A stretch of DNA of 64,000 nucleotides. Source: Flectonema sp. DT1601. Its lineage: Eukaryota. Position numbers and translations under genes: made by a program. Positions 1 through 64,000 of this stretch are shown here, piece by piece (positions within the stretch are counted from its first letter, which is position 1; every line of letters begins with the position of its first letter). Location: positions 930,001-994,000 of the forward strand of contig OZ025796.1 in assembly GCA_964019425.1 (NCBI GenBank). The letters run 5' to 3'. The notes beneath the pieces were generated by a model. That model worked only from the letters and a program-made list of their open reading frames with translations. It was not told where the DNA came from and made no database searches.

Positions 1-1243
1 CACCGCTATATAATCCTATGGCTAGAGAATCCTCATTATATCGACCAAAAGGAACGTGATAGGGTGTCATGGGATTGCCTATCTTATCACAGTACCACTT
101 CGGAGACAAAGCCTCTGCTAAAGGCGGATTAAAAGAAGCAGTCTGAGAATGATGACAAGGTATCAAACCAACTCTACTTCTCCAAGCTTCATAATCAGCA
201 TCACTACATAAGAATGATTCGACTAAAATAGGAAATCCGTTAGGCGGTTCCGGCACTGCAGTTGGAGGTGGAGGTGGTGGTGTTGGAGCATTTGTAATCC
301 CAGGTCTGATATAACCACATGTGCCGCTATCATACTTCTTATCCTTTATTCGTTTTCTTATAACTCTAAACAAGATACAGATGTTGTCTTCATAATTATA
401 ACTGTATCCTATACAACGAACATCTAAACATTCTCCTATGCAATTACCAGTTGACATAGACCGAAATGAGCTTATGATATCACCTTCTTCACCAAGTACT
501 TTAGTAGATATATCTGTTGTACATGAATTATAAGAACGAATAGATCCAAGTGATGTTAATTCAGGAGATGCTGTCACGTAACGGAGACATGCTCCTGAAG
601 AGTGAGTCACGTCAACATGTCGCTCAATGCGAGACGCAAAATGATGACAGCTTTGATCACCTGATCTGTAATTAAAATATGAACAGTCGATTTCCCTCCA
701 GCAAGATGTCGCACAATCGACGTCTGTTGTGGCAAATTTCTCCTCAATAAATTGACCACTCCACCAGACACCAGGTTCAATAGTACAGTTTGTGTGTTTG
801 GGAAGTTCGTACTTTTCACAGTAACCAGCACTGTGTTTATCATCTTGGTGACGCTTTGTTCGAGTTGAGAACAAGTGGCAGACTTTATCATTTCGAAAAT
901 TAAAATAACTACAAAGTCTGTTCTGTGAACATAAAATTTCACATTCTTTAATTGACTTATCGTTAGCAGAAGATACAAACTCCCCCTCATACCATGTACT
1001 GTTTTCTACCTTGCATGATGGTGGTGGTGGTGGGCTGCTTGTCTTCGCTGACAATATCCCTGAAGCCCTCTGCTGCGCCTTCTGCTGTGCCTCAACTGCT
1101 ATCATTGCCACAACGTGATCGACGCGTGCGTCTTCAGCCCCTCTCGACATCCCTCCAACAAGAAGGTAAGTCACAATTACCAACGGACATATTAAAAGTA
1201 GCAATGCACGTCGGGGGGACTTGCTACTTGTTGCGCTGTGCAT
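1..1243 (-). CDS. Type II membrane protein with three PAN/Apple-like Cys domains (partial, runs off left edge)
   Basis: Manually translated; absent from the ORF track because there is no stop in the window. ATG at 1243: MHSATSSKSPRR-ALLLLICPLVIVTYLLVGG (TM), then three repeats with C..CxxxC-x5-C(SYFN)..C..G-x-C spacing, then a Pro-rich linker (PTPPPPPPT). An AG lies shortly upstream of the ATG. Confidence 0.7.
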   Translation of the reverse strand, partial: MHSATSSKSPRRALLLLICPLVIVTYLLVGGMSRGAEDARVDHVVAMIAVEAQQKAQQRASGILSAKTSSPPPPPSCKVENSTWYEGEFVSSANDKSIKECEILCSQNRLCSYFNFRNDKVCHLFSTRTKRHQDDKHSAGYCEKYELPKHTNCTIEPGVWWSGQFIEEKFATTDVDCATSCWREIDCSYFNYRSGDQSCHHFASRIERHVDVTHSSGACLRYVTASPELTSLGSIRSYNSCTTDISTKVLGEEGDIISSFRSMSTGNCIGECLDVRCIGYSYNYEDNICILFRVIRKRIKDKKYDSGTCGYIRPGITNAPTPPPPPPTAVPEPPNGFPILVESFLCSDADYEAWRSRVGLIPCHHSQTASFNPPLAEALSPKWYCDKIGNPMTPYHVPFGRYNEDSLAIGLYSG

Positions 1244-1737
1244 TACTTTGCACTGCAGCCTATTCGAGGAAGTGAATTTTTACAAACAGACTGTAGTGTA
1301 ATACTCAAAGGGTTTAGCAACCTGTGCTATCCCGCGGTAACAAATGGAAGGTTTCCACATGTAAACTGGCACACTAAGAACACCACTAATTAACACGGAC
1401 AGCTTCCATGTTAATGGACAGGGAAGGATTCATGCTCGCTATTTAAAGAAAACAGCTGCATCGTTACAGAATACAGAAATATTGAGAAGGGTCACAAATC
1501 ACTTCACAAAATAATAATCAGTTCGCAATTCAACCTTTTAGGTGGAAGAAAATGAAAGTATAGAGCCCAACAAGTACTTACAGTAAAATCGAAAGTCGAA
1601 GGGAATGAAAAAGATACTCTAAGGAGAGAGAGAGAGGGAGAGATCCAGTCTCAGATTTTAATAATATTGAACCTCGATTACGAAATAGATGGTTCCGTGT
1701 TGGAGTACAGAATGTCTTCTCACCTATCTGTTGGTGA

Positions 1738-2829
1738 TTATTTGCTTCCCCAAATTTCAGGCCACTTTTGATTGATTTGTTGCTTTGATGTATTCTTTCC
1801 TTGAGGACTGAGAACTTGTGTCCAGGTATTATCAGATATCCAGACTTCAAGTTGGTCTTCACTTCCTGGTTTTGATAATTCCCAATACATCCACGGCATA
1901 TCATTCTGTAGAGCTACTTTAATTTGATCGTTAGTGTGGTTAGCCTTTTTGTTTCCATAGGAACCAAATTCTTGAAGAAAAATTCTTTTTTGACCACTGT
2001 GTGCGATCTTTACAAGAGCAGGGAGCTCATCACTGAGACCAGTAGCGGAACCATAAAAGTGAACACCCATGACATCAAGATGAGGACATTTTGAATTAGT
2101 TGAGAATAATGGGTTTACTGCAGGACCAAAACCACCATCAGTAGTTACAATGGAGCTTTCAACAGGAAGTAATGATTTTATATAACTCGTCATGTGGCAC
2201 AACCAAGTACTATTCATCGGGCTTGTTTTAGGTAAATACGATTGAGGTTCATTTTGAGGTTCAAATGAGAATATAACATCATCCAGTTGAGACCATTTCT
2301 TACCAAAACCAATATGATAGTGAGACAGCACATGTTCTATTCTCTTTTCAAAGAAGGATATTGTATCTGAATTTGAATAAAAAGCAGAGCAGTCGTTCTC
2401 TGAAGGGTATAAGCCACAATTTGACGAAGGTGGATACTTGTATTTGTAGTAGTAAGCGTCTTTTCCCCAACATCCTAACATATATCTGTCGTGAATTGCA
2501 ATCGTTAGTTTGATTTCATAGGTTTTACATTTTGTTAGCAGATTATCAACTTTTAGAAGGATGGAATCGTTGTAGATCCCGACTTGCGGTTCGACATCAC
2601 TGACGGCTTCGTTGTGTCCTCCCTTGACGTTTGATGAAATCTGTGTTAAAAATATCCTTAACACCTTCATATCAGCCTTCTTCATCGCAGCAAGCATCGT
2701 GTCAATCTCATTGTCGGATTTTGACCATGCGAAATATCCACTAGCACCTGCCCAGTTTTGGTCGTCATTTGCAGTGCTTATGTCCATCACCATTAACATA
2801 ACGCATACTAACAGTAACAAGTGTCTCAT
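1738..2829 (-). CDS. Secreted glycoside hydrolase family 5 (beta-mannanase-like)
   Basis: Signal peptide; KVLRIF; acid/base motif QNEP; VHFY; nucleophile motif LQEFG; C-terminal WMYWE. Confidence 0.85.
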   Translation of the reverse strand: MRHLLLLVCVMLMVMDISTANDDQNWAGASGYFAWSKSDNEIDTMLAAMKKADMKVLRIFLTQISSNVKGGHNEAVSDVEPQVGIYNDSILLKVDNLLTKCKTYEIKLTIAIHDRYMLGCWGKDAYYYKYKYPPSSNCGLYPSENDCSAFYSNSDTISFFEKRIEHVLSHYHIGFGKKWSQLDDVIFSFEPQNEPQSYLPKTSPMNSTWLCHMTSYIKSLLPVESSIVTTDGGFGPAVNPLFSTNSKCPHLDVMGVHFYGSATGLSDELPALVKIAHSGQKRIFLQEFGSYGNKKANHTNDQIKVALQNDMPWMYWELSKPGSEDQLEVWISDNTWTQVLSPQGKNTSKQQINQKWPEIWGSK

Positions 2830-2946
2830 GGTTTATTCTTTTTAGCTATGAAAATATCAGAATTTTTTTACATTACACGTCAGAACTACTTAAATTACTA
2901 AATACGAATTAATTGTAAATAAACAAAAACAGAGTGTAAGACAAGA

Positions 2947-3537
2947 GTGTAGATGAATATAAGAAAGCATGCCTCGCGACACGCTCGTTGAGATGAAAAG
3001 TGCAGAAATTTAAATTTAAAATAAGAAAAAACCTGAATCAGCAAGAGCAACAGAAACGATAAATAAAGAACCCTACGCATCGTTACAGCAAATTATGGAG
3101 AGTAATCGCTTTGTCTGATTTGTAGAAAGGATAAGATTTCTTGTTGTCTCACTTGTCACTTTCCATCAGAAGGGAAGTAACGTAATTTAGTTAACAAAAA
3201 CGGAACAAGTGTAGATGAAAAAGTATGCCTCGCGACACATTTTTGATATGAATAAAAGTGTTTTTAATCACCGCGTTGCTATTTAAGAAAGACAGCAAGT
3301 ACCTCACAACACAAACGCAAACGAAAGGTTTACTTCACAGTGGAACAGCAACACATAATTTGAAAATAAAAAAATAATAAAAACGTGTAGATGATTAGAG
3401 GAAAGCCTCACGACACACCTTTGATGTGAAGAAAAAGAAAACAGAGGGGAAAACAGCATTAAAGACGATACTTTCTAGTAAACAGAAGTAACACAGTAAA
3501 TGATTAAGGTTTGCCTCATGGCATACCTTTGATGTGA
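2947..3537 (-). repeat. Four degenerate copies of a ~45-50 nt hairpin motif (2947-2996, 3209-3251, 3385-3429, 3496-3537)
   Basis: Minus-strand consensus TCAYMTCAA-[stem, NNGA tetraloop]-TCATYTAC; stems retained through G-U pairs and compensatory changes. Confidence 0.65.
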
Positions 3538-6500
3538 GTAGTGCATTAATTTTTAACACAGAAAGCCTCGACTCAAAAGAAGTCTCATCACTTTGCAATA
3601 TAAAAACAAGTGACACTAACTATTTGATCGGGGATCCCAATACCGCAGCAGGAGATTGGATTTAATCTCAACGCCGTAGTAGTCAGGGTTTGGTCTTTTT
3701 GATATGAAATCATTCTTTTCTTAAAAGGGAGGACAAAAATACAAAAAGGATAGGAGGCGAGAATTCCACCGACCTGGGCAACCTCGCGAATGATGACAGA
3801 ACATGAAAAGATAAATAGTTAGAAAGATTACATAAAATAATATCTATGACGACGTAAACAAAAAGAAAAGGATTGCGAAAGTACCTTAAAACCATACTAA
3901 AAAGAACTGCAGTTGGCAATAGGCAACCTATACTTCAAAATATTCTAGTTTAAGATGTTTAAGCAACTAATTGAGTTCACAGTTTTGTTCTCTTTGAGCC
4001 GACTGCGGAACTACGCCAAGCAGTTCCATTGTTTTAAATTTATCAACCATGTTTCCCTGCGCCAGCGCTTGTTTTCGAAACGTCCCAGTCACGTGAATCA
4101 GATGCGCAGAAGCCAGAGTTGTCGTCACATCGGAAGAGATGTGTCGAGGAAATACCCAATTTGGAGGACCAATGCAATTGAAATTTATTTCACGCGGTGT
4201 GTGTTTCGGGAAGTGAAGTAGTTCCCTAGCTATCTCCTGATCAGTAGTGTGATAAGGAGCAAAGCCGTCATCTCGAATAGAAGATATTGTTTGAACGTAG
4301 TCAGGAATTGGAATCTTGTCCCTCTGCTCCCAATCAGCTTTACGGATCTTTCCGATGAGGGATTTCCCTCCGTGACAAACTATTTCATAACTTCCGTTAG
4401 CGTCATTTCTATTAATGTGGTCCTTACAAACAACTAGAAGTGATTGAATCAGAATACCAAGAGTCATCTTACCTGAGTCAAAACCTGTTATGATCTCACG
4501 AGATATGTGTTCTCTCTTTCCTTTATTCTTCAAACCAAATCCTTTTATCCTCTTTCCCAGTTGCCAAATCCTCAGAGAAACACGTCCAGATAGATGTGGT
4601 CGCTGTGTCATCTCTTTCCCTTCTAACTCTTTATTCCACCAAATAAGTTCGTCAGCCCATTTCTGTGTGTACTTCATCACGGCAACGTGAGGCATCATAG
4701 CCACCACACCTGTATTAGGCCACACTTTAAAACATGGTTCAACTGTTGGTCTCTCACCACACATCATGGCTAAATTCGCATTCAATGAAAGGAAGTGTTG
4801 CCATGGATTTCGTAGAGCAATAACGTCAGTATCGAGAAGTATGAGAGCGATACCTGTGTTGGTTAGTTGGTTGTCGTAATAATAACTGAAAATAAGAATA
4901 AGAAAACAATTCAAACCTGACTGTAAGATTCGATTCATCATAATAGGTTTACAATGCATTACTGATAATGTTAGTTTGTGACCTGTCGATCTCTTTGTAG
5001 AAAGCCAAGGGCATATTTGAACTACGTCAGAACAGTCAACATTATTACTTTGACACCAACTTGACAATCTATCCCCTTGTGTTCCTATGAATATTCCAGT
5101 TGAAGCTGAGTCGTCATTCGTTGTAGTTATAGATTTTCTGACATTGTACAACCAGCTGCTCAGCATTCTCTGTGCTCTACAGTTAGCAACTGTGGCTATA
5201 ATACGTCCGTGTCTTGATGCTGATTTCACTGTTGTGATAAAGTTGTCTTTTGGTCCAATAGAATGCGTGATCCTGTTTTGAGAAACATTATTTCCGACAA
5301 CTCGAATAGACACCAAGAAATTAACATCTTCAACACCAATACTAGGATACGCAGCCCATAGTGCTAGTAGTGTCATAATTGGTATCGCGATAAACGTTAC
5401 CCTCATCAGTCTATCAACAGCCATGTTGGCAAATAGAAACTGAAGGGAGAAAGATGAATCAAAAATAAATTAAATCACAAACTACGACCACATCCATTAA
5501 GCATAACTTAGAAGACATCACCGACAGTATTTGAGAAAAAGGATGTTTTAGAAATCCAACTTTTTCTCAGTCGGATTCACTGAAGAGAGTTAAGCTCCCC
5601 AACCTTCAAAAAGTAAAGGTTTCCTTATTAAGTAGTTTACGATCTCAAGATATAATTCTTTATCGAATCCAGTGAAGACAAACTAAACGAAAAACTCGCC
5701 ATACGTCTTCACAACCGTGAGACTCTCACTGGCTAAAAAAAGACATCCGCCGCATAAACAAGGCAGACAGTAGTATTCGATATCCTTCAGTGCTCACACA
5801 ACAACGATCAACTTAAGGGGAAGTGGGATCTATGTACGAAGAGAGTGTGGATTGACGTCAGTTATGTGACGGCACTGTTATTTTATTTATAAAAACTACG
5901 AAGAAGAATACCACCATAAAGAAAATATAAATAAAAAATAGAACAAACAAGGACACGGTCGTCGACTCAGTGTAAATAACAACCCAACTTTTGAGAGTAT
6001 TAATTAATCAGTTTTTTGACAGATCTCTTGAACCTCCGCAGCTTCCGGCGATAGATCACCGTCACACTCAATTTGAATATCTTCTCCTTCAAGATTGTCA
6101 GCAGCAGAATCATCTTTTTGAGATGTCAACTCTACATCAGATTGATGATGTGGAGACGTTGGTGGTTTCACAACTAAGACCAAATTTAAAGAATCAAAAG
6201 GTCGTTCGATCCAAGCATATAGTCCAGCCACAACAAGAAGTAGTGTCGCAAACACACTAAAGAGAATCGAAGCTCCCGCATGGTAATAGATGAATCCACC
6301 TCCAAGAGTACCAATCAATGGACCAACACCCCATGACACACCATTTAGTACTCCCATTAAGGAGGTGGTCATTCCAGGGGGAGCAAATTCGTTAACAAAA
6401 AATACAGCTGCAGACCAGCTAAGACCATAGGCTATACCGTGCATCGATTCTAATAAAAAAGCCCAATAAGGATGAGTAATAATACTGTAGCCAAAAAAAC

Positions 6501-6658
6501 GCATCGATTGCGCAATGCAACCAACAAAAACCATTGATGCTGGCCCAACTCTTTTCCTTATCTCAGTTGAGTAAATGAAAACAGGAATTTCACTAGCGAT
6601 GCCAACCATCGTAGTGAACCCGATGAGTGTTTTTGAAGCTCCCAAATCATCTAAATGA
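3306..6658. repeat. Segmental duplication, copy A (copy B at 60648-64000, offset 57342)
   Basis: Sequences match from acaacacaaacgc onward; I noted only three substitutions (4468/61810, 5092/62434, 5897/63239). Confidence 0.97.
3967..5424 (-). CDS. Nucleotide-diphospho-sugar transferase-like (GT77-like, DxD) type II membrane protein; probable in-frame introns at 4854-4916 and 4434-4472
   Basis: N-terminal TM; LILLDTDVIALRNPW (DxD); NTGVV; C-terminal HLIHVT. A 63-nt GT..AG segment interrupts ILQSG|IALILLDTD. Confidence 0.65.
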   Translation of the reverse strand: MAVDRLMRVTFIAIPIMTLLALWAAYPSIGVEDVNFLVSIRVVGNNVSQNRITHSIGPKDNFITTVKSASRHGRIIATVANCRAQRMLSSWLYNVRKSITTTNDDSASTGIFIGTQGDRLSSWCQSNNVDCSDVVQICPWLSTKRSTGHKLTLSVMHCKPIMMNRILQSGLNCFLILIFSYYYDNQLTNTGIALILLDTDVIALRNPWQHFLSLNANLAMMCGERPTVEPCFKVWPNTGVVAMMPHVAVMKYTQKWADELIWWNKELEGKEMTQRPHLSGRVSLRIWQLGKRIKGFGLKNKGKREHISREIITGFDSGKMTLGILIQSLLVVCKDHINRNDANGSYEIVCHGGKSLIGKIRKADWEQRDKIPIPDYVQTISSIRDDGFAPYHTTDQEIARELLHFPKHTPREINFNCIGPPNWVFPRHISSDVTTTLASAHLIHVTGTFRKQALAQGNMVDKFKTMELLGVVPQSAQREQNCELN

Positions 6659-6668
6659 AGATACAACT
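6004..6668 (-). pseudogene. MFS transporter (MFSD6-like), C-terminal half only
   Basis: LHLDDLGAS..SEIPVF..LLESMHG..GVG..IGTLGGG with about six TM segments; N-terminal half is missing and the ORF overlaps the end of the beta-helix ORF. Confidence 0.65.
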
Positions 6669-9600
6669 CTAGCATCGGATATATTACAATCGATTATATC
6701 GGGACAAGCTCCTTTTTCAATCCAGATACCAACACCTTGTACACATATGGAACAGTTTATAATCTTACCTGTGGTTTCCTTACCAGATATGAGTATTCCT
6801 CGTTCTTGTGCTTCGAACTGGCAGCGTGATGCGACTAACTTTCCCCCCTTGAGGATTTCGATGCCTACTTTACCTCCAACGAACTTGTTGTCTCTAATTT
6901 CACCAATACCTTGGTGTTTACAGGTAACTGATTTAGAGCATCCCCAAAAGGTGTTGTCAGCCACGATAGGATCTCCGCCTGTTGTGATTTCAATAGCGCT
7001 GCAACCATCGCTAATTCTGGAGAAAGTGTTTGTTTGAATGACTCCGCGACCGTTGTTCTCAATGAGGAGACCAGTTCCAGAGATGTGACTTCCAATGATT
7101 GTTGGACATGCTCCTGTTTGAATAACAAACAATCCTGAAATAGAACAATTCATGAATGTCCCTCCACCATCATCAGAACACTGAACTGACTTCACACCTG
7201 AGAATAAATTATCTCTAAATATCGTCTGTGCTTTGTGTCGGGTTCTCACATCAACTTCATTTTCTTTAAAACAATTATTCGCAACTAAACCGTTGCCTCC
7301 GTTGGTTGCGATGATTGCCGTGTTGGTATTCCTTTTAAATATATTTTCAGTTACCTGCGTGTCACCTCCTTCTTGAATCTGAACACCAACTATATTATCC
7401 GCAATTACATTCATGTGAATTGCCCCTCTAGCCTCTTCCGTTATGCTAATTGCACATACAGCAGTGTGGCGTATAAATACATTGCGCTCCAATAGCAGTT
7501 TGGTTTTGGTTTTTAATAAAACTCCTGCCTTATGATTTGCTGTAAACGTGTTTAGCATGGCTTTTCCTTTTGAACGAGAATGAGCAATAATCCCGTATTC
7601 GTTGTCATTGAAGGTGTTATTTTCAATTAAAGGGTTAGTCTCTTCATCTTTAATTACGATACCTGTGTCACTGTTTTCAAAAAGGTTTCCTTCACAGTGG
7701 CCTGTCGACTCGTCTTCGAATATGATGCCACATAATTCCGCTATAAAAACATTTTTTGACAGGGTTGGCTTTCCTGAATGATGAACAAACAGACCTGACT
7801 GCGTACTTCGAGTAAAAGTATTCTCTATTATGGTTGGAGATGCTTCATTTTCTACGGTGATACCGATTTTGCATCCTCTAAAGATATTCGCAGAGATTGA
7901 TACTGTTGTTTCTGGTTGTGTAATTCTGATTCCACAACTGAGTTCCTCAAATGTATTAGTATCGAATTGACCAAACCCACCTTTAATAACAATACCTTCA
8001 CCCCTTCCGTTGTATTGATTATTGCAGACAATCGGTGCTGCTCCTTCCCATACTTCACAACTAATGTCGTTGTTTGTAAAAATATTATGTTGGATATCAC
8101 CAGACGCGTCGTCAGTAAACCGAATACCAAATAAATTTTCAACAAATTTATTCGAAGCAACAACCGGTGCTGCCGCAGTAGATAATTGCATTCCACGTTC
8201 ATTATCATAAATACTGTTATTTAGAATCTGACCAAGGCTTCCATCTAAGAAATCAATCCCTATTCGCTCATTGAAAATCATATTTGCATCAAGCAACGGA
8301 TCACTTCTGGCACGCAATAATACCCCACATAGAGTGTTGTCTGATATGCTATTACGAATAAACGTTCCTTTTCCACATTCTATTATTTCGATACCGCATT
8401 TATTCTTTGTCATTCGGTTGTCTGTGATGGTTGGATCGGCATCGGTAGAAATAAAAACACCTGAATGACCATTTCCACACATTGTATTATTAGTAATCAA
8501 CCCCAAGGCTCCATCCATAATGTGAATACCATGCTCGTTGTTATCTATTAGTTTGTTGTTTGTTATTTTTGGTTTTGAGTTTTGTCCAATTTGAATTCCT
8601 GATTTGAAATTATTCAAAAAACGGTTTTCTGTGTATGTTCCAAAGCCTCCATTTCTTATGATTAATCCGCTTCCGGTTGGATTGCTGGAGAGTTCACAAT
8701 CTGTAACATAAGGATCACCTCCATTCATTACAGAGAGGTGGATATCATTTTTCAAAAATATGTTTGAAGTGAATGTTCCTTTTCCTTTGTCGGTTACCTC
8801 AATCCCCAAAAGGCTTCTCTCAATCGTGTTTGAGGTTACTTCCGGATCTGCTGAAGTGATCACACGGAAATTAGCAACAGAGTGAGTGTGGATATGATTT
8901 TTTGTAAATATGCCACAGCCTTCGTTTCTACACAACACACCCAACGGAGCCGTGTGGATGTTGTTTCCTTCTATTATAACGTGGCCATAGTTTTCAACAA
9001 GAACATTCACCATTGCGCTTTCACATATTTCGTTTTTGTGAAATTCTGCGTCGCCGAGTTTTTTCCTGTCTAGACTAGATCGGATCCCCCAAGTGTTGGA
9101 TTTTATTATATTTTGTGTAAAACGAGCCTCTCCAGTTGCGCCTTCAACAGAAACACCAACAGCACTACTTGAAAAAACGTTTTTAAAATATGATCCTTTC
9201 CCTCCTTCATTGATTAAGGCAGCGGTTTCAGATGCTCCTGAGAATTCGTTTTCCGACACCCTCGGATTTGACCCACTCGAAGAAGAAATGGCAATCGGAT
9301 TGTTAGATAAAATATTTGACGTTATAACAGGGGACGAATTATCAACGCATTTAATACCTGTTCCACAGATGTTGATAAGGCTATTTTTGATCTCAGGAGA
9401 AGCACCGTCGGAAGTGTGAATAGCGCAGTCATCTGATGAGACTATGGTACTTGATGTTATTGAGGGTGACGTGCCTTCTCCTGAAATTTGTAATGCGCGT
9501 TTTGCTCTGTCAAATTTACAATTCGATATTAAGGTTGTCGCACCGCCTGTTAACTCACAACCAAGATCGATTCCTTGAAAACTGCAATTTCGAAAACGTC

Positions 9601-11515
9601 CTTTTCCATTTTCCTTAACAATCACACCTGAAATCATGTGAGCCCCAAATTCACATCTCAGGATTTTCGGATTCGTATTTTCACCAACAATAGTAACTCC
9701 CCTCGGGGAGTGTTGAAAAAAGTTTTTTTCAAAAGTTCCCTGAGCGCCATCTTCAGCTAATAAACTATCACCAGCCTCACACGACACCAGCGTGTTTTTC
9801 CTCACGACTGGATTTGACAGAGATCCCGACACACAAATATTAGTGAACCTATTACAGTCAAGGTAATTATCAAGATATGTTCCTAGTCCATTTACTATTA
9901 AGAGTCCGTGCTGAGGATTCTTTTCAAGTCGGTTTCGTGTGCAGGTTGGGTCGGCCGACTGATCAACTTTCATTCCCGCAGTTCGGTTCTCACGGATTGT
10001 GTTTTTGTGATATTTGCCTTGAGAAAAGTCTGTTATGTGAATTCCTATTGAGGTGCAGTAGCCTACGAAATTTCCGACTACTTCGGGCTTTGAACTTCCC
10101 GTAACAGCCAATCCAATGTTACAAGACTCAATACGATTATCACTGTACACACCAAGACCATTCTTTGCTATGATGATTCCTTCTTTAGCGCATTCTGTGA
10201 TAGTGTTCTGAGTAAATGTTGGATTTGATTTCTTAAAAGCAGCGATTCCAGTTGACGCATTCTCAATTGTATTTCCAGTGTAGGTTCCTCTAGCTTCGTT
10301 TACTACAGCGATTGCTTGCATGCCAGCGTTGAGAATTGTGTTGTTGGATACTACTGGATCTGCTTTAGATGACATGACCATGATTGTTGGGCCGCTGGAC
10401 ATATCGAAAGTGTTGTTGCTGTAGATTCCACAGGAATTGTCGATTCGTAAAGCAACTTTTGCGACTCTTAGAATAGTGTTGTTACTAACTACTGGACATG
10501 CTTGTTGTCTTACTAGTATTCCATGACCACCTGTAGGTGAACCAGTTATGGTATTCCATTCAACGATTGGATTGCTTGAAGATATTGTGATAGCGCTACC
10601 TTGACAATCACAAAATCGATTCGTACTAACATTAGGAGTACCAGCTTCTATAACTATTCCAGTTGTTTGTTGTTTTGAAAATAAATTATCCTCCACAACA
10701 ATATTATCTGCTGAAGTAACCATTCCAATATTTCCAGACATAAATGAGTTATCTGTAAACAAGACATGACAGCTGCCGTCATCAACAACGACTGACGTCC
10801 TTTCCATAAATCTTTTTGACGTTACCTTGGTATGATCATTAAAAGTGTTTCTATTTATCGTTAGCGTCTCTCCCTCAATCACAGAATGATCAGCTGTTCC
10901 GATGTGGAATATTCCTTTGCCTCGTCGTTCCATTTTATGAGGATTTGGTTCAGGACAAAGCATGTTGTTGTCTTCGAAAACAGTGTTGCCGCAGTTACTG
11001 ACGTCGACGCACCAAAGCTCATGTGAGAATATTTGATTTTTGATAAATGTACCTCCGCATTTATTACGAAGGCGAATACCGGAAGTTGTCATCGAACCGG
11101 AAATTTCGTTTCGTTCGATGTGAGGAGTTGCTGTTCCTGTCACTAAGACGGATGAGAATTTACAATTCGTAATAATTGGTGATCCTTCAGCTATACTAAC
11201 GCAAGGACAGTCTTTGTTTCTGTCATTTTGAACCATTTCCAAACCTGAAATGAAACATTTATCAGTCCCCGTTATCGTCAAGACAGTACCTCTAAATATA
11301 ACGTCTGGTGTCTCTCCCTCACATGCGACGAGTTCTATTTCTTTATTTACGATGATTGATTCCGTGTATCTACCAGATGACACTTCTATTCGATCTCCTT
11401 TATTAGCTTGTAAGATAGCGTCGTTTACATTCATCTAGGCGCCTAACCTTGCACCGACATAGTGAACTTTTACTGTTCTTTTTTGCCATTCGCTGTATAC
11501 CTCACCAGTTTCCAT
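6647..11515 (-). CDS. Large right-handed parallel beta-helix (PbH1/NosD/FBXO11-like) repeat protein; possibly a pseudogene
   Basis: DAILQANKGDRIEVSSGRYTESI cap motif and dozens of GIxV..P.I..N repeats. An in-frame TAG at 11435-11437 separates a 26-codon upstream extension (ATG 11515); the C-terminus ends abruptly within a repeat. Confidence 0.8.
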
Positions 11516-11629
11516 AATGCTAATTCCGTGAAACAATCATATCGTGTAGTGGTTTAAAAGATCTGTTTAGTGGGAGTGAAAAAGATAAATAAATAAAAAA
11601 ACACAATACAAAACTTCATTCTAATCTGC

Positions 11630-12244
11630 CTACAGAGACTTGAATTTTGGCTCGGCAGGGTATTGGTCACGAATCTTAAATGCATGTGCGAAAAAAGAAT
11701 CTTTATAATACTGCTCGAATGCGGAAGACGTTATAAGAGATTCGTTTCCGAGTGAACCCTTTCGAGCGATATCAGGGAATAGTTGTCCGTTTAGATGTGA
11801 CAACTCATGTTGTAATGTTCCAGCTATGTGACCTTCAGCTTCAACTTGAAATGGGTTTCCGTTGATGTCGAACGCGTTTACTCTGACTCGGGCAAATCGT
11901 TCGACTTGTCCGCGAAAGCCAGGAACAGATAGACATCCTTCCCAGAGTTCTATTTTATCATCACCCATTACCTCTATTTGAGGATTAACAAATACTGTTA
12001 ATGGAAACTTTGGTTTATAAGGGTATCTCGGATTATCACCAGTTCCATAAGCGATAAAAACCCTTTCATTTTCTCCAATTTGGTTCGCAGCTATTCCAGC
12101 TCCGTTTGCCTTCTTCATAGCGGTGATCATGTCGTCTACCAATTGCTTCAGATAATTATTATCATTCTTAAAGTGGGATTCATCTACAGACTTGCAGACA
12201 GTTCGTAGACACGGATCTCCTAGTTCTCGTAGAACTCTTTTCAT
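11630..12244 (-). CDS. def: Peptide deformylase
   Basis: The three PDF motifs GIAANQ, EGCLS and QHELSHLNG. Confidence 0.93.
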   Translation of the reverse strand: MKRVLRELGDPCLRTVCKSVDESHFKNDNNYLKQLVDDMITAMKKANGAGIAANQIGENERVFIAYGTGDNPRYPYKPKFPLTVFVNPQIEVMGDDKIELWEGCLSVPGFRGQVERFARVRVNAFDINGNPFQVEAEGHIAGTLQHELSHLNGQLFPDIARKGSLGNESLITSSAFEQYYKDSFFAHAFKIRDQYPAEPKFKSL

Positions 12245-12384
12245 CTTTTAGTTGCTGTGAAATGTGTAATATAAATCATTATAGTGAAGTACTTTTATTG
12301 GAGAAGAGATATCTTTCAACAAACATGAAAATGTTAGCGAGTGAAATACTAAAATCAACTTATCTGATCCTAAAGATTAAGTCT

Positions 12385-12846
12385 TTAGGTTTTCATTACC
12401 ATTTGAATGGGACCACCACTTGTGATTTTCCCTCTCTCCGCAACCTCTCGTTGTAGCTGACAGGCACTGCAGCATGCGCAGCAACATCCTACTAAAATGT
12501 CTTGTAGCCATGTGCCGTTTATTTTATATCCAGTTCTTATGAGGTGTCTTGCATAGATAGATTGTGTAAGTGGACCACACAGAGAACAGATTAAATTTAA
12601 TAAGAATGCAGTTTCGTCATAATTTGTCTTCACGTCAGCTAATGCAAGGGGGCAACAACAACACACACGAAGACAAATCACACAATCTAAATGGCATGCA
12701 AACAGGTCTGTTTTCCAACCTTTTCCATCATTGATTATAGGCTCATTAACTTCATCGCATAGGAATTGTTCCTTGTCTTCCTCTGCCGGCTCAGTGTTGT
12801 CTTTACCTTTTTGACGTGGAGAATCGTTTCCCTTGGCTCTCTGCAT
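12385..12846 (-). CDS. PLAC8 / Cys-rich membrane protein
   Basis: WKTDLFAC..CCCP..R..Y.I.G...DILVGCCCACCSACQLQRE. Confidence 0.9.
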   Translation of the reverse strand: MQRAKGNDSPRQKGKDNTEPAEEDKEQFLCDEVNEPIINDGKGWKTDLFACHLDCVICLRVCCCCPLALADVKTNYDETAFLLNLICSLCGPLTQSIYARHLIRTGYKINGTWLQDILVGCCCACCSACQLQREVAERGKITSGGPIQMVMKT

Positions 12847-13346
12847 AGGGCCCTGTAAAGAGAGAAAAAAAAGAAATAAGATAATTGTTAAAACAGAAAG
12901 TCTTAGTATTTATTATTTCCCCTTTTTTTTCTCAATTATTTTAGGAAACACTTTTTTCTGCAAAGTCGCAAGCACAAAAAAAAAAGGACCGCTTTGTCGC
13001 AATATGGCGAGGCGATGGTTCAATCAGTCTTTCCTCGGCACGCTAAGGGATAGATAAAAATCATAAAGGAAAGGAATATTGCACACTATTCAGGGCGCAG
13101 AATATTCCTAAAATAACCAAAAATACGGAGATTATTTCGATCGTACTTGTGTGGGGAAAGATGACCAAAATCAAATTAAAATATCCTTAGGAAAATGCGA
13201 CACAGGGTCGACACCTCCCAATAGCTTGTTTAGTACAGCGCATGCTGGGGGGGAAATAGTATAGTAAGAGTACCTCAACTAAATAATATTAAAATTAAAA
13301 AAAAAAAAAAAAAAAAAATTGGGGGAAAAGAAAATGTTAGTTATTA

Positions 13347-14612
13347 TCACAGGGCGATAATATCAAAAGTGATGTCGGATTTTTGAAGATTTCTCTTTAC
13401 AGCACCAACCATCGGAGGAGGGCCACAAATTAAAGTGGCTGATGTCTCCCTGGATGGGGGCAAGAAATCTAACAAAGCAGTAGTTATGTATCCTATGCTG
13501 TAAGGCCAAGGTGTAGCCGGATTTGACATTTTGTCAATTGTGTACCAAACTTTTAGTCTTCGAGGATAGTTTGATGATATTTGCTGAAGCTCTTTAAAAA
13601 GCAAAATGTCATCTTCCGATGTACTGGCATATAAAAGTCTGATTTTTGTACTGTCGTAAGGATCGCTGAGAACTTTTTTAATTAAACTATACATAGGAGT
13701 AATTCCAGTTCCTCCCGCAATGAGAGATAGTTTGTCACTCCAACGTAGAGTTTTATCAATCCCTTCCCACCAACCTCTACCAAATAATCTGAATTTATTA
13801 AATAATTTAGTAGTTGCCTTCCAAACTGATCCTGGATTAGATTTCTTTAGTAGGGTAGTAAGCTTCCCACCTTCATAAATCTTTATAACAAAAACAAACA
13901 TTTGCTTACCGCTACTCGATAATCCAGTTACTGTAGGTGTGTAAGGTCTGGAAATATCACCAGAATGAAGGTACATATGCTGACCAGGATCTAATCGAAC
14001 GTGTCTTGAAGATGACTCAAATTGAAAAGCATAGCTATTAGCAGTAAGTTGTGCCTTTGATGACAACGTTAATGATACTTCGACTTCTGGAGTAGGTGCA
14101 GGTCTTTGCAGTAGTGGATTCCGTTTTTTACCACAGGCTTCAGAAGGAGAAAATACAGCTTGGTAGTCTGGAGGCAACAATAAGTCACCATTCTTACGTC
14201 TAGTAGTTGTTGTTGTTGGTTTTGACAATGGAATATTGATGTCAGTTTTATTTATCTGTCGAGATGGTGAATCAGATTGTTCCTTTTCAACTACAGGAGT
14301 TGGTGGAGTAGCCTCTTCATCACTACTGTCATCAATAGCATCTGATCCCTTTTCATCATCAGCATCATCGTCTTCTTCATTCCAAGTAACAATTCCAATA
14401 GGATCTCCCAGGTATGCATCTAAGTAGTCCATGGGATGCATTTTTTTAAATGTTTCTGTTGCATCGCCGCCAGCTAACCCTTCCAATAGTGATTCACCTC
14501 CGGGGTGCTCCGGTGCAAATTCACTGACGTCGTATACGTAACTGTCAACTATTAGCCATAAGTCTCCTTTCTTGTTATGTTGAGCGACGAAACTTTGTTT
14601 GTATTTTCGCAT
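13347..14612 (-). CDS. Cytochrome b5 domain fused to NADH-cytochrome b5 reductase
   Basis: VYDVSEF..HPGG heme motif; RPYTP; KIYEGG; IAGGTGITP; ICGPPPM. Confidence 0.9.
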   Translation of the reverse strand: MRKYKQSFVAQHNKKGDLWLIVDSYVYDVSEFAPEHPGGESLLEGLAGGDATETFKKMHPMDYLDAYLGDPIGIVTWNEEDDDADDEKGSDAIDDSSDEEATPPTPVVEKEQSDSPSRQINKTDINIPLSKPTTTTTRRKNGDLLLPPDYQAVFSPSEACGKKRNPLLQRPAPTPEVEVSLTLSSKAQLTANSYAFQFESSSRHVRLDPGQHMYLHSGDISRPYTPTVTGLSSSGKQMFVFVIKIYEGGKLTTLLKKSNPGSVWKATTKLFNKFRLFGRGWWEGIDKTLRWSDKLSLIAGGTGITPMYSLIKKVLSDPYDSTKIRLLYASTSEDDILLFKELQQISSNYPRRLKVWYTIDKMSNPATPWPYSIGYITTALLDFLPPSRETSATLICGPPPMVGAVKRNLQKSDITFDIIAL

Positions 14613-14867
14613 ATTTTTTTTTTTTTTTTTTTTTTTTGAGGTGCTGTTTTTTTTTGGTAATAAAAAAAAATTAAAGTGTCAGGTTGAAAGTTTTTTTTTT
14701 TTAATACTTTTTCTTGTTCAAAAAAATTCTATTATTACGAAACTGTGAGAGGATTTTAAAAAAAAAAGACCGAACTGATTTGACCCTCGTTAGAGCAGTC
14801 AAAAAGGTAAATTCAGAGTATAACTTGTAAGGGTAAATGAATACAAATAAAAAAAATAAAAGATCGA

Positions 14868-17800
14868 CTAAAAGTGACTGTACTTAAAAGAAGGAGCAAT
14901 TTTTGAGTTGATAATTGAAGGTTTCACCTGGTTTATGATATTCACAATCATATCGAATCCTTCTTCGGTAGCGATGTTTGCTGCTGTCTTTCCATTACTG
15001 TTTTGAACAGTTAGATCAGCACCCCACTTGATAAGCTCTCTAAGAGATAGTTCGGCACCACTACAGCATGCTACTATTGCTGGTGTGTCACCAGAATTAT
15101 TTTTTCTATTAATATCAGCACCGAATGACAAGAGAAGTCTGATTGCTGAAAGATTATTAACAGAAACAGCAGCATGAAGGGGTGTATCACCGCAATCAGA
15201 ACTCATATTGATGTGGAGAATTCGTCGAACCTCCGAACCCGGAGGGGAGAGTGAGTTCGGTACCGAAACTTTTCTTCTACCGGGTGTAATGGCATCGGTT
15301 CCATATTTAAGAAGCCATTCTAAAGCAGCAAGACCTCTACTAGCACTTAGAGCAGCAAGGTGTAAGATTAGTGTTTCATTACAATTCTCAATTGAGTGTT
15401 GAAGTAAGATCGACATCTCACTGTGAACATATCCTTCACGAACTGCAATCTCAACGGGTGTTAAATTATCCAAATCTCTGTCTGAAAATGAAACCGATTC
15501 CAACAACTTACCTCGTTTGCAATTTAATATTTCAGCCACAACTTCACTTCGATGTGAAGCAATTGCTGTAACCAACGGAGTACCTGAACTACTACTCTGC
15601 AACCAAACATTTGAATCAGGTAACTCCCTCACAACATATTGAACAACATCAATAACTCCATAAAGACAAGCAGTATGAAGCGGAGTATGTTTATGTACAT
15701 TCAGTCCTGAAATTAATAATTTCCCACAGTCAGGTGACTTAGACAGTAGGTGAAAGAGTCCGCTGGAGACTACAAAATGGATGAAATTATTACCAAAATC
15801 ATCAACGGGTTCGGTTAATAAAAAAGGATGTTTTTCAATAAACCAATCTGTGATTAGTTTGATGTTGTTTGATGCGGCGCAGTGGAGAGAGTTTGAATAA
15901 ATCTCTGTTCGAAAACACAACTCACAACCGTGATCGATAAGAACCTCAACCATGGGTAAGCACCCTCTAACAATAGCCAGATACAGAGGCGTGCATCCTG
16001 AACTGTTCGGAATGTCGCAATTTGGCTGTTCCAATAGTAGAGTTGACATTACAGTAATCGATTCATTAATGCAAGCCTCGTGAAAACAATTATCACCTTT
16101 CTTATTAACATGTAAGAATAGGATGTCACTATTTGCGAATAATATCAACGCTTTTATAAATGAAAGTTCTCCATTTCGAATTGCGATATGCATAAGGCTA
16201 TCACCATTCACATCTGGTGCAATGGGATCGCAGTCATACTGGAGAAGAGTTAGTAAGGCAGAGAAATTTAATTTTTGAAGAGCGAACATCGCGGGTGTGA
16301 TGCCAAGAGGGGCCTTGGCTTCGATGTCACAATTATTACATATTAATTTTTTAATTAAGATTCGTGAAAACCTACAAACTGTACCTACTTTCTCATACTG
16401 AACATCAACTTCTTCATACGTTCCATTAGTAAATTCAACTGACGCAGATACAATGTCAGAGGGTTCAGAAAGTACTAAGTGATCAAGTTTTGATACTTCG
16501 AGGTTTAATGTTGTCAAGCAAGCTCCAGATTTAACTTCTTTAGCATTCTGATAAAGTTGATTATTATCAATTGAAATAACATCATCACAACCACTATCAT
16601 CTGTATCGTAACTTTCTTCTACGAGAGCTACGTCATGAAACCTAACAGTAGCACGTCTTGTCGTCTGTGGTGATTTTGGAAATATCGTTCTTGAATAAAT
16701 CTTTCTACTACTTATATTACATTTATCGAGATTATATCGAAGTGGTTCTCCACTTCTTGACTTTAACACAGCACTCATTGTTGATGTCTGATGTCTTAAC
16801 TGAACTGCCTTTATCGGAATCATTTCTAAGCTAGGAAGACTTCCAACTGCAAGATGTAAAGCCGTCAACCCACAACGAGTATTAATATTTGGTAGTGCTC
16901 CTTCATTTATAAGCATCTCAGCAGATCTAAAACAGCCACTAACACAGCTAAGGTGAAGAGCTGTGTCTCCAGATGTGTTTACGTTATTTATAATATGATC
17001 AAGAGCAGACACGATTTGAGTTCCTTCATTATATAGCAATTCAATTATTCCTGGGTTTTCATGAAGGGCTGCTGTATGCAGAAGTGTGTTGTTGTGAAAG
17101 TCTTTGTCTACAAGCATTGATAAGATCACTTTATGTGATTCAGTATCAGAAACTCTGGATAACAAAACAACTAAACAATCACGTGAATTCAACTCAGCTG
17201 AAATATGAAATGAATTTTGACCCATGGTGATATTCTTATGATTTAAAACAGCTCCTTTCCTAAGAAGTTCAATCAGAGCCTCATCATGATTGCTAACAAT
17301 AGCGCATTGTAAAGGACTGTCACCAATACTTCCAACAGTATTTACATCAACTCCACAGTTATTCATAAGATATTCTATCACCTTTATCCTTCCAAAATAA
17401 GCTGCATAGTGAAGTGGGGTCCAACAACAATCAGTAGCGTCTTTAATATTTTTATTCGAGTTGTCAGAGTTTATTAGTTCTGCCACACAGTCAACATGTC
17501 CATATTTACAAGCATAGTGAATAGGATAGAGACCTGAATTGCAAGGTACATTTGGTGACAGTAATAACAGAACAAGACATGAAGTGTGCCCTGAGAGGGC
17601 TGCAACGTGTGCTGCGGTTAGTCCGAAGTCATTTTGAATTGTGAGAAGAGTTGCGAATCTTGCGAATTGTCTGACCAAAAGAACAGTTCCATACCAACAT
17701 GCATCATGAAGTGGAGTATTTCCATTGATGTCCGCAACTTTTAAAATCTCACAGTCATCATCAGATAGCTCAACGAGAACTAAAGAGATAGCAACGGCTT

Positions 17801-20800
17801 CACACACAGCTGAAGAATTTGCAGGCGAACGACCACTCTTTGAAGCACAGTGAAATGATGTCCTTCCAAAACTATTTCTGTGTGAAAGAAATTTCATTCT
17901 TTCATTCCTTTCCATCTCTCTCAGTTCACGTAGGAATACCGTGACTGCATTTTCAGAACTCAAATCGTTAACGTCATCCAGTCCACTGTTATCTATTTCT
18001 GATAGGGAATATTCCTTTCTAAGAATAGGCATGACCTCACTTACCTTAACATGTCTCATTGACATCGCTAATGATACTAATTCCCTTGTCGTAGTAATTC
18101 CCTTCTCAAACAAAAACGATACAATTTCATGACGAATTTGAAGAACTGCGTGTTCCAATAGTGAGAAACCCTGTTTTGATAAAACATGAATACCACTTTG
18201 ACGAATAGGTGTCCAGGTCTCAGCACTTGAACAGCTCGCTTCACAATCTTCATACTGCAGATGATGATTATAAATTATAGTAAAGGCTCTATAACGGTTC
18301 AATGATATGCAAAGGTGAAGTGAAGGCTGAGTCCGAACATCGATAACATCTGAAGTAATGTTGTCAAGAACGCAGTGAAGTGATTCTATTTGATTGAAAT
18401 AACAACAAGCCTGAACAGGTGTGAAATTATATTTTGTAAAAACAGCATCTTTTTCTAATGAGCGAATTATTTTCTTTACATGAAGAGTGTCATGATGCTC
18501 AAACACACCATCAGTCTCTATCACTTTCTTCACATCTTCCGCGTCATTCTTATTTGGTGGATCGATGCAGAAATCTGTAGCAGTTGTTTTATCCATTGTT
18601 TCTTTGTCATTTTTAGCTATCTCTGTAGCTACGTCTGTCTCTTTCTGTTTGACCAGCACAGAACACTTTGCGAAACTAACAAAAGCGTCGAAATATCTTC
18701 TTATCAGGGTAAGCATTACTAATTTGTATAGGACAGTTGTATTTTTAACAGCGTTTTGTTCTCTGCTTTGGATGGCTTTTAGACGAACGTGAGTGATTTC
18801 ATGGGAAAGGCGATTGAGTGTTACAGACTTTTCAAGTTCTGTGATTGTATTAAATGAACTGATTTGAGATTCCAATAACAATTGTCGTTTTGACTGCTCA
18901 GAAGAATAAATTGAAATCATAGCGTTGGCATAGTCAGTGCGCTCAGCATCTTCATGTTGAATTTGGAGTAGTGTAGAATCTATTACGGGATTTCCTTTTA
19001 ATTTTCCCAAATATTCAACCAAAACACGCTGACAAGCTCTGTGCAACATAGTCACTTCAGGCAACACTTCAAAAGAACATAACTTAGCAGGTGTCCACCC
19101 ATGCATATTCTCCGCATATACTGACCAGCCATATTTTAACAACAAAGCAACTACTTCCGGATGCCCTCCTTTTGTAGCTAAATGAAGAGCTGTGTTTCCG
19201 TCTAAATCTGAGGATTTTTGGAGTTTTGTTGCTACGGAAGATCGTTGTAGCTCTCTCGGTAATTTTAATAAATACTGAACAACATTAACTTTACCGCTAG
19301 CAGAGGCATCTAAAAATGGTGTTCTATGAGCAGGTCTGGCGATGACGTTGTAGTCAAGTTTTAGTACCTCAATTAGATATTTTAATAAAGTTAGATGACC
19401 TCGTCTGGCAGCATAGTGAGTGAATGTTCTGCCAGTTGTATCACAGTCGTGATGTTGAAAATCTGTTAAGAAAGATTCAACAACTGAATGTCTTCCATAA
19501 TGCGATGCGAGTAAAAGAGGAGTAGCTCCACTTTGAGAAGGAACCGACAACAAAGATGGTGGAAACAGTGACACCGATTTAACATGACCAGCTGCTGCTG
19601 CAAAATGACATGGAGTACGACCTTCTTCATCAAGTTCATAAGCACTCCATCCCTCATTTAATAAAACACTAATTACATCACAGTTTCCACGTGTCGCTGC
19701 TAAGTGAAGAGCTTTACCGTGAGAGGTAGTCACAGATGCTAGTTGAGTTACAATTTGTAAGCTATATGACTCTAAACAAGACCATTCAAGAGCTGTTAAC
19801 CCGGTACTGTCTCTCATGTTTGGATCGATACCAATTTCTTTTCGAATTCTAATAAGTAACCCAAGCCCCTCAACACCACCAGTCTTCGCTGCGATATGTA
19901 AAGCAGATTGAGAATTACTTGTGAGAGCTGTCGCATCACAATTCTTATTTAACAAAAGAGCGTTTAAACACTCAGCCGAATGCTCTGACTTACTCGCCGC
20001 GTAATGGACAGCACTCCATGACATGTTGTACTCAGTTATTCTAAAATCAATGTCAGGTAAAGTCAATAAAAATAATACCACCTCTTTGTTTCCCATACTA
20101 CACGCCTTGTGTAGGGCTGTTTGACCTGAATTGTCCTGACTATTTAGAAGTAATTTTCTTGAAGAATCAGAATCACCGCGAGATTCCAATATATAAGAAA
20201 TCATCCGCACCTGATTGAAATGAGCTCCCCAATGAAGAGGATTTGATTCATTTTTATCCGTCGTATTCAACACAACAGAATGGAGAGACTGAACGTTCGA
20301 AGTCGCTTTTATATTTTCTATTAACGTCGTAAGAGACTCAAAGTGACCAAATTGAACAGCGCAATGTAAAGGAGATATAGTCAGAGAATACCGAGGACAC
20401 GGAACATAAGAAAGCAATGTAGATAAAAACTCAGTATGGTTACCTATAGCAGCAAAGTGAAAAGCGCTGAAATTATTAATGTCAACGGCTGATAGGTGTT
20501 CGGTGACGTCATTAGTAGGGATGAGAGATATCAAGTACTCAAGCACAGCACATGATCCAGATATAGCACTGACATGAATTGCGTTTCTTCCTGTTGATGG
20601 TGATTTTAGGAATGGTTTTGCACCAGCTGCTACTAACAATTGACATGCCTGAACAGAACCAGATGAGGCTGCTTCCATAAAAGGGGTTTTATCTCTACTG
20701 CAATAGTTGACATCAACACCTCTTGATATAAATATAGACAGACAATCAATTGCTCCATATTGAGCTGACGTCATCAGGCAAAGTTGTAATTTAGGATCTC

Positions 20801-21902
20801 TACTCGAAGATAATGAAGTTAATAATAAACCAGTCACACTTGGATGTCCTTTCATACATGAAACTTGAATAGGAGTTGTTCCATTCTTATCAGAAACATG
20901 GACTGATGCTCCTGATTCAAGTAGCAGCCTGCAGCACATTAAATTTCCAAGTCGAGCAGCTAAGAAGAGAGGTGTTGTGCCGTTGCAATCCTTAGCGTTT
21001 ACCTTACATGTCCATACTCCATTCAGAAGAAGTTCCATGGAATGAAAATGTCCAAACTGAGCTGTGTAGTGTAATGGTGTTCTTCCGAGAAGACTACACT
21101 TCGTCATTGGATCAACACCTCTGGCTAATAGAGCATTTAGACAACCAGAATTTCCATACATAGCAGCAGTGTGGAGGGCTGTACGTCCCATGCAGTCTGC
21201 ATAATCTGCAGCAGCACCGTGTCTTATGAGAACTGCGGTTAGCATCTTATGACCACTGTGACAGGCCCAATGTAGTGGAGTAGCGTCCCAGGCATCTCTA
21301 ATGCTGGGCATTACACGTCTACTGAGGATGTATTTAGTACAACCGATGCTACCAACATATGCTGCCAAGTGTAGACATGTTAATCCATAAGGTCCTTGAG
21401 TTGAAAGGATGATACCTGGTGTTTCTGATAGTATTTTTAATCCTAATTCTTGATCTCTAGAACTCGCATCATGCATAAGAGACCAACCACTCGGAGGTAT
21501 CAAAGTAGCTGCATGCGGTGCTATTTTCAATAATTCTATTATACAGGCGGTGTTACCATTTTCTACAGCCGTAAGCAAAGCGCTCTTCCCCTCCATATCA
21601 ACTGCATCCCATGCTGCTCCAGTGACTAGAAGTGATCTGCAGCACTTGACAGCATTTACTTCACAGGCAACGTGTAATGGTGCTTTACCTTTTTGATCTT
21701 TTTTATTAGGATTAGCGCCATGATGCAATAGAATATTTAAAGCAATCCATCGTTTCTGTGTGCAACACAAGTGTGCAGCAGTTGATCCCAATTCATCGGC
21801 TATATCTAACCCACCAGTGTGTTTAATAATCGTTGGGACTAACTCTACTTGACCTGCTGCTACTGCTTCATGTAGAGGTGTCCAGGATCTACTATTTTCC
21901 AT
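14868..21902 (-). CDS. Large ankyrin-repeat protein
   Basis: Dozens of G.TPLH.A...G motifs. First ATG is at 21902 (the ORF track starts at an upstream TTG), preceded by ttttaacAG. Confidence 0.9.
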   Translation of the reverse strand: MENSRSWTPLHEAVAAGQVELVPTIIKHTGGLDIADELGSTAAHLCCTQKRWIALNILLHHGANPNKKDQKGKAPLHVACEVNAVKCCRSLLVTGAAWDAVDMEGKSALLTAVENGNTACIIELLKIAPHAATLIPPSGWSLMHDASSRDQELGLKILSETPGIILSTQGPYGLTCLHLAAYVGSIGCTKYILSRRVMPSIRDAWDATPLHWACHSGHKMLTAVLIRHGAAADYADCMGRTALHTAAMYGNSGCLNALLARGVDPMTKCSLLGRTPLHYTAQFGHFHSMELLLNGVWTCKVNAKDCNGTTPLFLAARLGNLMCCRLLLESGASVHVSDKNGTTPIQVSCMKGHPSVTGLLLTSLSSSRDPKLQLCLMTSAQYGAIDCLSIFISRGVDVNYCSRDKTPFMEAASSGSVQACQLLVAAGAKPFLKSPSTGRNAIHVSAISGSCAVLEYLISLIPTNDVTEHLSAVDINNFSAFHFAAIGNHTEFLSTLLSYVPCPRYSLTISPLHCAVQFGHFESLTTLIENIKATSNVQSLHSVVLNTTDKNESNPLHWGAHFNQVRMISYILESRGDSDSSRKLLLNSQDNSGQTALHKACSMGNKEVVLFLLTLPDIDFRITEYNMSWSAVHYAASKSEHSAECLNALLLNKNCDATALTSNSQSALHIAAKTGGVEGLGLLIRIRKEIGIDPNMRDSTGLTALEWSCLESYSLQIVTQLASVTTSHGKALHLAATRGNCDVISVLLNEGWSAYELDEEGRTPCHFAAAAGHVKSVSLFPPSLLSVPSQSGATPLLLASHYGRHSVVESFLTDFQHHDCDTTGRTFTHYAARRGHLTLLKYLIEVLKLDYNVIARPAHRTPFLDASASGKVNVVQYLLKLPRELQRSSVATKLQKSSDLDGNTALHLATKGGHPEVVALLLKYGWSVYAENMHGWTPAKLCSFEVLPEVTMLHRACQRVLVEYLGKLKGNPVIDSTLLQIQHEDAERTDYANAMISIYSSEQSKRQLLLESQISSFNTITELEKSVTLNRLSHEITHVRLKAIQSREQNAVKNTTVLYKLVMLTLIRRYFDAFVSFAKCSVLVKQKETDVATEIAKNDKETMDKTTATDFCIDPPNKNDAEDVKKVIETDGVFEHHDTLHVKKIIRSLEKDAVFTKYNFTPVQACCYFNQIESLHCVLDNITSDVIDVRTQPSLHLCISLNRYRAFTIIYNHHLQYEDCEASCSSAETWTPIRQSGIHVLSKQGFSLLEHAVLQIRHEIVSFLFEKGITTTRELVSLAMSMRHVKVSEVMPILRKEYSLSEIDNSGLDDVNDLSSENAVTVFLRELREMERNERMKFLSHRNSFGRTSFHCASKSGRSPANSSAVCEAVAISLVLVELSDDDCEILKVADINGNTPLHDACWYGTVLLVRQFARFATLLTIQNDFGLTAAHVAALSGHTSCLVLLLLSPNVPCNSGLYPIHYACKYGHVDCVAELINSDNSNKNIKDATDCCWTPLHYAAYFGRIKVIEYLMNNCGVDVNTVGSIGDSPLQCAIVSNHDEALIELLRKGAVLNHKNITMGQNSFHISAELNSRDCLVVLLSRVSDTESHKVILSMLVDKDFHNNTLLHTAALHENPGIIELLYNEGTQIVSALDHIINNVNTSGDTALHLSCVSGCFRSAEMLINEGALPNINTRCGLTALHLAVGSLPSLEMIPIKAVQLRHQTSTMSAVLKSRSGEPLRYNLDKCNISSRKIYSRTIFPKSPQTTRRATVRFHDVALVEESYDTDDSGCDDVISIDNNQLYQNAKEVKSGACLTTLNLEVSKLDHLVLSEPSDIVSASVEFTNGTYEEVDVQYEKVGTVCRFSRILIKKLICNNCDIEAKAPLGITPAMFALQKLNFSALLTLLQYDCDPIAPDVNGDSLMHIAIRNGELSFIKALILFANSDILFLHVNKKGDNCFHEACINESITVMSTLLLEQPNCDIPNSSGCTPLYLAIVRGCLPMVEVLIDHGCELCFRTEIYSNSLHCAASNNIKLITDWFIEKHPFLLTEPVDDFGNNFIHFVVSSGLFHLLSKSPDCGKLLISGLNVHKHTPLHTACLYGVIDVVQYVVRELPDSNVWLQSSSSGTPLVTAIASHRSEVVAEILNCKRGKLLESVSFSDRDLDNLTPVEIAVREGYVHSEMSILLQHSIENCNETLILHLAALSASRGLAALEWLLKYGTDAITPGRRKVSVPNSLSPPGSEVRRILHINMSSDCGDTPLHAAVSVNNLSAIRLLLSFGADINRKNNSGDTPAIVACCSGAELSLRELIKWGADLTVQNSNGKTAANIATEEGFDMIVNIINQVKPSIINSKIAPSFKYSHF

Positions 21903-22083
21903 AATTGGGATACCTGTTAAAAAATAAAGGAGGTTTACGTGTGCTGCCAATATTCCTTTTAGTTCTTACAATACTTGTTAAATGCAAAAAAAAAAAAAAA
22001 AAAAAAAAAATTTCTTCTTTTTTTCCTTCCTTCCTCCGTGGAAAAGGAATAAAGAAATGTCAAACAATGTGAGATAGCTAATC

Positions 22084-24963
22084 TCACGCGCCTAAGGAAA
22101 TAAAACCATGAAGAAGGTAAGCACTAGAACGCCTATTCTTATAGTCAAATAAATCGACAGGATAATTACGAGGAAGAGTAAAACAAAGTATCGATGACAG
22201 GGGTAATGATACAGGTGATTCTGATTTAATAAGCTCATGAAGAACTTCTTGATCATCATCTGAATGACACAAGTCTGATATAGGAGTCGTGCTGTTGGTG
22301 GCATACTTTGCATCTTTTGAACGAAAGAACGCAATGGTGGGATCGAATGACCAACAAGCATCAGTATTATCCGTTATAACATAAATTCGTTGAAGTTGAG
22401 ACGTGTAGTCACGCTTACCCAAATATGATGGTGACGGAACAAATAGCGGAACATCACAAGAAGGAAGAGGAACATCGCCAGCAGATTTCGAACACAACAA
22501 CAACGAAGAGTTTGTTTCAAGAGACCATCTAACCCCAGTAGCAATACAAACGTATTGAAGTAGAATACTAAACGTCGCATGGCTTTGTAGAGAAATTGGA
22601 ATCCCTCCACTTCGATCTCTAACAATGTACGTCTGATCATTATTATCACTTTGATTTAATGCTACTGATTCGACTGTGTGTGGTCTTCGTGTTCTCGCTC
22701 TTTTTCCTAATTTCTTACCTACAGATCCATCACCATCTCTGATGAGCCTGTTGCTCTTTGTAGTAGTAAGACACATCATATCAAATATAGGATCTGTAGT
22801 CACTGCACCTCCCTCTAGTTCAGTTCCTGGTTGCTGCTTCACTTGTGATTCGTTCTTAGAATCTTGACCCCAACGTATTTTAGCATCAGCAGCAAGACAT
22901 AAAATCGGAGATCCGTTCACTAACTGAATTCCAACTTTCTGAACGTCTCGAAACGATGGTCTTGCCTGTCTTGATTTCTGTACCATATTTGAGTGAAACC
23001 ATTCGACTAAAGAACTGTCAGTAGTTGGTATACTTCTACTAATTGTTAATAGCGATACAGCAACTAATTGTATGTCAGGATTACAAGTCGTATGAAGAGC
23101 GAAGTGAAAAGGAACTTGATTTGGTAAAGTTGTTTTTGTTTGATCATCGCGGTCTTCAACGCGGACAGTCAACAGAGCGGTTCCACAAGTACTGACTTGT
23201 TGGAATTGATTTCCTTGTTGTTGTCCTTGTCCTTGTACGTCTTGCTGTTGATGCTGCCCTTGTTTTTGTACTTCTTGTTGTTGGTGTTGTTGTTGTCGTT
23301 GTGAAGTACTACTTTGAGAGGCTTGTTGATGTTTTTCTGAAAGAAGTTTTCTCTCCTTTGAAGCAATCTTAATGGGTTGGTCATGAGAAGTCTCTTCAGG
23401 GCTCTCAGGAATTTCTGCATTATACTTACAAGATTCCCTTACAGTTAATAATCTACTTCTTGGTGTTATTGTTTCTGATTCTGTCGGTCCTACAGCACTC
23501 CCTATACTCCCCATACTTGAATCACGAAGCTTTAACTTTCCCTTTGATGGAACAAATGACGGTGCTGCCTCCCCACGACCACCCTTTGATAATGGGAGGG
23601 TTATTAATTGAACCGCCTTGTTGAAATCATATTTTAAATCACTTCCCATATCACGTCTGAGAGGACCTAAAGCATACCTCTCATACAACGCAAGTGTTAC
23701 AGTCCATTGCTGTTGTCTTATTGATGATAGTGGAATGGATGGACCATCAGACTTGTCATTTGATGACATCGCACTGGCAAAAGCATTGTTAGAAGATACT
23801 GATTCCATGGCCAAACCGATACCATAAGAACATCGTGAATATGATAATTTATATAAAGGATTCAACATTGGATGTAATTTGCTGAACGAATTGTGTTGAG
23901 CAAGTGTTTGTAATTTATTATTATGAGCAATAACTAGTTTATTATCGAGACGGATAATAGAATCGAGAACAGAGCTCTCTCGACACCAGGCGGATACTGT
24001 TGGTAATTCGTATCTCTTACCGCAATGGACCATTTGGCGAAGTATGTACTGTGCTTGTCGTCCAATAAAGTCATGGACTTGTTTTATATTATTATCTAAA
24101 CAACTTGGATCGTACTTATCAACTACAAAACAACACCTAACAGGGTCAAGCATTAAGATTGGTGTTTCAGGACCGTCGCGGTCGGAAGCAGTTCCCAGCA
24201 GTTTAGTACTGCGTAAGAATTGTCGAATGTGTGAGCTTAGCGATTGCTCTAACTGGTAGTTTCTCTTTTCACGGGGTTTTAGTTTATTTCCATTCCAAGG
24301 TTTTAAAAAAAAACCAGATTTCGGTTGAAAAATAAAAACCACAATCGGCAACAACCTTCCAGGCGAAAACTGACTCCCACATAAAATATCTTTATACCGA
24401 ATACGAGTCAACTCCGTAACTGCCGGTGCAATTCCTTGACGAATTGTTTGGCATATTCTCAACAGTTTTAACACACCCAAATCAACAGATACATGACAAG
24501 GGGGATGAATAAATAATATAACATGACAAACCATAAGCATATAACATAACGATCTCAGATAACTAATAAGACGGTCTTCAGTGTAGTCAACAATTGTTGA
24601 AGAGTTAGTGTGATCTCTGCTGGTTGAGAATTTATGGTAACCAGTGTTTATTGCTAAGGGAGTGACTCCAGAAGATGATAAATAAACATGAACTCTTGAC
24701 TGGTCAGGACAGTAATGTGATTGTATATCCAGTGGTGTTTGAGGATCACTACATTTCGAAATATTTCCATCTGTAAAACACTTACTTTTTGCTATATAAT
24801 TAGCCAGGTCTGCACATCCATCACCTAAAGCAACGTAACCAACAGCCATTGTTGCTCCATCAGTTCCTTCAGGTATGATTTCTTCACTACCACTGTTGTT
24901 GCTTGATCGATTTCCTCCACCTTTTCTACCTTTTCCTCCTCCCTTTATAGTACTTCCCTTCAT
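22084..24963 (-). CDS. SMG8: SMG8-like nonsense-mediated decay factor
   Basis: Collinear motifs recalled from SMG8: VCHVILFIHP, PGRLLPIVVFIF, LEQSLSSHIRQFLRSTKLL, RCSYG, YALGP, DVPLF, QLQRIYV, LPLSSILCFTLP. Confidence 0.7.
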   Translation of the reverse strand: MKGSTIKGGGKGRKGGGNRSSNNSGSEEIIPEGTDGATMAVGYVALGDGCADLANYIAKSKCFTDGNISKCSDPQTPLDIQSHYCPDQSRVHVYLSSSGVTPLAINTGYHKFSTSRDHTNSSTIVDYTEDRLISYLRSLCYMLMVCHVILFIHPPCHVSVDLGVLKLLRICQTIRQGIAPAVTELTRIRYKDILCGSQFSPGRLLPIVVFIFQPKSGFFLKPWNGNKLKPREKRNYQLEQSLSSHIRQFLRSTKLLGTASDRDGPETPILMLDPVRCCFVVDKYDPSCLDNNIKQVHDFIGRQAQYILRQMVHCGKRYELPTVSAWCRESSVLDSIIRLDNKLVIAHNNKLQTLAQHNSFSKLHPMLNPLYKLSYSRCSYGIGLAMESVSSNNAFASAMSSNDKSDGPSIPLSSIRQQQWTVTLALYERYALGPLRRDMGSDLKYDFNKAVQLITLPLSKGGRGEAAPSFVPSKGKLKLRDSSMGSIGSAVGPTESETITPRSRLLTVRESCKYNAEIPESPEETSHDQPIKIASKERKLLSEKHQQASQSSTSQRQQQHQQQEVQKQGQHQQQDVQGQGQQQGNQFQQVSTCGTALLTVRVEDRDDQTKTTLPNQVPFHFALHTTCNPDIQLVAVSLLTISRSIPTTDSSLVEWFHSNMVQKSRQARPSFRDVQKVGIQLVNGSPILCLAADAKIRWGQDSKNESQVKQQPGTELEGGAVTTDPIFDMMCLTTTKSNRLIRDGDGSVGKKLGKRARTRRPHTVESVALNQSDNNDQTYIVRDRSGGIPISLQSHATFSILLQYVCIATGVRWSLETNSSLLLCSKSAGDVPLPSCDVPLFVPSPSYLGKRDYTSQLQRIYVITDNTDACWSFDPTIAFFRSKDAKYATNSTTPISDLCHSDDDQEVLHELIKSESPVSLPLSSILCFTLPRNYPVDLFDYKNRRSSAYLLHGFISLGA

Positions 24964-25159
24964 ATTTTACCACTGCTACTGTTAAATAGAAAACTATAAG
25001 AAACACTTTCAATTCAAGGAGCATGCTATCGCTTTGAAGAAGCAAAAGTACCTTCTTGGTTAGCTTTGGTACCGCGAGAGGAGCAACGAGAGATGTGTGA
25101 CAATAAACATTCGCTGTATAGACACAACCTCGATATTCGGGTAAAAGGGATAGATGTTG

Positions 25160-25903
25160 TCACTCTAAAATAACTGACAATTCCTTAGCTAGTTGATCGT
25201 AACCTGCGGCACTGAAGTGCACGTTGTCAACGAACATTTTTCGGAGAGTTTTTCCACGGTTATCAATGACGTTGGCGCTGAAATCGTGAAAGTTGATTGA
25301 CATTTGAGTAGCAAGTTCCTTAAGAAGTCCGTTGTACTCTTTAATCTTATTAAACAATACATCCTCAGAGATGTCATCACTGATACGAGGAAACATCGCA
25401 AGAAGGTGTAGTTCTGATGTTGGAAACCTTTTTTTCACAAGTGAAATTATCTGAGTCATACCATCAAGAATCACTGCAATCTTACCACATTCGATATCAT
25501 TAGCTCCAGCCATTATTATGCATTTCTTTGGATCGTTTTTGACGTAATTGAGGACTTTTAATTCAGAAAGTCGGTATAAAATATTACAAACACAATCACC
25601 ACCACAGCTACAGTTAAAACAAGACTTCTTATCAAGGCTGTGTGCAGCCCAAGCAGATGTACCTTCTGCAGTGTATTGAAACCTCTCAAACATGCTGGTA
25701 CCAATTAGAATGTTGACAGGATTTGGTCGATTCTCTAAAAATGGAATATGAACTGTTTGCGTAGTTTCTTCAGATCTTTTTTTCCATTTTGCCACGCAAG
25801 AACCCGCAATCACATCTTTCAAAGTACATAGTGGCTGCTCTATTTTTTGGCTGGATATTTTCTTCTTCTTTTTATTTTTTTGAGGATCGACTAGACTCGT
25901 CAT
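25160..25903 (-). CDS. SGNH/GDSL hydrolase (PAF-acetylhydrolase-like)
   Basis: Blocks IGTS, GGD, AGAND and DNVHFS. Confidence 0.85.
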   Translation of the reverse strand: MTSLVDPQKNKKKKKISSQKIEQPLCTLKDVIAGSCVAKWKKRSEETTQTVHIPFLENRPNPVNILIGTSMFERFQYTAEGTSAWAAHSLDKKSCFNCSCGGDCVCNILYRLSELKVLNYVKNDPKKCIIMAGANDIECGKIAVILDGMTQIISLVKKRFPTSELHLLAMFPRISDDISEDVLFNKIKEYNGLLKELATQMSINFHDFSANVIDNRGKTLRKMFVDNVHFSAAGYDQLAKELSVILE

Positions 25904-26153
25904 GTTTTTTTTTTTTTTTTTTTTTACAAAGTCACCACTTGCTAAAAATAATTATTAAAAACAACACCAACAACACATGTTTCACGATTCTTTTCATGTT
26001 GTTGTTTGATCAGAGTGACCAAGGTTAAGACTTTTCTTTATTTATTTTTTTTTATAGATAAAATCGAATCGCTAGAGAGTCAGTTAAGGCATTCTAGGCA
26101 TGTTAATATTGAGAAGAAACAATTAAAAAAAGAAGTGTAATAGTTGATCGAGA

Positions 26154-27371
26154 CTACGTTGGGTTCACAAGCTCTTCAAGAACTTTTCCAAGCTTGTTAT
26201 CGATTGCGGGTAAGAACTCGTTCCTTACTAAATCAGACATAACTTCAATGTTTTTGGGTCGGATGTTGTCAAGTTCTTCGCATGCGACATGTGCTTTTGC
26301 CCATTCTTTATTTTTAGTTTTTGATGTGTATTCTTCAGGGATCATCATTTGAAAACGATGATATTTTGTTTTATTATCTGATGCAGCAATCCTTTCTAAT
26401 TGATCATGGACAAGTTGAGAACTTCCTCCCATCATTGTAGATATGAGAGGTTCAATCCATGCTGCAGTCCCCCAAGAAGATAATTGTTTATGACTGTGTG
26501 CTTCATGAACCCTTCCAGTCCCTAAAGATATAAGTACAATCTCCGCATCATCATCACAAATACTTTTAACATATGTGAGGATGGCTAGTGCTGGATTGTT
26601 ACAACAAATACCTCCGTCAATACACGCAAGTGAACAGTTACCATCCTTTCTTCTTTCTGTGACATTACTAAACTGTGCTGGTGGTAAGAAAGTTGGAGCA
26701 GCGCTGGTAGCACGAGCGATGTCTCGAAGTCGATAATTTGATCCGTTTGGACCAGAATCAGTTTCAGCATCGAGTGATGAAAAGAAGATTGGACCCCAAG
26801 GATGAGACATCTCAACAGATGAAATAAAAACAGGTTTCACAGTGTCTGTAAGTGTTAAATCATTACCTTGATTACAACAGTATTCAGTTATCACATTCTC
26901 AAGACCCTTTTCACTATACTTTGGTTTAGATAGGAGTGTTTGAACAGAAGACACAGCACCTCTTACTTCACCAGCAACAGCAGATTTCGCCTTTGAAACA
27001 AAAGACAATATATCCGTACCTTCTTGTGTTTCGTTTGATGAAATCGGAAATATTTCACCACCTCGCTCACCATAAATTTTAACTAAATCAGACGCAGTAG
27101 TCATTGATGATAAGGTCTTTGATCCTGGACACTCTGGTAGCATTGTCAACATCGCAAGGATTCCTCCAGTACTCGTACCAGCAGCAACGTCAAACACCTC
27201 ACCTATTCTCTTTCCCATTATCTTCTCCATGTGTTCCATTACTATTGCTGGTATCAATCCACGGATACCTCCCCCATCAATACTCAGGATGTTGATTCTC
27301 TTTTGTCCTCTCAGTCCTTTGACATCTCTTGGATGGGGACGAGGGAAAGTTTGGAAGCTATATGAAGGCAT
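26154..27371 (-). CDS. Patatin-like phospholipase
   Basis: DGGGIRG, GTSTG, ATSAAP, DGG..NNP, SLGTG. Confidence 0.93.
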   Translation of the reverse strand: MPSYSFQTFPRPHPRDVKGLRGQKRINILSIDGGGIRGLIPAIVMEHMEKIMGKRIGEVFDVAAGTSTGGILAMLTMLPECPGSKTLSSMTTASDLVKIYGERGGEIFPISSNETQEGTDILSFVSKAKSAVAGEVRGAVSSVQTLLSKPKYSEKGLENVITEYCCNQGNDLTLTDTVKPVFISSVEMSHPWGPIFFSSLDAETDSGPNGSNYRLRDIARATSAAPTFLPPAQFSNVTERRKDGNCSLACIDGGICCNNPALAILTYVKSICDDDAEIVLISLGTGRVHEAHSHKQLSSWGTAAWIEPLISTMMGGSSQLVHDQLERIAASDNKTKYHRFQMMIPEEYTSKTKNKEWAKAHVACEELDNIRPKNIEVMSDLVRNEFLPAIDNKLGKVLEELVNPT

Positions 27372-27613
27372 CCTTTAAGTATACAGCTGGGAGAGATAGA
27401 GATGGAGATAGAGAGATAATAAGGGAAATAACATATTACATCATGATGACTTTTCTCCGTCTCTGTCTGTTCGATATTTTTAACAATCTGGAGAGAAGAG
27501 ATAAGAAAAGAGAGTGAATGAGAATACAATAATTCAATTATTGATTTATATAATAACCTGCAATAAGCAACAATATGAGTTCTATGTCATCAAAAAATTA
27601 AAAACTGGGAGAA

Positions 27614-27678
<65 letters not shown>

Positions 27679-28312
27679 CGCCGAAGCGAAGATGCCGGGA
27701 AGAAACCACATGCTAGTACAGTTCTTTTACTTTTCTTTGTCTGCTGGAATTCTATCTGAGAAAACCGGTAGTCTTTAAAATTGTAAGCCAAGTACAAGTT
27801 GCCTCCTGACGGGTATATTGTGGGTAGTTCGAAAACGTTGCTCTCCAAAATATAACAAGACTCTACTCCACCCGCGTCAGGCGCATCTCTTGTCTTAGCC
27901 CTAGCATGCTACGTTGGAACATTGTCACCAGCCCGGTGGACCAAGTTGTAATTATTGCCCCTGGTTTACTCATCACTCTTCCGTGTGACGGCGGTTATTC
28001 CCTAATAACCTGTTGTATGCTTTACCTAAGTCTTTTACTTTTTTCTTCTTCGCACGCTGTCGGTTTCCACCTTCGACGCAGTCAATCTTGTTCCGCCTTG
28101 GTTGTTTTTGGAAGAGCTAAGCTAAGTGGCAAGGTTTCACTAACAGATCGACTTTTTGTCAGCATCTCAGGCTTCTTTTTGCCGAGGACGTGCGGCTTTC
28201 TTTGAGGTCTCACAGTGACACTTTTAAAAGAAATTATCTATTCCGGTGGGTATAAAGGGGGGGGGGTGGGGGAGGAGGAGGGGGAGGGGACGTGTGAGTA
28301 CACCCACAGATC

Positions 28313-31300
28313 TCAGCAGTCGTCTTTAAGTCTCTTCCCCGGACTCAGGTTGGTCTTCTCTGAGTCCGCGGAACTGTATGGCGATATCTTCTTCTTTGTC
28401 TTCTCGTTCGAGGATGGGCACGACCTCGTCCTCCTGTGTCTTGGTGTACTGTCTGGGTGATCCAAGGCTCTGGAGGCGGTCTCCACTCCGGCGGTCCAAC
28501 ATCTTCGACAGGTCGTTATCTGGCACTTCGTGCATCTGCTCCTGAACCATTTCCGTTGCAACAATCTATGGCAGAAGTCGCATTTGACCCTTGGTCCCTT
28601 TTGCAACGGCGGTGCATGGTCACATGTCGGTCGGGTATCTTCGGTATCGTTTGTGGAGACATCGGAGCTACTTGTCCCCGTCCGGGGTGGGCTGCTCCTT
28701 GCTCTTCTGGTCTTCGGTGTCGGATCTTCTGTAGAGCTGTTATGGCTGTCGAGGTCTAGCGTTCTGGCCACAGGGGGAGTGTGGGTCTCCTTGTCGTATG
28801 CTTGTAACTGCGATGACGGGCTGGACAAGTCGCGTTCCTCCTTGGTGAGGATGTCTACTGGTTCTTCAGAGGTGTCACACACTTCATTGTCGAGGGCGTC
28901 CGCTAGTTCTCCGGAGGCATCCTGTTCTATTTCGGTAAGGATGTCTGCTGGTTGTTCGGCGGTATCGCGCACTTCTTCGGCGAGGGTGTCTGCTAGTTCT
29001 CCGGCGGCATCATGTTCTACTTCGGTAAGAATATCCGCTGGTTCTTCGGAGGCATCGCGTACTTCCCCGGTGAGGGTGTCTGTCTGATCTCCAGGGGCAT
29101 CATATACTTCTTCCTTGAGGGTGTTTACTGTATCTTCGGAGGCATCGTGTTCACCTTTCTCCGGCGGGTCTATGGTTGCAACTATCGTCCTTAGACTGGC
29201 TGACGGCAGGGGACTGCCTTCGGTGGGCAAATCTGTCGGTCTAGTGACTGGTGTGGCGCTGGCCGTGGCATCTTCCAATTCCTGACTTGCATTCGGCGGT
29301 GGGATGTCGGTTTCCTTTGGCTCCGGCTTACTCTGGCCGACATTGGTTGTAACTGCAGTTTCAACAGGTGAGGCGGTCGGCGCTACATTTTCTATCTCCG
29401 TCGTGACCGTCGGGTTCCGTTGGTTATCTACTAGTGGGGGGCCTTCTGAAGTCACTGAGTCTTCTCGGGCCACTTCAGGTGCGGACGTCTTCGGCTTCTT
29501 CACTGATACAGGCTCGTCTTGCGAATCTGAACCAGGGGACCACTGCTTCTTGCTCCTCGGACTGGCCGGTGGCGTTGGGCTTCTAACGGGGTCGGCTATG
29601 GCGGGCGGTGGATGGTCTGCCTCAGCCTTTGGTTTTTTGACCGAGGCAGACTCTCCCTGCGAATCGGAATCTGGGGATCTCGGTTTCTTGGTTAACCGTA
29701 ATCCCAGCTCCCCTTCCAGTTCTGAGGTACGTCTCAACACGTCCATCAGCGAGCAGTAATCTCGAGAGGACACCTCTTCCGCCTTGAACTGCGCACAGTT
29801 GTTGGCGACGTTTGGTGTGTTGAGGAAGCTCCATGTGTCCGGCACAGCCCCCGCCAGTCCCGTCCGTGTTGTCGCACTCCACGTGTTCATATTTCCTCTG
29901 CAACTCCAGGTGGCATTTCTATCCTGTTGACTCATCTTCTGTATCCCCTTGAGGGCAGCATAGTAGGAGGCAAGCCCGAGGTCTGCAGTGTCGAGCGTCG
30001 CACCCCAGCTGGCCGTCAACTTGTGCAGTTGCGTGTCCAACAGGCAGGCGGCCGCCCCCGTCCTCCCAGTGTTCAAGTTCCTATGACTGGCAAAGAATAG
30101 GCACATGCGAGGCGAGTCCTGTTGAGGTCCCCCTGCCATGTGGTCCCACCAGTATAGAGAGGCTTCCAATCGCGAGTTGAAGGCCTTGTACCGGCTTCTG
30201 GTGAACTCGTTTACCATCGAGCTCGCTTCGCGCCAGCAGTCGTACAGACCGGACTTTCGGCCCCTGACTACTGCGTACCATTTGCTGCCCGGCGGTGGAG
30301 CGACTTTGGTATCCCCTGATGGTGGGTTGTACCTCTCGACAAATCGCTGGGCCGACTCGCGGAGGACGAATCTTTGGTGGACGGCGCCTCTGTATTTGTG
30401 CACCTCCCTCTTCGTTTCCTCCCACGTGGTATAGACTCCCGGGGATCTGCCTTCGGCGACTCCGTAGAAGAAAGATGGCTTCCTGTTGGAGGGTGCTAAA
30501 ATCCGTCTTGGATCCTGGGTGGAGGAGGGTAGCTGCTCTCGTCTCAGGTACAGGGCGACGCAGGGCTTTACTTGTGTGACCTTCGACGTGTAGATTCCCT
30601 CGGCAGAATCGTCTTGTTTCAGCCATCCCCCCCTTCCATTTGTCGTATACGACACATAGTGCCCCGAGACCTCGTTTAATCTGACGTGTTGGATCATTCC
30701 AGTCAGGGTGTAGAGGCGGCTCGATGCGTCTATGAAGGATTCTGGAAGGGTGACTTCATCGGGTTTGGTATCTCCGAAATGTCCCTCTTTGAACCCAAGG
30801 AACAGCGAACGGGCTGGCTCGTCTACCGATGTAACGATCTCCGCTGAGCACGATTTACAACTCGGGCAGGTGAAGTCTGTCGGGCTTGTCGTCGTTTCGT
30901 CAAGGGCAGAAGCTGTCTTTTGGTCTGGTTCCAGTCTGAGGATGGGCGTTCTATACCGTACCGTGTGTATGTCTTCGCAGACTTGACACGTGCGGATTTG
31001 CGTTACCGTGGACACGAAGTCGACTGGTGGAGCTCCCGCCTCAACGATTGCTTCGAGCAGCTCTGACAGTGCATGTTCGGCTTCTGATTGTCCCGGACCG
31101 CAGCGTGGTTTCATCCATTCCCATATCTTCTTCGCTGCCAAAACAGACCCCGATCGCTTCAGCTCCCTCAGGGTGCATAAGACACAGTCTGCTGAGTGTT
31201 CCGGCAATTTGTTGCATTCCGGAAGAGGCATGCCCTTGCATAGGCACTGCAGCGCTGCGTTCATGTAGCAGGAATCCCCGAGATTCTGAATCCCCTCCAG

Positions 31301-34300
31301 GCCTACTCCAAAGGGTATGAAGGTCGGAGGGTGTTCTATTGCTGGACTCTCGGGTTTCGAAGTGAGTGACGGCCCTCTCTGTGTCAAGGGCGTACCCGGG
31401 GCCGACTCCGGTTCCTGCCATCGTCCGTCAGAAGTTGTTATTGGGCCAGGAAGGTGCATGACGGCAGAGTCTGGAACAGACAGGGCGGCTTCGTTCGGCG
31501 TTATCTCTCCACCGTGCGTAGCGATTGGATCAGTGGGCGATTCATGCGGCCTCAGCCCGGTCTCCGATATCTCTAAACCTCCGGCAGTGGATTTGGAAGG
31601 GCCAGGGGGCATAGGGACAGCAGCGGCTGGGTCGATCAATATGAATACATTCCGTCCGCCTATTGGCAGTGAAGGATTGCCTGTTTCCATTGTGGGTTCA
31701 ACCGGCGCTCCTTGCGGGCGAAAAGACGGTCTCGGCTCCGGCTCCGGTAACTCTAAACTTCCGGCAATGGATCTGGTTGGGCCCGGAGGAGTAGGGACAG
31801 CGGTGACTGGAGCGGTCTGATCCGTCTCGGTTCGTTTAGCGGCTGGCGAGGAAGTTACGTCTACAGCTGATGCCGGATCAACCGGCGCTTCTAGAGGTCT
31901 GTTGAGTGGCAGTCTCAGCCCGGGCTCCGATACCTCTAAACCTCCGGCGATGGATGTGGTTGGGCCAGGAGGGGTCGGGGCAGCGGTGGCTGGAACGTGC
32001 AACGTGAACTCGTTCGGTCCGACGGCTGGCAAGGAGGCAGCTGGAGCGGACACTGGTGTGGCTGTCGGATCGGGTCCTCCGTCGTCAGTCGTGTACGGTA
32101 ACGGGGTCGGCACTGGTGTTGATTCGTACTCACACGGCTCTCCGTCTTTGTGTAGTGGAATTGCGGCACTCGTAGCGGGTTCTGCGGGCAATCTTTGCGG
32201 ACTAGTCGACGGACTCGGCAAAGGCTCCGATATCCCTAAACCTCCGGCGATGGATATGGTTGGGCCAGGAGGGGTCGGGGCAGCGGTGGCTGGTTCAGTC
32301 GATGTTTTCTCGTTTCTCCCTCCAGCTGGTAAGGAAGCCGTCGGAGCGGACACTGGTGTGGCTGTCGGGTCGGGTCCTCCGTCGTCAGTCGTGTACGGTA
32401 ACGGGGTCGGCACTGGTGTTGATTCGTACTCACACGGCTCTCCGTTTTTGTGTAGTGGAATTGCGACACTCGTAGCGGGTTCTGCGGGCAATCCTTGCGG
32501 ACTAGTCGACGGACTCGGCACAGGCTCCGATATCCCTAAACCTCCGGCGATGGATATGGTTGGGCCAGGAGGGGTCGGGGCAGCGGTGACTGGTTCAGTC
32601 GATGTTTTCTCGTTTCTCCCTCCAGCTGGTAAGGGTGCCATCGGTGCGGACACTGGTGTGGCTGTCGGGTCGGATCCTCCATCGTCAGTCGTGGTCGGTA
32701 ACGGGGCCTGCGCCGGCACTGGTTCGAGCTCTCTCGGCTCTCCGGCTTTGTGTAGTGGAGTTGTGAGGCTCATAGTGGGTTCGGCGGACACCCCTTGCGG
32801 ACTAGTCGAAGGACTCAGCACAGGCTCCGATACCTCTAAACCTCCGGCGGTAGATATGATTGGGCCAGGAGGTGTCGGGGCAGCGGTAGTTGGATCAAAC
32901 GATGCGGTCTCGTTCCGTCCTTCGGTTGACAGGGTAGCGGCTGGAACGGACACCGATGTAGCTATCGGAACGGGTCCTCCGTCGTCAGTCGTGGTCGGTT
33001 GCGGGGCCGGCACTGGTGTCGATTCGAACTCCCTCGGCACTCCAGCTTTGTGTTGTGGAGTTACTAGACTCGTTGCGGGTTCCTCTGGCTTCGTGGCCGG
33101 CCTGGTAACTGTATCCCCCTCGGGTTCCGCTGACCGGCCGATCCCTCCGGCATCCGGTGTGGTTGGGTCTGGAGTTGGATCCATAGGTTGTGGGGTCGAT
33201 GCGGACAATGACACGTCATCGGATGTGCTCGGTGCAGGCGGCATGTGTGGCGTGTGCGGCTTACTAGCGGATAACGCTGCCTGGTGTATGAGCGATGCTC
33301 CTCTTGCCCTGAGGGCTTCTGCAGTGCAGACCACCACTTGGGTTGAGACCCTCCTGGCATACAGGCCTGCAACCTCCCGTAGGGGTACTGTTGTGGCAAT
33401 GGCTCGCAGCTGCGACAGTCGGCTCAGGGTCCTCACAGCTTGTGGGCCTAAACCTCCATAGACTTCAAGTGCAATCGGGGAAAAGTTTAATCCGAACTTT
33501 GCACATAGGGCCGAGTATTTGCCTGACTTTGCGGCTTCTGCTTCACTGGCTGCTTGTCCCGGCTTGTTGTAGTTTCTAGAAGCCCCCGGGTTGACGATCG
33601 TCACGTCAAAGGCCCGCCCGACCCCCTCGTTCAACCCTTGCGGACAGTACCAATCTGCGGGTCGCTGCTTGTTGTATCCAACGAGGTATTTGGGTTCCCT
33701 CATCGTTGCCAAGCCCGCCGAACGACAGATGCCGATAAACTCTTCCCTTACTTTATCATGCCTGCGGTGGATATCCCCTCCGTCGATGCATACAGAGGCG
33801 TGGTACCCGAATGCGTCCTGCGTCTTCTTGCAGGCACGGCAGGCCTCATCCTCTGAGAACAGGGCTGTCCCGAGACGTAATCCGCAGGCGATACGGAATA
33901 TGTCGGAGCCTATGTAGCACTCCTCATCTGGACATTGTAACCACGCGCTTGCTTTCGGCATGGTGAGAGACAAGAGTCTCTTCTTGTCGGTTGGTGCCGC
34001 GTCTTCCAGCAACTTATCTCGCGCGACCTGGTCTAGTCTGGCCGAGGTAAGTCGTTGTGGGTGGTATGTGCCCTCCAGCTTTAGGCTTGCCGGCAGCACC
34101 TTGTTCAGCGCCTCTTGGATCTGCGCACCTAGGCTACATTTGTAGTCCCGCCAAAGGCTAACACAGGTATCCTTTACTAGTCCTAGCGAACCTAACAGGG
34201 CAGCATTCCTGTGCTTTGTACATGAACGGAGGCCGAGTCCGCCCATCCGCGTGGGGAGCTGTGCCTGGGTCCATCTCGAGCCTTCCAGGCCCTGTCCTAG

Positions 34301-37300
34301 CACCTCCGAGGCCGCCCATTTGACTACTTCGTCAACCTTCTGCAGCTGTTCTGTTATATCAAACGAGCAACTCCGCATCAGGTGTGTGACCTCACAGAAG
34401 CCCGAACACTGTCTTAGAAGGACAAGGGCTGTCTGTCTGTCTTCCACGCCTGCGATCAGCTGGGCCTTGTCTTGCAGCCTACTGACCTTCTGTGCTACGA
34501 AGCTCTGAACGTGGGCGATCGATCCGAAAGGTGACCCCAGGAAGTCTCCATTATAGAGGGGGCTCCCCATGCCTTCCAATCCCCAGCCAGACGGGAGCTC
34601 GACTGGGTTCTCCTGTAAGACGTACGTCTGGCACTTGGCAGGTCTGAGGCTCAGTCCAATCTTTGCCGATTCCCTATCCAGGGTGCGTAGGGCTTGATCC
34701 ACTTGCTCTAATGATCCTGCGATCAATCCATCGTCCAGGTAGAAGCAGGCGAACTCCGGGCTGGTTTTCAACACCTCCACAAGTACTGGTTTCAAGGCCA
34801 ATGAGAACAGCATCGGTCCCAATGGGTCCCCTTGTTGTGCACCCTCAGCGGAGGACAGGGCGTGTTTGCCAAATAGTAACCACGACTGTCTACCGTAGCA
34901 CCACCGCACCCAGTTCTCGAGCTGCGAGCCCGTCGTTGCTTCGATGAATGCTCCACGATGGACGCAGTTGAAAGCGTTCGAGAAGTCTATTTTGACGAAG
35001 ACTTTCTCTGCCCCCCAGTTTTTGGACCTAAACTCATGCAGTGCATGGATGGCCGCTTCTGTCCCCCCTGGTACTGCTACACCAAGTTGGCACACTTGCA
35101 TAAGGTGGACTTTGGCTTCCCGTGCAAATTGGCGGCAGAGGTGTTTCGCCGTCAGTCTCCTCCAGGTTTCACCCACCGCGATTGGACGATATTCCCCTGG
35201 TCTGCCTTCTTTCTCTATGGCGGTCAGGTTTGCTCCTGCCATGAGAGGGGCGATGGTGCTTGGGGCTCGGCCATTTGCCAGGAGCTTCACTACTTTTGTT
35301 AAAGAGGCCAGAAGTCCAGGGACCTCCCCCCGGTCTACCGCATCTTTGAGATGTTGTGGTGCGAGACCTGAGGGACCCCCACTCGAGCCCCTGTGAAAGG
35401 ACCGTAGGCAAGATAGTACCGTCTCCTCATCTACCGTGGATTCGGGGCCGGTGCCTTCCTGGTACTCTCCTGACTTCGGCGGGTGCAGAGTCTTTAGTTT
35501 TTCCAGCACTTCATCCGAGTGTTCTGCCGGAGGTGGTGAGCTCAAAGCTGAGATCGCCTGCGATATGCGGCCCTCTCTTACCAGTTCGGTTGCCCTCCGA
35601 TTTCTTGATTTCTGGGACGGCGCCACTTTTGTCTGGATCTGGGTACTCCCGGTCGCATTTGCCGCCCATAGTACCATGAAGTTGCCCTTTGACCATGCCG
35701 TCAGGTCCTCGATCGCGCCGTTCAAGGCTGATTCAGTCATCCGTCCTCCCTTTCTTCGTACTCTTCTCAGGGTACAGACTGGTAGCATTAGTAGCAGCCG
35801 CCAGGCTTGGTCGTTATTTAAGTCTGCTACCAGATCCGACGTCAGCTTCAGCGCTTTCGCGAAGTGGTGCAGTAGGGGTACTGGAATCACCTTCAGTAGG
35901 GGCCTCCTCCGAGTGGCGATGGTTTCGAGGTCCGGCAGGTCTTGTGTCGATAGAGCCATCTCCTTGAACCCCTTGTAGGCGTCATCTAATTCCTTGGATT
36001 CTAGCTTTTCTCTGCAGGATTGGTGCATGGGTTGTGTCATTCCAATTACCAATCGGCAGACTGGGCACTCCCGTAGGTTGAGTCTGGAGAGGTGACTGTG
36101 TGTCAGGGGGTTCCCACTGAAAGCGTGCTCTTGCGCGTGCTGGAGCAGCTCCGTCCATGACGGGAACGCCGCCTTGTGTCTATCGCATTCCGGTTGTGGA
36201 CACGTAAGTGAGACATCCTTTGGGCTGGGCGGATGTGGTAGCAAGGGACCTGCTGTTTCCGCGGTATTCATTCTGCCTGTCTGCAGGATCAGGAGAGGCC
36301 TTGCTTTATTGAGGAGGGATGTTAGCTTTTCCGGTGCCACTACGACGGGGTCGTAATGGCTCCCCTGCAAGGTGAGTGCGATCACATGGCCCGGGGTTGT
36401 CCCGTTCCTTCCTGACACCACTAGTTCTTCCTTTCCAACGAACAGAAGGAAGCTGCACTTCAGATCGTCAGCCATGGCTTGTAAGGCCAGTGCGTCACCC
36501 CACGCCTTGTCTGTTCTGAGCGTATTGAGGTATGCTTCCATCTCTGTGTCTGATGAAAAGCATTGGTTGAACGCATCTTGGCTCTTCTCAATAAAGTCAG
36601 CCGTCCTCTGTCGTAGCTCTTTGTGCTTGTTATTCCAACTCGTGCCATGGCAAACGCTTCTGAATAGGCAATTCCCGTCCCCTTCCACTCTTTCTACGCG
36701 TACGCCTTCTCTGTCCAACACGGTGGCTTGTGGGCTCGTGAGTGGGACTAGGAGTGACTGCTGAAAAGGTAGGAGGTCCTTGCACTTGGTGTGTACCCCC
36801 TTGCCGATGCCACAGAGTGTCCAACAAATAGTACAGATTGTTTTGTTGAACCTTCTTGCGATTTCCTCCGTCACCGTTCCCTTGTGCGCCCCTCTCATGT
36901 GTTGGTTCAGGTGGTAGACGATGGTCTTGGCCCGCGTCTTGCAGCCATCCACGGGGCATTCCGGAGTGTCAGCACCTCCTGCGAAGTCTCGAGGGCCCGC
37001 ATACCGTGGTTTCTTCGGCTTGGGTCTCGTCTGGCGTTCCCTCGAGAGCTTCCGCAGCCATCGTTCCCATCTCTTGACCCGTTTCCGGTTCACGCGGTGA
37101 CTCGGTCTGGTCGTCAAGGCCCTCATCTCGTGATGAAGGGGTGGCTCCGACGGGTGTGTCATTCCTTCCGGTGTCGTTCTCCAGATTGTTTGCCACTGTG
37201 GGCCCGGCGTCCAATCATGTGGCGTGTCCGCTGTAGGTGGTATCGGATGCCCTGTCGGCGGTTCTGAGCCATGTGTGTACGGGGGCAGCGTTCTGTAATG

Positions 37301-37807
37301 GTGTACGAGTGTCTCCGGTCCCAAGTGAGAGCTGTTATTCGAGAATTGTAGTGGTGCAGAGCTTCCGCCACAGTTGAGAAGAGGGGCCAACAGCCACAAG
37401 ACTACCTGCAGAAAACCCGGAACATCTATCCATCCGCGTGCCGAGCGCAATTGAACCGAAGTCCACGGTCCATTGACCGCTGGGTATGGCGCGAGCATCC
37501 CATGGCACCGGGAACTACTTATCCTTCGGGTTTCTGTGGTCGAGTCTGTGCGGTCAGTTGGGACGCCGCTCTTTGTTTCCATGAACGTACCAGGACTGCC
37601 CGGTACCCCTTCCGCCGAGAGAATCCACGGTTGCGGTATAATATTTAACCCGTGGCCTTGTTTGTTGATGCAGCATGTAGATGGCTGATTAGAAGAGTTG
37701 TGGTGCGGTGGATCTGTGGGTGTACAATGAGAGGAAAGCAGGGAGAGGAGTATTGACAGGGAGAGTAAACTGATTGGCGGTAACATTCTACAGGGGTTGA
37801 TTAACAT
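28313..37807 (-). CDS. Retrotransposon polyprotein (~3164 aa): ZnF-OTU-ZnF-RT-CCHC/REL-PT repeats-USP-2xHBD-RNase H-like-acidic repeats-Cys finger
   Basis: RT: GGPSG, YRPIAVGE, QLGV, KIDFSNAFN, GAQQGDPLGP, YLDD, QLPTRMGGLG. REL: CRAC..H...C, RHD, RPAD, FDVT, EAAK..KY, PIALE. OTU: GDGNCLF..HYD. USP: NLGDSCYMN..GHY..DD. First ATG inside the element is at 37807. Confidence 0.92.
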   Translation of the reverse strand: MLINPCRMLPPISLLSLSILLSLLSSHCTPTDPPHHNSSNQPSTCCINKQGHGLNIIPQPWILSAEGVPGSPGTFMETKSGVPTDRTDSTTETRRISSSRCHGMLAPYPAVNGPWTSVQLRSARGWIDVPGFLQVVLWLLAPLLNCGGSSAPLQFSNNSSHLGPETLVHHYRTLPPYTHGSEPPTGHPIPPTADTPHDWTPGPQWQTIWRTTPEGMTHPSEPPLHHEMRALTTRPSHRVNRKRVKRWERWLRKLSRERQTRPKPKKPRYAGPRDFAGGADTPECPVDGCKTRAKTIVYHLNQHMRGAHKGTVTEEIARRFNKTICTICWTLCGIGKGVHTKCKDLLPFQQSLLVPLTSPQATVLDREGVRVERVEGDGNCLFRSVCHGTSWNNKHKELRQRTADFIEKSQDAFNQCFSSDTEMEAYLNTLRTDKAWGDALALQAMADDLKCSFLLFVGKEELVVSGRNGTTPGHVIALTLQGSHYDPVVVAPEKLTSLLNKARPLLILQTGRMNTAETAGPLLPHPPSPKDVSLTCPQPECDRHKAAFPSWTELLQHAQEHAFSGNPLTHSHLSRLNLRECPVCRLVIGMTQPMHQSCREKLESKELDDAYKGFKEMALSTQDLPDLETIATRRRPLLKVIPVPLLHHFAKALKLTSDLVADLNNDQAWRLLLMLPVCTLRRVRRKGGRMTESALNGAIEDLTAWSKGNFMVLWAANATGSTQIQTKVAPSQKSRNRRATELVREGRISQAISALSSPPPAEHSDEVLEKLKTLHPPKSGEYQEGTGPESTVDEETVLSCLRSFHRGSSGGPSGLAPQHLKDAVDRGEVPGLLASLTKVVKLLANGRAPSTIAPLMAGANLTAIEKEGRPGEYRPIAVGETWRRLTAKHLCRQFAREAKVHLMQVCQLGVAVPGGTEAAIHALHEFRSKNWGAEKVFVKIDFSNAFNCVHRGAFIEATTGSQLENWVRWCYGRQSWLLFGKHALSSAEGAQQGDPLGPMLFSLALKPVLVEVLKTSPEFACFYLDDGLIAGSLEQVDQALRTLDRESAKIGLSLRPAKCQTYVLQENPVELPSGWGLEGMGSPLYNGDFLGSPFGSIAHVQSFVAQKVSRLQDKAQLIAGVEDRQTALVLLRQCSGFCEVTHLMRSCSFDITEQLQKVDEVVKWAASEVLGQGLEGSRWTQAQLPTRMGGLGLRSCTKHRNAALLGSLGLVKDTCVSLWRDYKCSLGAQIQEALNKVLPASLKLEGTYHPQRLTSARLDQVARDKLLEDAAPTDKKRLLSLTMPKASAWLQCPDEECYIGSDIFRIACGLRLGTALFSEDEACRACKKTQDAFGYHASVCIDGGDIHRRHDKVREEFIGICRSAGLATMREPKYLVGYNKQRPADWYCPQGLNEGVGRAFDVTIVNPGASRNYNKPGQAASEAEAAKSGKYSALCAKFGLNFSPIALEVYGGLGPQAVRTLSRLSQLRAIATTVPLREVAGLYARRVSTQVVVCTAEALRARGASLIHQAALSASKPHTPHMPPAPSTSDDVSLSASTPQPMDPTPDPTTPDAGGIGRSAEPEGDTVTRPATKPEEPATSLVTPQHKAGVPREFESTPVPAPQPTTTDDGGPVPIATSVSVPAATLSTEGRNETASFDPTTAAPTPPGPIISTAGGLEVSEPVLSPSTSPQGVSAEPTMSLTTPLHKAGEPRELEPVPAQAPLPTTTDDGGSDPTATPVSAPMAPLPAGGRNEKTSTEPVTAAPTPPGPTISIAGGLGISEPVPSPSTSPQGLPAEPATSVAIPLHKNGEPCEYESTPVPTPLPYTTDDGGPDPTATPVSAPTASLPAGGRNEKTSTEPATAAPTPPGPTISIAGGLGISEPLPSPSTSPQRLPAEPATSAAIPLHKDGEPCEYESTPVPTPLPYTTDDGGPDPTATPVSAPAASLPAVGPNEFTLHVPATAAPTPPGPTTSIAGGLEVSEPGLRLPLNRPLEAPVDPASAVDVTSSPAAKRTETDQTAPVTAVPTPPGPTRSIAGSLELPEPEPRPSFRPQGAPVEPTMETGNPSLPIGGRNVFILIDPAAAVPMPPGPSKSTAGGLEISETGLRPHESPTDPIATHGGEITPNEAALSVPDSAVMHLPGPITTSDGRWQEPESAPGTPLTQRGPSLTSKPESPAIEHPPTFIPFGVGLEGIQNLGDSCYMNAALQCLCKGMPLPECNKLPEHSADCVLCTLRELKRSGSVLAAKKIWEWMKPRCGPGQSEAEHALSELLEAIVEAGAPPVDFVSTVTQIRTCQVCEDIHTVRYRTPILRLEPDQKTASALDETTTSPTDFTCPSCKSCSAEIVTSVDEPARSLFLGFKEGHFGDTKPDEVTLPESFIDASSRLYTLTGMIQHVRLNEVSGHYVSYTTNGRGGWLKQDDSAEGIYTSKVTQVKPCVALYLRREQLPSSTQDPRRILAPSNRKPSFFYGVAEGRSPGVYTTWEETKREVHKYRGAVHQRFVLRESAQRFVERYNPPSGDTKVAPPPGSKWYAVVRGRKSGLYDCWREASSMVNEFTRSRYKAFNSRLEASLYWWDHMAGGPQQDSPRMCLFFASHRNLNTGRTGAAACLLDTQLHKLTASWGATLDTADLGLASYYAALKGIQKMSQQDRNATWSCRGNMNTWSATTRTGLAGAVPDTWSFLNTPNVANNCAQFKAEEVSSRDYCSLMDVLRRTSELEGELGLRLTKKPRSPDSDSQGESASVKKPKAEADHPPPAIADPVRSPTPPASPRSKKQWSPGSDSQDEPVSVKKPKTSAPEVAREDSVTSEGPPLVDNQRNPTVTTEIENVAPTASPVETAVTTNVGQSKPEPKETDIPPPNASQELEDATASATPVTRPTDLPTEGSPLPSASLRTIVATIDPPEKGEHDASEDTVNTLKEEVYDAPGDQTDTLTGEVRDASEEPADILTEVEHDAAGELADTLAEEVRDTAEQPADILTEIEQDASGELADALDNEVCDTSEEPVDILTKEERDLSSPSSQLQAYDKETHTPPVARTLDLDSHNSSTEDPTPKTRRARSSPPRTGTSSSDVSTNDTEDTRPTCDHAPPLQKGPRVKCDFCHRLLQRKWFRSRCTKCQITTCRRCWTAGVETASRALDHPDSTPRHRRTRSCPSSNEKTKKKISPYSSADSEKTNLSPGKRLKDDC
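28830..29160 (-). repeat. About seven 45-bp (15-aa) acidic repeats in the retroelement ORF
   Basis: Units EEVYDAPGDQTDTLT / GEVRDASEEPADILT / EVEHDAAGELADTLA and similar. Confidence 0.85.
31560..33070 (-). repeat. 300-bp (100-aa) Pro/Thr-rich tandem repeats plus shorter degenerate units in the retroelement ORF
   Basis: actagtcga recurs at 32201/32501/32801 and cctccggcg at 31941/32241/32541/32841. Confidence 0.9.
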
Positions 37808-38506
37808 ACGGGGAGAGATAAGGAAACTATACAAGTGGTTTATGGCGCCGGAGTCTATAGTGCCCCTTGCGCGACAGGTACCCTTTTTTTTTTTTTTTTT
37901 TTTTTTCTTTACACAAAGCCAAAGGCAGATGGGTAACAAAGTTTTCTAAGTGGGGCTGGGGAGGGAATAAATGAAACAAATAAACAGTAGGAGATATGGG
38001 GTTTCTAAAAGATGAAACGTATTCTAAGAGAACTCGTGGTTATTTATTTAATTAATCTTTTTTTTTTTTTTTTTTTTTTTTTTTCTTTTTAAAAAGTGAT
38101 TTACAGGCACCAGTTCGATCCCCGGTGTGGCTGATTTTTCCGGCGATGGAAGTTTTTTTTGGTTTCTGTTCTTCATGAACTCTAACAAAATCAAATAATA
38201 ATAATAATAAATAAATAAATATAACAAGGTTTAACTTTTACATTGCCGTAGTCTATCAGCAAAGTTGTTTTTTTTTTTCTGGTCTTGCCTAAATAATCGA
38301 ATTAAAGATTTTTTTTTAAAACAAGTGGTCAAAAGAAAATTTTTAAAATTTTACTACTGAAAAAAAAATATTAAAAAAATAAAGAACTTACGCCACATTT
38401 TAAAGAAAAAAACAAAACAAATGCAATAAATAGCATTTAATCAAAAAAAAACAACAACAAAAAAAAAAAAAAAATGTTGCAAAAGACTAAACCAACTACT
38501 ATAAAA

Positions 38507-41500
38507 CTACTGACTATCAGGAGGGCTGAGAGATAGCATTGTTGAAGTTGGTGATTCTGAAGCAAATCGAAGACGAGTTGGAGATGTTGCGGATGAGTGG
38601 TTCATCAACCTTTCAATCTGTCGTTGTGATAATTTTGTATCCGGTGGTGACGACGGTATAGCCGACAATCCTAGATGCAATCTTTCAACTTCAGTCAAGT
38701 GAGTCGATAAAATGTGATTTGACGTATGCAACGCTGCTGGCAAATGTTCCTTCCCAAGCTGAAGAGACGAGTGTAGATAAAATATATCATTCACCAATGA
38801 TGGTCTGGTTTTGAGTATCCAAGCAAGTCTGTTATCCACATCAACCTTCTCAAGTGGTGATATATCAAAGAGTGATGAAGACTCTAAGATATCAACGTCA
38901 ATAACATTACATTCAACGCTCATGACATCATCTGGATCAGCACAACGAGTTGCTATACCACAAGCTAGTTCTTCAGCACCTTCTTTAGTGTCTGCGAATA
39001 CAGATATTACCATTATGTGTTTGTCTGACTTTACTTTTCCCAGTTCGATGTGTGATTCCGGAATCCCACTTATCTCAGATATTAATTTTTTCGTCGGAAA
39101 CAGTTTCCCATCACTGAGTGTGATTGCTATACCTGGAGACCTAAAACGTTTTTCTAATCTTTGAAGGCAGGCAGCTACGAGTGAACTGTGTTCACAGACC
39201 AACGCAGCAGCCCTGTCGAAATCATCAGACGTTTGCAGGTACGGCAACGTTCCAGTAATTCTGGTTATTAAATCCGATGAGATGAGAACTCTTTGACAAG
39301 CAGAGGACATCTTTTCATCTGATAAGATGATGTTGACCGCGAGATCTCTCATCTCATCCTCATCTGATGAATGCTGTCCAGTAATCCGAGCAAGTAGTCC
39401 ATTGGTAACAATGTTAGTGTCAGTCAATAGCATACTTTTACAAGCATTAACTAAGTCTTTATCTTCTTTGATGACATCAACAGCGGCATTGACAGCTTCT
39501 TGTGACCGTCTTGGAGATGCCTGAGAAGGAATACCAAGAATCCTAGAAACCACATCCTGCTGTAGTACAATCTGCTTACACTGATCAGCTAACTCTGGAT
39601 GAGCTAAAACTTTTGATGCCGCCACGATTATGGCTTCGTCACAATATTCCATTTCACTTATCTTCTCTATGAGGTCCGATTGTTGAGATCTACGTGTCAG
39701 TAATCTCTGACAAGTTCCTTTTAATATATCGTCTTTCAGGATTTCTGTGATGCATTCGACAGCTGCGACATCTCTCTTTCGAATGACGTCCTGTTGATGA
39801 GAAGCAGTCTCATAAAGCTGATGTAGTGATCGCTGTTGATATTCTGATTGTGAATTCTTAACTGAGAGTTCATTAATTGCATCAACAAGACTTTTATTCT
39901 CATCATCAGTTGGGGTTGATTTCTGCAATAGTTCGTACTGTTGCAGTTTGTTGGCTGCTTGAGAGGCATCGTTGCGAATAAACTTTTTCAACTCACAATG
40001 TAGTAAGTCGTCGTCTAATAATATTTGAGCCAGTGAGGCTGCTGCTTCAACAAGATCAGTACCACTGTTGGTTTCCTTTGCTCTTTGATAGTTTGTGAAT
40101 AGTTCTTTGATGGTATCTGATTGCCTTCCAACTGACTCTCTTAACAATGGAGGTGCAATAATACTTGGTGTATCTGATGCTGTACGTACACTGATTGGGG
40201 AAATACTATACTTTGGATCAGCAAAACTTCGAACTGTTGATCCTGTCAGTGGAGTGTTGCTTCTCCTTCGATCAATTTTAGATAGCGTAACATCTGCCAG
40301 TACTTTATCACAAAGGAGTTCATCGACTACTTTATGTGCTGCTTTGCGGAGATCTTCATCAGACTTTGATGAATTCATCGCCATCATATTATACCTTCGG
40401 AATGCTGCCTGTATTGAGCCCATCTTGTCTTGTTGTAGTAGACTACATAGCAGCTCATCATTAAGTATATTCTGTACTACAGAAGTAGCAGCAGCAATTC
40501 TCTTTTTCTCAATTACGGGTGAACGACACCAAGAATCTGATGTATTACTATATTGTACATATCTGGTAAGTGATTTTATAATGTCAAAACCTTCAGTTTC
40601 ACTGAATGATATTTCTTTTGATAATAAATCAGTCAGGAGACTGTCTCGAAGAATTACGTCTACAACTTTCTGTGCTGCTTCCATTTTTATTTCGGGTATG
40701 GTTGAAGTAGTGTTGCCAACCATTGATTTATTTAATACGGTAACGTATTCTGCGATTATCGCTATTCGTTCATCCATTTCACTAACAAGTTCACTACAAA
40801 GAGATGGATCGCGATGAATGATTTTAACCAATGAGTGGACTTTGTTTTCGTAATCTGGGTCGCTTCTATCATTCATGAGATGATCAGAATATGTTTTAGG
40901 TTGAATACTAGTCGATGATGACAATGACATAAGAAGATCTGGATCTTGTTGAATAATGTCAACGAGATCTGAAATTATAAGTTCACGACCAGGAGAATCA
41001 CGATTGCTATTTATATACCTGCCGAATGCCTCACGTCGTGGATCATCATCAGGAGGAAGTTCTATTTCTGAAGGAGTATTCTTAACAACTTCATACAGCA
41101 ATGATAACAGTAACGAATCCTTCTTAAGAATCTTAATCAGTGAAGAGGTAGTTTCGTAATTACTGTTGTCAAGGTAGGTTTTAAAGACCTTAATTCTATT
41201 ATCACCAAGACTAGTACCTTTCTGAGCCATTTCATAAAGCACTGGGTCAGCTAGTAGGGATACTATGGCAGACTCAGCTGCTTTGTCTCTCTGCTGAAAC
41301 ATCTTTTCTTGTGATGCAATCAAAGCCCACATGCTATTGAGTCTGTGTTGTTGACTAACAGAAGCTTCCTTAGCAAGTTGTTGAGTCTCAATGACCATTT
41401 CATTATATTTGTGTTCATCAGGACAACTTTCACAAATATTAAAATATTCCCTCAACGATCCAGGTAATGTATCCTTTGGTCGTTGAGAAGAAGTTTGTTG

Positions 41501-44500
41501 AACTCGTCTCTCAGCTGCTTCAATGGAGGCTACAGAAGTAAGGATTGCTTCTTCTTGTTTTTTGAGAAACCTTTCAGCTGTATGTAACTCTCTACGGAGT
41601 TCGTTACACTGATGACATTCAATTTTTGACTGCAATTCAGCAATCTCTTTCTTTGCATCTTCTTCTCTGGCTGCAGCATCCTGAACAAGTTTGAGAAGCC
41701 CATCGGCTGATCGCTCCGCGTGATTTCTTTGAGTTGTTGTTTCTGCGAGTTGATTGAGTAAGCCATTAATATCTTGATCACTTTGTAGATCACATGTGAC
41801 GTATTTATTAACACAGATTGGTTTTCTTGGACTACCCGGCTGTACAATCCTACCACTATGATCAACCATAGACATAGAATAACTTTCCAAGGGCGTCATA
41901 TATGTACATGCTTCTGCTGTTGTCATCTGAACTGTAGACGTAGAAGCAACAGTACTTTCAGTGATAGTAGTTTGACTGCTGTTGTTAACGGCTATGGATG
42001 ATCTTTTAAATGGTGAACGAGGTCCTTCAACATGACTATTCATTGTTGTGTAGTGATCACTACAAACTAAAGAATGTATTGACGGAACTGGACAACTGTC
42101 CATTCTACTCTCTGACAACTCACTAATGTGAATCTCATCAATGAAGCTGCTGTGATCATACGCAGAACCTGAAATATCAATTTCTGTATAACTCGCTACC
42201 TCTCTCTTTGGATAGAGAAAGATTGGATCCCAAGACGGTAGTACGTGAGGTTCTAGTTTGTCTTCCCATAAACAATTTGGATAACATTCGTCTTGAGTTT
42301 GATCGCTGCTGGAATCCAAAGAGAATTCATCTTCAAAACGAGTTTCAAAATTTGAATTTCGAATCCCCTGCTGAGGTAACGGTGGTAGTGTTGGTGATAT
42401 CTCATGGTCGAGTTCTTCTCCTGCTAGATCTCCACCGTCACATGCAGTTCCACCTTCGAGTGCTTTAAACTCAGCAAGATAACTGTCAGTAAAGTTTTTT
42501 AGAGACGTTCCCCCTTTGACTATCGAACCTTTTTTTGTTAATGGTGCCAGTTGGGATGCTATTTTCAATACTTTTCGAGGTGCTCGTCGACGCGGTGATG
42601 AAAACCCGCTGCGACTACTGGCTGCGCTACCGAAAGACGCTGCCAGGATGTCATCAGCTGTACCGAAACTGTTGTCAAACATCGATTCCTTTGCTAATGG
42701 TTCGCGTTCTTTTTGAATACTCAACGATGAGTTTAGTTGTTTTTGTTTTCTCTCTCTACGAGTTTGAAGTCTCTTTAAGACTGTTTTCTGAACTCCTGTC
42801 TGCGCTCCACTATGTTTTGGACTTCCCTCATCATTGTCATTGTCATCACTACAAACAGAATGTGTTGGGGTTCGTAAAATAGGCGTCCTTATGACACTCG
42901 TCCCTCCTTTATGACTAGTGTCTCTAGACCTTTCAGTAAAAGCAATAGATGACATGCTTATTGTTATCTTTTCATTACCATCACTTCGTACGATTACTTC
43001 ACAACAGCCTCCTATTACAGACTCAAGATTCGGAAGGATACCAGAAAAGACTTTATCACGTGGAACTGAATTAGGGGTATCAGCGCACCTAATGACAACA
43101 GAGAATAAAACAGGTACTGAACCAATGTGTTGTGTTAATTCAGTAAAACATTCAACGTATTCTGAATTCGATAGGATTATTTTACTATCTTGCAATTCTG
43201 GTACTGAGAACCATGATGAACCCGAATTGTTACCTCCAGGCAAAGCAGATACTACTTTGCACATTCTCTCTGGTTTACGCTGTAGGACGGGATCGAACTG
43301 GAGGCTTTGGACGGTGTACGAGAAGAATAATCGATTTTTTTGAGCCTCAACATTCAACTTATAGTTGTCAACAGTAATTTGCTTAAGAGAATAACTTCTG
43401 ATGTCATCAACATGAATAGACTTAGATGTGTGCAATACCCCAGTTGATCTATCTACTATTTTAACAACTAAGTGTGAATCAGTAATGTAAGGAATAGTGA
43501 TGTCTTTGTTGATCGTGAAATATGATTTTCCGGATTCAAGTAGGATATAGCTATCCTGAAATAATAATTGTGTGTTTCCAGCTGATGCGAGCAGAGTTAA
43601 AAAGACATCATAGTGCGTACTAAGAGTGCCGTCAGTAATGTCAACAGACGTTAATTTTAGTATCCAAGTTGGAACATTTATATTTCCACGAGCCTGACTC
43701 GTTGATGACAGTCGTTCTAAGAACTCATCTGGTTCAGAAGCGTGAGAAGTTGGAGGTGAAAAAACATCTCTATGAGATGGTGTATTCTGGAGTGAATAAA
43801 CAGGACTAGCTGATTTTCCAATTATCGTGAGAACGATTGTAATAACCGACTCATCAACAGAAGAAATACGACCAACAGGATAAAGTGATATCAACACATC
43901 TCTTGAAAAGCTATCCGTAAGCACTTCATGTAAATCAGTCAATAAAGAAACAGTTGAATACTTTACTGATTGGAATCCGTTGGTAGAGTAATCAACTTCA
44001 ATTTGATAATATAAAAAGTCTGTCGGGACATTATCGAGAGATATGACTTCATCTACAGTTCTAAATGTGTAACTGTTATTAAAGATATCAATCTGAACAG
44101 GTGAAATAGTTTTGTTCATGTCTGAATTTGAAAAGCTTACTGACTTCAGAGCTAATGATATATTTCTTCCAGAACCGCAGTCTAATAAAGTTTTCCCAAC
44201 ATCGACGCCTTCATTAGTTTCTACTAATGTTTGTGACACGATTGGATGTTCGTGAAGGAAATTCTCAGATTTCATCTCCCGAACCCCTGGAGCACACACC
44301 ACATGTAATAAAGCCGGGTTCTTATCAAGAAGTACGGTCATTTTTTCAGAAATCGTGTCTACTCCAGATTTGCAATCCAGAAGTATCTTTTTTTCAATTT
44401 TTTGATATCCAGTACTAACAACATTCCCAAGGTGTAGAACAGACCATCTAAGATGAATATGCTTTGAGCTACTGGAGTTTATATCAATAGTAATGGGTTG

Positions 44501-47500
44501 TGGTTCACCAAACCCACAAACAATTCCCTTAGGATTGTCAGCGGGATAATGGATAGCAACTGCTGTACACTCTACAGCTGTTGCATGATGGGGAGTTAGC
44601 GACACTGTCACTAAATGTTGTCTTGCAAGTGGTTCTGTTTTCAGTCTGTAAAAACCAGCAGCAGAATACCCCGTTTCCGACATAACAAATAAACACCATT
44701 TTGAAAACCAATACCAAAGAGAACTAACAACTGGTGTCTTATATGGTACTACAGAAAGTGACTGACGAACTTGTTTTTTTGATCGAACAGATTTATTAAA
44801 TAATTTACTGTAAGCAGATGACATCATGTTATAAGAAATATTCATCTGCAAGGATGTTTCCAATAGACTTGATACAGCTGCAGTCGTGATGGGTTTGCGA
44901 GTTCTCGGAGGAGACGCATCTAATTTCGCTTGTTTCTCTGCTTTTAATAATAATCGTTTAGCTTCTTGAAGATTGTTTGCGACTTCCAAATCAACTTCGA
45001 TGTTTCCGCTTCCAATGCCTTCAGACTCAAGTTGATCATCAAGAAGACGAATAGAGTTGAGGATTGTATAGGTTTGCTTTAAAACAGATGAATGTTCTTC
45101 TCTTTGCCAAGTGATACTTTCAATACAAGATTTCAATGCTGACAGCGCAGCAGTTACAGTTGGTAAGGAATCGTTGATATCGCTGTGGATGTCATTTGTA
45201 TGATCATTTTCTATTCTATCAATTAGTCTTCTACAACAGTCTACAATAATTGAGACTACATGGTTCACTTGTAATCCTGTTGTTTGACTGGGTTGCCAAT
45301 TGCTTAGTAAAATATTTTTCAATAGTAAAAATAACTCTGAGAATGAAACCTCACTCTCAGTCGTCTTCTGATCTTTTATTCTTTCAGATAATCGTCTGCA
45401 GCAGACTACAGCGCATTGAACCAAATCATCAAAAGGAATATTTTCTTCAGATTGATCAAATGCAATTTTATAAATAACACAAAAGGCTTGGGCGACGTTA
45501 TCATAGACAGCTTCACAATACGGAGGATCAATACGAGAGAGTAATGAACAACAAGATGATATTCTCTTTGACAGGTAAAGACTATCCGTAGTAAACTCTT
45601 CTGAAAACAATTCTTGAATACTACCCGGAATTGTGTCGAGACCTTCTTGAGAATATGATATTCTTGTTCTTGGAGGAGACGCATCAAGGAATGCTTGTTT
45701 TGTTAGTTTTCTGATAATTGAATATGTTTCACACAAAACAGATGAGAGACTACCATCTGTGTCATTACATCCAGTACCTAATCCTTCAATTGATAATTGA
45801 TTGTCTAACTTAACTGATAGACTGTGAATCCGATGAACACATTCCATAGTTTCGTATTCATTCTCAGGAACTGTTTGAATTCCCTTAGAACACGACGCTC
45901 CTGAAGGCTCCCATTCATCAGCAGCAGCAACATTCTTCTTGTCTAGGCGTTCAATACGGGGTACACCAGTACCACATCCTACAGCCAATCCAATGTCACT
46001 TTTAATTGAAAATATGAGTTCCGATGTTGCTGTTTTCCTCGGCTTTAAGACCCTCAGTAGTAATATCTGAGCCTCCACATCAACATGAATAATCTCAATA
46101 TCAGTAACATGTTTTATATGTCTTTGTTGTAACATTCTCGTTAGAGCTGCTGCTCCAGTGAACTGTCTGGGAGTTTGAATCCAAATGAGTGGTTCTGGTT
46201 GGCTTATTGCAGTAGTATCGACTCCTCTAGAACTTAATACGTCAAGTTTAGTAACGGCATTGTGGATATTTAGAACTAAACTTCCATGCATTCCTTCTAT
46301 CTTCACTGCTACCTTCTCTCTCCCACCTGTGTAAGGAACAATGTATTGCTCGGTAACACCAAGGATGGTATTCTCTCCGTCAAGAACTTCTACTCGGAGG
46401 TCGAGTCCTGGAGAGAAGTTTTCCCGACCTCCATCAGATGGAATATTAAATACAGCTGGTGATTTCCCTTCACCCATATCACTAAGTGGTAATACGTAAG
46501 CAGGTTCAGATAATCCACATATCGTAAGTGAAATCTTAGCAGAAGGGGGTTGGAAGGTGCAGCTTGCAGCTGACACGGAAACGATGTTTTTCCTTCTGGG
46601 CGAAGGACTTGGAGAAGCGGTTTTTAATTCAAGTTGAAGATTTCCCAAAATATCATCTTCCGCGATTGCTGCAGCAAGACCTGCTCGTCTTTCAGTAATA
46701 GCTGAGCGGAGGTTCTCTTCAGTCAGGCGCATCTCTGTTTGGACCATATCGAGCTCACATTCTAAAGCTTTCGCAGGGTCAGTTAATATGTCATCAGTAT
46801 CCATAATACCTCCTTGTTTACCAAGTCTTTCTAGTTCTGTTTTAGCTCGTGGGATCATACCTTCCCAACCGTGAGGCATTTCTCCACTTTTTATAGCCCC
46901 CAGAGCAGTCACTATTTCATCACGATGTCTTTCTAAATTACTCTTTTTACTGTGTAGTTGATACCAGTATGCTTCAGGTTCATTTGAAGGCTTTCTTGCT
47001 ACTGACTTTGATGTTACTGTTGTTTGAGATCTCTTTCTGGGTGTTGTCGGTACCCATATATCAGAAGGTGATAGCATTCCGGGAGTTTTCACTGAAGTTG
47101 CTAAATATCCTTCACCCATGACGTGTGTAGTTTGAACTCCTTTGTTATTCTCATCGCGGAATGCATTTGATCTCATGATTGCTAGTTTGGTCAATCCTTC
47201 ATTCTCAGCAGCTACTTCTTTCAAAGCTTTCTCAAGGGCTTCTCGCCCTGGAGCTGTTTCTTTTAAAAGCAGCAGCAGCTCTTCATTTTCTGAATTTACT
47301 GATAACTGGGCCTCTGCCTTCCCAAGTTTGCTAGTGAGATCTTTAGCACGTTTATTGAGTGTGACATTTTCCTGTGCGACTCTGCGATTTTCAGCGAATA
47401 GACGATCGTTGTCAGTTAGTTGTTGAGTTGAGTTAGAGATCTGAGCGAGTGCATTAGCCAGCTCGAGGTCGTTTGCTGCGTTTTTACTTGTGATTTGCTC

Positions 47501-48547
47501 CAAGTGGGTTCCAAGCTGACGGAGTTCCTTTTCTAATATTTGACACCTTGACCTGGAAACATCTAAATCTTCAGAAAGTAAAACATTCTTGTCAACTGTC
47601 AGTTGTAGTTCTGCGCTCAGAGCAGTCAGTTTTCTCTCCGTTCCGGTGATGGCTGCTTCGAGTTCAAGTTTTTCTTTTTGAAGACTTATTTCGTGTGTGT
47701 GGTTTTCAATCCATTTTGATAATTCTGTTTCTGCAGTTGTTGCTCTTGTTGTTGCATCTTTACATGATTTCATCGCGTGCATCATCTTCTCTTCAGCATC
47801 TGTTGCTCTTAAGCAATCTTCTTTTGATGTCTTCTTTGCTATTTCTAACTCTTTCCGAAACAAACTAAAGTCTTCTCTTAATTTCGATAACTCTGATTGA
47901 GTTTTCGCAAAATCTTCAGCTACCTTGCCAGTCTTTATTGAGGGTAGAGTGTGACGGTTACTTTTCTTGAATGCTCGTAGACGCGGGTTTTTAGTTGTCT
48001 CATCATTCGGAATCTCACCATTTAATGCGATCCCGAGATCTCGTTGAAGTAGTCGAGTTTCAGCTTTGAGTGCCTTGTTTTCGACTTTTAATGAGTCAGT
48101 TTCTTTTAATATCTTTTCATATTCTGTCTCTATGTGAGGGAGTCGTTCTGCAGCATCTCTCATCCGCTGGAGATCAAAGTGTTGTTCGAGTCCCTCGCGG
48201 ATGTTTTTTTCACCAACCTGCTCGAGTCCATCTTTTAGCTTTTGGTTAGTAAGTAACTTGGTAACACTTTCTTGTTCTGCATCACAGTGAATCTGTGACA
48301 ACAATGAATCAGTTATTGCGTGGACCTGATCTACTTCTTGTGCTACAGGTGAACCAGATCGTGATAAGGATCTCTGTGAGGGAGTTTCTCGTGGGCTTCT
48401 TGTTGCTGGTGTTTCAATCATTAACGGTGGTCTTGGGACATTAGTAACAGACACAACTGGTGTCGTAGATGCTACAGTTGGTGGAGAAGTAATACAATAA
48501 TCATCTAATAGAGCTCTCAACTTTCCAGGGTCGGAGGGGGTCCTCAT
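38507..48547 (-). CDS. Very large (3346 aa) coiled-coil protein of unknown function
   Basis: 10-kb uninterrupted ORF with N-terminal and internal coiled coils and helical repeats; aacAG lies just upstream of the ATG. Confidence 0.75.
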   Translation of the reverse strand: MRTPSDPGKLRALLDDYCITSPPTVASTTPVVSVTNVPRPPLMIETPATRSPRETPSQRSLSRSGSPVAQEVDQVHAITDSLLSQIHCDAEQESVTKLLTNQKLKDGLEQVGEKNIREGLEQHFDLQRMRDAAERLPHIETEYEKILKETDSLKVENKALKAETRLLQRDLGIALNGEIPNDETTKNPRLRAFKKSNRHTLPSIKTGKVAEDFAKTQSELSKLREDFSLFRKELEIAKKTSKEDCLRATDAEEKMMHAMKSCKDATTRATTAETELSKWIENHTHEISLQKEKLELEAAITGTERKLTALSAELQLTVDKNVLLSEDLDVSRSRCQILEKELRQLGTHLEQITSKNAANDLELANALAQISNSTQQLTDNDRLFAENRRVAQENVTLNKRAKDLTSKLGKAEAQLSVNSENEELLLLLKETAPGREALEKALKEVAAENEGLTKLAIMRSNAFRDENNKGVQTTHVMGEGYLATSVKTPGMLSPSDIWVPTTPRKRSQTTVTSKSVARKPSNEPEAYWYQLHSKKSNLERHRDEIVTALGAIKSGEMPHGWEGMIPRAKTELERLGKQGGIMDTDDILTDPAKALECELDMVQTEMRLTEENLRSAITERRAGLAAAIAEDDILGNLQLELKTASPSPSPRRKNIVSVSAASCTFQPPSAKISLTICGLSEPAYVLPLSDMGEGKSPAVFNIPSDGGRENFSPGLDLRVEVLDGENTILGVTEQYIVPYTGGREKVAVKIEGMHGSLVLNIHNAVTKLDVLSSRGVDTTAISQPEPLIWIQTPRQFTGAAALTRMLQQRHIKHVTDIEIIHVDVEAQILLLRVLKPRKTATSELIFSIKSDIGLAVGCGTGVPRIERLDKKNVAAADEWEPSGASCSKGIQTVPENEYETMECVHRIHSLSVKLDNQLSIEGLGTGCNDTDGSLSSVLCETYSIIRKLTKQAFLDASPPRTRISYSQEGLDTIPGSIQELFSEEFTTDSLYLSKRISSCCSLLSRIDPPYCEAVYDNVAQAFCVIYKIAFDQSEENIPFDDLVQCAVVCCRRLSERIKDQKTTESEVSFSELFLLLKNILLSNWQPSQTTGLQVNHVVSIIVDCCRRLIDRIENDHTNDIHSDINDSLPTVTAALSALKSCIESITWQREEHSSVLKQTYTILNSIRLLDDQLESEGIGSGNIEVDLEVANNLQEAKRLLLKAEKQAKLDASPPRTRKPITTAAVSSLLETSLQMNISYNMMSSAYSKLFNKSVRSKKQVRQSLSVVPYKTPVVSSLWYWFSKWCLFVMSETGYSAAGFYRLKTEPLARQHLVTVSLTPHHATAVECTAVAIHYPADNPKGIVCGFGEPQPITIDINSSSSKHIHLRWSVLHLGNVVSTGYQKIEKKILLDCKSGVDTISEKMTVLLDKNPALLHVVCAPGVREMKSENFLHEHPIVSQTLVETNEGVDVGKTLLDCGSGRNISLALKSVSFSNSDMNKTISPVQIDIFNNSYTFRTVDEVISLDNVPTDFLYYQIEVDYSTNGFQSVKYSTVSLLTDLHEVLTDSFSRDVLISLYPVGRISSVDESVITIVLTIIGKSASPVYSLQNTPSHRDVFSPPTSHASEPDEFLERLSSTSQARGNINVPTWILKLTSVDITDGTLSTHYDVFLTLLASAGNTQLLFQDSYILLESGKSYFTINKDITIPYITDSHLVVKIVDRSTGVLHTSKSIHVDDIRSYSLKQITVDNYKLNVEAQKNRLFFSYTVQSLQFDPVLQRKPERMCKVVSALPGGNNSGSSWFSVPELQDSKIILSNSEYVECFTELTQHIGSVPVLFSVVIRCADTPNSVPRDKVFSGILPNLESVIGGCCEVIVRSDGNEKITISMSSIAFTERSRDTSHKGGTSVIRTPILRTPTHSVCSDDNDNDEGSPKHSGAQTGVQKTVLKRLQTRRERKQKQLNSSLSIQKEREPLAKESMFDNSFGTADDILAASFGSAASSRSGFSSPRRRAPRKVLKIASQLAPLTKKGSIVKGGTSLKNFTDSYLAEFKALEGGTACDGGDLAGEELDHEISPTLPPLPQQGIRNSNFETRFEDEFSLDSSSDQTQDECYPNCLWEDKLEPHVLPSWDPIFLYPKREVASYTEIDISGSAYDHSSFIDEIHISELSESRMDSCPVPSIHSLVCSDHYTTMNSHVEGPRSPFKRSSIAVNNSSQTTITESTVASTSTVQMTTAEACTYMTPLESYSMSMVDHSGRIVQPGSPRKPICVNKYVTCDLQSDQDINGLLNQLAETTTQRNHAERSADGLLKLVQDAAAREEDAKKEIAELQSKIECHQCNELRRELHTAERFLKKQEEAILTSVASIEAAERRVQQTSSQRPKDTLPGSLREYFNICESCPDEHKYNEMVIETQQLAKEASVSQQHRLNSMWALIASQEKMFQQRDKAAESAIVSLLADPVLYEMAQKGTSLGDNRIKVFKTYLDNSNYETTSSLIKILKKDSLLLSLLYEVVKNTPSEIELPPDDDPRREAFGRYINSNRDSPGRELIISDLVDIIQQDPDLLMSLSSSTSIQPKTYSDHLMNDRSDPDYENKVHSLVKIIHRDPSLCSELVSEMDERIAIIAEYVTVLNKSMVGNTTSTIPEIKMEAAQKVVDVILRDSLLTDLLSKEISFSETEGFDIIKSLTRYVQYSNTSDSWCRSPVIEKKRIAAATSVVQNILNDELLCSLLQQDKMGSIQAAFRRYNMMAMNSSKSDEDLRKAAHKVVDELLCDKVLADVTLSKIDRRRSNTPLTGSTVRSFADPKYSISPISVRTASDTPSIIAPPLLRESVGRQSDTIKELFTNYQRAKETNSGTDLVEAAASLAQILLDDDLLHCELKKFIRNDASQAANKLQQYELLQKSTPTDDENKSLVDAINELSVKNSQSEYQQRSLHQLYETASHQQDVIRKRDVAAVECITEILKDDILKGTCQRLLTRRSQQSDLIEKISEMEYCDEAIIVAASKVLAHPELADQCKQIVLQQDVVSRILGIPSQASPRRSQEAVNAAVDVIKEDKDLVNACKSMLLTDTNIVTNGLLARITGQHSSDEDEMRDLAVNIILSDEKMSSACQRVLISSDLITRITGTLPYLQTSDDFDRAAALVCEHSSLVAACLQRLEKRFRSPGIAITLSDGKLFPTKKLISEISGIPESHIELGKVKSDKHIMVISVFADTKEGAEELACGIATRCADPDDVMSVECNVIDVDILESSSLFDISPLEKVDVDNRLAWILKTRPSLVNDIFYLHSSLQLGKEHLPAALHTSNHILSTHLTEVERLHLGLSAIPSSPPDTKLSQRQIERLMNHSSATSPTRLRFASESPTSTMLSLSPPDSQ

Positions 48548-49152
48548 GTTTTAGCCCCCAGCCCTGTTTAATATAATTAAAAAATAACTATTAACGTCAT
48601 TTTTCGTTTTCCAACACAAAAAGAGTTCAAATATAAGTTTATGTTGATTTCGTTGTCATGAAAATGACTACTTTCGGTTTTCAGTGTAAAGAAATGGATG
48701 CTAATTATCTTTTTTTTTTTTTTTTTTTTTTTTTTCGATTAAAAAAAAAAGAACAGCTAATCAACTTCCATTCATAAATATCATAAAGGTACCTATACAC
48801 GAAACCTGTGAAACAAGTTTTGAGTAATAAGTACAATAAATTCGATTAAAGAGAGGAAGAGTAAAACAATAAGGAATTTAATATTTTGAATGGATCAGAA
48901 GAAACCAACAGTGAGAATGTGTAGCAACACAGCAAGCACAACCACAACAAGAATGGTTGAAAAATAATTGCATAAGGATTATAAAGTATTTTTTTTTACA
49001 AACACACTAACAGATAAAATAACAGAAAAACAGATTTAAAGAACTTGTTTTCTAAGTTTTTTTTTTTTTTTTTTTTGTTTACCATTTCCCACCGTTAAAT
49101 ACAATAGGTTAAAACAGAACCAATAAATAAAAAAAGTAAAATAAAAACATGA

Positions 49153-51649
49153 TCAGCTCTTCACCGAAACAGCCTGTAGTTCCTTTGGCTTTATAATTGT
49201 ACGAGGTACTGGATACGCCATCTCGTCTTCATCGCTTGATTCGTTCTTCCAGTAAGATATATCAGTCTGTGGTTGTTATTTTCGATTTCAGAGATTATTA
49301 TTTTCAAGTAAGTAAGATATGAAGGTATTCATACCCAGTTCCTTTCTTTTTGCTTCTGCGTATGTTCAGCTGCGTCTCTCTGTTGGATTTGATCATCCCA
49401 GACAGTCTGTAATTTCTTTTGTTCTTGCATTTTCCTCACCATTTGTTTGTGAAGGTTTTTGAATTCCTGTTTTTTTTTTTACGTTTTTTTTTAGGGTGGT
49501 TATTAAAAAGAAGAGAGAGGAACTGTTTGCTGACAATATTACACACCGCCATGCCGCTCTTTTTGAAATGATCATCTCTGCGAGAATCAATAAGCTTCTT
49601 GGTACGACTAGCAGCGTGTTCTTTGATGGTGACCATATTCGATTGTTGAACAGCAAGAGCTCTTTCTTTCTCACGTTTCTTTGCTTCGCGTTCGTTTTCA
49701 AACATTTCACCTCGAGAAGTTGCTTGAAAGAAGAAATCACCCGTATCTTGATTATCTGCTTCCTTCCTTGAGGCTCTAATAGCAGCACTCGTTGAAAGAT
49801 GATTTATGTAATCTTGCCGAATACGTTGTTGATTAGCATAACGGGATTCCTTCTCAACCTGGTCGCTTAATTTCCATGATCGTTGAAGTTGTTCGTTAAC
49901 TTCAGTAGCCTGGTCTTTTTCAAATTCCTTTACGTATTTTGATCTGTCGAGTTTCTCTTGAATTTGAGTTTTTAAGAAATTCAAATCAGGTGGTTCAGGC
50001 TGAAGTAGAGCACGCGATCCAAACAAGTCACCAGGTCCTAATATGTGTTGATCTCTTGTAGTGTTCATTGCCTTCTTATCGCGGACCATCTGAACGTTGA
50101 GTTCGAACATCTTTTGTGCCTGAGCACGAGATTTATAACGAGCTTCCATGTCTTTTTGCTCTTCGCTTGCAATCCAATTGCGGACGACTTGGGCTCTCCT
50201 GGCTTCTTGCACGTCATCAGAACGTTTCTTTTCTAGTTTTGATTGAAGCTGCGCATCCCAGGCGTCCTTGAAAGCTTTATTGCGAGCTCTACGATACCAT
50301 AGTTTAGCTCTTTTTGATCGTTGGTATGCAGTCATAGTACCTTGAGGGGTTGAAGCTGTGGAGAGGGCAGGTGAGTTTCTACCACAACCAGTTTCAATAG
50401 TTTTGAAATAATCTGATGCAGCGACAGGTTCCCCTTTATGTACACTACGATGACAATTACTACTAACATCTGTCTTTGTGTCTTCGGGATGTCGGGCTGG
50501 TGGGATTGGGATTTCAGATTTGTCACTGATGCTGGTTGGTTTAATACTGTGTGCTGGTCGTTTGTTGTTTATGTGTCCTGAAATGGTATTATTAGGTTGA
50601 GATGTGTTTTGATTATTATTTTGAACAGGTGGTGACAACTGCCACTCCGACAGAATTTCACGTATCTCGCGTACATTATCCCTGTCTTCCCTAACATCGA
50701 CAATACTGTTATGACTAGCACGTGAACTACACCTAGAAGAAGGAGGTCTAATGTGATCGTGAAGATCAGGTACTGGTGAATCATTCCTTTGAGATATAAC
50801 ACTACCAGCACTGGTAGGCCTTCTTCCGATATATTTTGGTTTCGTTGACGGAGGTGGTGCAGAAGGAGGCCTCTGCGGCTGCTTTCTTTGATCTCCCTGA
50901 GAAGCTTCTTGTTGTTTTTGTTGTTGTCGTTGAAGTTGTTTTTGTCTTTTAATCCTCAAAGTGTCTTTGTATTCATCAATCTTCTTTACATCCACCACGA
51001 GGTCAGATACTTGAGTTGAACCACCTGTGTAGGTGTCATTACCTTGCCAAATACCAGATTGGATCTGCTTGTTGTTTATTTTCTTTGTCATTTCTTCAAC
51101 TTTATTAGTAAATGATGTGTTCCACACAACTCGATATTTCCTTCCTGAGAATAGAACTTTTGAAAATCCAAAATCGATGCTTAATCGATTTCCTCTATAC
51201 GCCAGCTCTCCAATCTTACGGTGAATATCCTTTAGTGAATTATTAACAACATCTTTACCAACACCGGCCATGGTAGCTACATAGCAGTAATTCAGTATAA
51301 CTGAGACACCACCTTGCTGAGCTGGTGCTTTTTGTTTGCTTGGTCCGAGACAAAACTGTGAAACATAACAAGGCAGGAATATTAAAGTCGGAACCAAGAC
51401 AGTTTTTGTACCCCAAAGCAGGGCTTCAGATGCTATAAACTTTAGAAGGATGTGAGCGAATCCTGGTATAAGGACTCCCTTACGACATAGCAGCTGTGAT
51501 TCGACGTATTCACACAATGTGCTCCATACAAGTTTCAGCACTTCGTAGTCTACTCCCCTGCTAGAACCGGGTCGCATTGCAACCATCTGTAGCACATTAT
51601 CAATAGTCAAATACGGTTGTGGTGATGGAGAGGTTGATGGAGGTGCCAT
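49153..51649 (-). CDS. CCDC81-like protein (HU-like N-terminal domains + coiled coil), three exons: 51649-49547, 49466-49335, 49266-49153
   Basis: VWSTLCEYVESQL..KGVLIPGF and LNY..A...KD.V motifs. Two GT-AG introns (49467-49546, 49267-49334) restore a coiled-coil frame ending at TGA 49153. Confidence 0.72.
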
Positions 51650-51888
51650 TTTTGTGTAAACTGATTGGTAGTAGTTGTATTAAGTACATTAGTATTTCCT
51701 CAGAATCATTCAAACTCGCCTGTAAAATGAGAAAACCGAAAAATTACTATTTTTTTTTAGAAATAGCTTAATTAAGATCAACCACTCGCGGGCAAAAATA
51801 GAAGTCTCGTTGGTTTTTATTTTCGGATTATTGGTATACATCGACATGTTCACGTAAAGAAAGAAAAAGATGAAAAAAAAGAAGGGAC

Positions 51889-51923
<35 letters not shown>

Positions 51924-52220
51924 CAGTTCGACATTTGGCACTCGTTTAGCGGTATGAAAGAAAAAGTAGAAAAAACCAAGAAAAATGAATATCGGTGACT
52001 AAGCACACCATAATTTATATTTTACCTCTAAACACCAAGCAATCTGAATCAAAAAATGCTGAAGAAAGGACGTCATTTTCTGCGACTAAAGTTTTGGTGT
52101 AAAATCACAGATAACGAGCAATAGTGACCCCAAGGCATCTTTTTTGTCATCCTTAATGGACATCAATAGAGATGAATACTTGCAGTATGAGTAATGAATA
52201 ATAATAATAACCAACATGAA

Positions 52221-53255
52221 CTAAGCCCTAGCAGGGATTACCTTGGTGTTCCAGTAGTATGAACGATCACTGAAAACGCTAGCAAGTTGAATTCTTTCTG
52301 CGGCAGTAAGTGATGACTTCAACGCTTCGATATTCTGCTTAATATGATCTGGGTTTCCTGAACGAGGTACAATAGAAACACCCTGTTCTGTTATCCATTT
52401 TAGCAGAGTTGGGCTGTCTGTTTCTGTTTGATGTTCAAAACAAACGTGATGACCATATGCAGTTACAGCAACACCACGTTCACGACACCAATTTATAACA
52501 TCAGTTCTTGGATAGCGAGGATGCATTTCAATTTGATTGACAGCTGGAAGTTCATTTGTGTATTTCAACATCTCCTCCAAATGACTAACTTCATAGTTGC
52601 TTACTCCAACGGCTTTACATTTTCCTTCTTTTTTCAATTCGAGCATGTTCTCCCATGACTTCTTACGGGTTTCATATCCGTGGTCGACACCCAACTTTAG
52701 GAAGACGGTCATGATCGCCATGGAAGCATCGCAAACCCAAAAAGGTACTCTTTTCATTAAACCACCATAGTGAGGTAAGAAAGCAGTCCAAATCTCTGCT
52801 GGTGTCGTTGCAGGGGTATGAATAAGACATAAGTCAACATAGTCAAGACCAAGTTCTTTGAGACTCAGATCTACACCCTTATGTTCTTCTCCTTTGGTGT
52901 TCTCCACGCAGAATGGAAGGTTGGCAGGTTGTCCTAGAAAACATGTTGCGGTTGGGAAGAATCCAACTTTTGTCGTTACGAAGATCTCTTCTCTTGGAAC
53001 ATCAGTCTTGGACAGTGCTTTCCCAACAGGGATGTGGCTATCATATAACAAAGCAGTATCAATTGCTCGATATCCACTCTCTAATGCACTTAGAACTGCA
53101 TCTTCTGACTTCTCTTTCAAAATAGCCGTTCCTAATCCAATCAAGGGAATAGGATGTTCCTTCGCCACTGCTCTTCTCTTATCCTGTGGTAGGTACGATG
53201 CTACACCCGCACCAACACCCGTCGCTAATGCAAATCTGGTTGCAATCGAAAGCAT
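52221..53255 (-). CDS. Aldo-keto reductase
   Basis: IPLIGLGT, GYRAIDTA..Y, REEIFVTTK, DYVDLCLIH, GVSNY, PAVNQIEMHP. Confidence 0.92.
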   Translation of the reverse strand: MLSIATRFALATGVGAGVASYLPQDKRRAVAKEHPIPLIGLGTAILKEKSEDAVLSALESGYRAIDTALLYDSHIPVGKALSKTDVPREEIFVTTKVGFFPTATCFLGQPANLPFCVENTKGEEHKGVDLSLKELGLDYVDLCLIHTPATTPAEIWTAFLPHYGGLMKRVPFWVCDASMAIMTVFLKLGVDHGYETRKKSWENMLELKKEGKCKAVGVSNYEVSHLEEMLKYTNELPAVNQIEMHPRYPRTDVINWCRERGVAVTAYGHHVCFEHQTETDSPTLLKWITEQGVSIVPRSGNPDHIKQNIEALKSSLTAAERIQLASVFSDRSYYWNTKVIPARA

Positions 53256-53524
53256 TTTTTTTTAAAAAAAGTTGAGACTAGTAACAAAATGAGAATATAA
53301 ATATAAAAAAGAAAAAAAACGTCTTTTGGTTTACCCGCCACCTGCCAGCCATATTATTTTTAACAATAAACTCATTTTAACTGTTTTAGAAATTGTGGAT
53401 TCTAAAAAAAAAAAAAAACCAACAAAACATAAGAATACCTCTGAGACTTTAATTTAACTTAATTGCCCACCCCCTTTTTGTAAGTCTAATTACGTTCGTC
53501 AAAAATAGATTTCGATAATACCTT

Positions 53525-54364
53525 CTAAGATGGGAACGCTGTGACAATAATTCTTTGTTCAATACACCAGGTTTTAAAACACTTTCCTGAGTTTCCATAT
53601 TGAAGATTGTACAAGTCGCGTAATTCATCAAAACGAGTAGAGATTGGATCTGAAGCGCCGTATCTCCACAATGCGCATATCTTCGCTGTGAAAGACAGAC
53701 GTAGAAGCGTACAGAATGGGAACCAAGTAGCAAGAAGGTGAGTGATTTCAGACAGTGACATCAAAGCTTTCTGGTAATGTTTCAGATTCCAAGATTCAGC
53801 AGCAGATTCCTGAAGAGTAGCAATACTTTTAGGGAATTCAGGTGATGAAGTGTCTGGTGAAAGACACCGCTCGCATTGACAATTAAAGTCAAAGTGGTAC
53901 TTCAGATACTTCAATCTGGAAGGTAAATCCTCATAAATCACAGGACAGTAACTTAGAGTCAGTTCTTCTCCTTTCATAACAGGAGAAATCGCAGATACAA
54001 TAATAGAATTATCACCTAGGAAGTGATACGTGCAGTTAGGTTGGCAGCTGTGATTCAGTCTACTGGCTTCTTCAAATAAACCATAGTTCTCTGCTCCACT
54101 AGTCTGTGCCCATACACCATCATTGCATATTTCATAACAATTGCCTTGCAGCTTTGCTCGAAATGAGTCCCCTTGCAGTTGGTTTATTTTATTTTTGACT
54201 GTTTCATCAGAGGCTTCTGCCTTCAAGAGCAATGCTTTCCATCCATCTTTGACTGGTCCTACTATGATTGGTTGCTCTTTTAACACTAATTGACCTGCTG
54301 AGTGATTCTCACAAGCGAAAGCGCCAAGTCCCTTGCTGGGGGTATCATTTATTGTGAGTGGCAT
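53525..54364 (-). CDS. SET-domain (SMYD-like) methyltransferase
   Basis: KGLGAFA, SRLNHSCQPNC, GEELTLSY, post-SET FNCQCERC. Confidence 0.88.
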   Translation of the reverse strand: MPLTINDTPSKGLGAFACENHSAGQLVLKEQPIIVGPVKDGWKALLLKAEASDETVKNKINQLQGDSFRAKLQGNCYEICNDGVWAQTSGAENYGLFEEASRLNHSCQPNCTYHFLGDNSIIVSAISPVMKGEELTLSYCPVIYEDLPSRLKYLKYHFDFNCQCERCLSPDTSSPEFPKSIATLQESAAESWNLKHYQKALMSLSEITHLLATWFPFCTLLRLSFTAKICALWRYGASDPISTRFDELRDLYNLQYGNSGKCFKTWCIEQRIIVTAFPS

Positions 54365-55137
54365 TCAAAGTCTCTACCTGCTGAAAGTAATATTTAAGGA
54401 AAGCCAAAGACGATAAGACTGTTGAAAAGATAGTATAATTTCTATATATAGTGGCAGTTGTATACTTTTACCGTAGATTTTGATTGTTATCTCTTATTTT
54501 AGTTATTCGGCTTCAGTCTTCTCATAGAAACATTGACGTGATATCGGATGTCTGTAAAAATAAAAAATGAGATTAACAAGAATGTAACAGAGATTCATTT
54601 GGACTGGAACCGCATTTTCATGAAAAGCGTTTATGGACATCGTGAGTCGAAAAAAAAAAAATCAAAGAAATCAACAATGCTGATGCACTTTAACCTGCAT
54701 CCTCTAGGGAAAGCAGTACTATGAGAGGGAGTTGTTGTTTTTTTTTCCCTTCGGTGCTTATGCAAAATCTTCATATGCACATTAGTGTTTTTATTTTTTT
54801 TTGTTCTTCTTTTAGTTTCTTTGGATTTTTTTTTTTATTATTATTATTTTTTTCTTTTTCATTTTTTTTTTTTCTTTTAGTTTCTTTTCTTTTTCTTTCT
54901 TTCTTCTTTTTTTTTTTTTCTATTTCGTATTCATTTTTTTTTTCTATTTTAACGGCTTGCTCGTGTTACGAATTATCAATAAACAAGATTGTAGCCTTAT
55001 AGAGTCCAGCGTTTAGTATTTTGTATTGCAACGTACAATCGCCATAAGTTTTGTGATGGAAAGGCTATGAGCACGCTTCTAACTAAGATGTGTTCCTTTT
55101 ATTCTTGATTCCCATATGAGGATAATATATTACGAGA

Positions 55138-55168
<31 letters not shown>

Positions 55169-55198
55169 AGCGGAATATTGCTGTGTTGGATTTTTTGA

Positions 55199-55229
<31 letters not shown>

Positions 55230-55468
55230 GTTGTTGCTGGTTCTTTGTTTCCTGGAAAGCTGTATAATAATAGATTGAAAAGTGAATCATCAAAAATATG
55301 TGGGAAGAAACCACTCACATAATTCCTGTTTTTGTTTGCTTAACAAAATAGACAGGACGTTTCGATTTCTCTTTTCTTTTCTTTTAAAATAAAATAAAAT
55401 AAAATAAAATTTCCTCCTTACTTTTTCTATTTTCGAGGAAAAGTTGAGAGAGGGAGTATTTGCAATTA

Positions 55469-55540
55469 GACGAAATGGGTGGAGGAAATGGGTGGGGGGA
55501 AAACGGTGGACGAAATGGGTGGAGGAAATGGTGAGGAAAA
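55469..55540 (+). repeat. G-rich short tandem repeat (GAAATGGGTGGA-like units)
   Basis: gacgaaatgggtggaggaaatgg occurs twice, about six degenerate ~12-13 nt units in all. Confidence 0.75.
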
Positions 55541-56380
55541 TATAAAATTAAAAAAAAAGGAAACAAAAAAAAACTTTATCACTAGTCTGTTTCCTGTTTT
55601 GAAAAATATTATTTTAATTTTTTTTTTTTCTTCTTTTTTGTTGACGCTAGCGGAGAATTCTGCTTGGTGAGAAAACAAAAAAAAATCGAATAGAATATAA
55701 AAAAAAACATTTTTAGTATTTTGGGCGAACCTTCTTTGTGAAATCAACAGCCACTTGGTTAAACGAAAAAAGAAAAAAAGAAAAAAAAACCAAATTTCAT
55801 TGAACTCTGCCCCTCACATTCCTTAACACTTTCGACACCAAGAAGTTTGCAAGATCCGACTTTGGGAACTATAAACCTCCTAGCAGTGCCCTTGCTGCTT
55901 CTGGAACATGGCGGGGGAAAACTTAAGAAGAAAAAGAAAAGAAAAGGTTTACACCCCACAGCTATATACTGTCAACCGTTCATGTTGGAAAAAAAATTAT
56001 AAATCAAGAGTAATTAAACAAGGAATTCTTTGCAAATACGGTAAAAAAAGAGGGAACCGGCCTGAGAACATTTGTGACTCGGCACTTACAACCCGATTAC
56101 CGATGTGCAATGACACGTTGGCATGTGAACAAATTGCAATATTTCTTGGTGTGGGATTACGTTAACGTAATGGAATGAAATTTGCTCCTACTGCGACATT
56201 TTCAATTGGGCTGATGCCCAATACAAATAACTATTCTCGGTTCTGGAATAGAGCATCCACCTTATGTTTAGTTAGTATCATTAATTTTAGAACAGAAAAG
56301 TGAGAATAAGAAAAGTAGAGATCAATAAAAGAAAAGTATTCATTTCTGCAGTTTCCTAACATCAAAGGGTAATAGAATAT

Positions 56381-56448
56381 GTAGTTTCAGGCCTTAATCT
56401 TATACTACTTGTCCCTTTTTAGGCCTTCATCAGTAAGTTCTAAGGGAC
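56381..56448 (-). ncRNA. Hammerhead ribozyme-like motif, downstream copy; predicted cleavage after GUA between 56403 and 56402
   Basis: Minus strand: GUCCCUU AGAA CUUA CUGAUGA AGGCCU AAA AAGGGAC AA GUAGU A UAAG AUUA AGGCCU GAA ACUAC. All core nucleotides are present and stems I, II and III can pair. Confidence 0.7.
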
Positions 56449-56537
56449 TTCATTCTATGTTGAAGTTGCTATCGTTCAAAGATAAAAATCCATCGGAGCT
56501 CGCCAGGATAGGGCTAGCAATGTTTATTTGCTTTTGC

Positions 56538-57287
56538 TCAATTTGAATTTTTGACGTCTGATCGTTTCACTATTACAGTCGAGTTAATGGATGAGTCGTC
56601 ATCCAATTTGCGTTTTACTTTATCTTCGCATATCATCAAAGGTCCTATATTCGCTGGTGTCATCGTAACATCCATATCAGTCTGAGCTTTTAATGGTATC
56701 ATATGGAAACTATGCTCTGTAGTTCGGTACATCTTGTCAAAATGATCGAAAGGGAGTCTTAAATCTTTTGTGCCTTTAAGAATGTCTCGGATGATCATGG
56801 ACTCAAATGAGACTAGCGCAACAATAAAGTGAGTCATCCTTGTTTTCGCTTTATGTAGAATAAGTGCTGCGGCTGCTTCAGGATAATCGAAATCTGCTGG
56901 GTTAACGAAGTACTCGATTCTCCTGTTGAATTTAGTCATGCAAGCCATGTTAAGTACTTGTAGCGAGAACCAACCATCTGGTGATGGTTTATGCTCTGAG
57001 TTGTTCGGTTCTACTTTAAGAGATTCTTCATAAAATCGCTGTTGGTAGTTTTGCAGAAAACTGAAGTTAATTCTATCGATATATAAATGATCTGCAATGA
57101 AGTTGAGCGCTGCCCATCCGCATTCTCCACCGAGAAGACCTTCTCCTGATGTTTGATGTAGGGATGGTGGAAATCGTTTATCCAAGGAATGGCTTGTAGA
57201 GCCTGTGTGGTTAATTGTATCCTTTTCGATGCTTAATGGGACTTTGTGACTAAACTTCTCAAAAGTAAGGTTGATACGTCGACGCAT
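56538..57287 (-). CDS. Josephin/ataxin-3-like papain-fold protease (putative deubiquitinase)
   Basis: HQ..ECGWAALN, DGWFSLQVLNMA (compare ataxin-3 SGFFSIQVI), ALILH, THFIVAL, IIRD give a plausible Cys-His-Asp triad. Confidence 0.55.
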   Translation of the reverse strand: MRRRINLTFEKFSHKVPLSIEKDTINHTGSTSHSLDKRFPPSLHQTSGEGLLGGECGWAALNFIADHLYIDRINFSFLQNYQQRFYEESLKVEPNNSEHKPSPDGWFSLQVLNMACMTKFNRRIEYFVNPADFDYPEAAAALILHKAKTRMTHFIVALVSFESMIIRDILKGTKDLRLPFDHFDKMYRTTEHSFHMIPLKAQTDMDVTMTPANIGPLMICEDKVKRKLDDDSSINSTVIVKRSDVKNSN

Positions 57288-57464
57288 TGCAGCTGCTGTA
57301 TTACCATCATCAATGTGAGAGCTAATGAAGCGGAGGCATGCTGCTCCACCTTATGTTTAGTTAGAATATGAGTTTGTTATAAAAAAGTGCACTAAAATAA
57401 AATATAAAAAAGAAAAGTTATAAAAACACATTGTTCTGCTGTTCCATAATACACTGTGGAATAC

Positions 57465-57530
57465 GTAGTTTCAGGCCTTAATCTTATACTACTTGTCCCT
57501 CTTAGGCCTTCATCAGTAAGTTCTAGGGAC
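57465..57530 (-). ncRNA. Hammerhead ribozyme-like motif, upstream copy; predicted cleavage between 57487 and 57486
   Basis: Minus strand: GUCCCU AGAA CUUA CUGAUGA AGGCCU AAG AGGGAC AA GUAGU A UAAG AUUA AGGCCU GAA ACUAC. Confidence 0.7.
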
Positions 57531-59748
57531 TTCATTCCAGTTAAATAATAAATCGGATCCATCAATTGGTCTATTTCAAAAGAACTGATTATGTTTAGTT
57601 AGTTAGTTAGCAAAATACAAACTGATGACTACGAGGGGTCTGGGTAGCCCGCATCAGTAAGGACCCAATCGCGAAGATTGTAGTTTCATAGTATTGGCTG
57701 GAAGTGATCGACTTCCAGCCTCCACCTTGCCCAGAGGCTAACAGGTTGTAAACAACTAAAGAAAATAAAAAAGAAACGATCTGGGAGTGGGGGGAAGGTG
57801 AAAAAAAATAAAAAATCTTCTTTCTTTCATATACATCTTTCTTTATAATACGACCACATGTGCCATATGCCCACACTCCACGAAAGAAAATAGAAAACCC
57901 CGGAACAGTACCGAGGATCGTTCACCCCCAGTTGTCCAAAGCATTATAAGTGTACTGTGGGCTTACCGAAAAGCTTTAGAAATGTACCACAAAAGATTTA
58001 GGCAGCACATAGCCATATCACTCAGCAAGAAATGAAAACCAAAAGGATCAGGTAAGATGACAGTCAGTTTAAGGTCATAACTGCGCCGGACCTGAGTTTA
58101 AGCAACTCTCTTTGCGAGCATTACTCAAGTACAAAGAAGGCAATGGCGAATCCAAAGCCAAGGAAAGTATTTTTTCTCTTTCTTTTTTTTTTTTTTTCCA
58201 TTTTCTTTTTTATTGCGCATTGGGAAAAAGTTATGAACAAGGGAAAAATTAGTTTTAAGCATATTTATATAAAGACATAAATATATGTATTGTATCAAAG
58301 TTAATTAATTTAAATAATTAGTAATTTGTGATGCAGTGACTAAAGTGAACAAGGGGGAATTAAAAAAGAAAACGAGAGGAAAAACAACAAAGTACGTGTG
58401 AGAAGTTGACCGATTAAATTCTTTTATTTTATTTTATTTTATTTTATTTTTCTCCCCTGGAAAAAAAAAAAAAAAAAAAAAAAAGCGAGAAAAAAGAAGT
58501 CGAAACGCCTAACACTAACAATACACGTACCCAGAATCGTCAGCACCAAGTACAGTAAGGGGTGAGACAGTAGGTGTATGAATAACGAGCTAAAAACAAG
58601 CTGCAAAGGTCCCTAGCCCACAGGAGCTGGTTCCAACCGATGATGAAATGATAAAAAGATTCAAATCAAGAGCGCTGTGTTGCAGCAACGTTCTTTTTTA
58701 TTTTATTTTATTTTTATTTTTATTTTTTTTTTTTTTTTTGCCTGCATAGCTTCGCCTGAAATAGTAATGGAATAGTAATGAAATAGTAAACAAGCTCCCC
58801 AAGGGCTTTAACGTAAGTTTTTTTTTTTTTTTTTTAATAGAATTCAAGAAATCCAAGTTTTCATAAATTACACACAAGACTACATCAACAGTAATGTATT
58901 TCCGTGTTACCTAAAAGGAACCGAACATCTAAGTTAACGATCAGTAAACAATGTACTTGGTAATAATTGAGTTAAATAGGAAAAAATATAAAAAAAAATA
59001 TTTTTGATATTAAAAAAATAAACACAACTAATATATTGTATCATAAGAACCTAAAAGAATAATTTGACCACCTATGGATACCGTGACCATGCTCAACCTA
59101 ACCTTTAAGGTAACTATCAGCTTCGAGAGTAAGCGCCTCTATTCTATAGGAGAGAGGCAGGATAATAGTTTGAGCAAAAATATGTACTGGATCAAAGGGG
59201 AGAGGGAGGAGGGAAAGAACGAAATCTTCCGTATTTAATGTAAAGAAAAAGCACTTGGTGTCCTTGTGAGATGCCACATCAGTTATTGGAAATCTATAAG
59301 TAATATTTCACACAGATGAGATCTGCTTTACCAAATTCTGATCCGCGAACTACGTTGGTAAGTATAGAATTCAAAAGGACAGTTAATATATATCAGAAAT
59401 ATGATTGTCTCCGAGAATGTAACTACCCACTTTACAAAAAAAAAAAAAAAAAAAAAACATGCGAATACGAAAACAAGATCACGAAGATGGCAGGTTGTTT
59501 CCAAACCAAGGGATCTTCAATCTTTGCTCGATAGATAGATAGATAGATAAGGAAGTCCAATACATTGCGTACTGTGCATCGCTGATACAGCAAACTAGGG
59601 AGCATCGGGTTAACTCCCTAGAGCTACGAGGCAACAGCAACGTAATTAGACCCAATCTTATTAGGATTGTTTTATTATAGCTTCGGCTGACGGGGCATAA
59701 TGAACACAGTATGCCTATTGTCAGCTTTCCACCTTGTCCGATTGTTGT

Positions 59749-59906
59749 CGGGTATATTGTGGGTAGTTCGAAAACGTTGCGCTCCAAAATATAACAAGAC
59801 TCTACTCCACCCGCGTCAGGCGCATCTCTTGTCTTAGCCCTAGCATGCTACGTTGGAACATTGTCACCAGCCCGGTGGACCAAGTTGTAATTATTGCCCC
59901 TGGTTT
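59749..59906 (-). mobile_element. Internal 3'-UTR fragment of the CRE-like element
   Basis: Matches 27810-27967 with one substitution; lacks the terminal 131 nt and the tail. Confidence 0.9.
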
Positions 59907-59976
59907 TTTTTAACTCAAGGCGTGTTATAGTATTAGGTGAGAGATAATGGAAAGGAAGAGAAAAGAGAGAGGGTTG

Positions 59977-59977
<1 letters not shown>

Positions 59978-60017
<40 letters not shown>

Positions 60018-60326
60018 CGCCGAAGCGAAGATGCCGGGAAGAAACCACATGCTAGTACAGTTCTTTTACTTTTCTTTGTCTGCTGGAATTCTATCTGAGA
60101 AAACCGGTAGTCTTTAAAATTGTAAGCCAAGTACAAGTTGCCTCCTGACGGGTATATTGTGGGTAGTTCGAAAACGTTGCGCTCCAAAATATAACAAGAC
60201 TCTACTCCACCCGCGTCAGGCGCATCTCTTGTCTTAGCCCTAGCATGCTACGTTGGAACATTGTCACCAGCCCGGTGGACCAAGTTGTAATTATTGCCCC
60301 TGGTTTACTCATCACTCTTCCGTGTG
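59978..60326 (-). mobile_element. 5'-truncated copy of the CRE-like element with a 40-nt poly(A) tail
   Basis: 60018-60326 matches 27679-27987 with one substitution; T40 at 59978-60017 and T8 at 60327-60334. Confidence 0.93.
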
Positions 60327-61308
60327 TTTTTTTTGTTCCATAACGGACAATGAAAAAGAGTAATATTTATCAAAAAGGTGTCATCTACTCAGATAACATA
60401 GAGGAAGAAGCACGGGTCATGACGAACAGGCTGCGAAACACAAGTAAAAACGTCTACGCAGTCCCAAACACAGATACACATTTCTGATTTACTATTGAAA
60501 ATTACTCTAGCAGGAAAGTGCTTGCAATTAATCAACTAAACCACTTAGGTAACGTGTGTCATGCTGCTGGCTGAAATGTGCAAACAAAAAATCGGGGGGT
60601 GGAAAAGAAGGATAAAAAAAAAAAAAGAGAGGAAGAACAGTAATTATACAACACAAACGCAAACGAAAGGTTTACTTCACAGTGGAACAGCAACACATAA
60701 TTTGAAAATAAAAAAATAATAAAAACGTGTAGATGATTAGAGGAAAGCCTCACGACACACCTTTGATGTGAAGAAAAAGAAAACAGAGGGGAAAACAGCA
60801 TTAAAGACGATACTTTCTAGTAAACAGAAGTAACACAGTAAATGATTAAGGTTTGCCTCATGGCATACCTTTGATGTGAGTAGTGCATTAATTTTTAACA
60901 CAGAAAGCCTCGACTCAAAAGAAGTCTCATCACTTTGCAATATAAAAACAAGTGACACTAACTATTTGATCGGGGATCCCAATACCGCAGCAGGAGATTG
61001 GATTTAATCTCAACGCCGTAGTAGTCAGGGTTTGGTCTTTTTGATATGAAATCATTCTTTTCTTAAAAGGGAGGACAAAAATACAAAAAGGATAGGAGGC
61101 GAGAATTCCACCGACCTGGGCAACCTCGCGAATGATGACAGAACATGAAAAGATAAATAGTTAGAAAGATTACATAAAATAATATCTATGACGACGTAAA
61201 CAAAAAGAAAAGGATTGCGAAAGTACCTTAAAACCATACTAAAAAGAACTGCAGTTGGCAATAGGCAACCTATACTTCAAAATATTCTAGTTTAAGATGT
61301 TTAAGCAA

Positions 61309-62766
61309 CTAATTGAGTTCACAGTTTTGTTCTCTTTGAGCCGACTGCGGAACTACGCCAAGCAGTTCCATTGTTTTAAATTTATCAACCATGTTTCCCT
61401 GCGCCAGCGCTTGTTTTCGAAACGTCCCAGTCACGTGAATCAGATGCGCAGAAGCCAGAGTTGTCGTCACATCGGAAGAGATGTGTCGAGGAAATACCCA
61501 ATTTGGAGGACCAATGCAATTGAAATTTATTTCACGCGGTGTGTGTTTCGGGAAGTGAAGTAGTTCCCTAGCTATCTCCTGATCAGTAGTGTGATAAGGA
61601 GCAAAGCCGTCATCTCGAATAGAAGATATTGTTTGAACGTAGTCAGGAATTGGAATCTTGTCCCTCTGCTCCCAATCAGCTTTACGGATCTTTCCGATGA
61701 GGGATTTCCCTCCGTGACAAACTATTTCATAACTTCCGTTAGCGTCATTTCTATTAATGTGGTCCTTACAAACAACTAGAAGTGATTGAATCAGAATACC
61801 AAGAGTCATATTACCTGAGTCAAAACCTGTTATGATCTCACGAGATATGTGTTCTCTCTTTCCTTTATTCTTCAAACCAAATCCTTTTATCCTCTTTCCC
61901 AGTTGCCAAATCCTCAGAGAAACACGTCCAGATAGATGTGGTCGCTGTGTCATCTCTTTCCCTTCTAACTCTTTATTCCACCAAATAAGTTCGTCAGCCC
62001 ATTTCTGTGTGTACTTCATCACGGCAACGTGAGGCATCATAGCCACCACACCTGTATTAGGCCACACTTTAAAACATGGTTCAACTGTTGGTCTCTCACC
62101 ACACATCATGGCTAAATTCGCATTCAATGAAAGGAAGTGTTGCCATGGATTTCGTAGAGCAATAACGTCAGTATCGAGAAGTATGAGAGCGATACCTGTG
62201 TTGGTTAGTTGGTTGTCGTAATAATAACTGAAAATAAGAATAAGAAAACAATTCAAACCTGACTGTAAGATTCGATTCATCATAATAGGTTTACAATGCA
62301 TTACTGATAATGTTAGTTTGTGACCTGTCGATCTCTTTGTAGAAAGCCAAGGGCATATTTGAACTACGTCAGAACAGTCAACATTATTACTTTGACACCA
62401 ACTTGACAATCTATCCCCTTGTGTTCCTATGAAGATTCCAGTTGAAGCTGAGTCGTCATTCGTTGTAGTTATAGATTTTCTGACATTGTACAACCAGCTG
62501 CTCAGCATTCTCTGTGCTCTACAGTTAGCAACTGTGGCTATAATACGTCCGTGTCTTGATGCTGATTTCACTGTTGTGATAAAGTTGTCTTTTGGTCCAA
62601 TAGAATGCGTGATCCTGTTTTGAGAAACATTATTTCCGACAACTCGAATAGACACCAAGAAATTAACATCTTCAACACCAATACTAGGATACGCAGCCCA
62701 TAGTGCTAGTAGTGTCATAATTGGTATCGCGATAAACGTTACCCTCATCAGTCTATCAACAGCCAT
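61309..62766 (-). CDS. Duplicate DxD glycosyltransferase-like gene
   Basis: Identical to 3967-5424 except K->N (61810) and one synonymous change. Confidence 0.65.
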   Translation of the reverse strand: MAVDRLMRVTFIAIPIMTLLALWAAYPSIGVEDVNFLVSIRVVGNNVSQNRITHSIGPKDNFITTVKSASRHGRIIATVANCRAQRMLSSWLYNVRKSITTTNDDSASTGIFIGTQGDRLSSWCQSNNVDCSDVVQICPWLSTKRSTGHKLTLSVMHCKPIMMNRILQSGLNCFLILIFSYYYDNQLTNTGIALILLDTDVIALRNPWQHFLSLNANLAMMCGERPTVEPCFKVWPNTGVVAMMPHVAVMKYTQKWADELIWWNKELEGKEMTQRPHLSGRVSLRIWQLGKRIKGFGLKNKGKREHISREIITGFDSGNMTLGILIQSLLVVCKDHINRNDANGSYEIVCHGGKSLIGKIRKADWEQRDKIPIPDYVQTISSIRDDGFAPYHTTDQEIARELLHFPKHTPREINFNCIGPPNWVFPRHISSDVTTTLASAHLIHVTGTFRKQALAQGNMVDKFKTMELLGVVPQSAQREQNCELN

Positions 62767-63345
62767 GTTGGCAAATAGAAACTGAAGGGAGAAAGATGAA
62801 TCAAAAATAAATTAAATCACAAACTACGACCACATCCATTAAGCATAACTTAGAAGACATCACCGACAGTATTTGAGAAAAAGGATGTTTTAGAAATCCA
62901 ACTTTTTCTCAGTCGGATTCACTGAAGAGAGTTAAGCTCCCCAACCTTCAAAAAGTAAAGGTTTCCTTATTAAGTAGTTTACGATCTCAAGATATAATTC
63001 TTTATCGAATCCAGTGAAGACAAACTAAACGAAAAACTCGCCATACGTCTTCACAACCGTGAGACTCTCACTGGCTAAAAAAAGACATCCGCCGCATAAA
63101 CAAGGCAGACAGTAGTATTCGATATCCTTCAGTGCTCACACAACAACGATCAACTTAAGGGGAAGTGGGATCTATGTACGAAGAGAGTGTGGATTGACGT
63201 CAGTTATGTGACGGCACTGTTATTTTATTTATAAAAACCACGAAGAAGAATACCACCATAAAGAAAATATAAATAAAAAATAGAACAAACAAGGACACGG
63301 TCGTCGACTCAGTGTAAATAACAACCCAACTTTTGAGAGTATTAA

Positions 63346-64000
63346 TTAATCAGTTTTTTGACAGATCTCTTGAACCTCCGCAGCTTCCGGCGATAGATCA
63401 CCGTCACACTCAATTTGAATATCTTCTCCTTCAAGATTGTCAGCAGCAGAATCATCTTTTTGAGATGTCAACTCTACATCAGATTGATGATGTGGAGACG
63501 TTGGTGGTTTCACAACTAAGACCAAATTTAAAGAATCAAAAGGTCGTTCGATCCAAGCATATAGTCCAGCCACAACAAGAAGTAGTGTCGCAAACACACT
63601 AAAGAGAATCGAAGCTCCCGCATGGTAATAGATGAATCCACCTCCAAGAGTACCAATCAATGGACCAACACCCCATGACACACCATTTAGTACTCCCATT
63701 AAGGAGGTGGTCATTCCAGGGGGAGCAAATTCGTTAACAAAAAATACAGCTGCAGACCAGCTAAGACCATAGGCTATACCGTGCATCGATTCTAATAAAA
63801 AAGCCCAATAAGGATGAGTAATAATACTGTAGCCAAAAAAACGCATCGATTGCGCAATGCAACCAACAAAAACCATTGATGCTGGCCCAACTCTTTTCCT
63901 TATCTCAGTTGAGTAAATGAAAACAGGAATTTCACTAGCGATGCCAACCATCGTAGTGAACCCGATGAGTGTTTTTGAAGCTCCCAAATCATCTAAATGA
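63346..64000 (-). CDS. MFS transporter (MFSD6-like), 3' part; 5' part beyond the window
   Basis: Identical to 6004-6658; frame is open to the window edge. Confidence 0.75.
   Translation of the reverse strand, partial: HLDDLGASKTLIGFTTMVGIASEIPVFIYSTEIRKRVGPASMVFVGCIAQSMRFFGYSIITHPYWAFLLESMHGIAYGLSWSAAVFFVNEFAPPGMTTSLMGVLNGVSWGVGPLIGTLGGGFIYYHAGASILFSVFATLLLVVAGLYAWIERPFDSLNLVLVVKPPTSPHHQSDVELTSQKDDSAADNLEGEDIQIECDGDLSPEAAEVQEICQKTD

Follow-up and report, generated by a model that had tools for sequence, protein, structure and literature searches.

The window analysed here, a stretch of 64,000 nucleotides from Flectonema sp. DT1601 with no ambiguous bases, carries an intact non-LTR retrotransposon that has one single ORF and encodes a restriction-like endonuclease (RLE). 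The element shows the hallmarks of RLE-type non-LTR elements, namely a 3′ poly(A), no LTRs and 5′-truncated copies, and differs from the remaining window in GC content (0.56 vs 0.38). Its features are as follows.

27679..37883, minus strand: full-length non-LTR retrotransposon of ~10.2 kb, delimited by GC contrast and A-runs at both junctions
28313..37945, minus strand: single ORF in an uninterrupted frame, 3210 aa stop to stop
36974..37807, minus strand: N-terminal leader, aa 47-324, with a basic patch at its end; no Pfam match
36974..36994, minus strand: P-x-D-F-x-G-G motif, aa 318-324, conserved in the clade; self-cleavage predicted to follow the second Gly
36779..36958, minus strand: Cys/His zinc-finger region 1; Cys/His pattern kept in family P0005, no significant Pfam match
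36332..36712, minus strand: predicted OTU deubiquitinase domain, C426/H530/D532 (Pfam, PDB sequence matches, alignment)
36014..36202, minus strand: C2H2-type zinc-finger region 2 (weak zf-C2H2_4 match, E 0.042)
34181..35413, minus strand: reverse transcriptase (RT), catalytic aspartates intact (Pfam, PDB matches, alignment)
33299..33889, minus strand: CCHC finger and RLE, with C1369, C1372, H1382, C1386, RHD 1395-97, E1417, D1431 and D1447
31923..33082, minus strand: tandem repeat of 3.9 x 300 bp (repeat detection), encoding a Pro/Ser/Thr-rich linker
30533..31303, minus strand: predicted USP (peptidase C19) domain, C2226/H2429/D2445-6 (Pfam, PDB sequence matches, alignment)
30335..30478, minus strand: RNase H1 N-terminal RNA:DNA hybrid-binding domain (HBD) 1 (Pfam, fold match)
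30146..30286, minus strand: RNase H1 N-terminal HBD 2 (second Pfam stretch; 51% identical to its P0005 counterpart)
29741..30121, minus strand: possible RNase H-like fold, apparently without the catalytic acids, a lead only (Atlas features)
28844..29146, minus strand: 45/90-bp tandem repeat (repeat detection), encoding an acidic tract
28496..28624, minus strand: C-terminal Cys-rich finger (ZZ_ADA2, E 0.001, under the cut-off)
27679..28312, minus strand: 3′ UTR with a small UUCG hairpin at its end (RNA folding)
27616..27678, minus strand: poly(A) tail of 63 nt adjoining the 3′ UTR
59978..60326, minus strand: 5′-truncated copy, with an A8 run ahead of the element's final 309 nt and an A40 tail (99.7% identity over 349 bp)
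59746..59906, minus strand: second 3′ UTR fragment, 161 bp, starting in an A8 run and lacking a poly(A) tail (98.8% identity)

The 5′ end of the element was placed by inference at the first base beyond an A23 run, and candidate start codons of the ORF lie at 37807, 37786 or 37582. At the other end, the terminal hairpin of the 3′ UTR is present in both the MFE and the centroid structure, the final 321 nt having a z of -1.99. The element is likely to have been active recently; two near-identical, 5′-truncated 3′ ends occur within the window 32 kb away, and the 5′ junctions of all three insertions lie at or adjoin A-runs. When the two junctions were inspected for a target-site duplication, only A-runs were seen on either side of the element. 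A tRNA search of the window found none, and a search of Rfam gave no match at gathering score; matches at the E-value level at both ends fell below that score and were taken as chance.

The enzymatic core of the element resembles that of the CRE clade. RVT_1 covers aa 910-1109 (Pfam, E 5e-18), with R2 proteins as the best PDB matches, and the endonuclease reads C-x2-C-x9-H-x3-C-x8-RHD-x19-E-x10-RPAD-x15-D. Compared with the motif of SLACS, CRE and MoTeR, C-x1-3-C-x7-8-H-x3-4-C-x9-10-RHD/N-x19-33-E-x9-21-R/KPD-x12-14-D/E, every residue is present and three spacers differ by one (PMC12857005). The members of the CRE clade (SLACS, CZAR, CRE1/2, MoTeR, FoTeR and Cnl1) likewise combine, in a single ORF, an RT and a CCHC-RHD-E-(R/K)xD endonuclease with zinc fingers, internal repeats and a poly(A) tail (PMC12278014, PMC12857005). 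However, the element described here adds two predicted deubiquitinases, the HBDs and a C-terminal extension of 1661 aa beyond the endonuclease. Also, unlike SLACS, CZAR, CRE1 and CRE2, it resides not in a spliced-leader array but at A-runs in unique intergenic DNA, as judged from the protein-coding ORFs on either side and from the lack of any repeat common to both flanks. Its closest named relatives, auto-annotated 'SLACS 132 kDa protein' of D. papillatum, fall inside its own clade, while P0275 (Porcisia), the sole named trypanosomatid RT retrieved, is the most distant tip of a tree that holds no named CRE references.

Both flanking enzymes are predicted deubiquitinases with intact catalytic residues. 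The preliminary description had placed an OTU at ~36340-36700 and a USP at ~30540-31300 in one ORF, and these coordinates proved right. OTU (PF02338) matches aa 422-498 with E 2.7e-12 and 47.7 bits against a Pfam cut-off of 23.3, UCH/USP (PF00443) matches aa 2218-2448 with E 2.9e-9 and 37.3 bits against 23.9, and the PDB sequence matches are OTUD5, OTUD3 and OTU1 for the former and USP15, USP8 and USP4 for the latter. Alignment bore out the claim of intact catalytic residues, in that the OTU keeps D423, C426, H530 and D532 (Cys at nt 36670, His at nt 36358) and the USP keeps N2221, C2226, H2429 and D2445-2446 (Cys at nt 31270, His at nt 30661). The oxyanion Asp of this OTU, D423, is absent from most relatives. 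Four Zn-finger cysteines, which form part of the ubiquitin-binding fingers subdomain, are also kept in the USP. The AlphaFold model of the USP is of too low confidence to be informative (pLDDT 43.7).

This arrangement, in which a predicted deubiquitinase domain flanks the RT-endonuclease core on either side, characterizes a whole lineage. Among 270 de-duplicated RTs, 13 families, including elements of Diplonema papillatum, form one clade (SH-like 0.993; UFBoot 100 in a 44-sequence subset), in trees built with no non-CRE outgroup and with families that probably come from few host assemblies. The order OTU-RT-RLE-USP-2xHBD is found again in the sister family P0005/P0013 (RT 67% and USP 30% identical) and in P0206 (RT 37% identical), and OTU-RT-RLE-USP in the D. 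papillatum proteins KAJ9439003.1 and KAJ9438409.1. All eight families that could be read at both ends have two deubiquitinases, OTU+USP in five and OTU+OTU in three, and a C-terminal deubiquitinase-like domain occurs in every clade family with a tail above 300 aa (11/11); the median tail over 238 RLE-bearing sequences is 26 aa. The ~1650 aa noticed beyond the endonuclease in the preliminary description, 1661 by our count, are matched by extensions kept in relatives. Catalytic Cys and His are both present in 8/8 N-terminal OTUs aligned, in the five clade USPs aligned and in 5/6 C-terminal clade OTUs, that of P0201 being without the Cys box; the P0205 row was left out of this alignment, its OTU seed being mis-bounded. 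A first metagenome scan found no relative, and a second yielded 80 loci, none of them with a deubiquitinase match in ORFs of at least 300 aa by the clade-seeded domain HMMs, a seeding by which deubiquitinases outside the clade may be under-counted. No description of the lineage and no catalogue entry for its architecture came up in the papers searched.

Beyond the USP, the two Cauli_VI/RNase H1 N-terminal domains (PF01693, E 2.3e-25) match their profile, and in the model of HBD 1 45 columns superpose on 3BSU with an rmsd of 0.8 A (E 2.9e-3). The next segment may have an RNase H-like fold, as suggested by Atlas feature matches to RVT_3/RNase H (0.90-0.91) and by a beta-beta-beta-alpha order in a low-confidence AlphaFold model (pLDDT 43-44). 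Pfam, PDB profile, hhalign and fold searches gave no confirmation of it; its hhalign score against one weak RNase H region was no better than shuffles, and the wide fold search returned only Z of 5 or less, taken as noise. Five copies of the segment, aligned to one another only, share no invariant Asp or Glu. Oomycete Utopia and plant L1 elements with archaeal-type RNase H also contain RNase H-derived modules, but theirs are active catalytic domains, whereas here there are two HBDs and at most an inactive fold, all C-terminal. Cys clusters like the C-terminal finger occur in 7/10 other clade proteins examined. In the 300-bp repeat, there is no synonymous bias between units, and the linker at that position is only ~45 aa long in P0005. 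The HBDs, the possible RNase H-like segment, the diglycine motif and the truncated copies at 59746-60326 were absent from the preliminary description.

The leader contains a further conserved element. The pattern P-x-[D/E/A]-[L/M/F]-x-G-G occurs exactly once, 21-138 aa before the OTU, in each of the eight families with enough leader; it was noticed by eye in seven families, only P0069 and P0321 being previously unseen, and the extended pattern was fixed post hoc on all eight. By composition, 0.45 matches were expected anywhere; outside the clade, there is one in 257 proteins (265,600 residues). A looser hydrophobic-x-G-G at the same distance from the RT is found in 9/9 clade proteins vs 1/23 outside proteins, a count in which the site taken for P0321 lay inside a zinc finger, its positional equivalent being 138 aa upstream of the OTU. 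The motif is single-copy and position-fixed in leaders that are otherwise unalignable and whose RTs are only 38-67% identical, and it co-occurs with the N-terminal OTU, the sole deubiquitinase common to all families. Since the families share ancestry, its conservation shows selection, and neither which enzyme acts nor that cleavage happens. Its sequence is similar to that of the ubiquitin C-terminus and to the cleavage sites of viral protease/deubiquitinases. No conserved Gly-Gly site lies between RT/RLE and the C-terminal deubiquitinase of the clade proteins. 2A-type skipping was rejected, as the motif departs from the generally known 2A consensus, and a signal peptide or membrane anchor was not favoured, with Kyte-Doolittle peaks in 4/9 leaders and none in that of the window. 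The hydrophobic stretch of the latter is encoded by a polypyrimidine tract.

Based on these findings, we propose that, in this lineage with two deubiquitinases, the N-terminal OTU on balance probably cuts the polyprotein at the conserved, ubiquitin-mimicking Gly-Gly site. The OTU would remove the ~280-aa leader after G324, leaving a mature enzyme that begins at the zinc fingers, akin to polyprotein processing by arterivirus and coronavirus protease/deubiquitinases. The second deubiquitinase, USP here and a second OTU in the sister subclade, may act on host substrates and remove ubiquitin either from the RNP of the element itself or from chromatin and repair factors at the insertion site. Target-primed reverse transcription is the established route of integration for the non-LTR class; here it would proceed at or adjoining A-runs, with the tandem HBDs holding or shielding the RNA:cDNA hybrid. 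Among the functions that had earlier been suggested for these domains, polyprotein processing gains specific support in the sequence from the Gly-Gly motif, while RNP protection and chromatin remodelling are roles that we infer. The viral comparison is a works-like analogy only: EAV PLP2, TYMV PRO and coronavirus papain-like proteases are OTU- or USP-fold enzymes within a polymerase polyprotein, and those of EAV (OTU) and of coronaviruses (USP) cleave their polyproteins at sites matching the ubiquitin C-terminus (PMC5695851). However, they belong to RNA viruses, the homology is limited to the protease folds, and cleavage is shown there and predicted here.

Other explanations of the same architecture have to be weighed. 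Both domains could be true deubiquitinases acting on host ubiquitin only, with the OTU leaving the polyprotein uncut and the Gly-Gly having some other role, for instance in binding, as an autoinhibitor that mimics the substrate, or as a hinge. Such a role has been suggested for the OTU/Ulp1 domains of DNA transposons, Ginger among them (PMC2836005), and for Josephin in Dualen (as cited in bioRxiv 2021.04.23.441226), and the retained Zn-finger cysteines of the USP accord with it; but a single-copy motif fixed in position within unalignable leaders is then left unexplained, and we regard this reading as unlikely, if a serious contender. That the motif is cut instead by the C-terminal deubiquitinase or a host protease seems distinctly improbable: the C-terminal enzyme varies between USP and OTU, while motif and N-terminal OTU are constant, even though the LXGG-cutting coronavirus enzymes are USP-type (PMC5695851) and several weaker hydrophobic-x-G-G matches occur in the repeat linker of the window's protein.

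Largely refuted, and with very little left to commend it, is a reading in which the USP/HBD region would be neutral cargo, would have arisen by nested insertion or by reading through into a gene of the host, or would reflect a chimeric assembly. It could draw on the poor conservation of linkers and tails among relatives and on P0155, a singleton outside the clade in which RT-RLE is fused to a cellular-like USP. Yet the frame runs on without a break, GC stays uniformly high up to the poly(A), the part copied elsewhere is the 3′ UTR, which lies downstream of the USP, and the architecture recurs, with catalytic residues kept, in multi-copy clusters of 14-187 members.

Ubiquitin/SUMO-system proteases have repeatedly been noted in transposons (NeSL, Dualen, Ginger and Helitron), with their function only guessed. 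NeSL and Utopia-1_TSP (Ulp1) and Dualen/RandI (Josephin) are likewise non-LTR elements with an RLE, and have a ubiquitin-like-protein protease placed upstream of the RT, but theirs is one protease only, of other families, and the descriptions consulted mention no C-terminal protease or processing site. Ginger1, Helitron, Mutator and a T. vaginalis transposase-C19 fusion also join OTU, Ulp1 or peptidase C19 to transposition proteins, Ginger1 having OTU or Ulp1 'but not both' (PMC2836005), but these are DNA transposons. Against this background, an undescribed diplonemid non-LTR lineage may, as we tentatively suggest by analogy and with slightly less than even confidence, have converged on the nidovirus strategy, with an OTU-matured giant polyprotein and a second deubiquitinase, obligatory and exchangeable, to disarm a host defence that uses ubiquitin against retrotransposition. 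The lineage provides a candidate for the substrate site and, in the alternation of USP and second OTU, a natural comparison, by which the question is reducible to a cleavage assay, and its members in the model species Diplonema papillatum make in-cell tests feasible. If true, a LINE-like protein would be matured proteolytically by its own enzyme, and this would point to ubiquitin as a source of selection acting on euglenozoan retrotransposons.

The preliminary description had claimed that an OTU and a USP deubiquitinase (DUB) are encoded in one retrotransposon ORF with intact catalytic residues, and this was borne out by Pfam, PDB sequence search and residue reading. The window has no ambiguous bases and holds the following.

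28313-37945, minus strand: frame of 3210 codons with the element's ORF
37883: putative 5′ end of the element, after an A23 run
37826-37786 and 37770-37714, minus strand: pair of polypyrimidine tracts with an AG after each, within the element's 5′ end (by eye)
59978-60326: recurrence of the element's last 349 bp, 99.7% identical
59746-59906: 161-bp piece of the element
59500-59746: non-homologous sequence immediately past the 161-bp fragment, with a short tetranucleotide repeat close to its end
38090-38150: short GC-richer patch about 200 bp upstream of the element, tRNA T-arm-like on the plus strand (by eye)
38507-48550, minus strand: host ORF of 3347 aa with coiled-coil-like stretches, without Pfam match
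22084-24966, minus strand: host gene for a nonsense-mediated decay factor of the Smg8/Smg9 family, close to the element
3306-6658 and 60648-64000: duplication, the copies lying 57.3 kb apart and sharing 99.9% identity over at least 3353 bp, with an identical 500-aa nucleotide-diphospho-sugar transferase ORF

The Pfam scan proposed as a check placed OTU (E 2.7e-12), UCH (2.9e-9) and RVT_1 (5e-18) above the curated cut-offs, together with two Cauli_VI stretches (2.3e-25). In PDB sequence searches, the OTU resembles OTUD5/OTUD3/OTU1 (19 matches, E ≤0.01), the USP resembles USP15/8/4 (38 matches, E ≤0.1), the reverse transcriptase (RT) matches R2 proteins, and the Cauli_VI pair matches RNase H1 hybrid-binding domains (HBDs), the fold of which agrees with the human RNase H1 HBD at 0.8 Å in the confident part of the predicted model. 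The catalytic residues of the OTU (C426/H530/D532) and the USP (C2226/H2429/D2445-6) are present, and the restriction-like endonuclease (RLE) has all residues of the SLACS/CRE/MoTeR motif as given in the available text of PMC12857005, with three spacers off by one. For the segment after the HBD pair, Atlas leads point to a possible, inactive RNase H fold; Pfam, PDB profile, hhalign and fold searches gave no confirmation of it. The 300-bp repeats have no synonymous bias among them and are absent from the related protein P0005, and are therefore read as linker. The polypyrimidine-AG sites are candidate trans-splice acceptors, which would decide the element's start codon.

The GC content is 0.56 inside the element and 0.38 outside. 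At its 3′ end the element has a UTR that closes with a UUCG hairpin, followed by A63. Window self-comparison found both shorter pieces, and 59978-60326 is a near-identical, 5′-truncated copy with its own A40 tail. A-runs occur at all three 5′ junctions, but A/T runs are common locally (47 of at least 7 on the minus strand), so that insertion targeted to A-runs is no more than suggested. All three copies are oriented like the surrounding genes, and the minus strand carries 19 of the 20 ORFs of at least 150 aa outside the element; the remaining one is an antisense frame within a long ORF. In combination with the Diplonema papillatum relatives described below, this strand bias suggests that the host is euglenozoan and diplonemid-like. 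Because the flanks are unique, the insertion site is not a spliced-leader array. The element is RLE-type and CRE-like rather than SLACS in the strict sense. The sequence at 59500-59746 may represent the 3′ terminus of an element that is a variant or non-autonomous. The duplication, about 320 bp from whose left edge the truncated copy lies, is either a segmental tandem duplication of recent origin or an overlap in the assembly; the 38090-38150 patch received no call from ARAGORN or Rfam.

An RT-region search of long proteins gave one match among 7986 candidates, whose 35-member cluster includes the full-length P0005 and P0013, both OTU-RT-USP-2xHBD in order. With OTU-RT-RLE as the query, phmmer matched 15,781 of 1.84 billion representatives, the best 150 of which were used. 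Cluster look-ups on 10 + 10 of the proteins found and two profile searches of long candidates (8/6828 and 71/7995 matched) extended the set to D. papillatum elements that bear the name 'SLACS 132 kDa protein' and to other families. The Pfam scan covered the 35 longer proteins of those best 150 and then 21 and 7 more; the remaining relatives were scanned solely with HMMs for which clade members and three outside proteins served as seeds. Of the 378 sequences (proteins and ORFs from loci), 298 contained an RT of at least 320 aa, and de-duplication reduced these to 270.

In the RT tree, the window's element belongs to a clade of 13 members (support: SH-like 0.993; UFBoot 100 in IQ-TREE on a 44-sequence subset), across which the two-DUB layout is real and conserved. 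OTU precedes RT in 9/9 families with N-terminal coverage (P0321 standing for the P0203 family), and the C-terminal extension is kept by relatives, with a DUB-like domain after the endonuclease in all 11 members with a tail >300 aa. Two DUBs occur in 8/8 families read at both ends, and the suggested search for RT+USP layouts yielded five OTU+USP families (window, P0005, P0206, P0199, P0321), beside three with OTU+OTU (P0173, P0182, P0204); P0050 and P0069 are fragments. The C-terminal-OTU families form a subclade (UFBoot 96), whose C-terminal OTUs cluster separately from the N-terminal ones, and the deeper clade nodes are weak (52, 66), so that either USP or OTU may have come first. HBDs occur in three families (window, P0005, P0206), and P0206 carries an additional USP-like domain that is divergent. 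Several clade families are suggested to share one assembly, which means either a narrow host range or under-sampling of hosts. Of the 257 RTs that fall elsewhere in the tree, many of them fragments, five have one such protease (OTU in P0130, P0228 and P0205; USP in P0155; Ulp1 in P0076) and none has two.

P0281 and P0283, of the P0206 family, have one ORF of 4614-4730 aa with OTU and two each of USP-like, HBD and RNase H-like modules. The 14-member P0205 family, outside the clade, has an OTU after the endonuclease and none N-terminally, possibly an independent gain. RLE-type elements also carry, at the C-terminus, the MLLE domain known from the C-terminal part of poly(A)-binding protein (P0029, P0033) or, at the N-terminus, a Prim-Pol domain that passes the Pfam cut-off (P0030, P0035), and the related RTs P0220, P0256, P0209, P0233 and P0208 carry AAA ATPase plus PHD, PHD, OTU plus PHD, PF02037 (which we take to be SAP) and SET, respectively.

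Proteases in mobile elements are on record, according to the available text of each source, as Ulp1 in NeSL/Utopia (PMC4640811), OTU or Ulp1 'but not both' in Ginger1 and a transposase-C19 fusion (PMC2836005), and Josephin in Dualen (bioRxiv 2021.04.23.441226). CRE features are described in PMC12278014, whose available text has no match for 'protease' or 'OTU', and PMC12857005, with none for 'protease'; the text seen of PMC5348765, PMC9940879 and PMC3417536 holds nothing on a two-DUB architecture. The main text of PMC10161547, as far as available, gives D. papillatum elements by name only and defers rigorous TE analysis, and its supplements may bear on novelty. Full-text literature search, with Repbase and Dfam outside its scope, brought up neither a non-LTR element carrying two DUBs nor an RT+USP layout nor a cleavage site of the kind predicted below; the architecture was not found catalogued in these papers, and the lineage is apparently undescribed.

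A hydrophobic-x-Gly-Gly motif before the first conserved module was first noticed by reading full-length proteins from seven families. It lies within 130 aa upstream of OTU in 9/9 tested (per-protein shuffle probabilities 0.06-0.40), of which P0069 and P0321 alone were unseen beforehand, and in a distance-matched window it occurs in 9/9 of the clade versus 1/23 outside (5/9 versus 3/37 and 2/9 versus 4/63 in two other windows). Glycine-anchored alignment, which reassigned the P0321 site after the short-form counts, gave the longer, post hoc pattern P-x-[D/E/A]-[L/M/F]-x-G-G, found exactly once in each of the 8/8 families whose upstream sequence is long enough, 21-138 aa ahead of OTU in every case, against 0.45 matches in total expected from composition and one among the 265,600 residues of the 257 outside proteins. 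In the ninth family the predicted protein starts at the last four motif residues. The N-terminal leaders of the clade's proteins are otherwise unalignable, and RT identities are 38-67%. Ubiquitin ends in 73-LRGG-76, and polyprotein sites matching this C-terminus are cut by the OTU of EAV and by USP-type enzymes of coronaviruses, as stated in the available part of PMC5695851.

Based on this sequence pattern, we infer that the diglycine motif is a predicted self-cleavage site, most simply cut by the adjacent OTU, the DUB that all families of the clade share. Removal of the leader by the OTU would then be the slightly favoured outcome. Elements of this class integrate by target-primed reverse transcription. 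The tandem HBDs would bind the RNA:cDNA hybrid, and the second DUB would act on the host, its presence counting more than the DUB family to which it belongs.

Follow-up and report, generated by a model that had tools for sequence, protein, structure and literature searches.

Chlamys-type Penelope-like element 3' ends with predicted type-CSG hammerheads in a likely diplonemid genome

In the 64,000-nucleotide stretch of DNA analysed here (the window), a locus bounded by two direct repeats is best explained as a copy of a Chlamys-type Penelope-like element (PLE) that is truncated at its 5' end and likely follows two further 3'-end fragments within a single insertion, with each repeat representing an element 3' end that carries a predicted type-CSG hammerhead. 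We assign this reading a probability of about 0.8. A preliminary description of the same DNA had proposed a retrozyme-like cassette with a captured Josephin-like cargo gene and had offered, as a fallback, the remnant of a larger multi-ORF element. It is the fallback that is borne out, the reading frame between the repeats being the tail of a reverse transcriptase (RT) polyprotein.

The tail of a Penelope-like polyprotein

The minus-strand frame at 56538-57345, which forms the coding part of the truncated copy, corresponds to residues 1083-1350 of the 1350-aa protein P0032, with 265 of 268 residues identical (99%). It is free of stops and begins exactly where the upstream repeat ends (junction 57344/57345), and the start of the 249-aa ORF is a Met internal to it (57287). 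Judged by its sequence, the ORF is the last part of a Chlamys-type PLE gene, of which 268 codons remain, and not cargo.

P0032 and its relatives P0026 and P0036 (1279-1367 aa) contain GIY-YIG, CxC, DKG and RT motifs, followed by a Josephin-like tail. In P0032, the GIY-YIG motif (aa 237-256) lies N-terminal to the RT (840-962), the CxC is represented by CNC at 560, and DKG is found at 679; CxC and DK can also be read in relatives. The Pfam GIY-YIG model matches P0032 (E 0.15) and P0036 (0.007) weakly and relatives P0060 and P0063 at or above the cut-off. Residues 226-345 of P0032 include a single Cys and thus lack the CCHH and CX2-5CxxC zinc fingers of Naiads. In the P0032 RT, 74 aa separate motifs A and B, the spacing considered here for the insertion-in-fingers domain of Chlamys elements. 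Related gene calls form clusters of 59 and 24 members, and the 15 listed for each range from 99 to 1367 aa. In an RT tree built without a published Chlamys sequence and with the short loci L017, L021-L024, L027 and L028 excluded, the family groups with a protein of Flectonema neradi (100/99) within a clade that includes proteins of Diplonema and Rhynchopus. The host is likely a diplonemid (marine protist), and some diplonemid copies are annotated as host ubiquitin hydrolases.

The family shares with Chlamys elements, and especially with Chlamys-1_cBra, an N-terminal GIY-YIG domain without CCHH, the CxC and DK(G) motifs, the RT, and a C-terminal Josephin-like extension, for which Chlamys-1_cBra of Chara braunii provides a precedent (Craig et al. 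2021, PMC8557442); the likeness of the RT to the Chlamys-1_cBra motifs was read by eye. There are also differences. The host here is likely a diplonemid, whereas the main text of PMC8557442 mentions neither Euglenozoa nor diplonemids, and the window element bears a permuted hammerhead at its 3' end and has relatives among which Josephin, USP, and Ulp1 protease tails are interchanged.

The tail itself contains a Josephin-like papain-fold domain (56688-57200, minus strand), as the preliminary description had proposed, and a Josephin-like fold with a Cys-His-Asp triad is supported by profile comparison and structure modeling. Aligned by hhalign, the profile of the window family matches that of the Josephin domains of sister elements at 97%. 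The candidate catalytic residues of the ORF, Cys56 (codon at 57122), His153 (56831), and Asp168 (56786), fall on conserved columns of those domains and follow the assignment of the Josephin catalytic triad. The alignment-based structure model reached a pLDDT of 88 (a single-sequence model gave 32). The first-ranked Foldseek match was 3o65 (E 4e-5), with seven of the nine matches at E up to 0.001 being of Josephin type, and Josephins also occupied ranks 1-5 of VIA-align (Z 13.4-9.7, the next family following at 9.3). The ORF gave no match to Pfam PF02099, the cut-off of which is passed by five of seven sister-element domains; a profile search of PDB sequences returned only a weak ataxin-3-like match (E about 0.2), and the Atlas returned C39 and other papain-like clusters at 0.89-0.92 and no Josephin. 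Set against the Josephin deubiquitinases (JOSD2, 6pgv; ataxin-3-like, 3o65; bacterial JOS proteins), the domain has the same Cys-His-Asp order and a best structural match with Z 13.4 and rmsd 2.4 over 126 aligned residues, but it is only 12-14% identical, lacks the Pfam Josephin match, and is fused to an RT.

Predicted hammerheads of type CSG

The direct repeats (56256-56455 and 57345-57537) are 77% identical over 207 columns (E 2e-29). The preliminary description of two hammerhead-bearing repeats, with ribozyme blocks conserved and their surroundings diverged, is confirmed: identity is 77 of 81 columns in the block (95%), 83 of 126 in the tail (66%), and 28 of 62 on the upstream side. A descriptor covering all six hammerhead block orders, applied to both strands of the whole window, gave two matches, which are the two repeats, both of type CSG and both on the minus strand. 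In forty shuffled windows, seven loose matches were obtained (one of them CSG), none with equally long stems. Rfam returned nothing in the window at gathering score, and none of its nine matches at E up to 10 was a hammerhead. The sequence of both copies includes CUGANGA, GAAA, and UH in C-S-G order, all hammerhead core nucleotides, stems I, II, and III of 4, 6, and 5 pairs, and a fourth helix, P4, of six pairs in the upstream copy and seven in the downstream one. On this pattern, the motif is a predicted, non-circularly permuted type-CSG hammerhead. The earlier identification as a hammerhead therefore holds for core and stems in both repeats but not for the ordinary canonical type; the permutation had gone unremarked.

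All ribozyme features lie on the minus strand. Ribozyme A (57465-57530), recognized by descriptor, is composed of P4a (57530-57525) and P4b (57500-57495), stem I (57520-57517) with I' (57486-57483), CUGAUGA (57516-57510), stem II (57509-57504) with II' (57478-57473), stem III (57492-57488) with III' (57469-57465), and GAA (57472-57470), with a predicted cut after A57487 (GUA). Ribozyme B (56381-56448), recognized in the same way, has CUGAUGA at 56433-56427, GAAA from 56388, and a predicted cut after A56403. The four differences between the two fall outside stems I-III, P4 being one pair longer in B; with stems I-III identical, the CSG form has no covariation of its own. The best nested, pseudoknot-free fold includes P4 and stem III but neither stem I nor stem II (z -1.4 and -2.5). 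A search of viral contigs with the exact ribozyme pattern and an RT alignment gave no match.

Type CSG has been described from two unique soil-metagenome DNA sequences, for which the passages cited here name no host or element and neither of which is from the genome of a known organism (Eckert et al. 2023, PMC10085705). The window motif shares with them the C-S-G order, all core nucleotides, the fourth helix joining pre-stem I to post-stem II sequence, and the short I'-II' link. It differs in its setting, a eukaryotic retroelement, in the A-U pair at 10.1-11.1, and in an 11-nt link between stems II and III. The published CSG descriptor would miss it, because G10.1-C11.1 and a link of at most 10 nt are required (PMC10085705); G10.1-C11.1 is a setting of that descriptor and not a definition of the block order.

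A related arrangement was found among 28 related retroelement loci, nine of which have the same four helices on the sense strand, downstream of the ORF. The thresholds of the four-helix descriptor were chosen after inspection of the loci, and it gave two matches in 30 shuffled sets. In the nine, the knot is opened between A9 and G10.1, inside the catalytic block, a split form that we did not find described in the literature; PMC10085705 assumes, in the passages cited, that block C is uninterruptible. Across six aligned motifs, 94.9% of 137 cells are paired, and six pairs have changed on both sides, a sign of covariation. The same four-helix ring is seen in type SGC (HRIMA-1, PMC10085705), and the related loci have the order S, G, CUGANGA; the difference is that all nine have the 5' strand of stem II placed before block S and not beside CUGANGA, where zero to two pairs are possible. 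The metagenome loci of the window family's own RT clade (L005, L013, L014, and L016) gave no four-helix match, and no hammerhead core was seen by eye at the 3' end of Chlamys-1_cBra. Rfam gave no match at gathering score in 20 of the 28 loci, and the six-order descriptor gave none on the sense strand of the 28, its four antisense matches being discarded as lying inside coding sequence. An intron at the split ribozymes is not claimed, since donor- and acceptor-like words occur together in only two of eight loci.

It is unlikely, in our estimate, that the PLE reading is right and the motif nevertheless does not, or never did, work as a ribozyme, serving the RT as a structured 3' signal, or that it is a slow ribozyme in need of a partner copy or an element protein. 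Stem II opens with the A-U pair at 10.1-11.1 in both copies, and such a pair may slow hammerhead cleavage. Stem I has only four contiguous pairs, and the self-complementary stem II could swap between copies. A contig from an RNA run of a relative (X5 record 25), which may be DNA, crosses site 56403 uncut. Moreover, poor cleavage, or cleavage as dimers, is common among PLE hammerheads (PMC4209133), which may also need the element's protein (PMC11167929). Against this stands the retention of CUGANGA, GAAA, the A15.1-U16.1 pair, and a non-G at 17 in both window copies and in eight distinct related motifs, one of which has an extra U in the core. This is the pattern expected of catalysis.

Probable stacking of 3' ends and the 1084-nt spacing

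The three abutting retroelement 3'-end fragments are placed at 56257-58115 (minus strand), with boundaries inferred from contig joints, the ORF junction, and a candidate target-site duplication. Contig joints or loose ends fall at 57589/57590 and 57598, and cover extends up to 58094, with none in the bin 58127-58227. The candidate duplication is the 6-bp ATGCTC (upstream copy 58116-58121, downstream copy 56251-56256, minus strand); 0.5% of random 33-start regions show one, in a test that is post hoc.

The first fragment, unit X (57590-58115, minus strand), is non-coding repeated sequence found in diverged contigs of runs X2, X3, and X5. It ends in CTAAC-TAAACATAA, a word common to both repeats, and in runs X2 and X5 it is joined to other pieces of the element's 3' end. 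It gave no tblastn match to 16 proteins and no hammerhead match. A structured motif lies at about 57615-57720; no hammerhead (in any order), HDV-like, or twister fold fits it by eye or descriptor, and its GAAA is altered in the X2 and X5 contigs.

The second fragment (57346-57589, minus strand) contains ribozyme A and its tail, and it appears to be the 3' end, or pseudo-LTR, of a likely sister family, given the 66% tail identity. Contigs of X2 and X3 diverge from the window sequence at 57589/57590, which suggests a separate fragment for the upstream repeat. By sequence and pattern match, its tail (57346-57464) contains a U-rich tract, a branch-point-like CUAAC, an AG at 57351-57350, and the element end GTGG; that of the downstream repeat (56257-56380) contains a U-rich tract, UACUAAC, an AG at 56262-56261, and the same GTGG, both on the minus strand. 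The upstream tail can be read as a putative splice acceptor. Chlamys elements likewise show 5' truncation, partial tandems forming pseudo-LTRs (compare junction 57344/57345 and the stacked 3' ends here), and no canonical hammerhead (PMC8557442).

The predicted cuts, after 57487 and 56403 on the minus strand, would yield an RNA of 1084 nt, and the 249-aa ORF (56538-57287, minus strand) sits wholly between them, exactly as had been reported. The ORF does share the strand of the ribozymes, but this agreement is poor evidence, because the minus strand carries 19 of the 21 window ORFs of at least 200 codons. The spacing is probably accidental, the repeats being, in all likelihood, the 3' ends of two related families in one composite insertion.

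That the locus is instead a non-autonomous unit of retrozyme type, with its two ribozymes setting free a circularizing RNA that encodes a stand-alone Josephin-like protease, is quite unlikely. In favor of this reading, both predicted ribozymes are intact and a complete one would re-form where the RNA ends are ligated; the stop-free frame encodes the entire protease domain. Animal retrozymes have been proposed to derive from PLE pseudo-LTRs (bioRxiv 10.64898/2026.07.22.740005), and the exact 249-aa product occurs in the protein collection on one contig of 37,943 bases; this is less than the length of the window, and the product may thus also be present in a second record. Plant LTR (PMC4918200) and animal non-LTR retrozymes (PMC7229834) likewise have hammerhead direct repeats around about 1 kb. 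However, retrozymes are non-autonomous, the plant type being non-coding (PMC4918200) and the animal type having type I hammerheads and units of 170-400 nt (PMC7229834), whereas the interior here, which begins at the repeat edge, consists of coding sequence from the tail of an autonomous RT gene, and the hammerheads belong to type CSG. The repeats, 77% identical overall, diverge by 34% beyond the ribozyme and apparently belong to separate fragments, and the ATG of the ORF is the sixth in the 1084-nt piece, with five preceding it. Family members vary widely in length, and among the 15 listed per cluster nothing suggests that a 249-aa form has been amplified. No circular back-joint was listed among the contigs of four runs, of which one was an RNA run of a relative; the test is weak, as it covers contigs only. 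The captured-cargo cassette of the preliminary description is thus not supported.

An ordinary minimal type I hammerhead acting as a dimer, as in animal PLEs, with the CSG pairing arising by chance, is very improbable: CUGAUGA, a closable stem II, and GAAAC do follow in canonical order, and ribozyme A could form a 2-bp stem III with GUA, but stem I would then reach at most one pair in A and two in B, with the pairing of stem III disrupted in B, and the canonical fold was rejected. In the CSG register, each copy forms P4 as well as stems of 4, 6, and 5 pairs.

A possible life cycle and its implications

A full-length PLE of this family would be transcribed in tandem or within a same-strand transcript of the host, and the knotted hammerhead may then cut the RNA close to the element 3' end; cleavage has been demonstrated for each of the two published CSG ribozymes (PMC10085705). 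Downstream of the cut, the U-rich tract, branch point, and AG could provide the following copy with an acceptor for splicing or for a spliced leader. The RT would copy element RNA from the fixed 3' end (GTGG), often stopping early and restarting on another template, and such stops and restarts would produce a stack of 3' ends. In the anole Penelope element, hammerhead cleavage is dispensable for insertion in vitro (PMC11167929). The Josephin-like tail likely strips ubiquitin or a ubiquitin-like tag, by which the element protein would be protected. If the locus is transcribed and both ribozymes cut, the 1084-nt RNA would be a by-product and not a selected unit.

A broader proposal is advanced tentatively, at slightly less than even odds. 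An active hammerhead may be widespread among PLEs with an N-terminal endonuclease (Chlamys and Naiad), based on a knotted ring of four helices whose opening point varies: CSG in the diplonemid family and, in other lineages, the A9/G10.1 split, for which published classifications leave no room. In diplonemids, the ribozyme, branch point, and AG would together free the element from a polycistronic host transcript and gain it a spliced leader.

Chlamys and Naiad elements are reported, in the passages cited, to be without canonical hammerheads (Craig et al. 2021, PMC8557442). The CSG motif and the split form of the nine related loci together offer a testable reason for this: they may have seemed hammerhead-free because the search descriptors were blind to such wiring. 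The predicted ribozyme motifs of the window, each under 70 nt, give the type-CSG hammerhead a host genome and a biological setting, and Chlamys-type elements are extended to what is likely a diplonemid.

The reading frame and its parent element

The 249-amino acid ORF was described in the preliminary description as the protease-coding cargo of a mobile or circular-RNA-forming unit, and this description is not supported by comparison with related proteins. Between 57344 and 56541 the frame corresponds to residues 1083-1350 of the related retroelement protein P0032 (265 of 268 identical) and, judged by its sequence, is not a stand-alone gene but the tail of a 1350-amino acid GIY-YIG/RT polyprotein, as the alternative suggestion of a remnant of a larger element had anticipated. 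P0032 and its relatives P0026 and P0036 are 1279-1367 amino acids in length. Each combines a Penelope-type RT with a GIY-YIG motif at the N terminus and with CxC and DKG motifs, features described as hallmarks of Chlamys elements (PMC8557442). The two protein clusters of the family have 59 and 24 members, lengths varying widely among those listed, and some short members may represent broken frames rather than truncations. The RT tree, which comprises 37 rows, excludes seven short loci, and contains no published Chlamys row, places the window family as sister to a Flectonema protein (support 100/99). Given this placement and the diplonemid genera of the named relatives (Flectonema neradi, Diplonema papillatum, Rhynchopus, and Lacrimia), the host is likely to be a diplonemid. 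The element is an additional, new member of a known clade; no report of a Penelope-like element (PLE) in a diplonemid was found in a search with thin coverage of subscription journals.

The proposed Josephin-like character of the protease is upheld by a fold search and a profile check, and Pfam made no Josephin call on the window ORF. The profile of the window domain matched the Josephin domains carried by seven sister elements, of which five pass the Pfam cut-off, with 97% probability (controls: USP 4%, reversed 0.1%). The predicted model has a pLDDT of 88 over residues 30-200, and its closest structural matches are Josephins (Foldseek E 4e-5; VIA-align to JOSD2, Z 13.4, rmsd 2.4, 126 aligned, the next family reaching Z 9.3). 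C56, H153, and D168 are present at the expected positions. The modeled tail has a Josephin-like fold and would be expected to have deubiquitinase activity.

Josephin tails have been described for Chlamys-1_cBra and, as cited in the same paper, for Dualen elements (PMC8557442). Other protease tails occur in relatives: USP in P0061-P0063 and a Ulp1 (SUMO protease-type) domain in the metagenome locus L009 (119-4576). In the P0063 cluster of D. papillatum, eight of the ten proteins listed bear the name “putative ubiquitin carboxyl-terminal hydrolase 16,” yet the cluster is represented by a Penelope-like polyprotein that has GIY-YIG and RT parts and ends in a USP tail. The same Josephin-like subfamily is found at the N terminus of P0016, an APE-RT LINE-type protein of F. 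neradi, which suggests exchange of the domain between retroelement classes. A third PLE family (P0070/P0107; 35 members, up to 1943 amino acids among those listed) combines the same domain with a long, repeat-rich tail. Elsewhere in the window (27616 to about 38000, minus strand) is a GC-rich non-LTR retrotransposon with a poly(A) tail, the 3208-amino acid ORF of which contains OTU, RT, USP, and RNase H N-terminal domains and hence two deubiquitinase domains in one element. Two short copies of its 3′ region, one with a poly(A) tail, lie at 59746-60326 and are 99% identical to 27639-27987.

A predicted type-CSG hammerhead in the repeats

The frame lies on the minus strand between two direct repeats, the downstream copy B (56256-56455) and the upstream copy A (57345-57537), which are 77% identical over 207 columns when compared within the window. 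As had been observed, a near-identical ribozyme block (77/81 columns) sits beside drifted neighbors (tail 83/126, upstream side 28/62). A further repeat of at least 3353 bp (3306-6658 and 60648-64000; 99.9% identity, 57,342 bp apart), containing two host genes, either arose by recent duplication or is an artefact of assembly. Nineteen of the 21 long ORFs in the window are on the minus strand, the other two being antisense within larger minus-strand ORFs, a layout that suggests polycistronic transcription.

Hammerheads had been proposed for both repeats; a ribozyme layout is indeed present in each, but it is not canonical. An Rfam search of the window found no hammerhead, and a minimal type I register was rejected (stem I of two pairs at most, register broken in copy B). 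The minus-strand order is P4a, stem I, CUGAUGA, stem II, P4b, stem III, GUA, stem I′, stem II′, GAA, stem III′, which makes the predicted motif type CSG, a non-circular permutation, in the naming of PMC10085705. A descriptor covering all six hammerhead orders matched the window twice, each time as CSG with stems of 4, 6, and 5 pairs; 40 shuffled windows gave seven loose matches, none of comparable strength. The CSG set described in PMC10085705 consists of two unique sequences, found in DNA of soil metagenomes, and each of them self-cleaved (0.004 and 0.026 per minute). The window motif would escape the published descriptor (PMC10085705), which requires G10.1-C11.1 and a link of no more than 10 nt, because it has A-U at 10.1-11.1 and an 11-nt link. 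P4 has six and seven pairs in the two copies, and cleavage is predicted after 57487 and after 56403; the ORF lies between predicted cuts 1084 nt apart, as originally proposed. The A-U pair at 10.1-11.1 calls for caution over the activity of the predicted ribozyme.

Split hammerhead motifs in related loci

Metagenomes scanned with the RT alignment yielded 28 related loci. A four-block descriptor, composed after their 3′ ends had been viewed, matched nine (eight distinct), all on the sense strand downstream of the ORF, compared with two matches in 30 shuffled sets. These hammerhead motifs, which show covariation, are split between A9 and G10.1 (L001:3203-3281, L007:3316-3433, L008:1983-2079, L009:4639-4835, L010:2028-2149, L011:4823-5019, L012:2309-2402, L015:2555-2619, and L022:1799-1901); those of L009 and L011 also carry a long insert, and their core has an additional U. 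The split motifs have the same four helices and short stem I′-II′ link as the window motif, but their stem II 5′ strand precedes the cleavage block and CUGANGA stands last. CSG, SGC, and the split form correspond to a single ring opened at three different points. Across ten motifs, 128 of 130 core-anchored cells are paired, partly by construction. An alignment of six motifs shows pairing in 94.9% of 137 cells (slid controls, 39-57%) and six pairs that have changed on both sides; its covariation score was reached by none of 500 shuffles, a figure that, the sequences being related, is not a probability. In the split loci, the sequence beside the core allows only zero to two pairs.

The nine split loci fall outside the RT clade of the window family, the descriptor matched none of the four metagenome loci within it, and inspection of the Chlamys-1_cBra 3′ end revealed no hammerhead core, all of which counts against generality. 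Some other loci without a match may end before the 3′ UTR. Craig et al. describe Naiads and most Chlamys elements as being without canonical hammerheads and report eight cases with two half-cores 35-50 nt apart, compared with a gap of 37 nt in the window motif (PMC8557442). No publication was found that assigns a hammerhead of the CSG or split form to a retroelement, again with thin subscription-journal coverage, and the predicted ribozyme is a new form of a known ribozyme type.

Origin of the locus and proposed mechanism

The preliminary description envisaged a retrozyme-like unit giving a 1084-nt protein-coding RNA. With two predicted cuts at this spacing, transcription of the locus could yield such an RNA, but the model is unlikely: the frame belongs to an RT polyprotein, five ATGs precede the ORF start, no circular junction was listed among contigs of the four examined runs, and a contig from an RNA run of a relative spans the downstream predicted site.

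We read the locus instead as a single insertion in which three 3′ ends are stacked: unit X (57590-58115, minus strand), an end that probably comes from a sister family, and a truncated copy of 1.09 kb. The coding piece starts one base past the GTGG end of the upstream repeat, and the downstream repeat also ends in GTGG. Contigs of runs X2 and X3 track the upstream repeat to 57589/57590 before diverging from the window, and in contigs of X2 and X5 the 57590-58100 unit is linked to different parts of the element's 3′ end. A 6-bp word occurs on both sides of 58115-56257 (chance frequency 0.5%, in a post hoc test). Partial tandems forming pseudo-LTRs are typical of PLEs (PMC8557442, PMC11167929). 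Unit X contains a structured motif (57615-57720; three helices together with a 10-bp hairpin and a pseudoknot-like pairing of 7 bp) that has three short words in common with the ribozyme (CUUA-CUGAUG, GUAGU, and GAAACUAC blocks). It was rejected as a hammerhead, fitting none of the orders; in an X5 contig it precedes the tail, in the position of the window's ribozyme B.

If the stacked-ends reading holds, the 1084-nt spacing was set by where the RT stopped. The identity of the element, its truncation point, the tail fold, the ribozyme layout, and covariation in relatives are established, and a mechanism may be proposed in which ribozyme cleavage would release the element RNA, the AG behind the ribozyme would serve as acceptor, and the RT would restart on other templates.

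Follow-up and report, generated by a model that had tools for sequence, protein, structure and literature searches.

Results

Genes and repeats of the locus

The window analysed here is the whole 64,000-nt stretch of Flectonema sp. DT1601 contig OZ025796.1 from position 930,001 to 994,000, and the coordinates below are counted within it. Its genes for CCDC81, SET and aldo-keto reductase mark it as eukaryotic. For one host gene, the closest matches come from protist transcriptomes, at 42-55% protein identity, one of them under a label that may denote a diplonemid, and the organism would seem to be a protist that falls outside the green lineage. The host genes at 49436-54364 and 61309-63987 (CCDC81-like, aldo-keto reductase, SET domain and nucleotide-sugar transferase) appear to be intron-poor and separated by long poly-T/A spacers.

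On the minus strand, three 5'-truncated tails are stacked as a partial tandem, with junctions at 57590/57589 and 57345/57344. Unit A (57590..58094, its upstream boundary being approximate) is a third repeat that ends in the same terminal motif as the others. Unit B (57345..57589) is the 5'-truncated 3' end of a sister subfamily and carries the first of two ribozyme motifs, copy 1. It abuts, at 57345/57344, unit C (56256..57344), a 5'-truncated copy of a Penelope-like element made of the end of an open reading frame (ORF), a 3' UTR with ribozyme copy 2, and the terminal motif. The 3'-terminal motif of unit B (57345..57365, minus strand) is identical at 20 of 21 positions to that of unit C (56256..56276, minus strand); both belong to repeat family D20, and a 15-nt part of the motif is found again at 57589-57603. 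Furthermore, unit B and the tail of unit C are 77% identical over 207 nt (blastn). Parts of the stretch were also present, as low-depth contigs, in seven of the nine public runs listed, five of which were compared; one run is an RNA library, and the contigs carry no expression, strand or cut-end information. Contigs of runs X2, X3 and X4 have loose ends at 57589/57590, and a diverged 709-nt contig of run X6 holds the ORF end and the ribozyme on one piece.

On the 3' side of unit C, contigs of the low-depth run X3 cover 55910-56255 while the neighbouring DNA is uncovered, hinting at a further repeat. A G-rich short tandem repeat, with a period of 13-14 nt and about five copies, lies at 55468-55531.

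The ORF belongs to a GIY-YIG/reverse transcriptase element

The 5'-truncated ORF of unit C (56538..57344, minus strand) corresponds to residues 1083-1350 of P0018, a 1350-aa protein with GIY-YIG and reverse transcriptase (RT) regions; in a tblastn comparison, window 57344-56541 was identical to it at 265 of 268 residues (99%). The fragment comprises the end of the RT region and the tail, and it is this 99% protein match that links the GIY-YIG end of the element to the ribozyme-bearing UTR. P0018 is part of a cluster of 59 members, and the sister cluster has 24. A translated 249-aa protein was discarded as a candidate because its ATG encodes a Met from the interior of P0018, and a viral or retrozyme origin because the ORF is a fragment of the 59-member RT cluster. 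As DNA, relatives of the element were absent from the metagenome, viral and prokaryote collections.

P0018 is a single ORF with an N-terminal GIY-YIG endonuclease (EN) motif at residue 237 and the RT at 839-962 with YIDD, and between them lie CxC, GxKF and DKG at residues 560, 596 and 677. The region from EN to DK is common to seven of the eight more distant relatives tested. The Pfam GIY-YIG match is weak in P0018 (E 0.15) and in P0022 (E 0.0073), with values down to 3.5e-5 in relatives. Residues 226-340 hold a single cysteine, so that the endonuclease has neither the CCHH nor the CX2-5CxxC finger, and 75 residues, as counted on P0018 alone, separate RT motifs A and B, the interval in which Naiad/Chlamys elements carry an insertion in the fingers domain. 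An N-terminal GIY-YIG, CxC, GxKF, a DK motif and an RT are the criteria for Naiad/Chlamys elements in the accessible text of Craig et al. (2021; PMC8557442), where an endonuclease without CCHH is given as a Chlamys trait. By these motifs the element would be a Penelope-like element of Naiad/Chlamys type, with a protein nearest to the Chlamys subgroup. The closest layout described there, Chlamys-1_cBra, has the same motifs, an endonuclease likewise devoid of CCHH, 5' truncation, partial tandems and a C-terminal extension that may be Josephin-like (PMC8557442).

The resemblance of the ORF tail to Josephin is suggestive at most. The tail had no Josephin match in Pfam and no match in PDB, and BLASTP against a Josephin-bearing relative was not significant; hhalign gave a probability of 2.3%, yet the Cys, the His and their flanking motifs align. 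Its structure model has a pLDDT of 37.5. Among 19 RT relatives, seven carry a ubiquitin C-terminal hydrolase (USP), one a Josephin and one a calpain-like domain (P0037, P0039, P0040, P0042, P0044, P0050, P0074, P0110 and P0038), which suggests that modules of the cysteine-protease or deubiquitinase kind are exchanged within this RT branch.

Two permuted hammerhead motifs on the minus strand

A descriptor scan allowing the three hammerhead blocks (core, C; GAAA, G; cleavage site, S) in any order on both strands of the 64-kb window gave exactly two matches, both in the order C-S-G and on the minus strand, 1084 nt apart. A stricter descriptor returned the same two matches, and none when applied to 30 sequences as long as the window drawn from a third-order Markov model; two intact copies against none in 30 shuffles confirm that the motif is real. 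Searching with the DNA pattern of the core found 34 loci in metagenome contigs, with stems at 0 of the 34, and none in viral contigs; cores alone, therefore, do not bring stems with them.

Pair-by-pair checking places copy 1 at 57457..57539 (minus strand). An outer helix of 7 bp (57539-57533/57463-57457) surrounds a 6-bp helix that encloses the core strand (57530-57525/57500-57495). The other parts are stem I (57520-57517/57486-57483), the core (57516-57510), stem II (57509-57504/57478-57473) and stem III (57492-57488/57469-57465); GAAA stands at 57472, and the predicted cut falls at 57487/57486, behind the cleavage base 57487 of GUA. Copy 2 (56373..56457, minus strand) is built in the same manner, with an outer helix of 7 bp (56457-56451/56379-56373), an enclosing helix of 7 bp (56448-56442/56417-56411), stem I (56437-56434/56402-56399), the core (56433-56427), stem II (56426-56421/56394-56389), stem III (56408-56404/56385-56381), GAAA at 56388 and a predicted cut at 56403/56402, behind base 56403 of GUA. 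In both copies the conserved core CUGAnGA, GAAA and the UH site each stand beside their own stems, and stems I, II and III have 4, 6 and 5 standard pairs, every one of which was checked singly. The core halves are 37-38 nt apart. The predicted cut of copy 2 lies 135 nt past the ORF stop, and each cut lies 142-147 nt ahead of the 3' end of its own unit.

These results uphold most of the original prediction, which had placed CUGAUGA, GAAA and GUA with pairable stems I-III on the minus strand of both repeats, in a strand order that is not a circular permutation of the hammerhead, and had described a helix around the core strand that gains one base on both of its strands between the copies. The expectation that standard descriptors would miss the motif was also borne out, as an Rfam scan of 50000-64000 gave no hammerhead match at E<=5. 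The outer helix had gone unmentioned, as had the setting of the motif in a retroelement.

Copies differ mainly by compensating changes

The two ribozymes are identical at 79 of 85 alignment columns, as against 82 of 124 positions of the downstream UTR and 27 of 60 of the upstream flank. Four of the six differences make up two compensating changes, namely the replacement of an outer-helix G-C pair by A-U and the gain of a U-A pair in the enclosing helix; the remaining two fall in unpaired linkers. Compensation is thus confined to the enclosing and outer helices; stems I-III are the same in both copies, so that the pair shows no covariation there. A copy in run X6, which shows 43 substitutions and 8 gaps in a 703-nt alignment, departs from copy 1 by two letters and one gap within 67 nt of ribozyme sequence, the same count as copy 2, and if these differences are those of copy 2 the 67-nt stretch is unchanged (rough P 0.017). 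Runs X3 and X6 have a variant in which 2 nt are inserted into the 3' strand of stem II (window 57474 and 56390), for which no compensating change was seen in these two runs.

Unit A contains hammerhead-like pieces of its own at about 57720-57620 (minus strand), in the order G-C-S; a 5-bp helix surrounds their core strand, and a stem III is possible. They have a 10-nt stretch in common with the CSG copies, their core is paired to a downstream complement, and in the copies of runs X2 and X6 the GAAA is displaced to just behind a hairpin. Unit A was rejected as an intact hammerhead, since it breaks down at stem I and at core A9, neither of which is restored by the run variants. The pieces are possibly a decayed or differently wired hammerhead relative.

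Comparison with known permuted hammerheads

The original prediction knew of no described example of such a motif, and here it has to be corrected. Eckert et al. (2023; PMC10085705) treated the hammerhead as three blocks, C, G and S, and named the six orders; their type CSG has the order found here and the same helix around the core strand. In the accessible text of that paper, type CSG comprises two unique sequences, five in total, from soil metagenome DNA, with no association to other ribozymes or to a host element, and its biological relevance is held to be less well supported than that of type SGC. Single-motif transcripts of CSG-1 and CSG-2, of 77-78 nt, cleaved in vitro at the predicted site at 0.004 and 0.026 per min (PMC10085705).

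The window copies share with CSG-1 and CSG-2 the full core, a similar size, a 2-nt linker ahead of stem III and a short linker between stems I and II (PMC10085705). They differ in having unrelated stem sequences, GUA instead of GUC, a stem I of 4 bp instead of 6 bp, an enclosing helix offset by 4- and 3-nt spacers where the published one is flush, and the additional 7-bp outer helix. Furthermore, they sit on a eukaryotic chromosome inside a retroelement, in contrast to soil metagenome sequences with no known element (PMC10085705). The type-SGC HRIMA-1 has another opening point and is described from metatranscriptomic RNAs, not from retroelements (PMC10085705). The fold is consequently already known, and its outer helix and retroelement host are absent from the papers found. 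No link between CSG hammerheads and Penelope-like elements was found in a literature search that had most subscription journals outside its coverage, and the accessible part of a 2026 retrozyme preprint does not mention CSG or SGC.

CSG hammerheads in Naiad tails

According to the accessible text of Craig et al. (PMC8557442), Naiads and most Chlamys have no canonical hammerheads, in contrast to the CSG hammerhead of the window family, whose host also differs in appearing to be a protist outside the green lineage. The same source flags 10 'core' and 8 'half-core' hammerhead cases, the halves of the latter being 35-50 nt apart. We searched the supplement of that paper with four core spellings and examined 136 of 153 places (55/62, 22/23, 22/25 and 37/43), on the printed strand only and with motifs split by a line end being missed. 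On visual inspection, six of these places, in parts 13-16 of the Naiad consensus file, read as complete CSG hammerheads, each with a GUC site. Their enclosing helix and stems I, II and III have 8/6/5/12, 11/6/5/11, 12/5/5/6, 9/5/4/6, 15/6/5/10 and about 10/6/5/10 pairs, the last with one extra base behind the core, and all four helices differ in sequence, by eye, among the six and from the window copies. Two of them stand at extreme record ends, ahead of the headers Naiad-3_Nbra and Naiad_Hcon, and by table order these two records are those of Naiad-2_Nbra ('core') and Naiad-3_Nbra ('half-core'). Judged by file position, the remaining four belong to the nematode block, the last possibly lying just beyond it (PMC8557442). 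In the Chlamys file no CSG fold was seen by eye at the core-spelling places examined on the printed strand. In the cnidarian Naiad tails (supplement parts 10-12) the site comes first, followed by GAAA and then the core (S-G-C), unlike the nematode CSG, and the 5' strand of their stem II has apparently moved upstream (PMC8557442).

Discussion

We propose that each repeat is probably a monomeric type-CSG hammerhead in the 3' tail of a Naiad/Chlamys-type element, predicted from its sequence to cut the element RNA after GUA. The enclosing helix and stem III would each close a hairpin, and kissing of the two hairpin loops through stems I and II would build the usual catalytic core, while the outer helix would clamp both ends into a three-way junction. 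Acting as a monomer, the ribozyme would cut after GUA within read-through transcripts of tandem copies and release unit-length RNAs, each headed by the final ~145 nt of the copy upstream; such a role has been put forward for the hammerheads of other Penelope-like elements (Cervera and de la Pena 2014, PMC4209133). Canonical hammerheads of those elements likewise lie in the terminal repeat region with a proposed function in processing tandem precursor RNA; in the accessible text they are of type I and often minimal and dimeric, whereas the window motif is pseudoknotted, with a full stem III (PMC4209133).

Several features weigh against efficient folding. Stem I is weak, with 4 bp and a duplex energy of about -0.8 kcal/mol. 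In the nested fold of minimum energy the core strand is hidden in pairing; this fold lies 6.0-6.4 kcal/mol below the bare scaffold, a difference that stem II, at -9.1, must offset, with pseudoknot loop costs standing outside the calculation. The first pair of stem II is A-U in the window copies, where hammerheads usually have G-C. The motif could accordingly be a CSG derivative that is slow or inactive here and retained because its folded shape gives the reverse transcriptase a handle or stabilises the RNA. The weak stem I, the competing fold and the stem II insertion in two of the five runs compared all fit with this, as do the low rates of the published CSG ribozymes (PMC10085705) and the suggestion that hammerheads may merely ride on Penelope-like elements (PMC8557442). 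We nevertheless regard it as unlikely, since a handle alone would need no catalytic core and the core bases are all intact in both subfamilies, with flanks down to 45-66% identity.

Of the two folds put forward in the original prediction, the intramolecular kissing pseudoknot is the published one (PMC10085705). The other, a dimer between tandem copies through palindromic stem II strands, was suggested by the presence of the same palindrome in both strands and of two copies 1084 nt apart, and minimal hammerheads of other Penelope-like elements do act as dimers (PMC4209133). Against it, the window motifs depart from the type I order with a short palindromic helix III of the dimeric forms, being CSG with a full 5-bp stem III, and each copy forms a closed unit of its own by means of the enclosing and outer helices. 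Moreover, the palindrome is missing from stem II of the published CSG ribozymes, which cleave as single motifs (PMC10085705), and of the six nematode-block ones (PMC8557442), which makes the dimer unneeded and, in our judgement, quite improbable. The two copies are neighbours because the elements insert as partial tandems, not through mutual need. That short motifs came together by chance in an A/T-rich repeat, as the short stems and low-complexity surroundings might suggest, is scarcely credible given the empty matched random sequences, the compensating changes between copies and the stemless core loci of the metagenome.

The monomeric CSG reading, together with the Naiad tails, leads us to lean towards the view that part of the Naiad/Chlamys clade, ranging from a protist element to the Naiads of nematodes, has type-CSG hammerheads as its native ribozymes, and that the 'missing' hammerheads of this clade are non-circular permutations. 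A retroelement tail is likely to be the first known biological home of the CSG fold. In its accessible parts, the study of Craig et al. (PMC8557442) left the 'core' and 'half-core' cases unexplained, and the window locus and the six Naiad tails of the nematode block connect this loose end with that of the CSG ribozymes without a known host element. If this view is correct, CSG is a high-copy eukaryotic ribozyme and not a metagenomic rarity, and element tails form a natural series of rewired hammerheads, possibly including the decayed G-C-S form of unit A. The window and the Naiad tails supply many natural, divergent predicted CSG ribozymes for kinetic and structural work, and tails that bear them offer a direct test of the role of the hammerhead in Penelope-like transposition.
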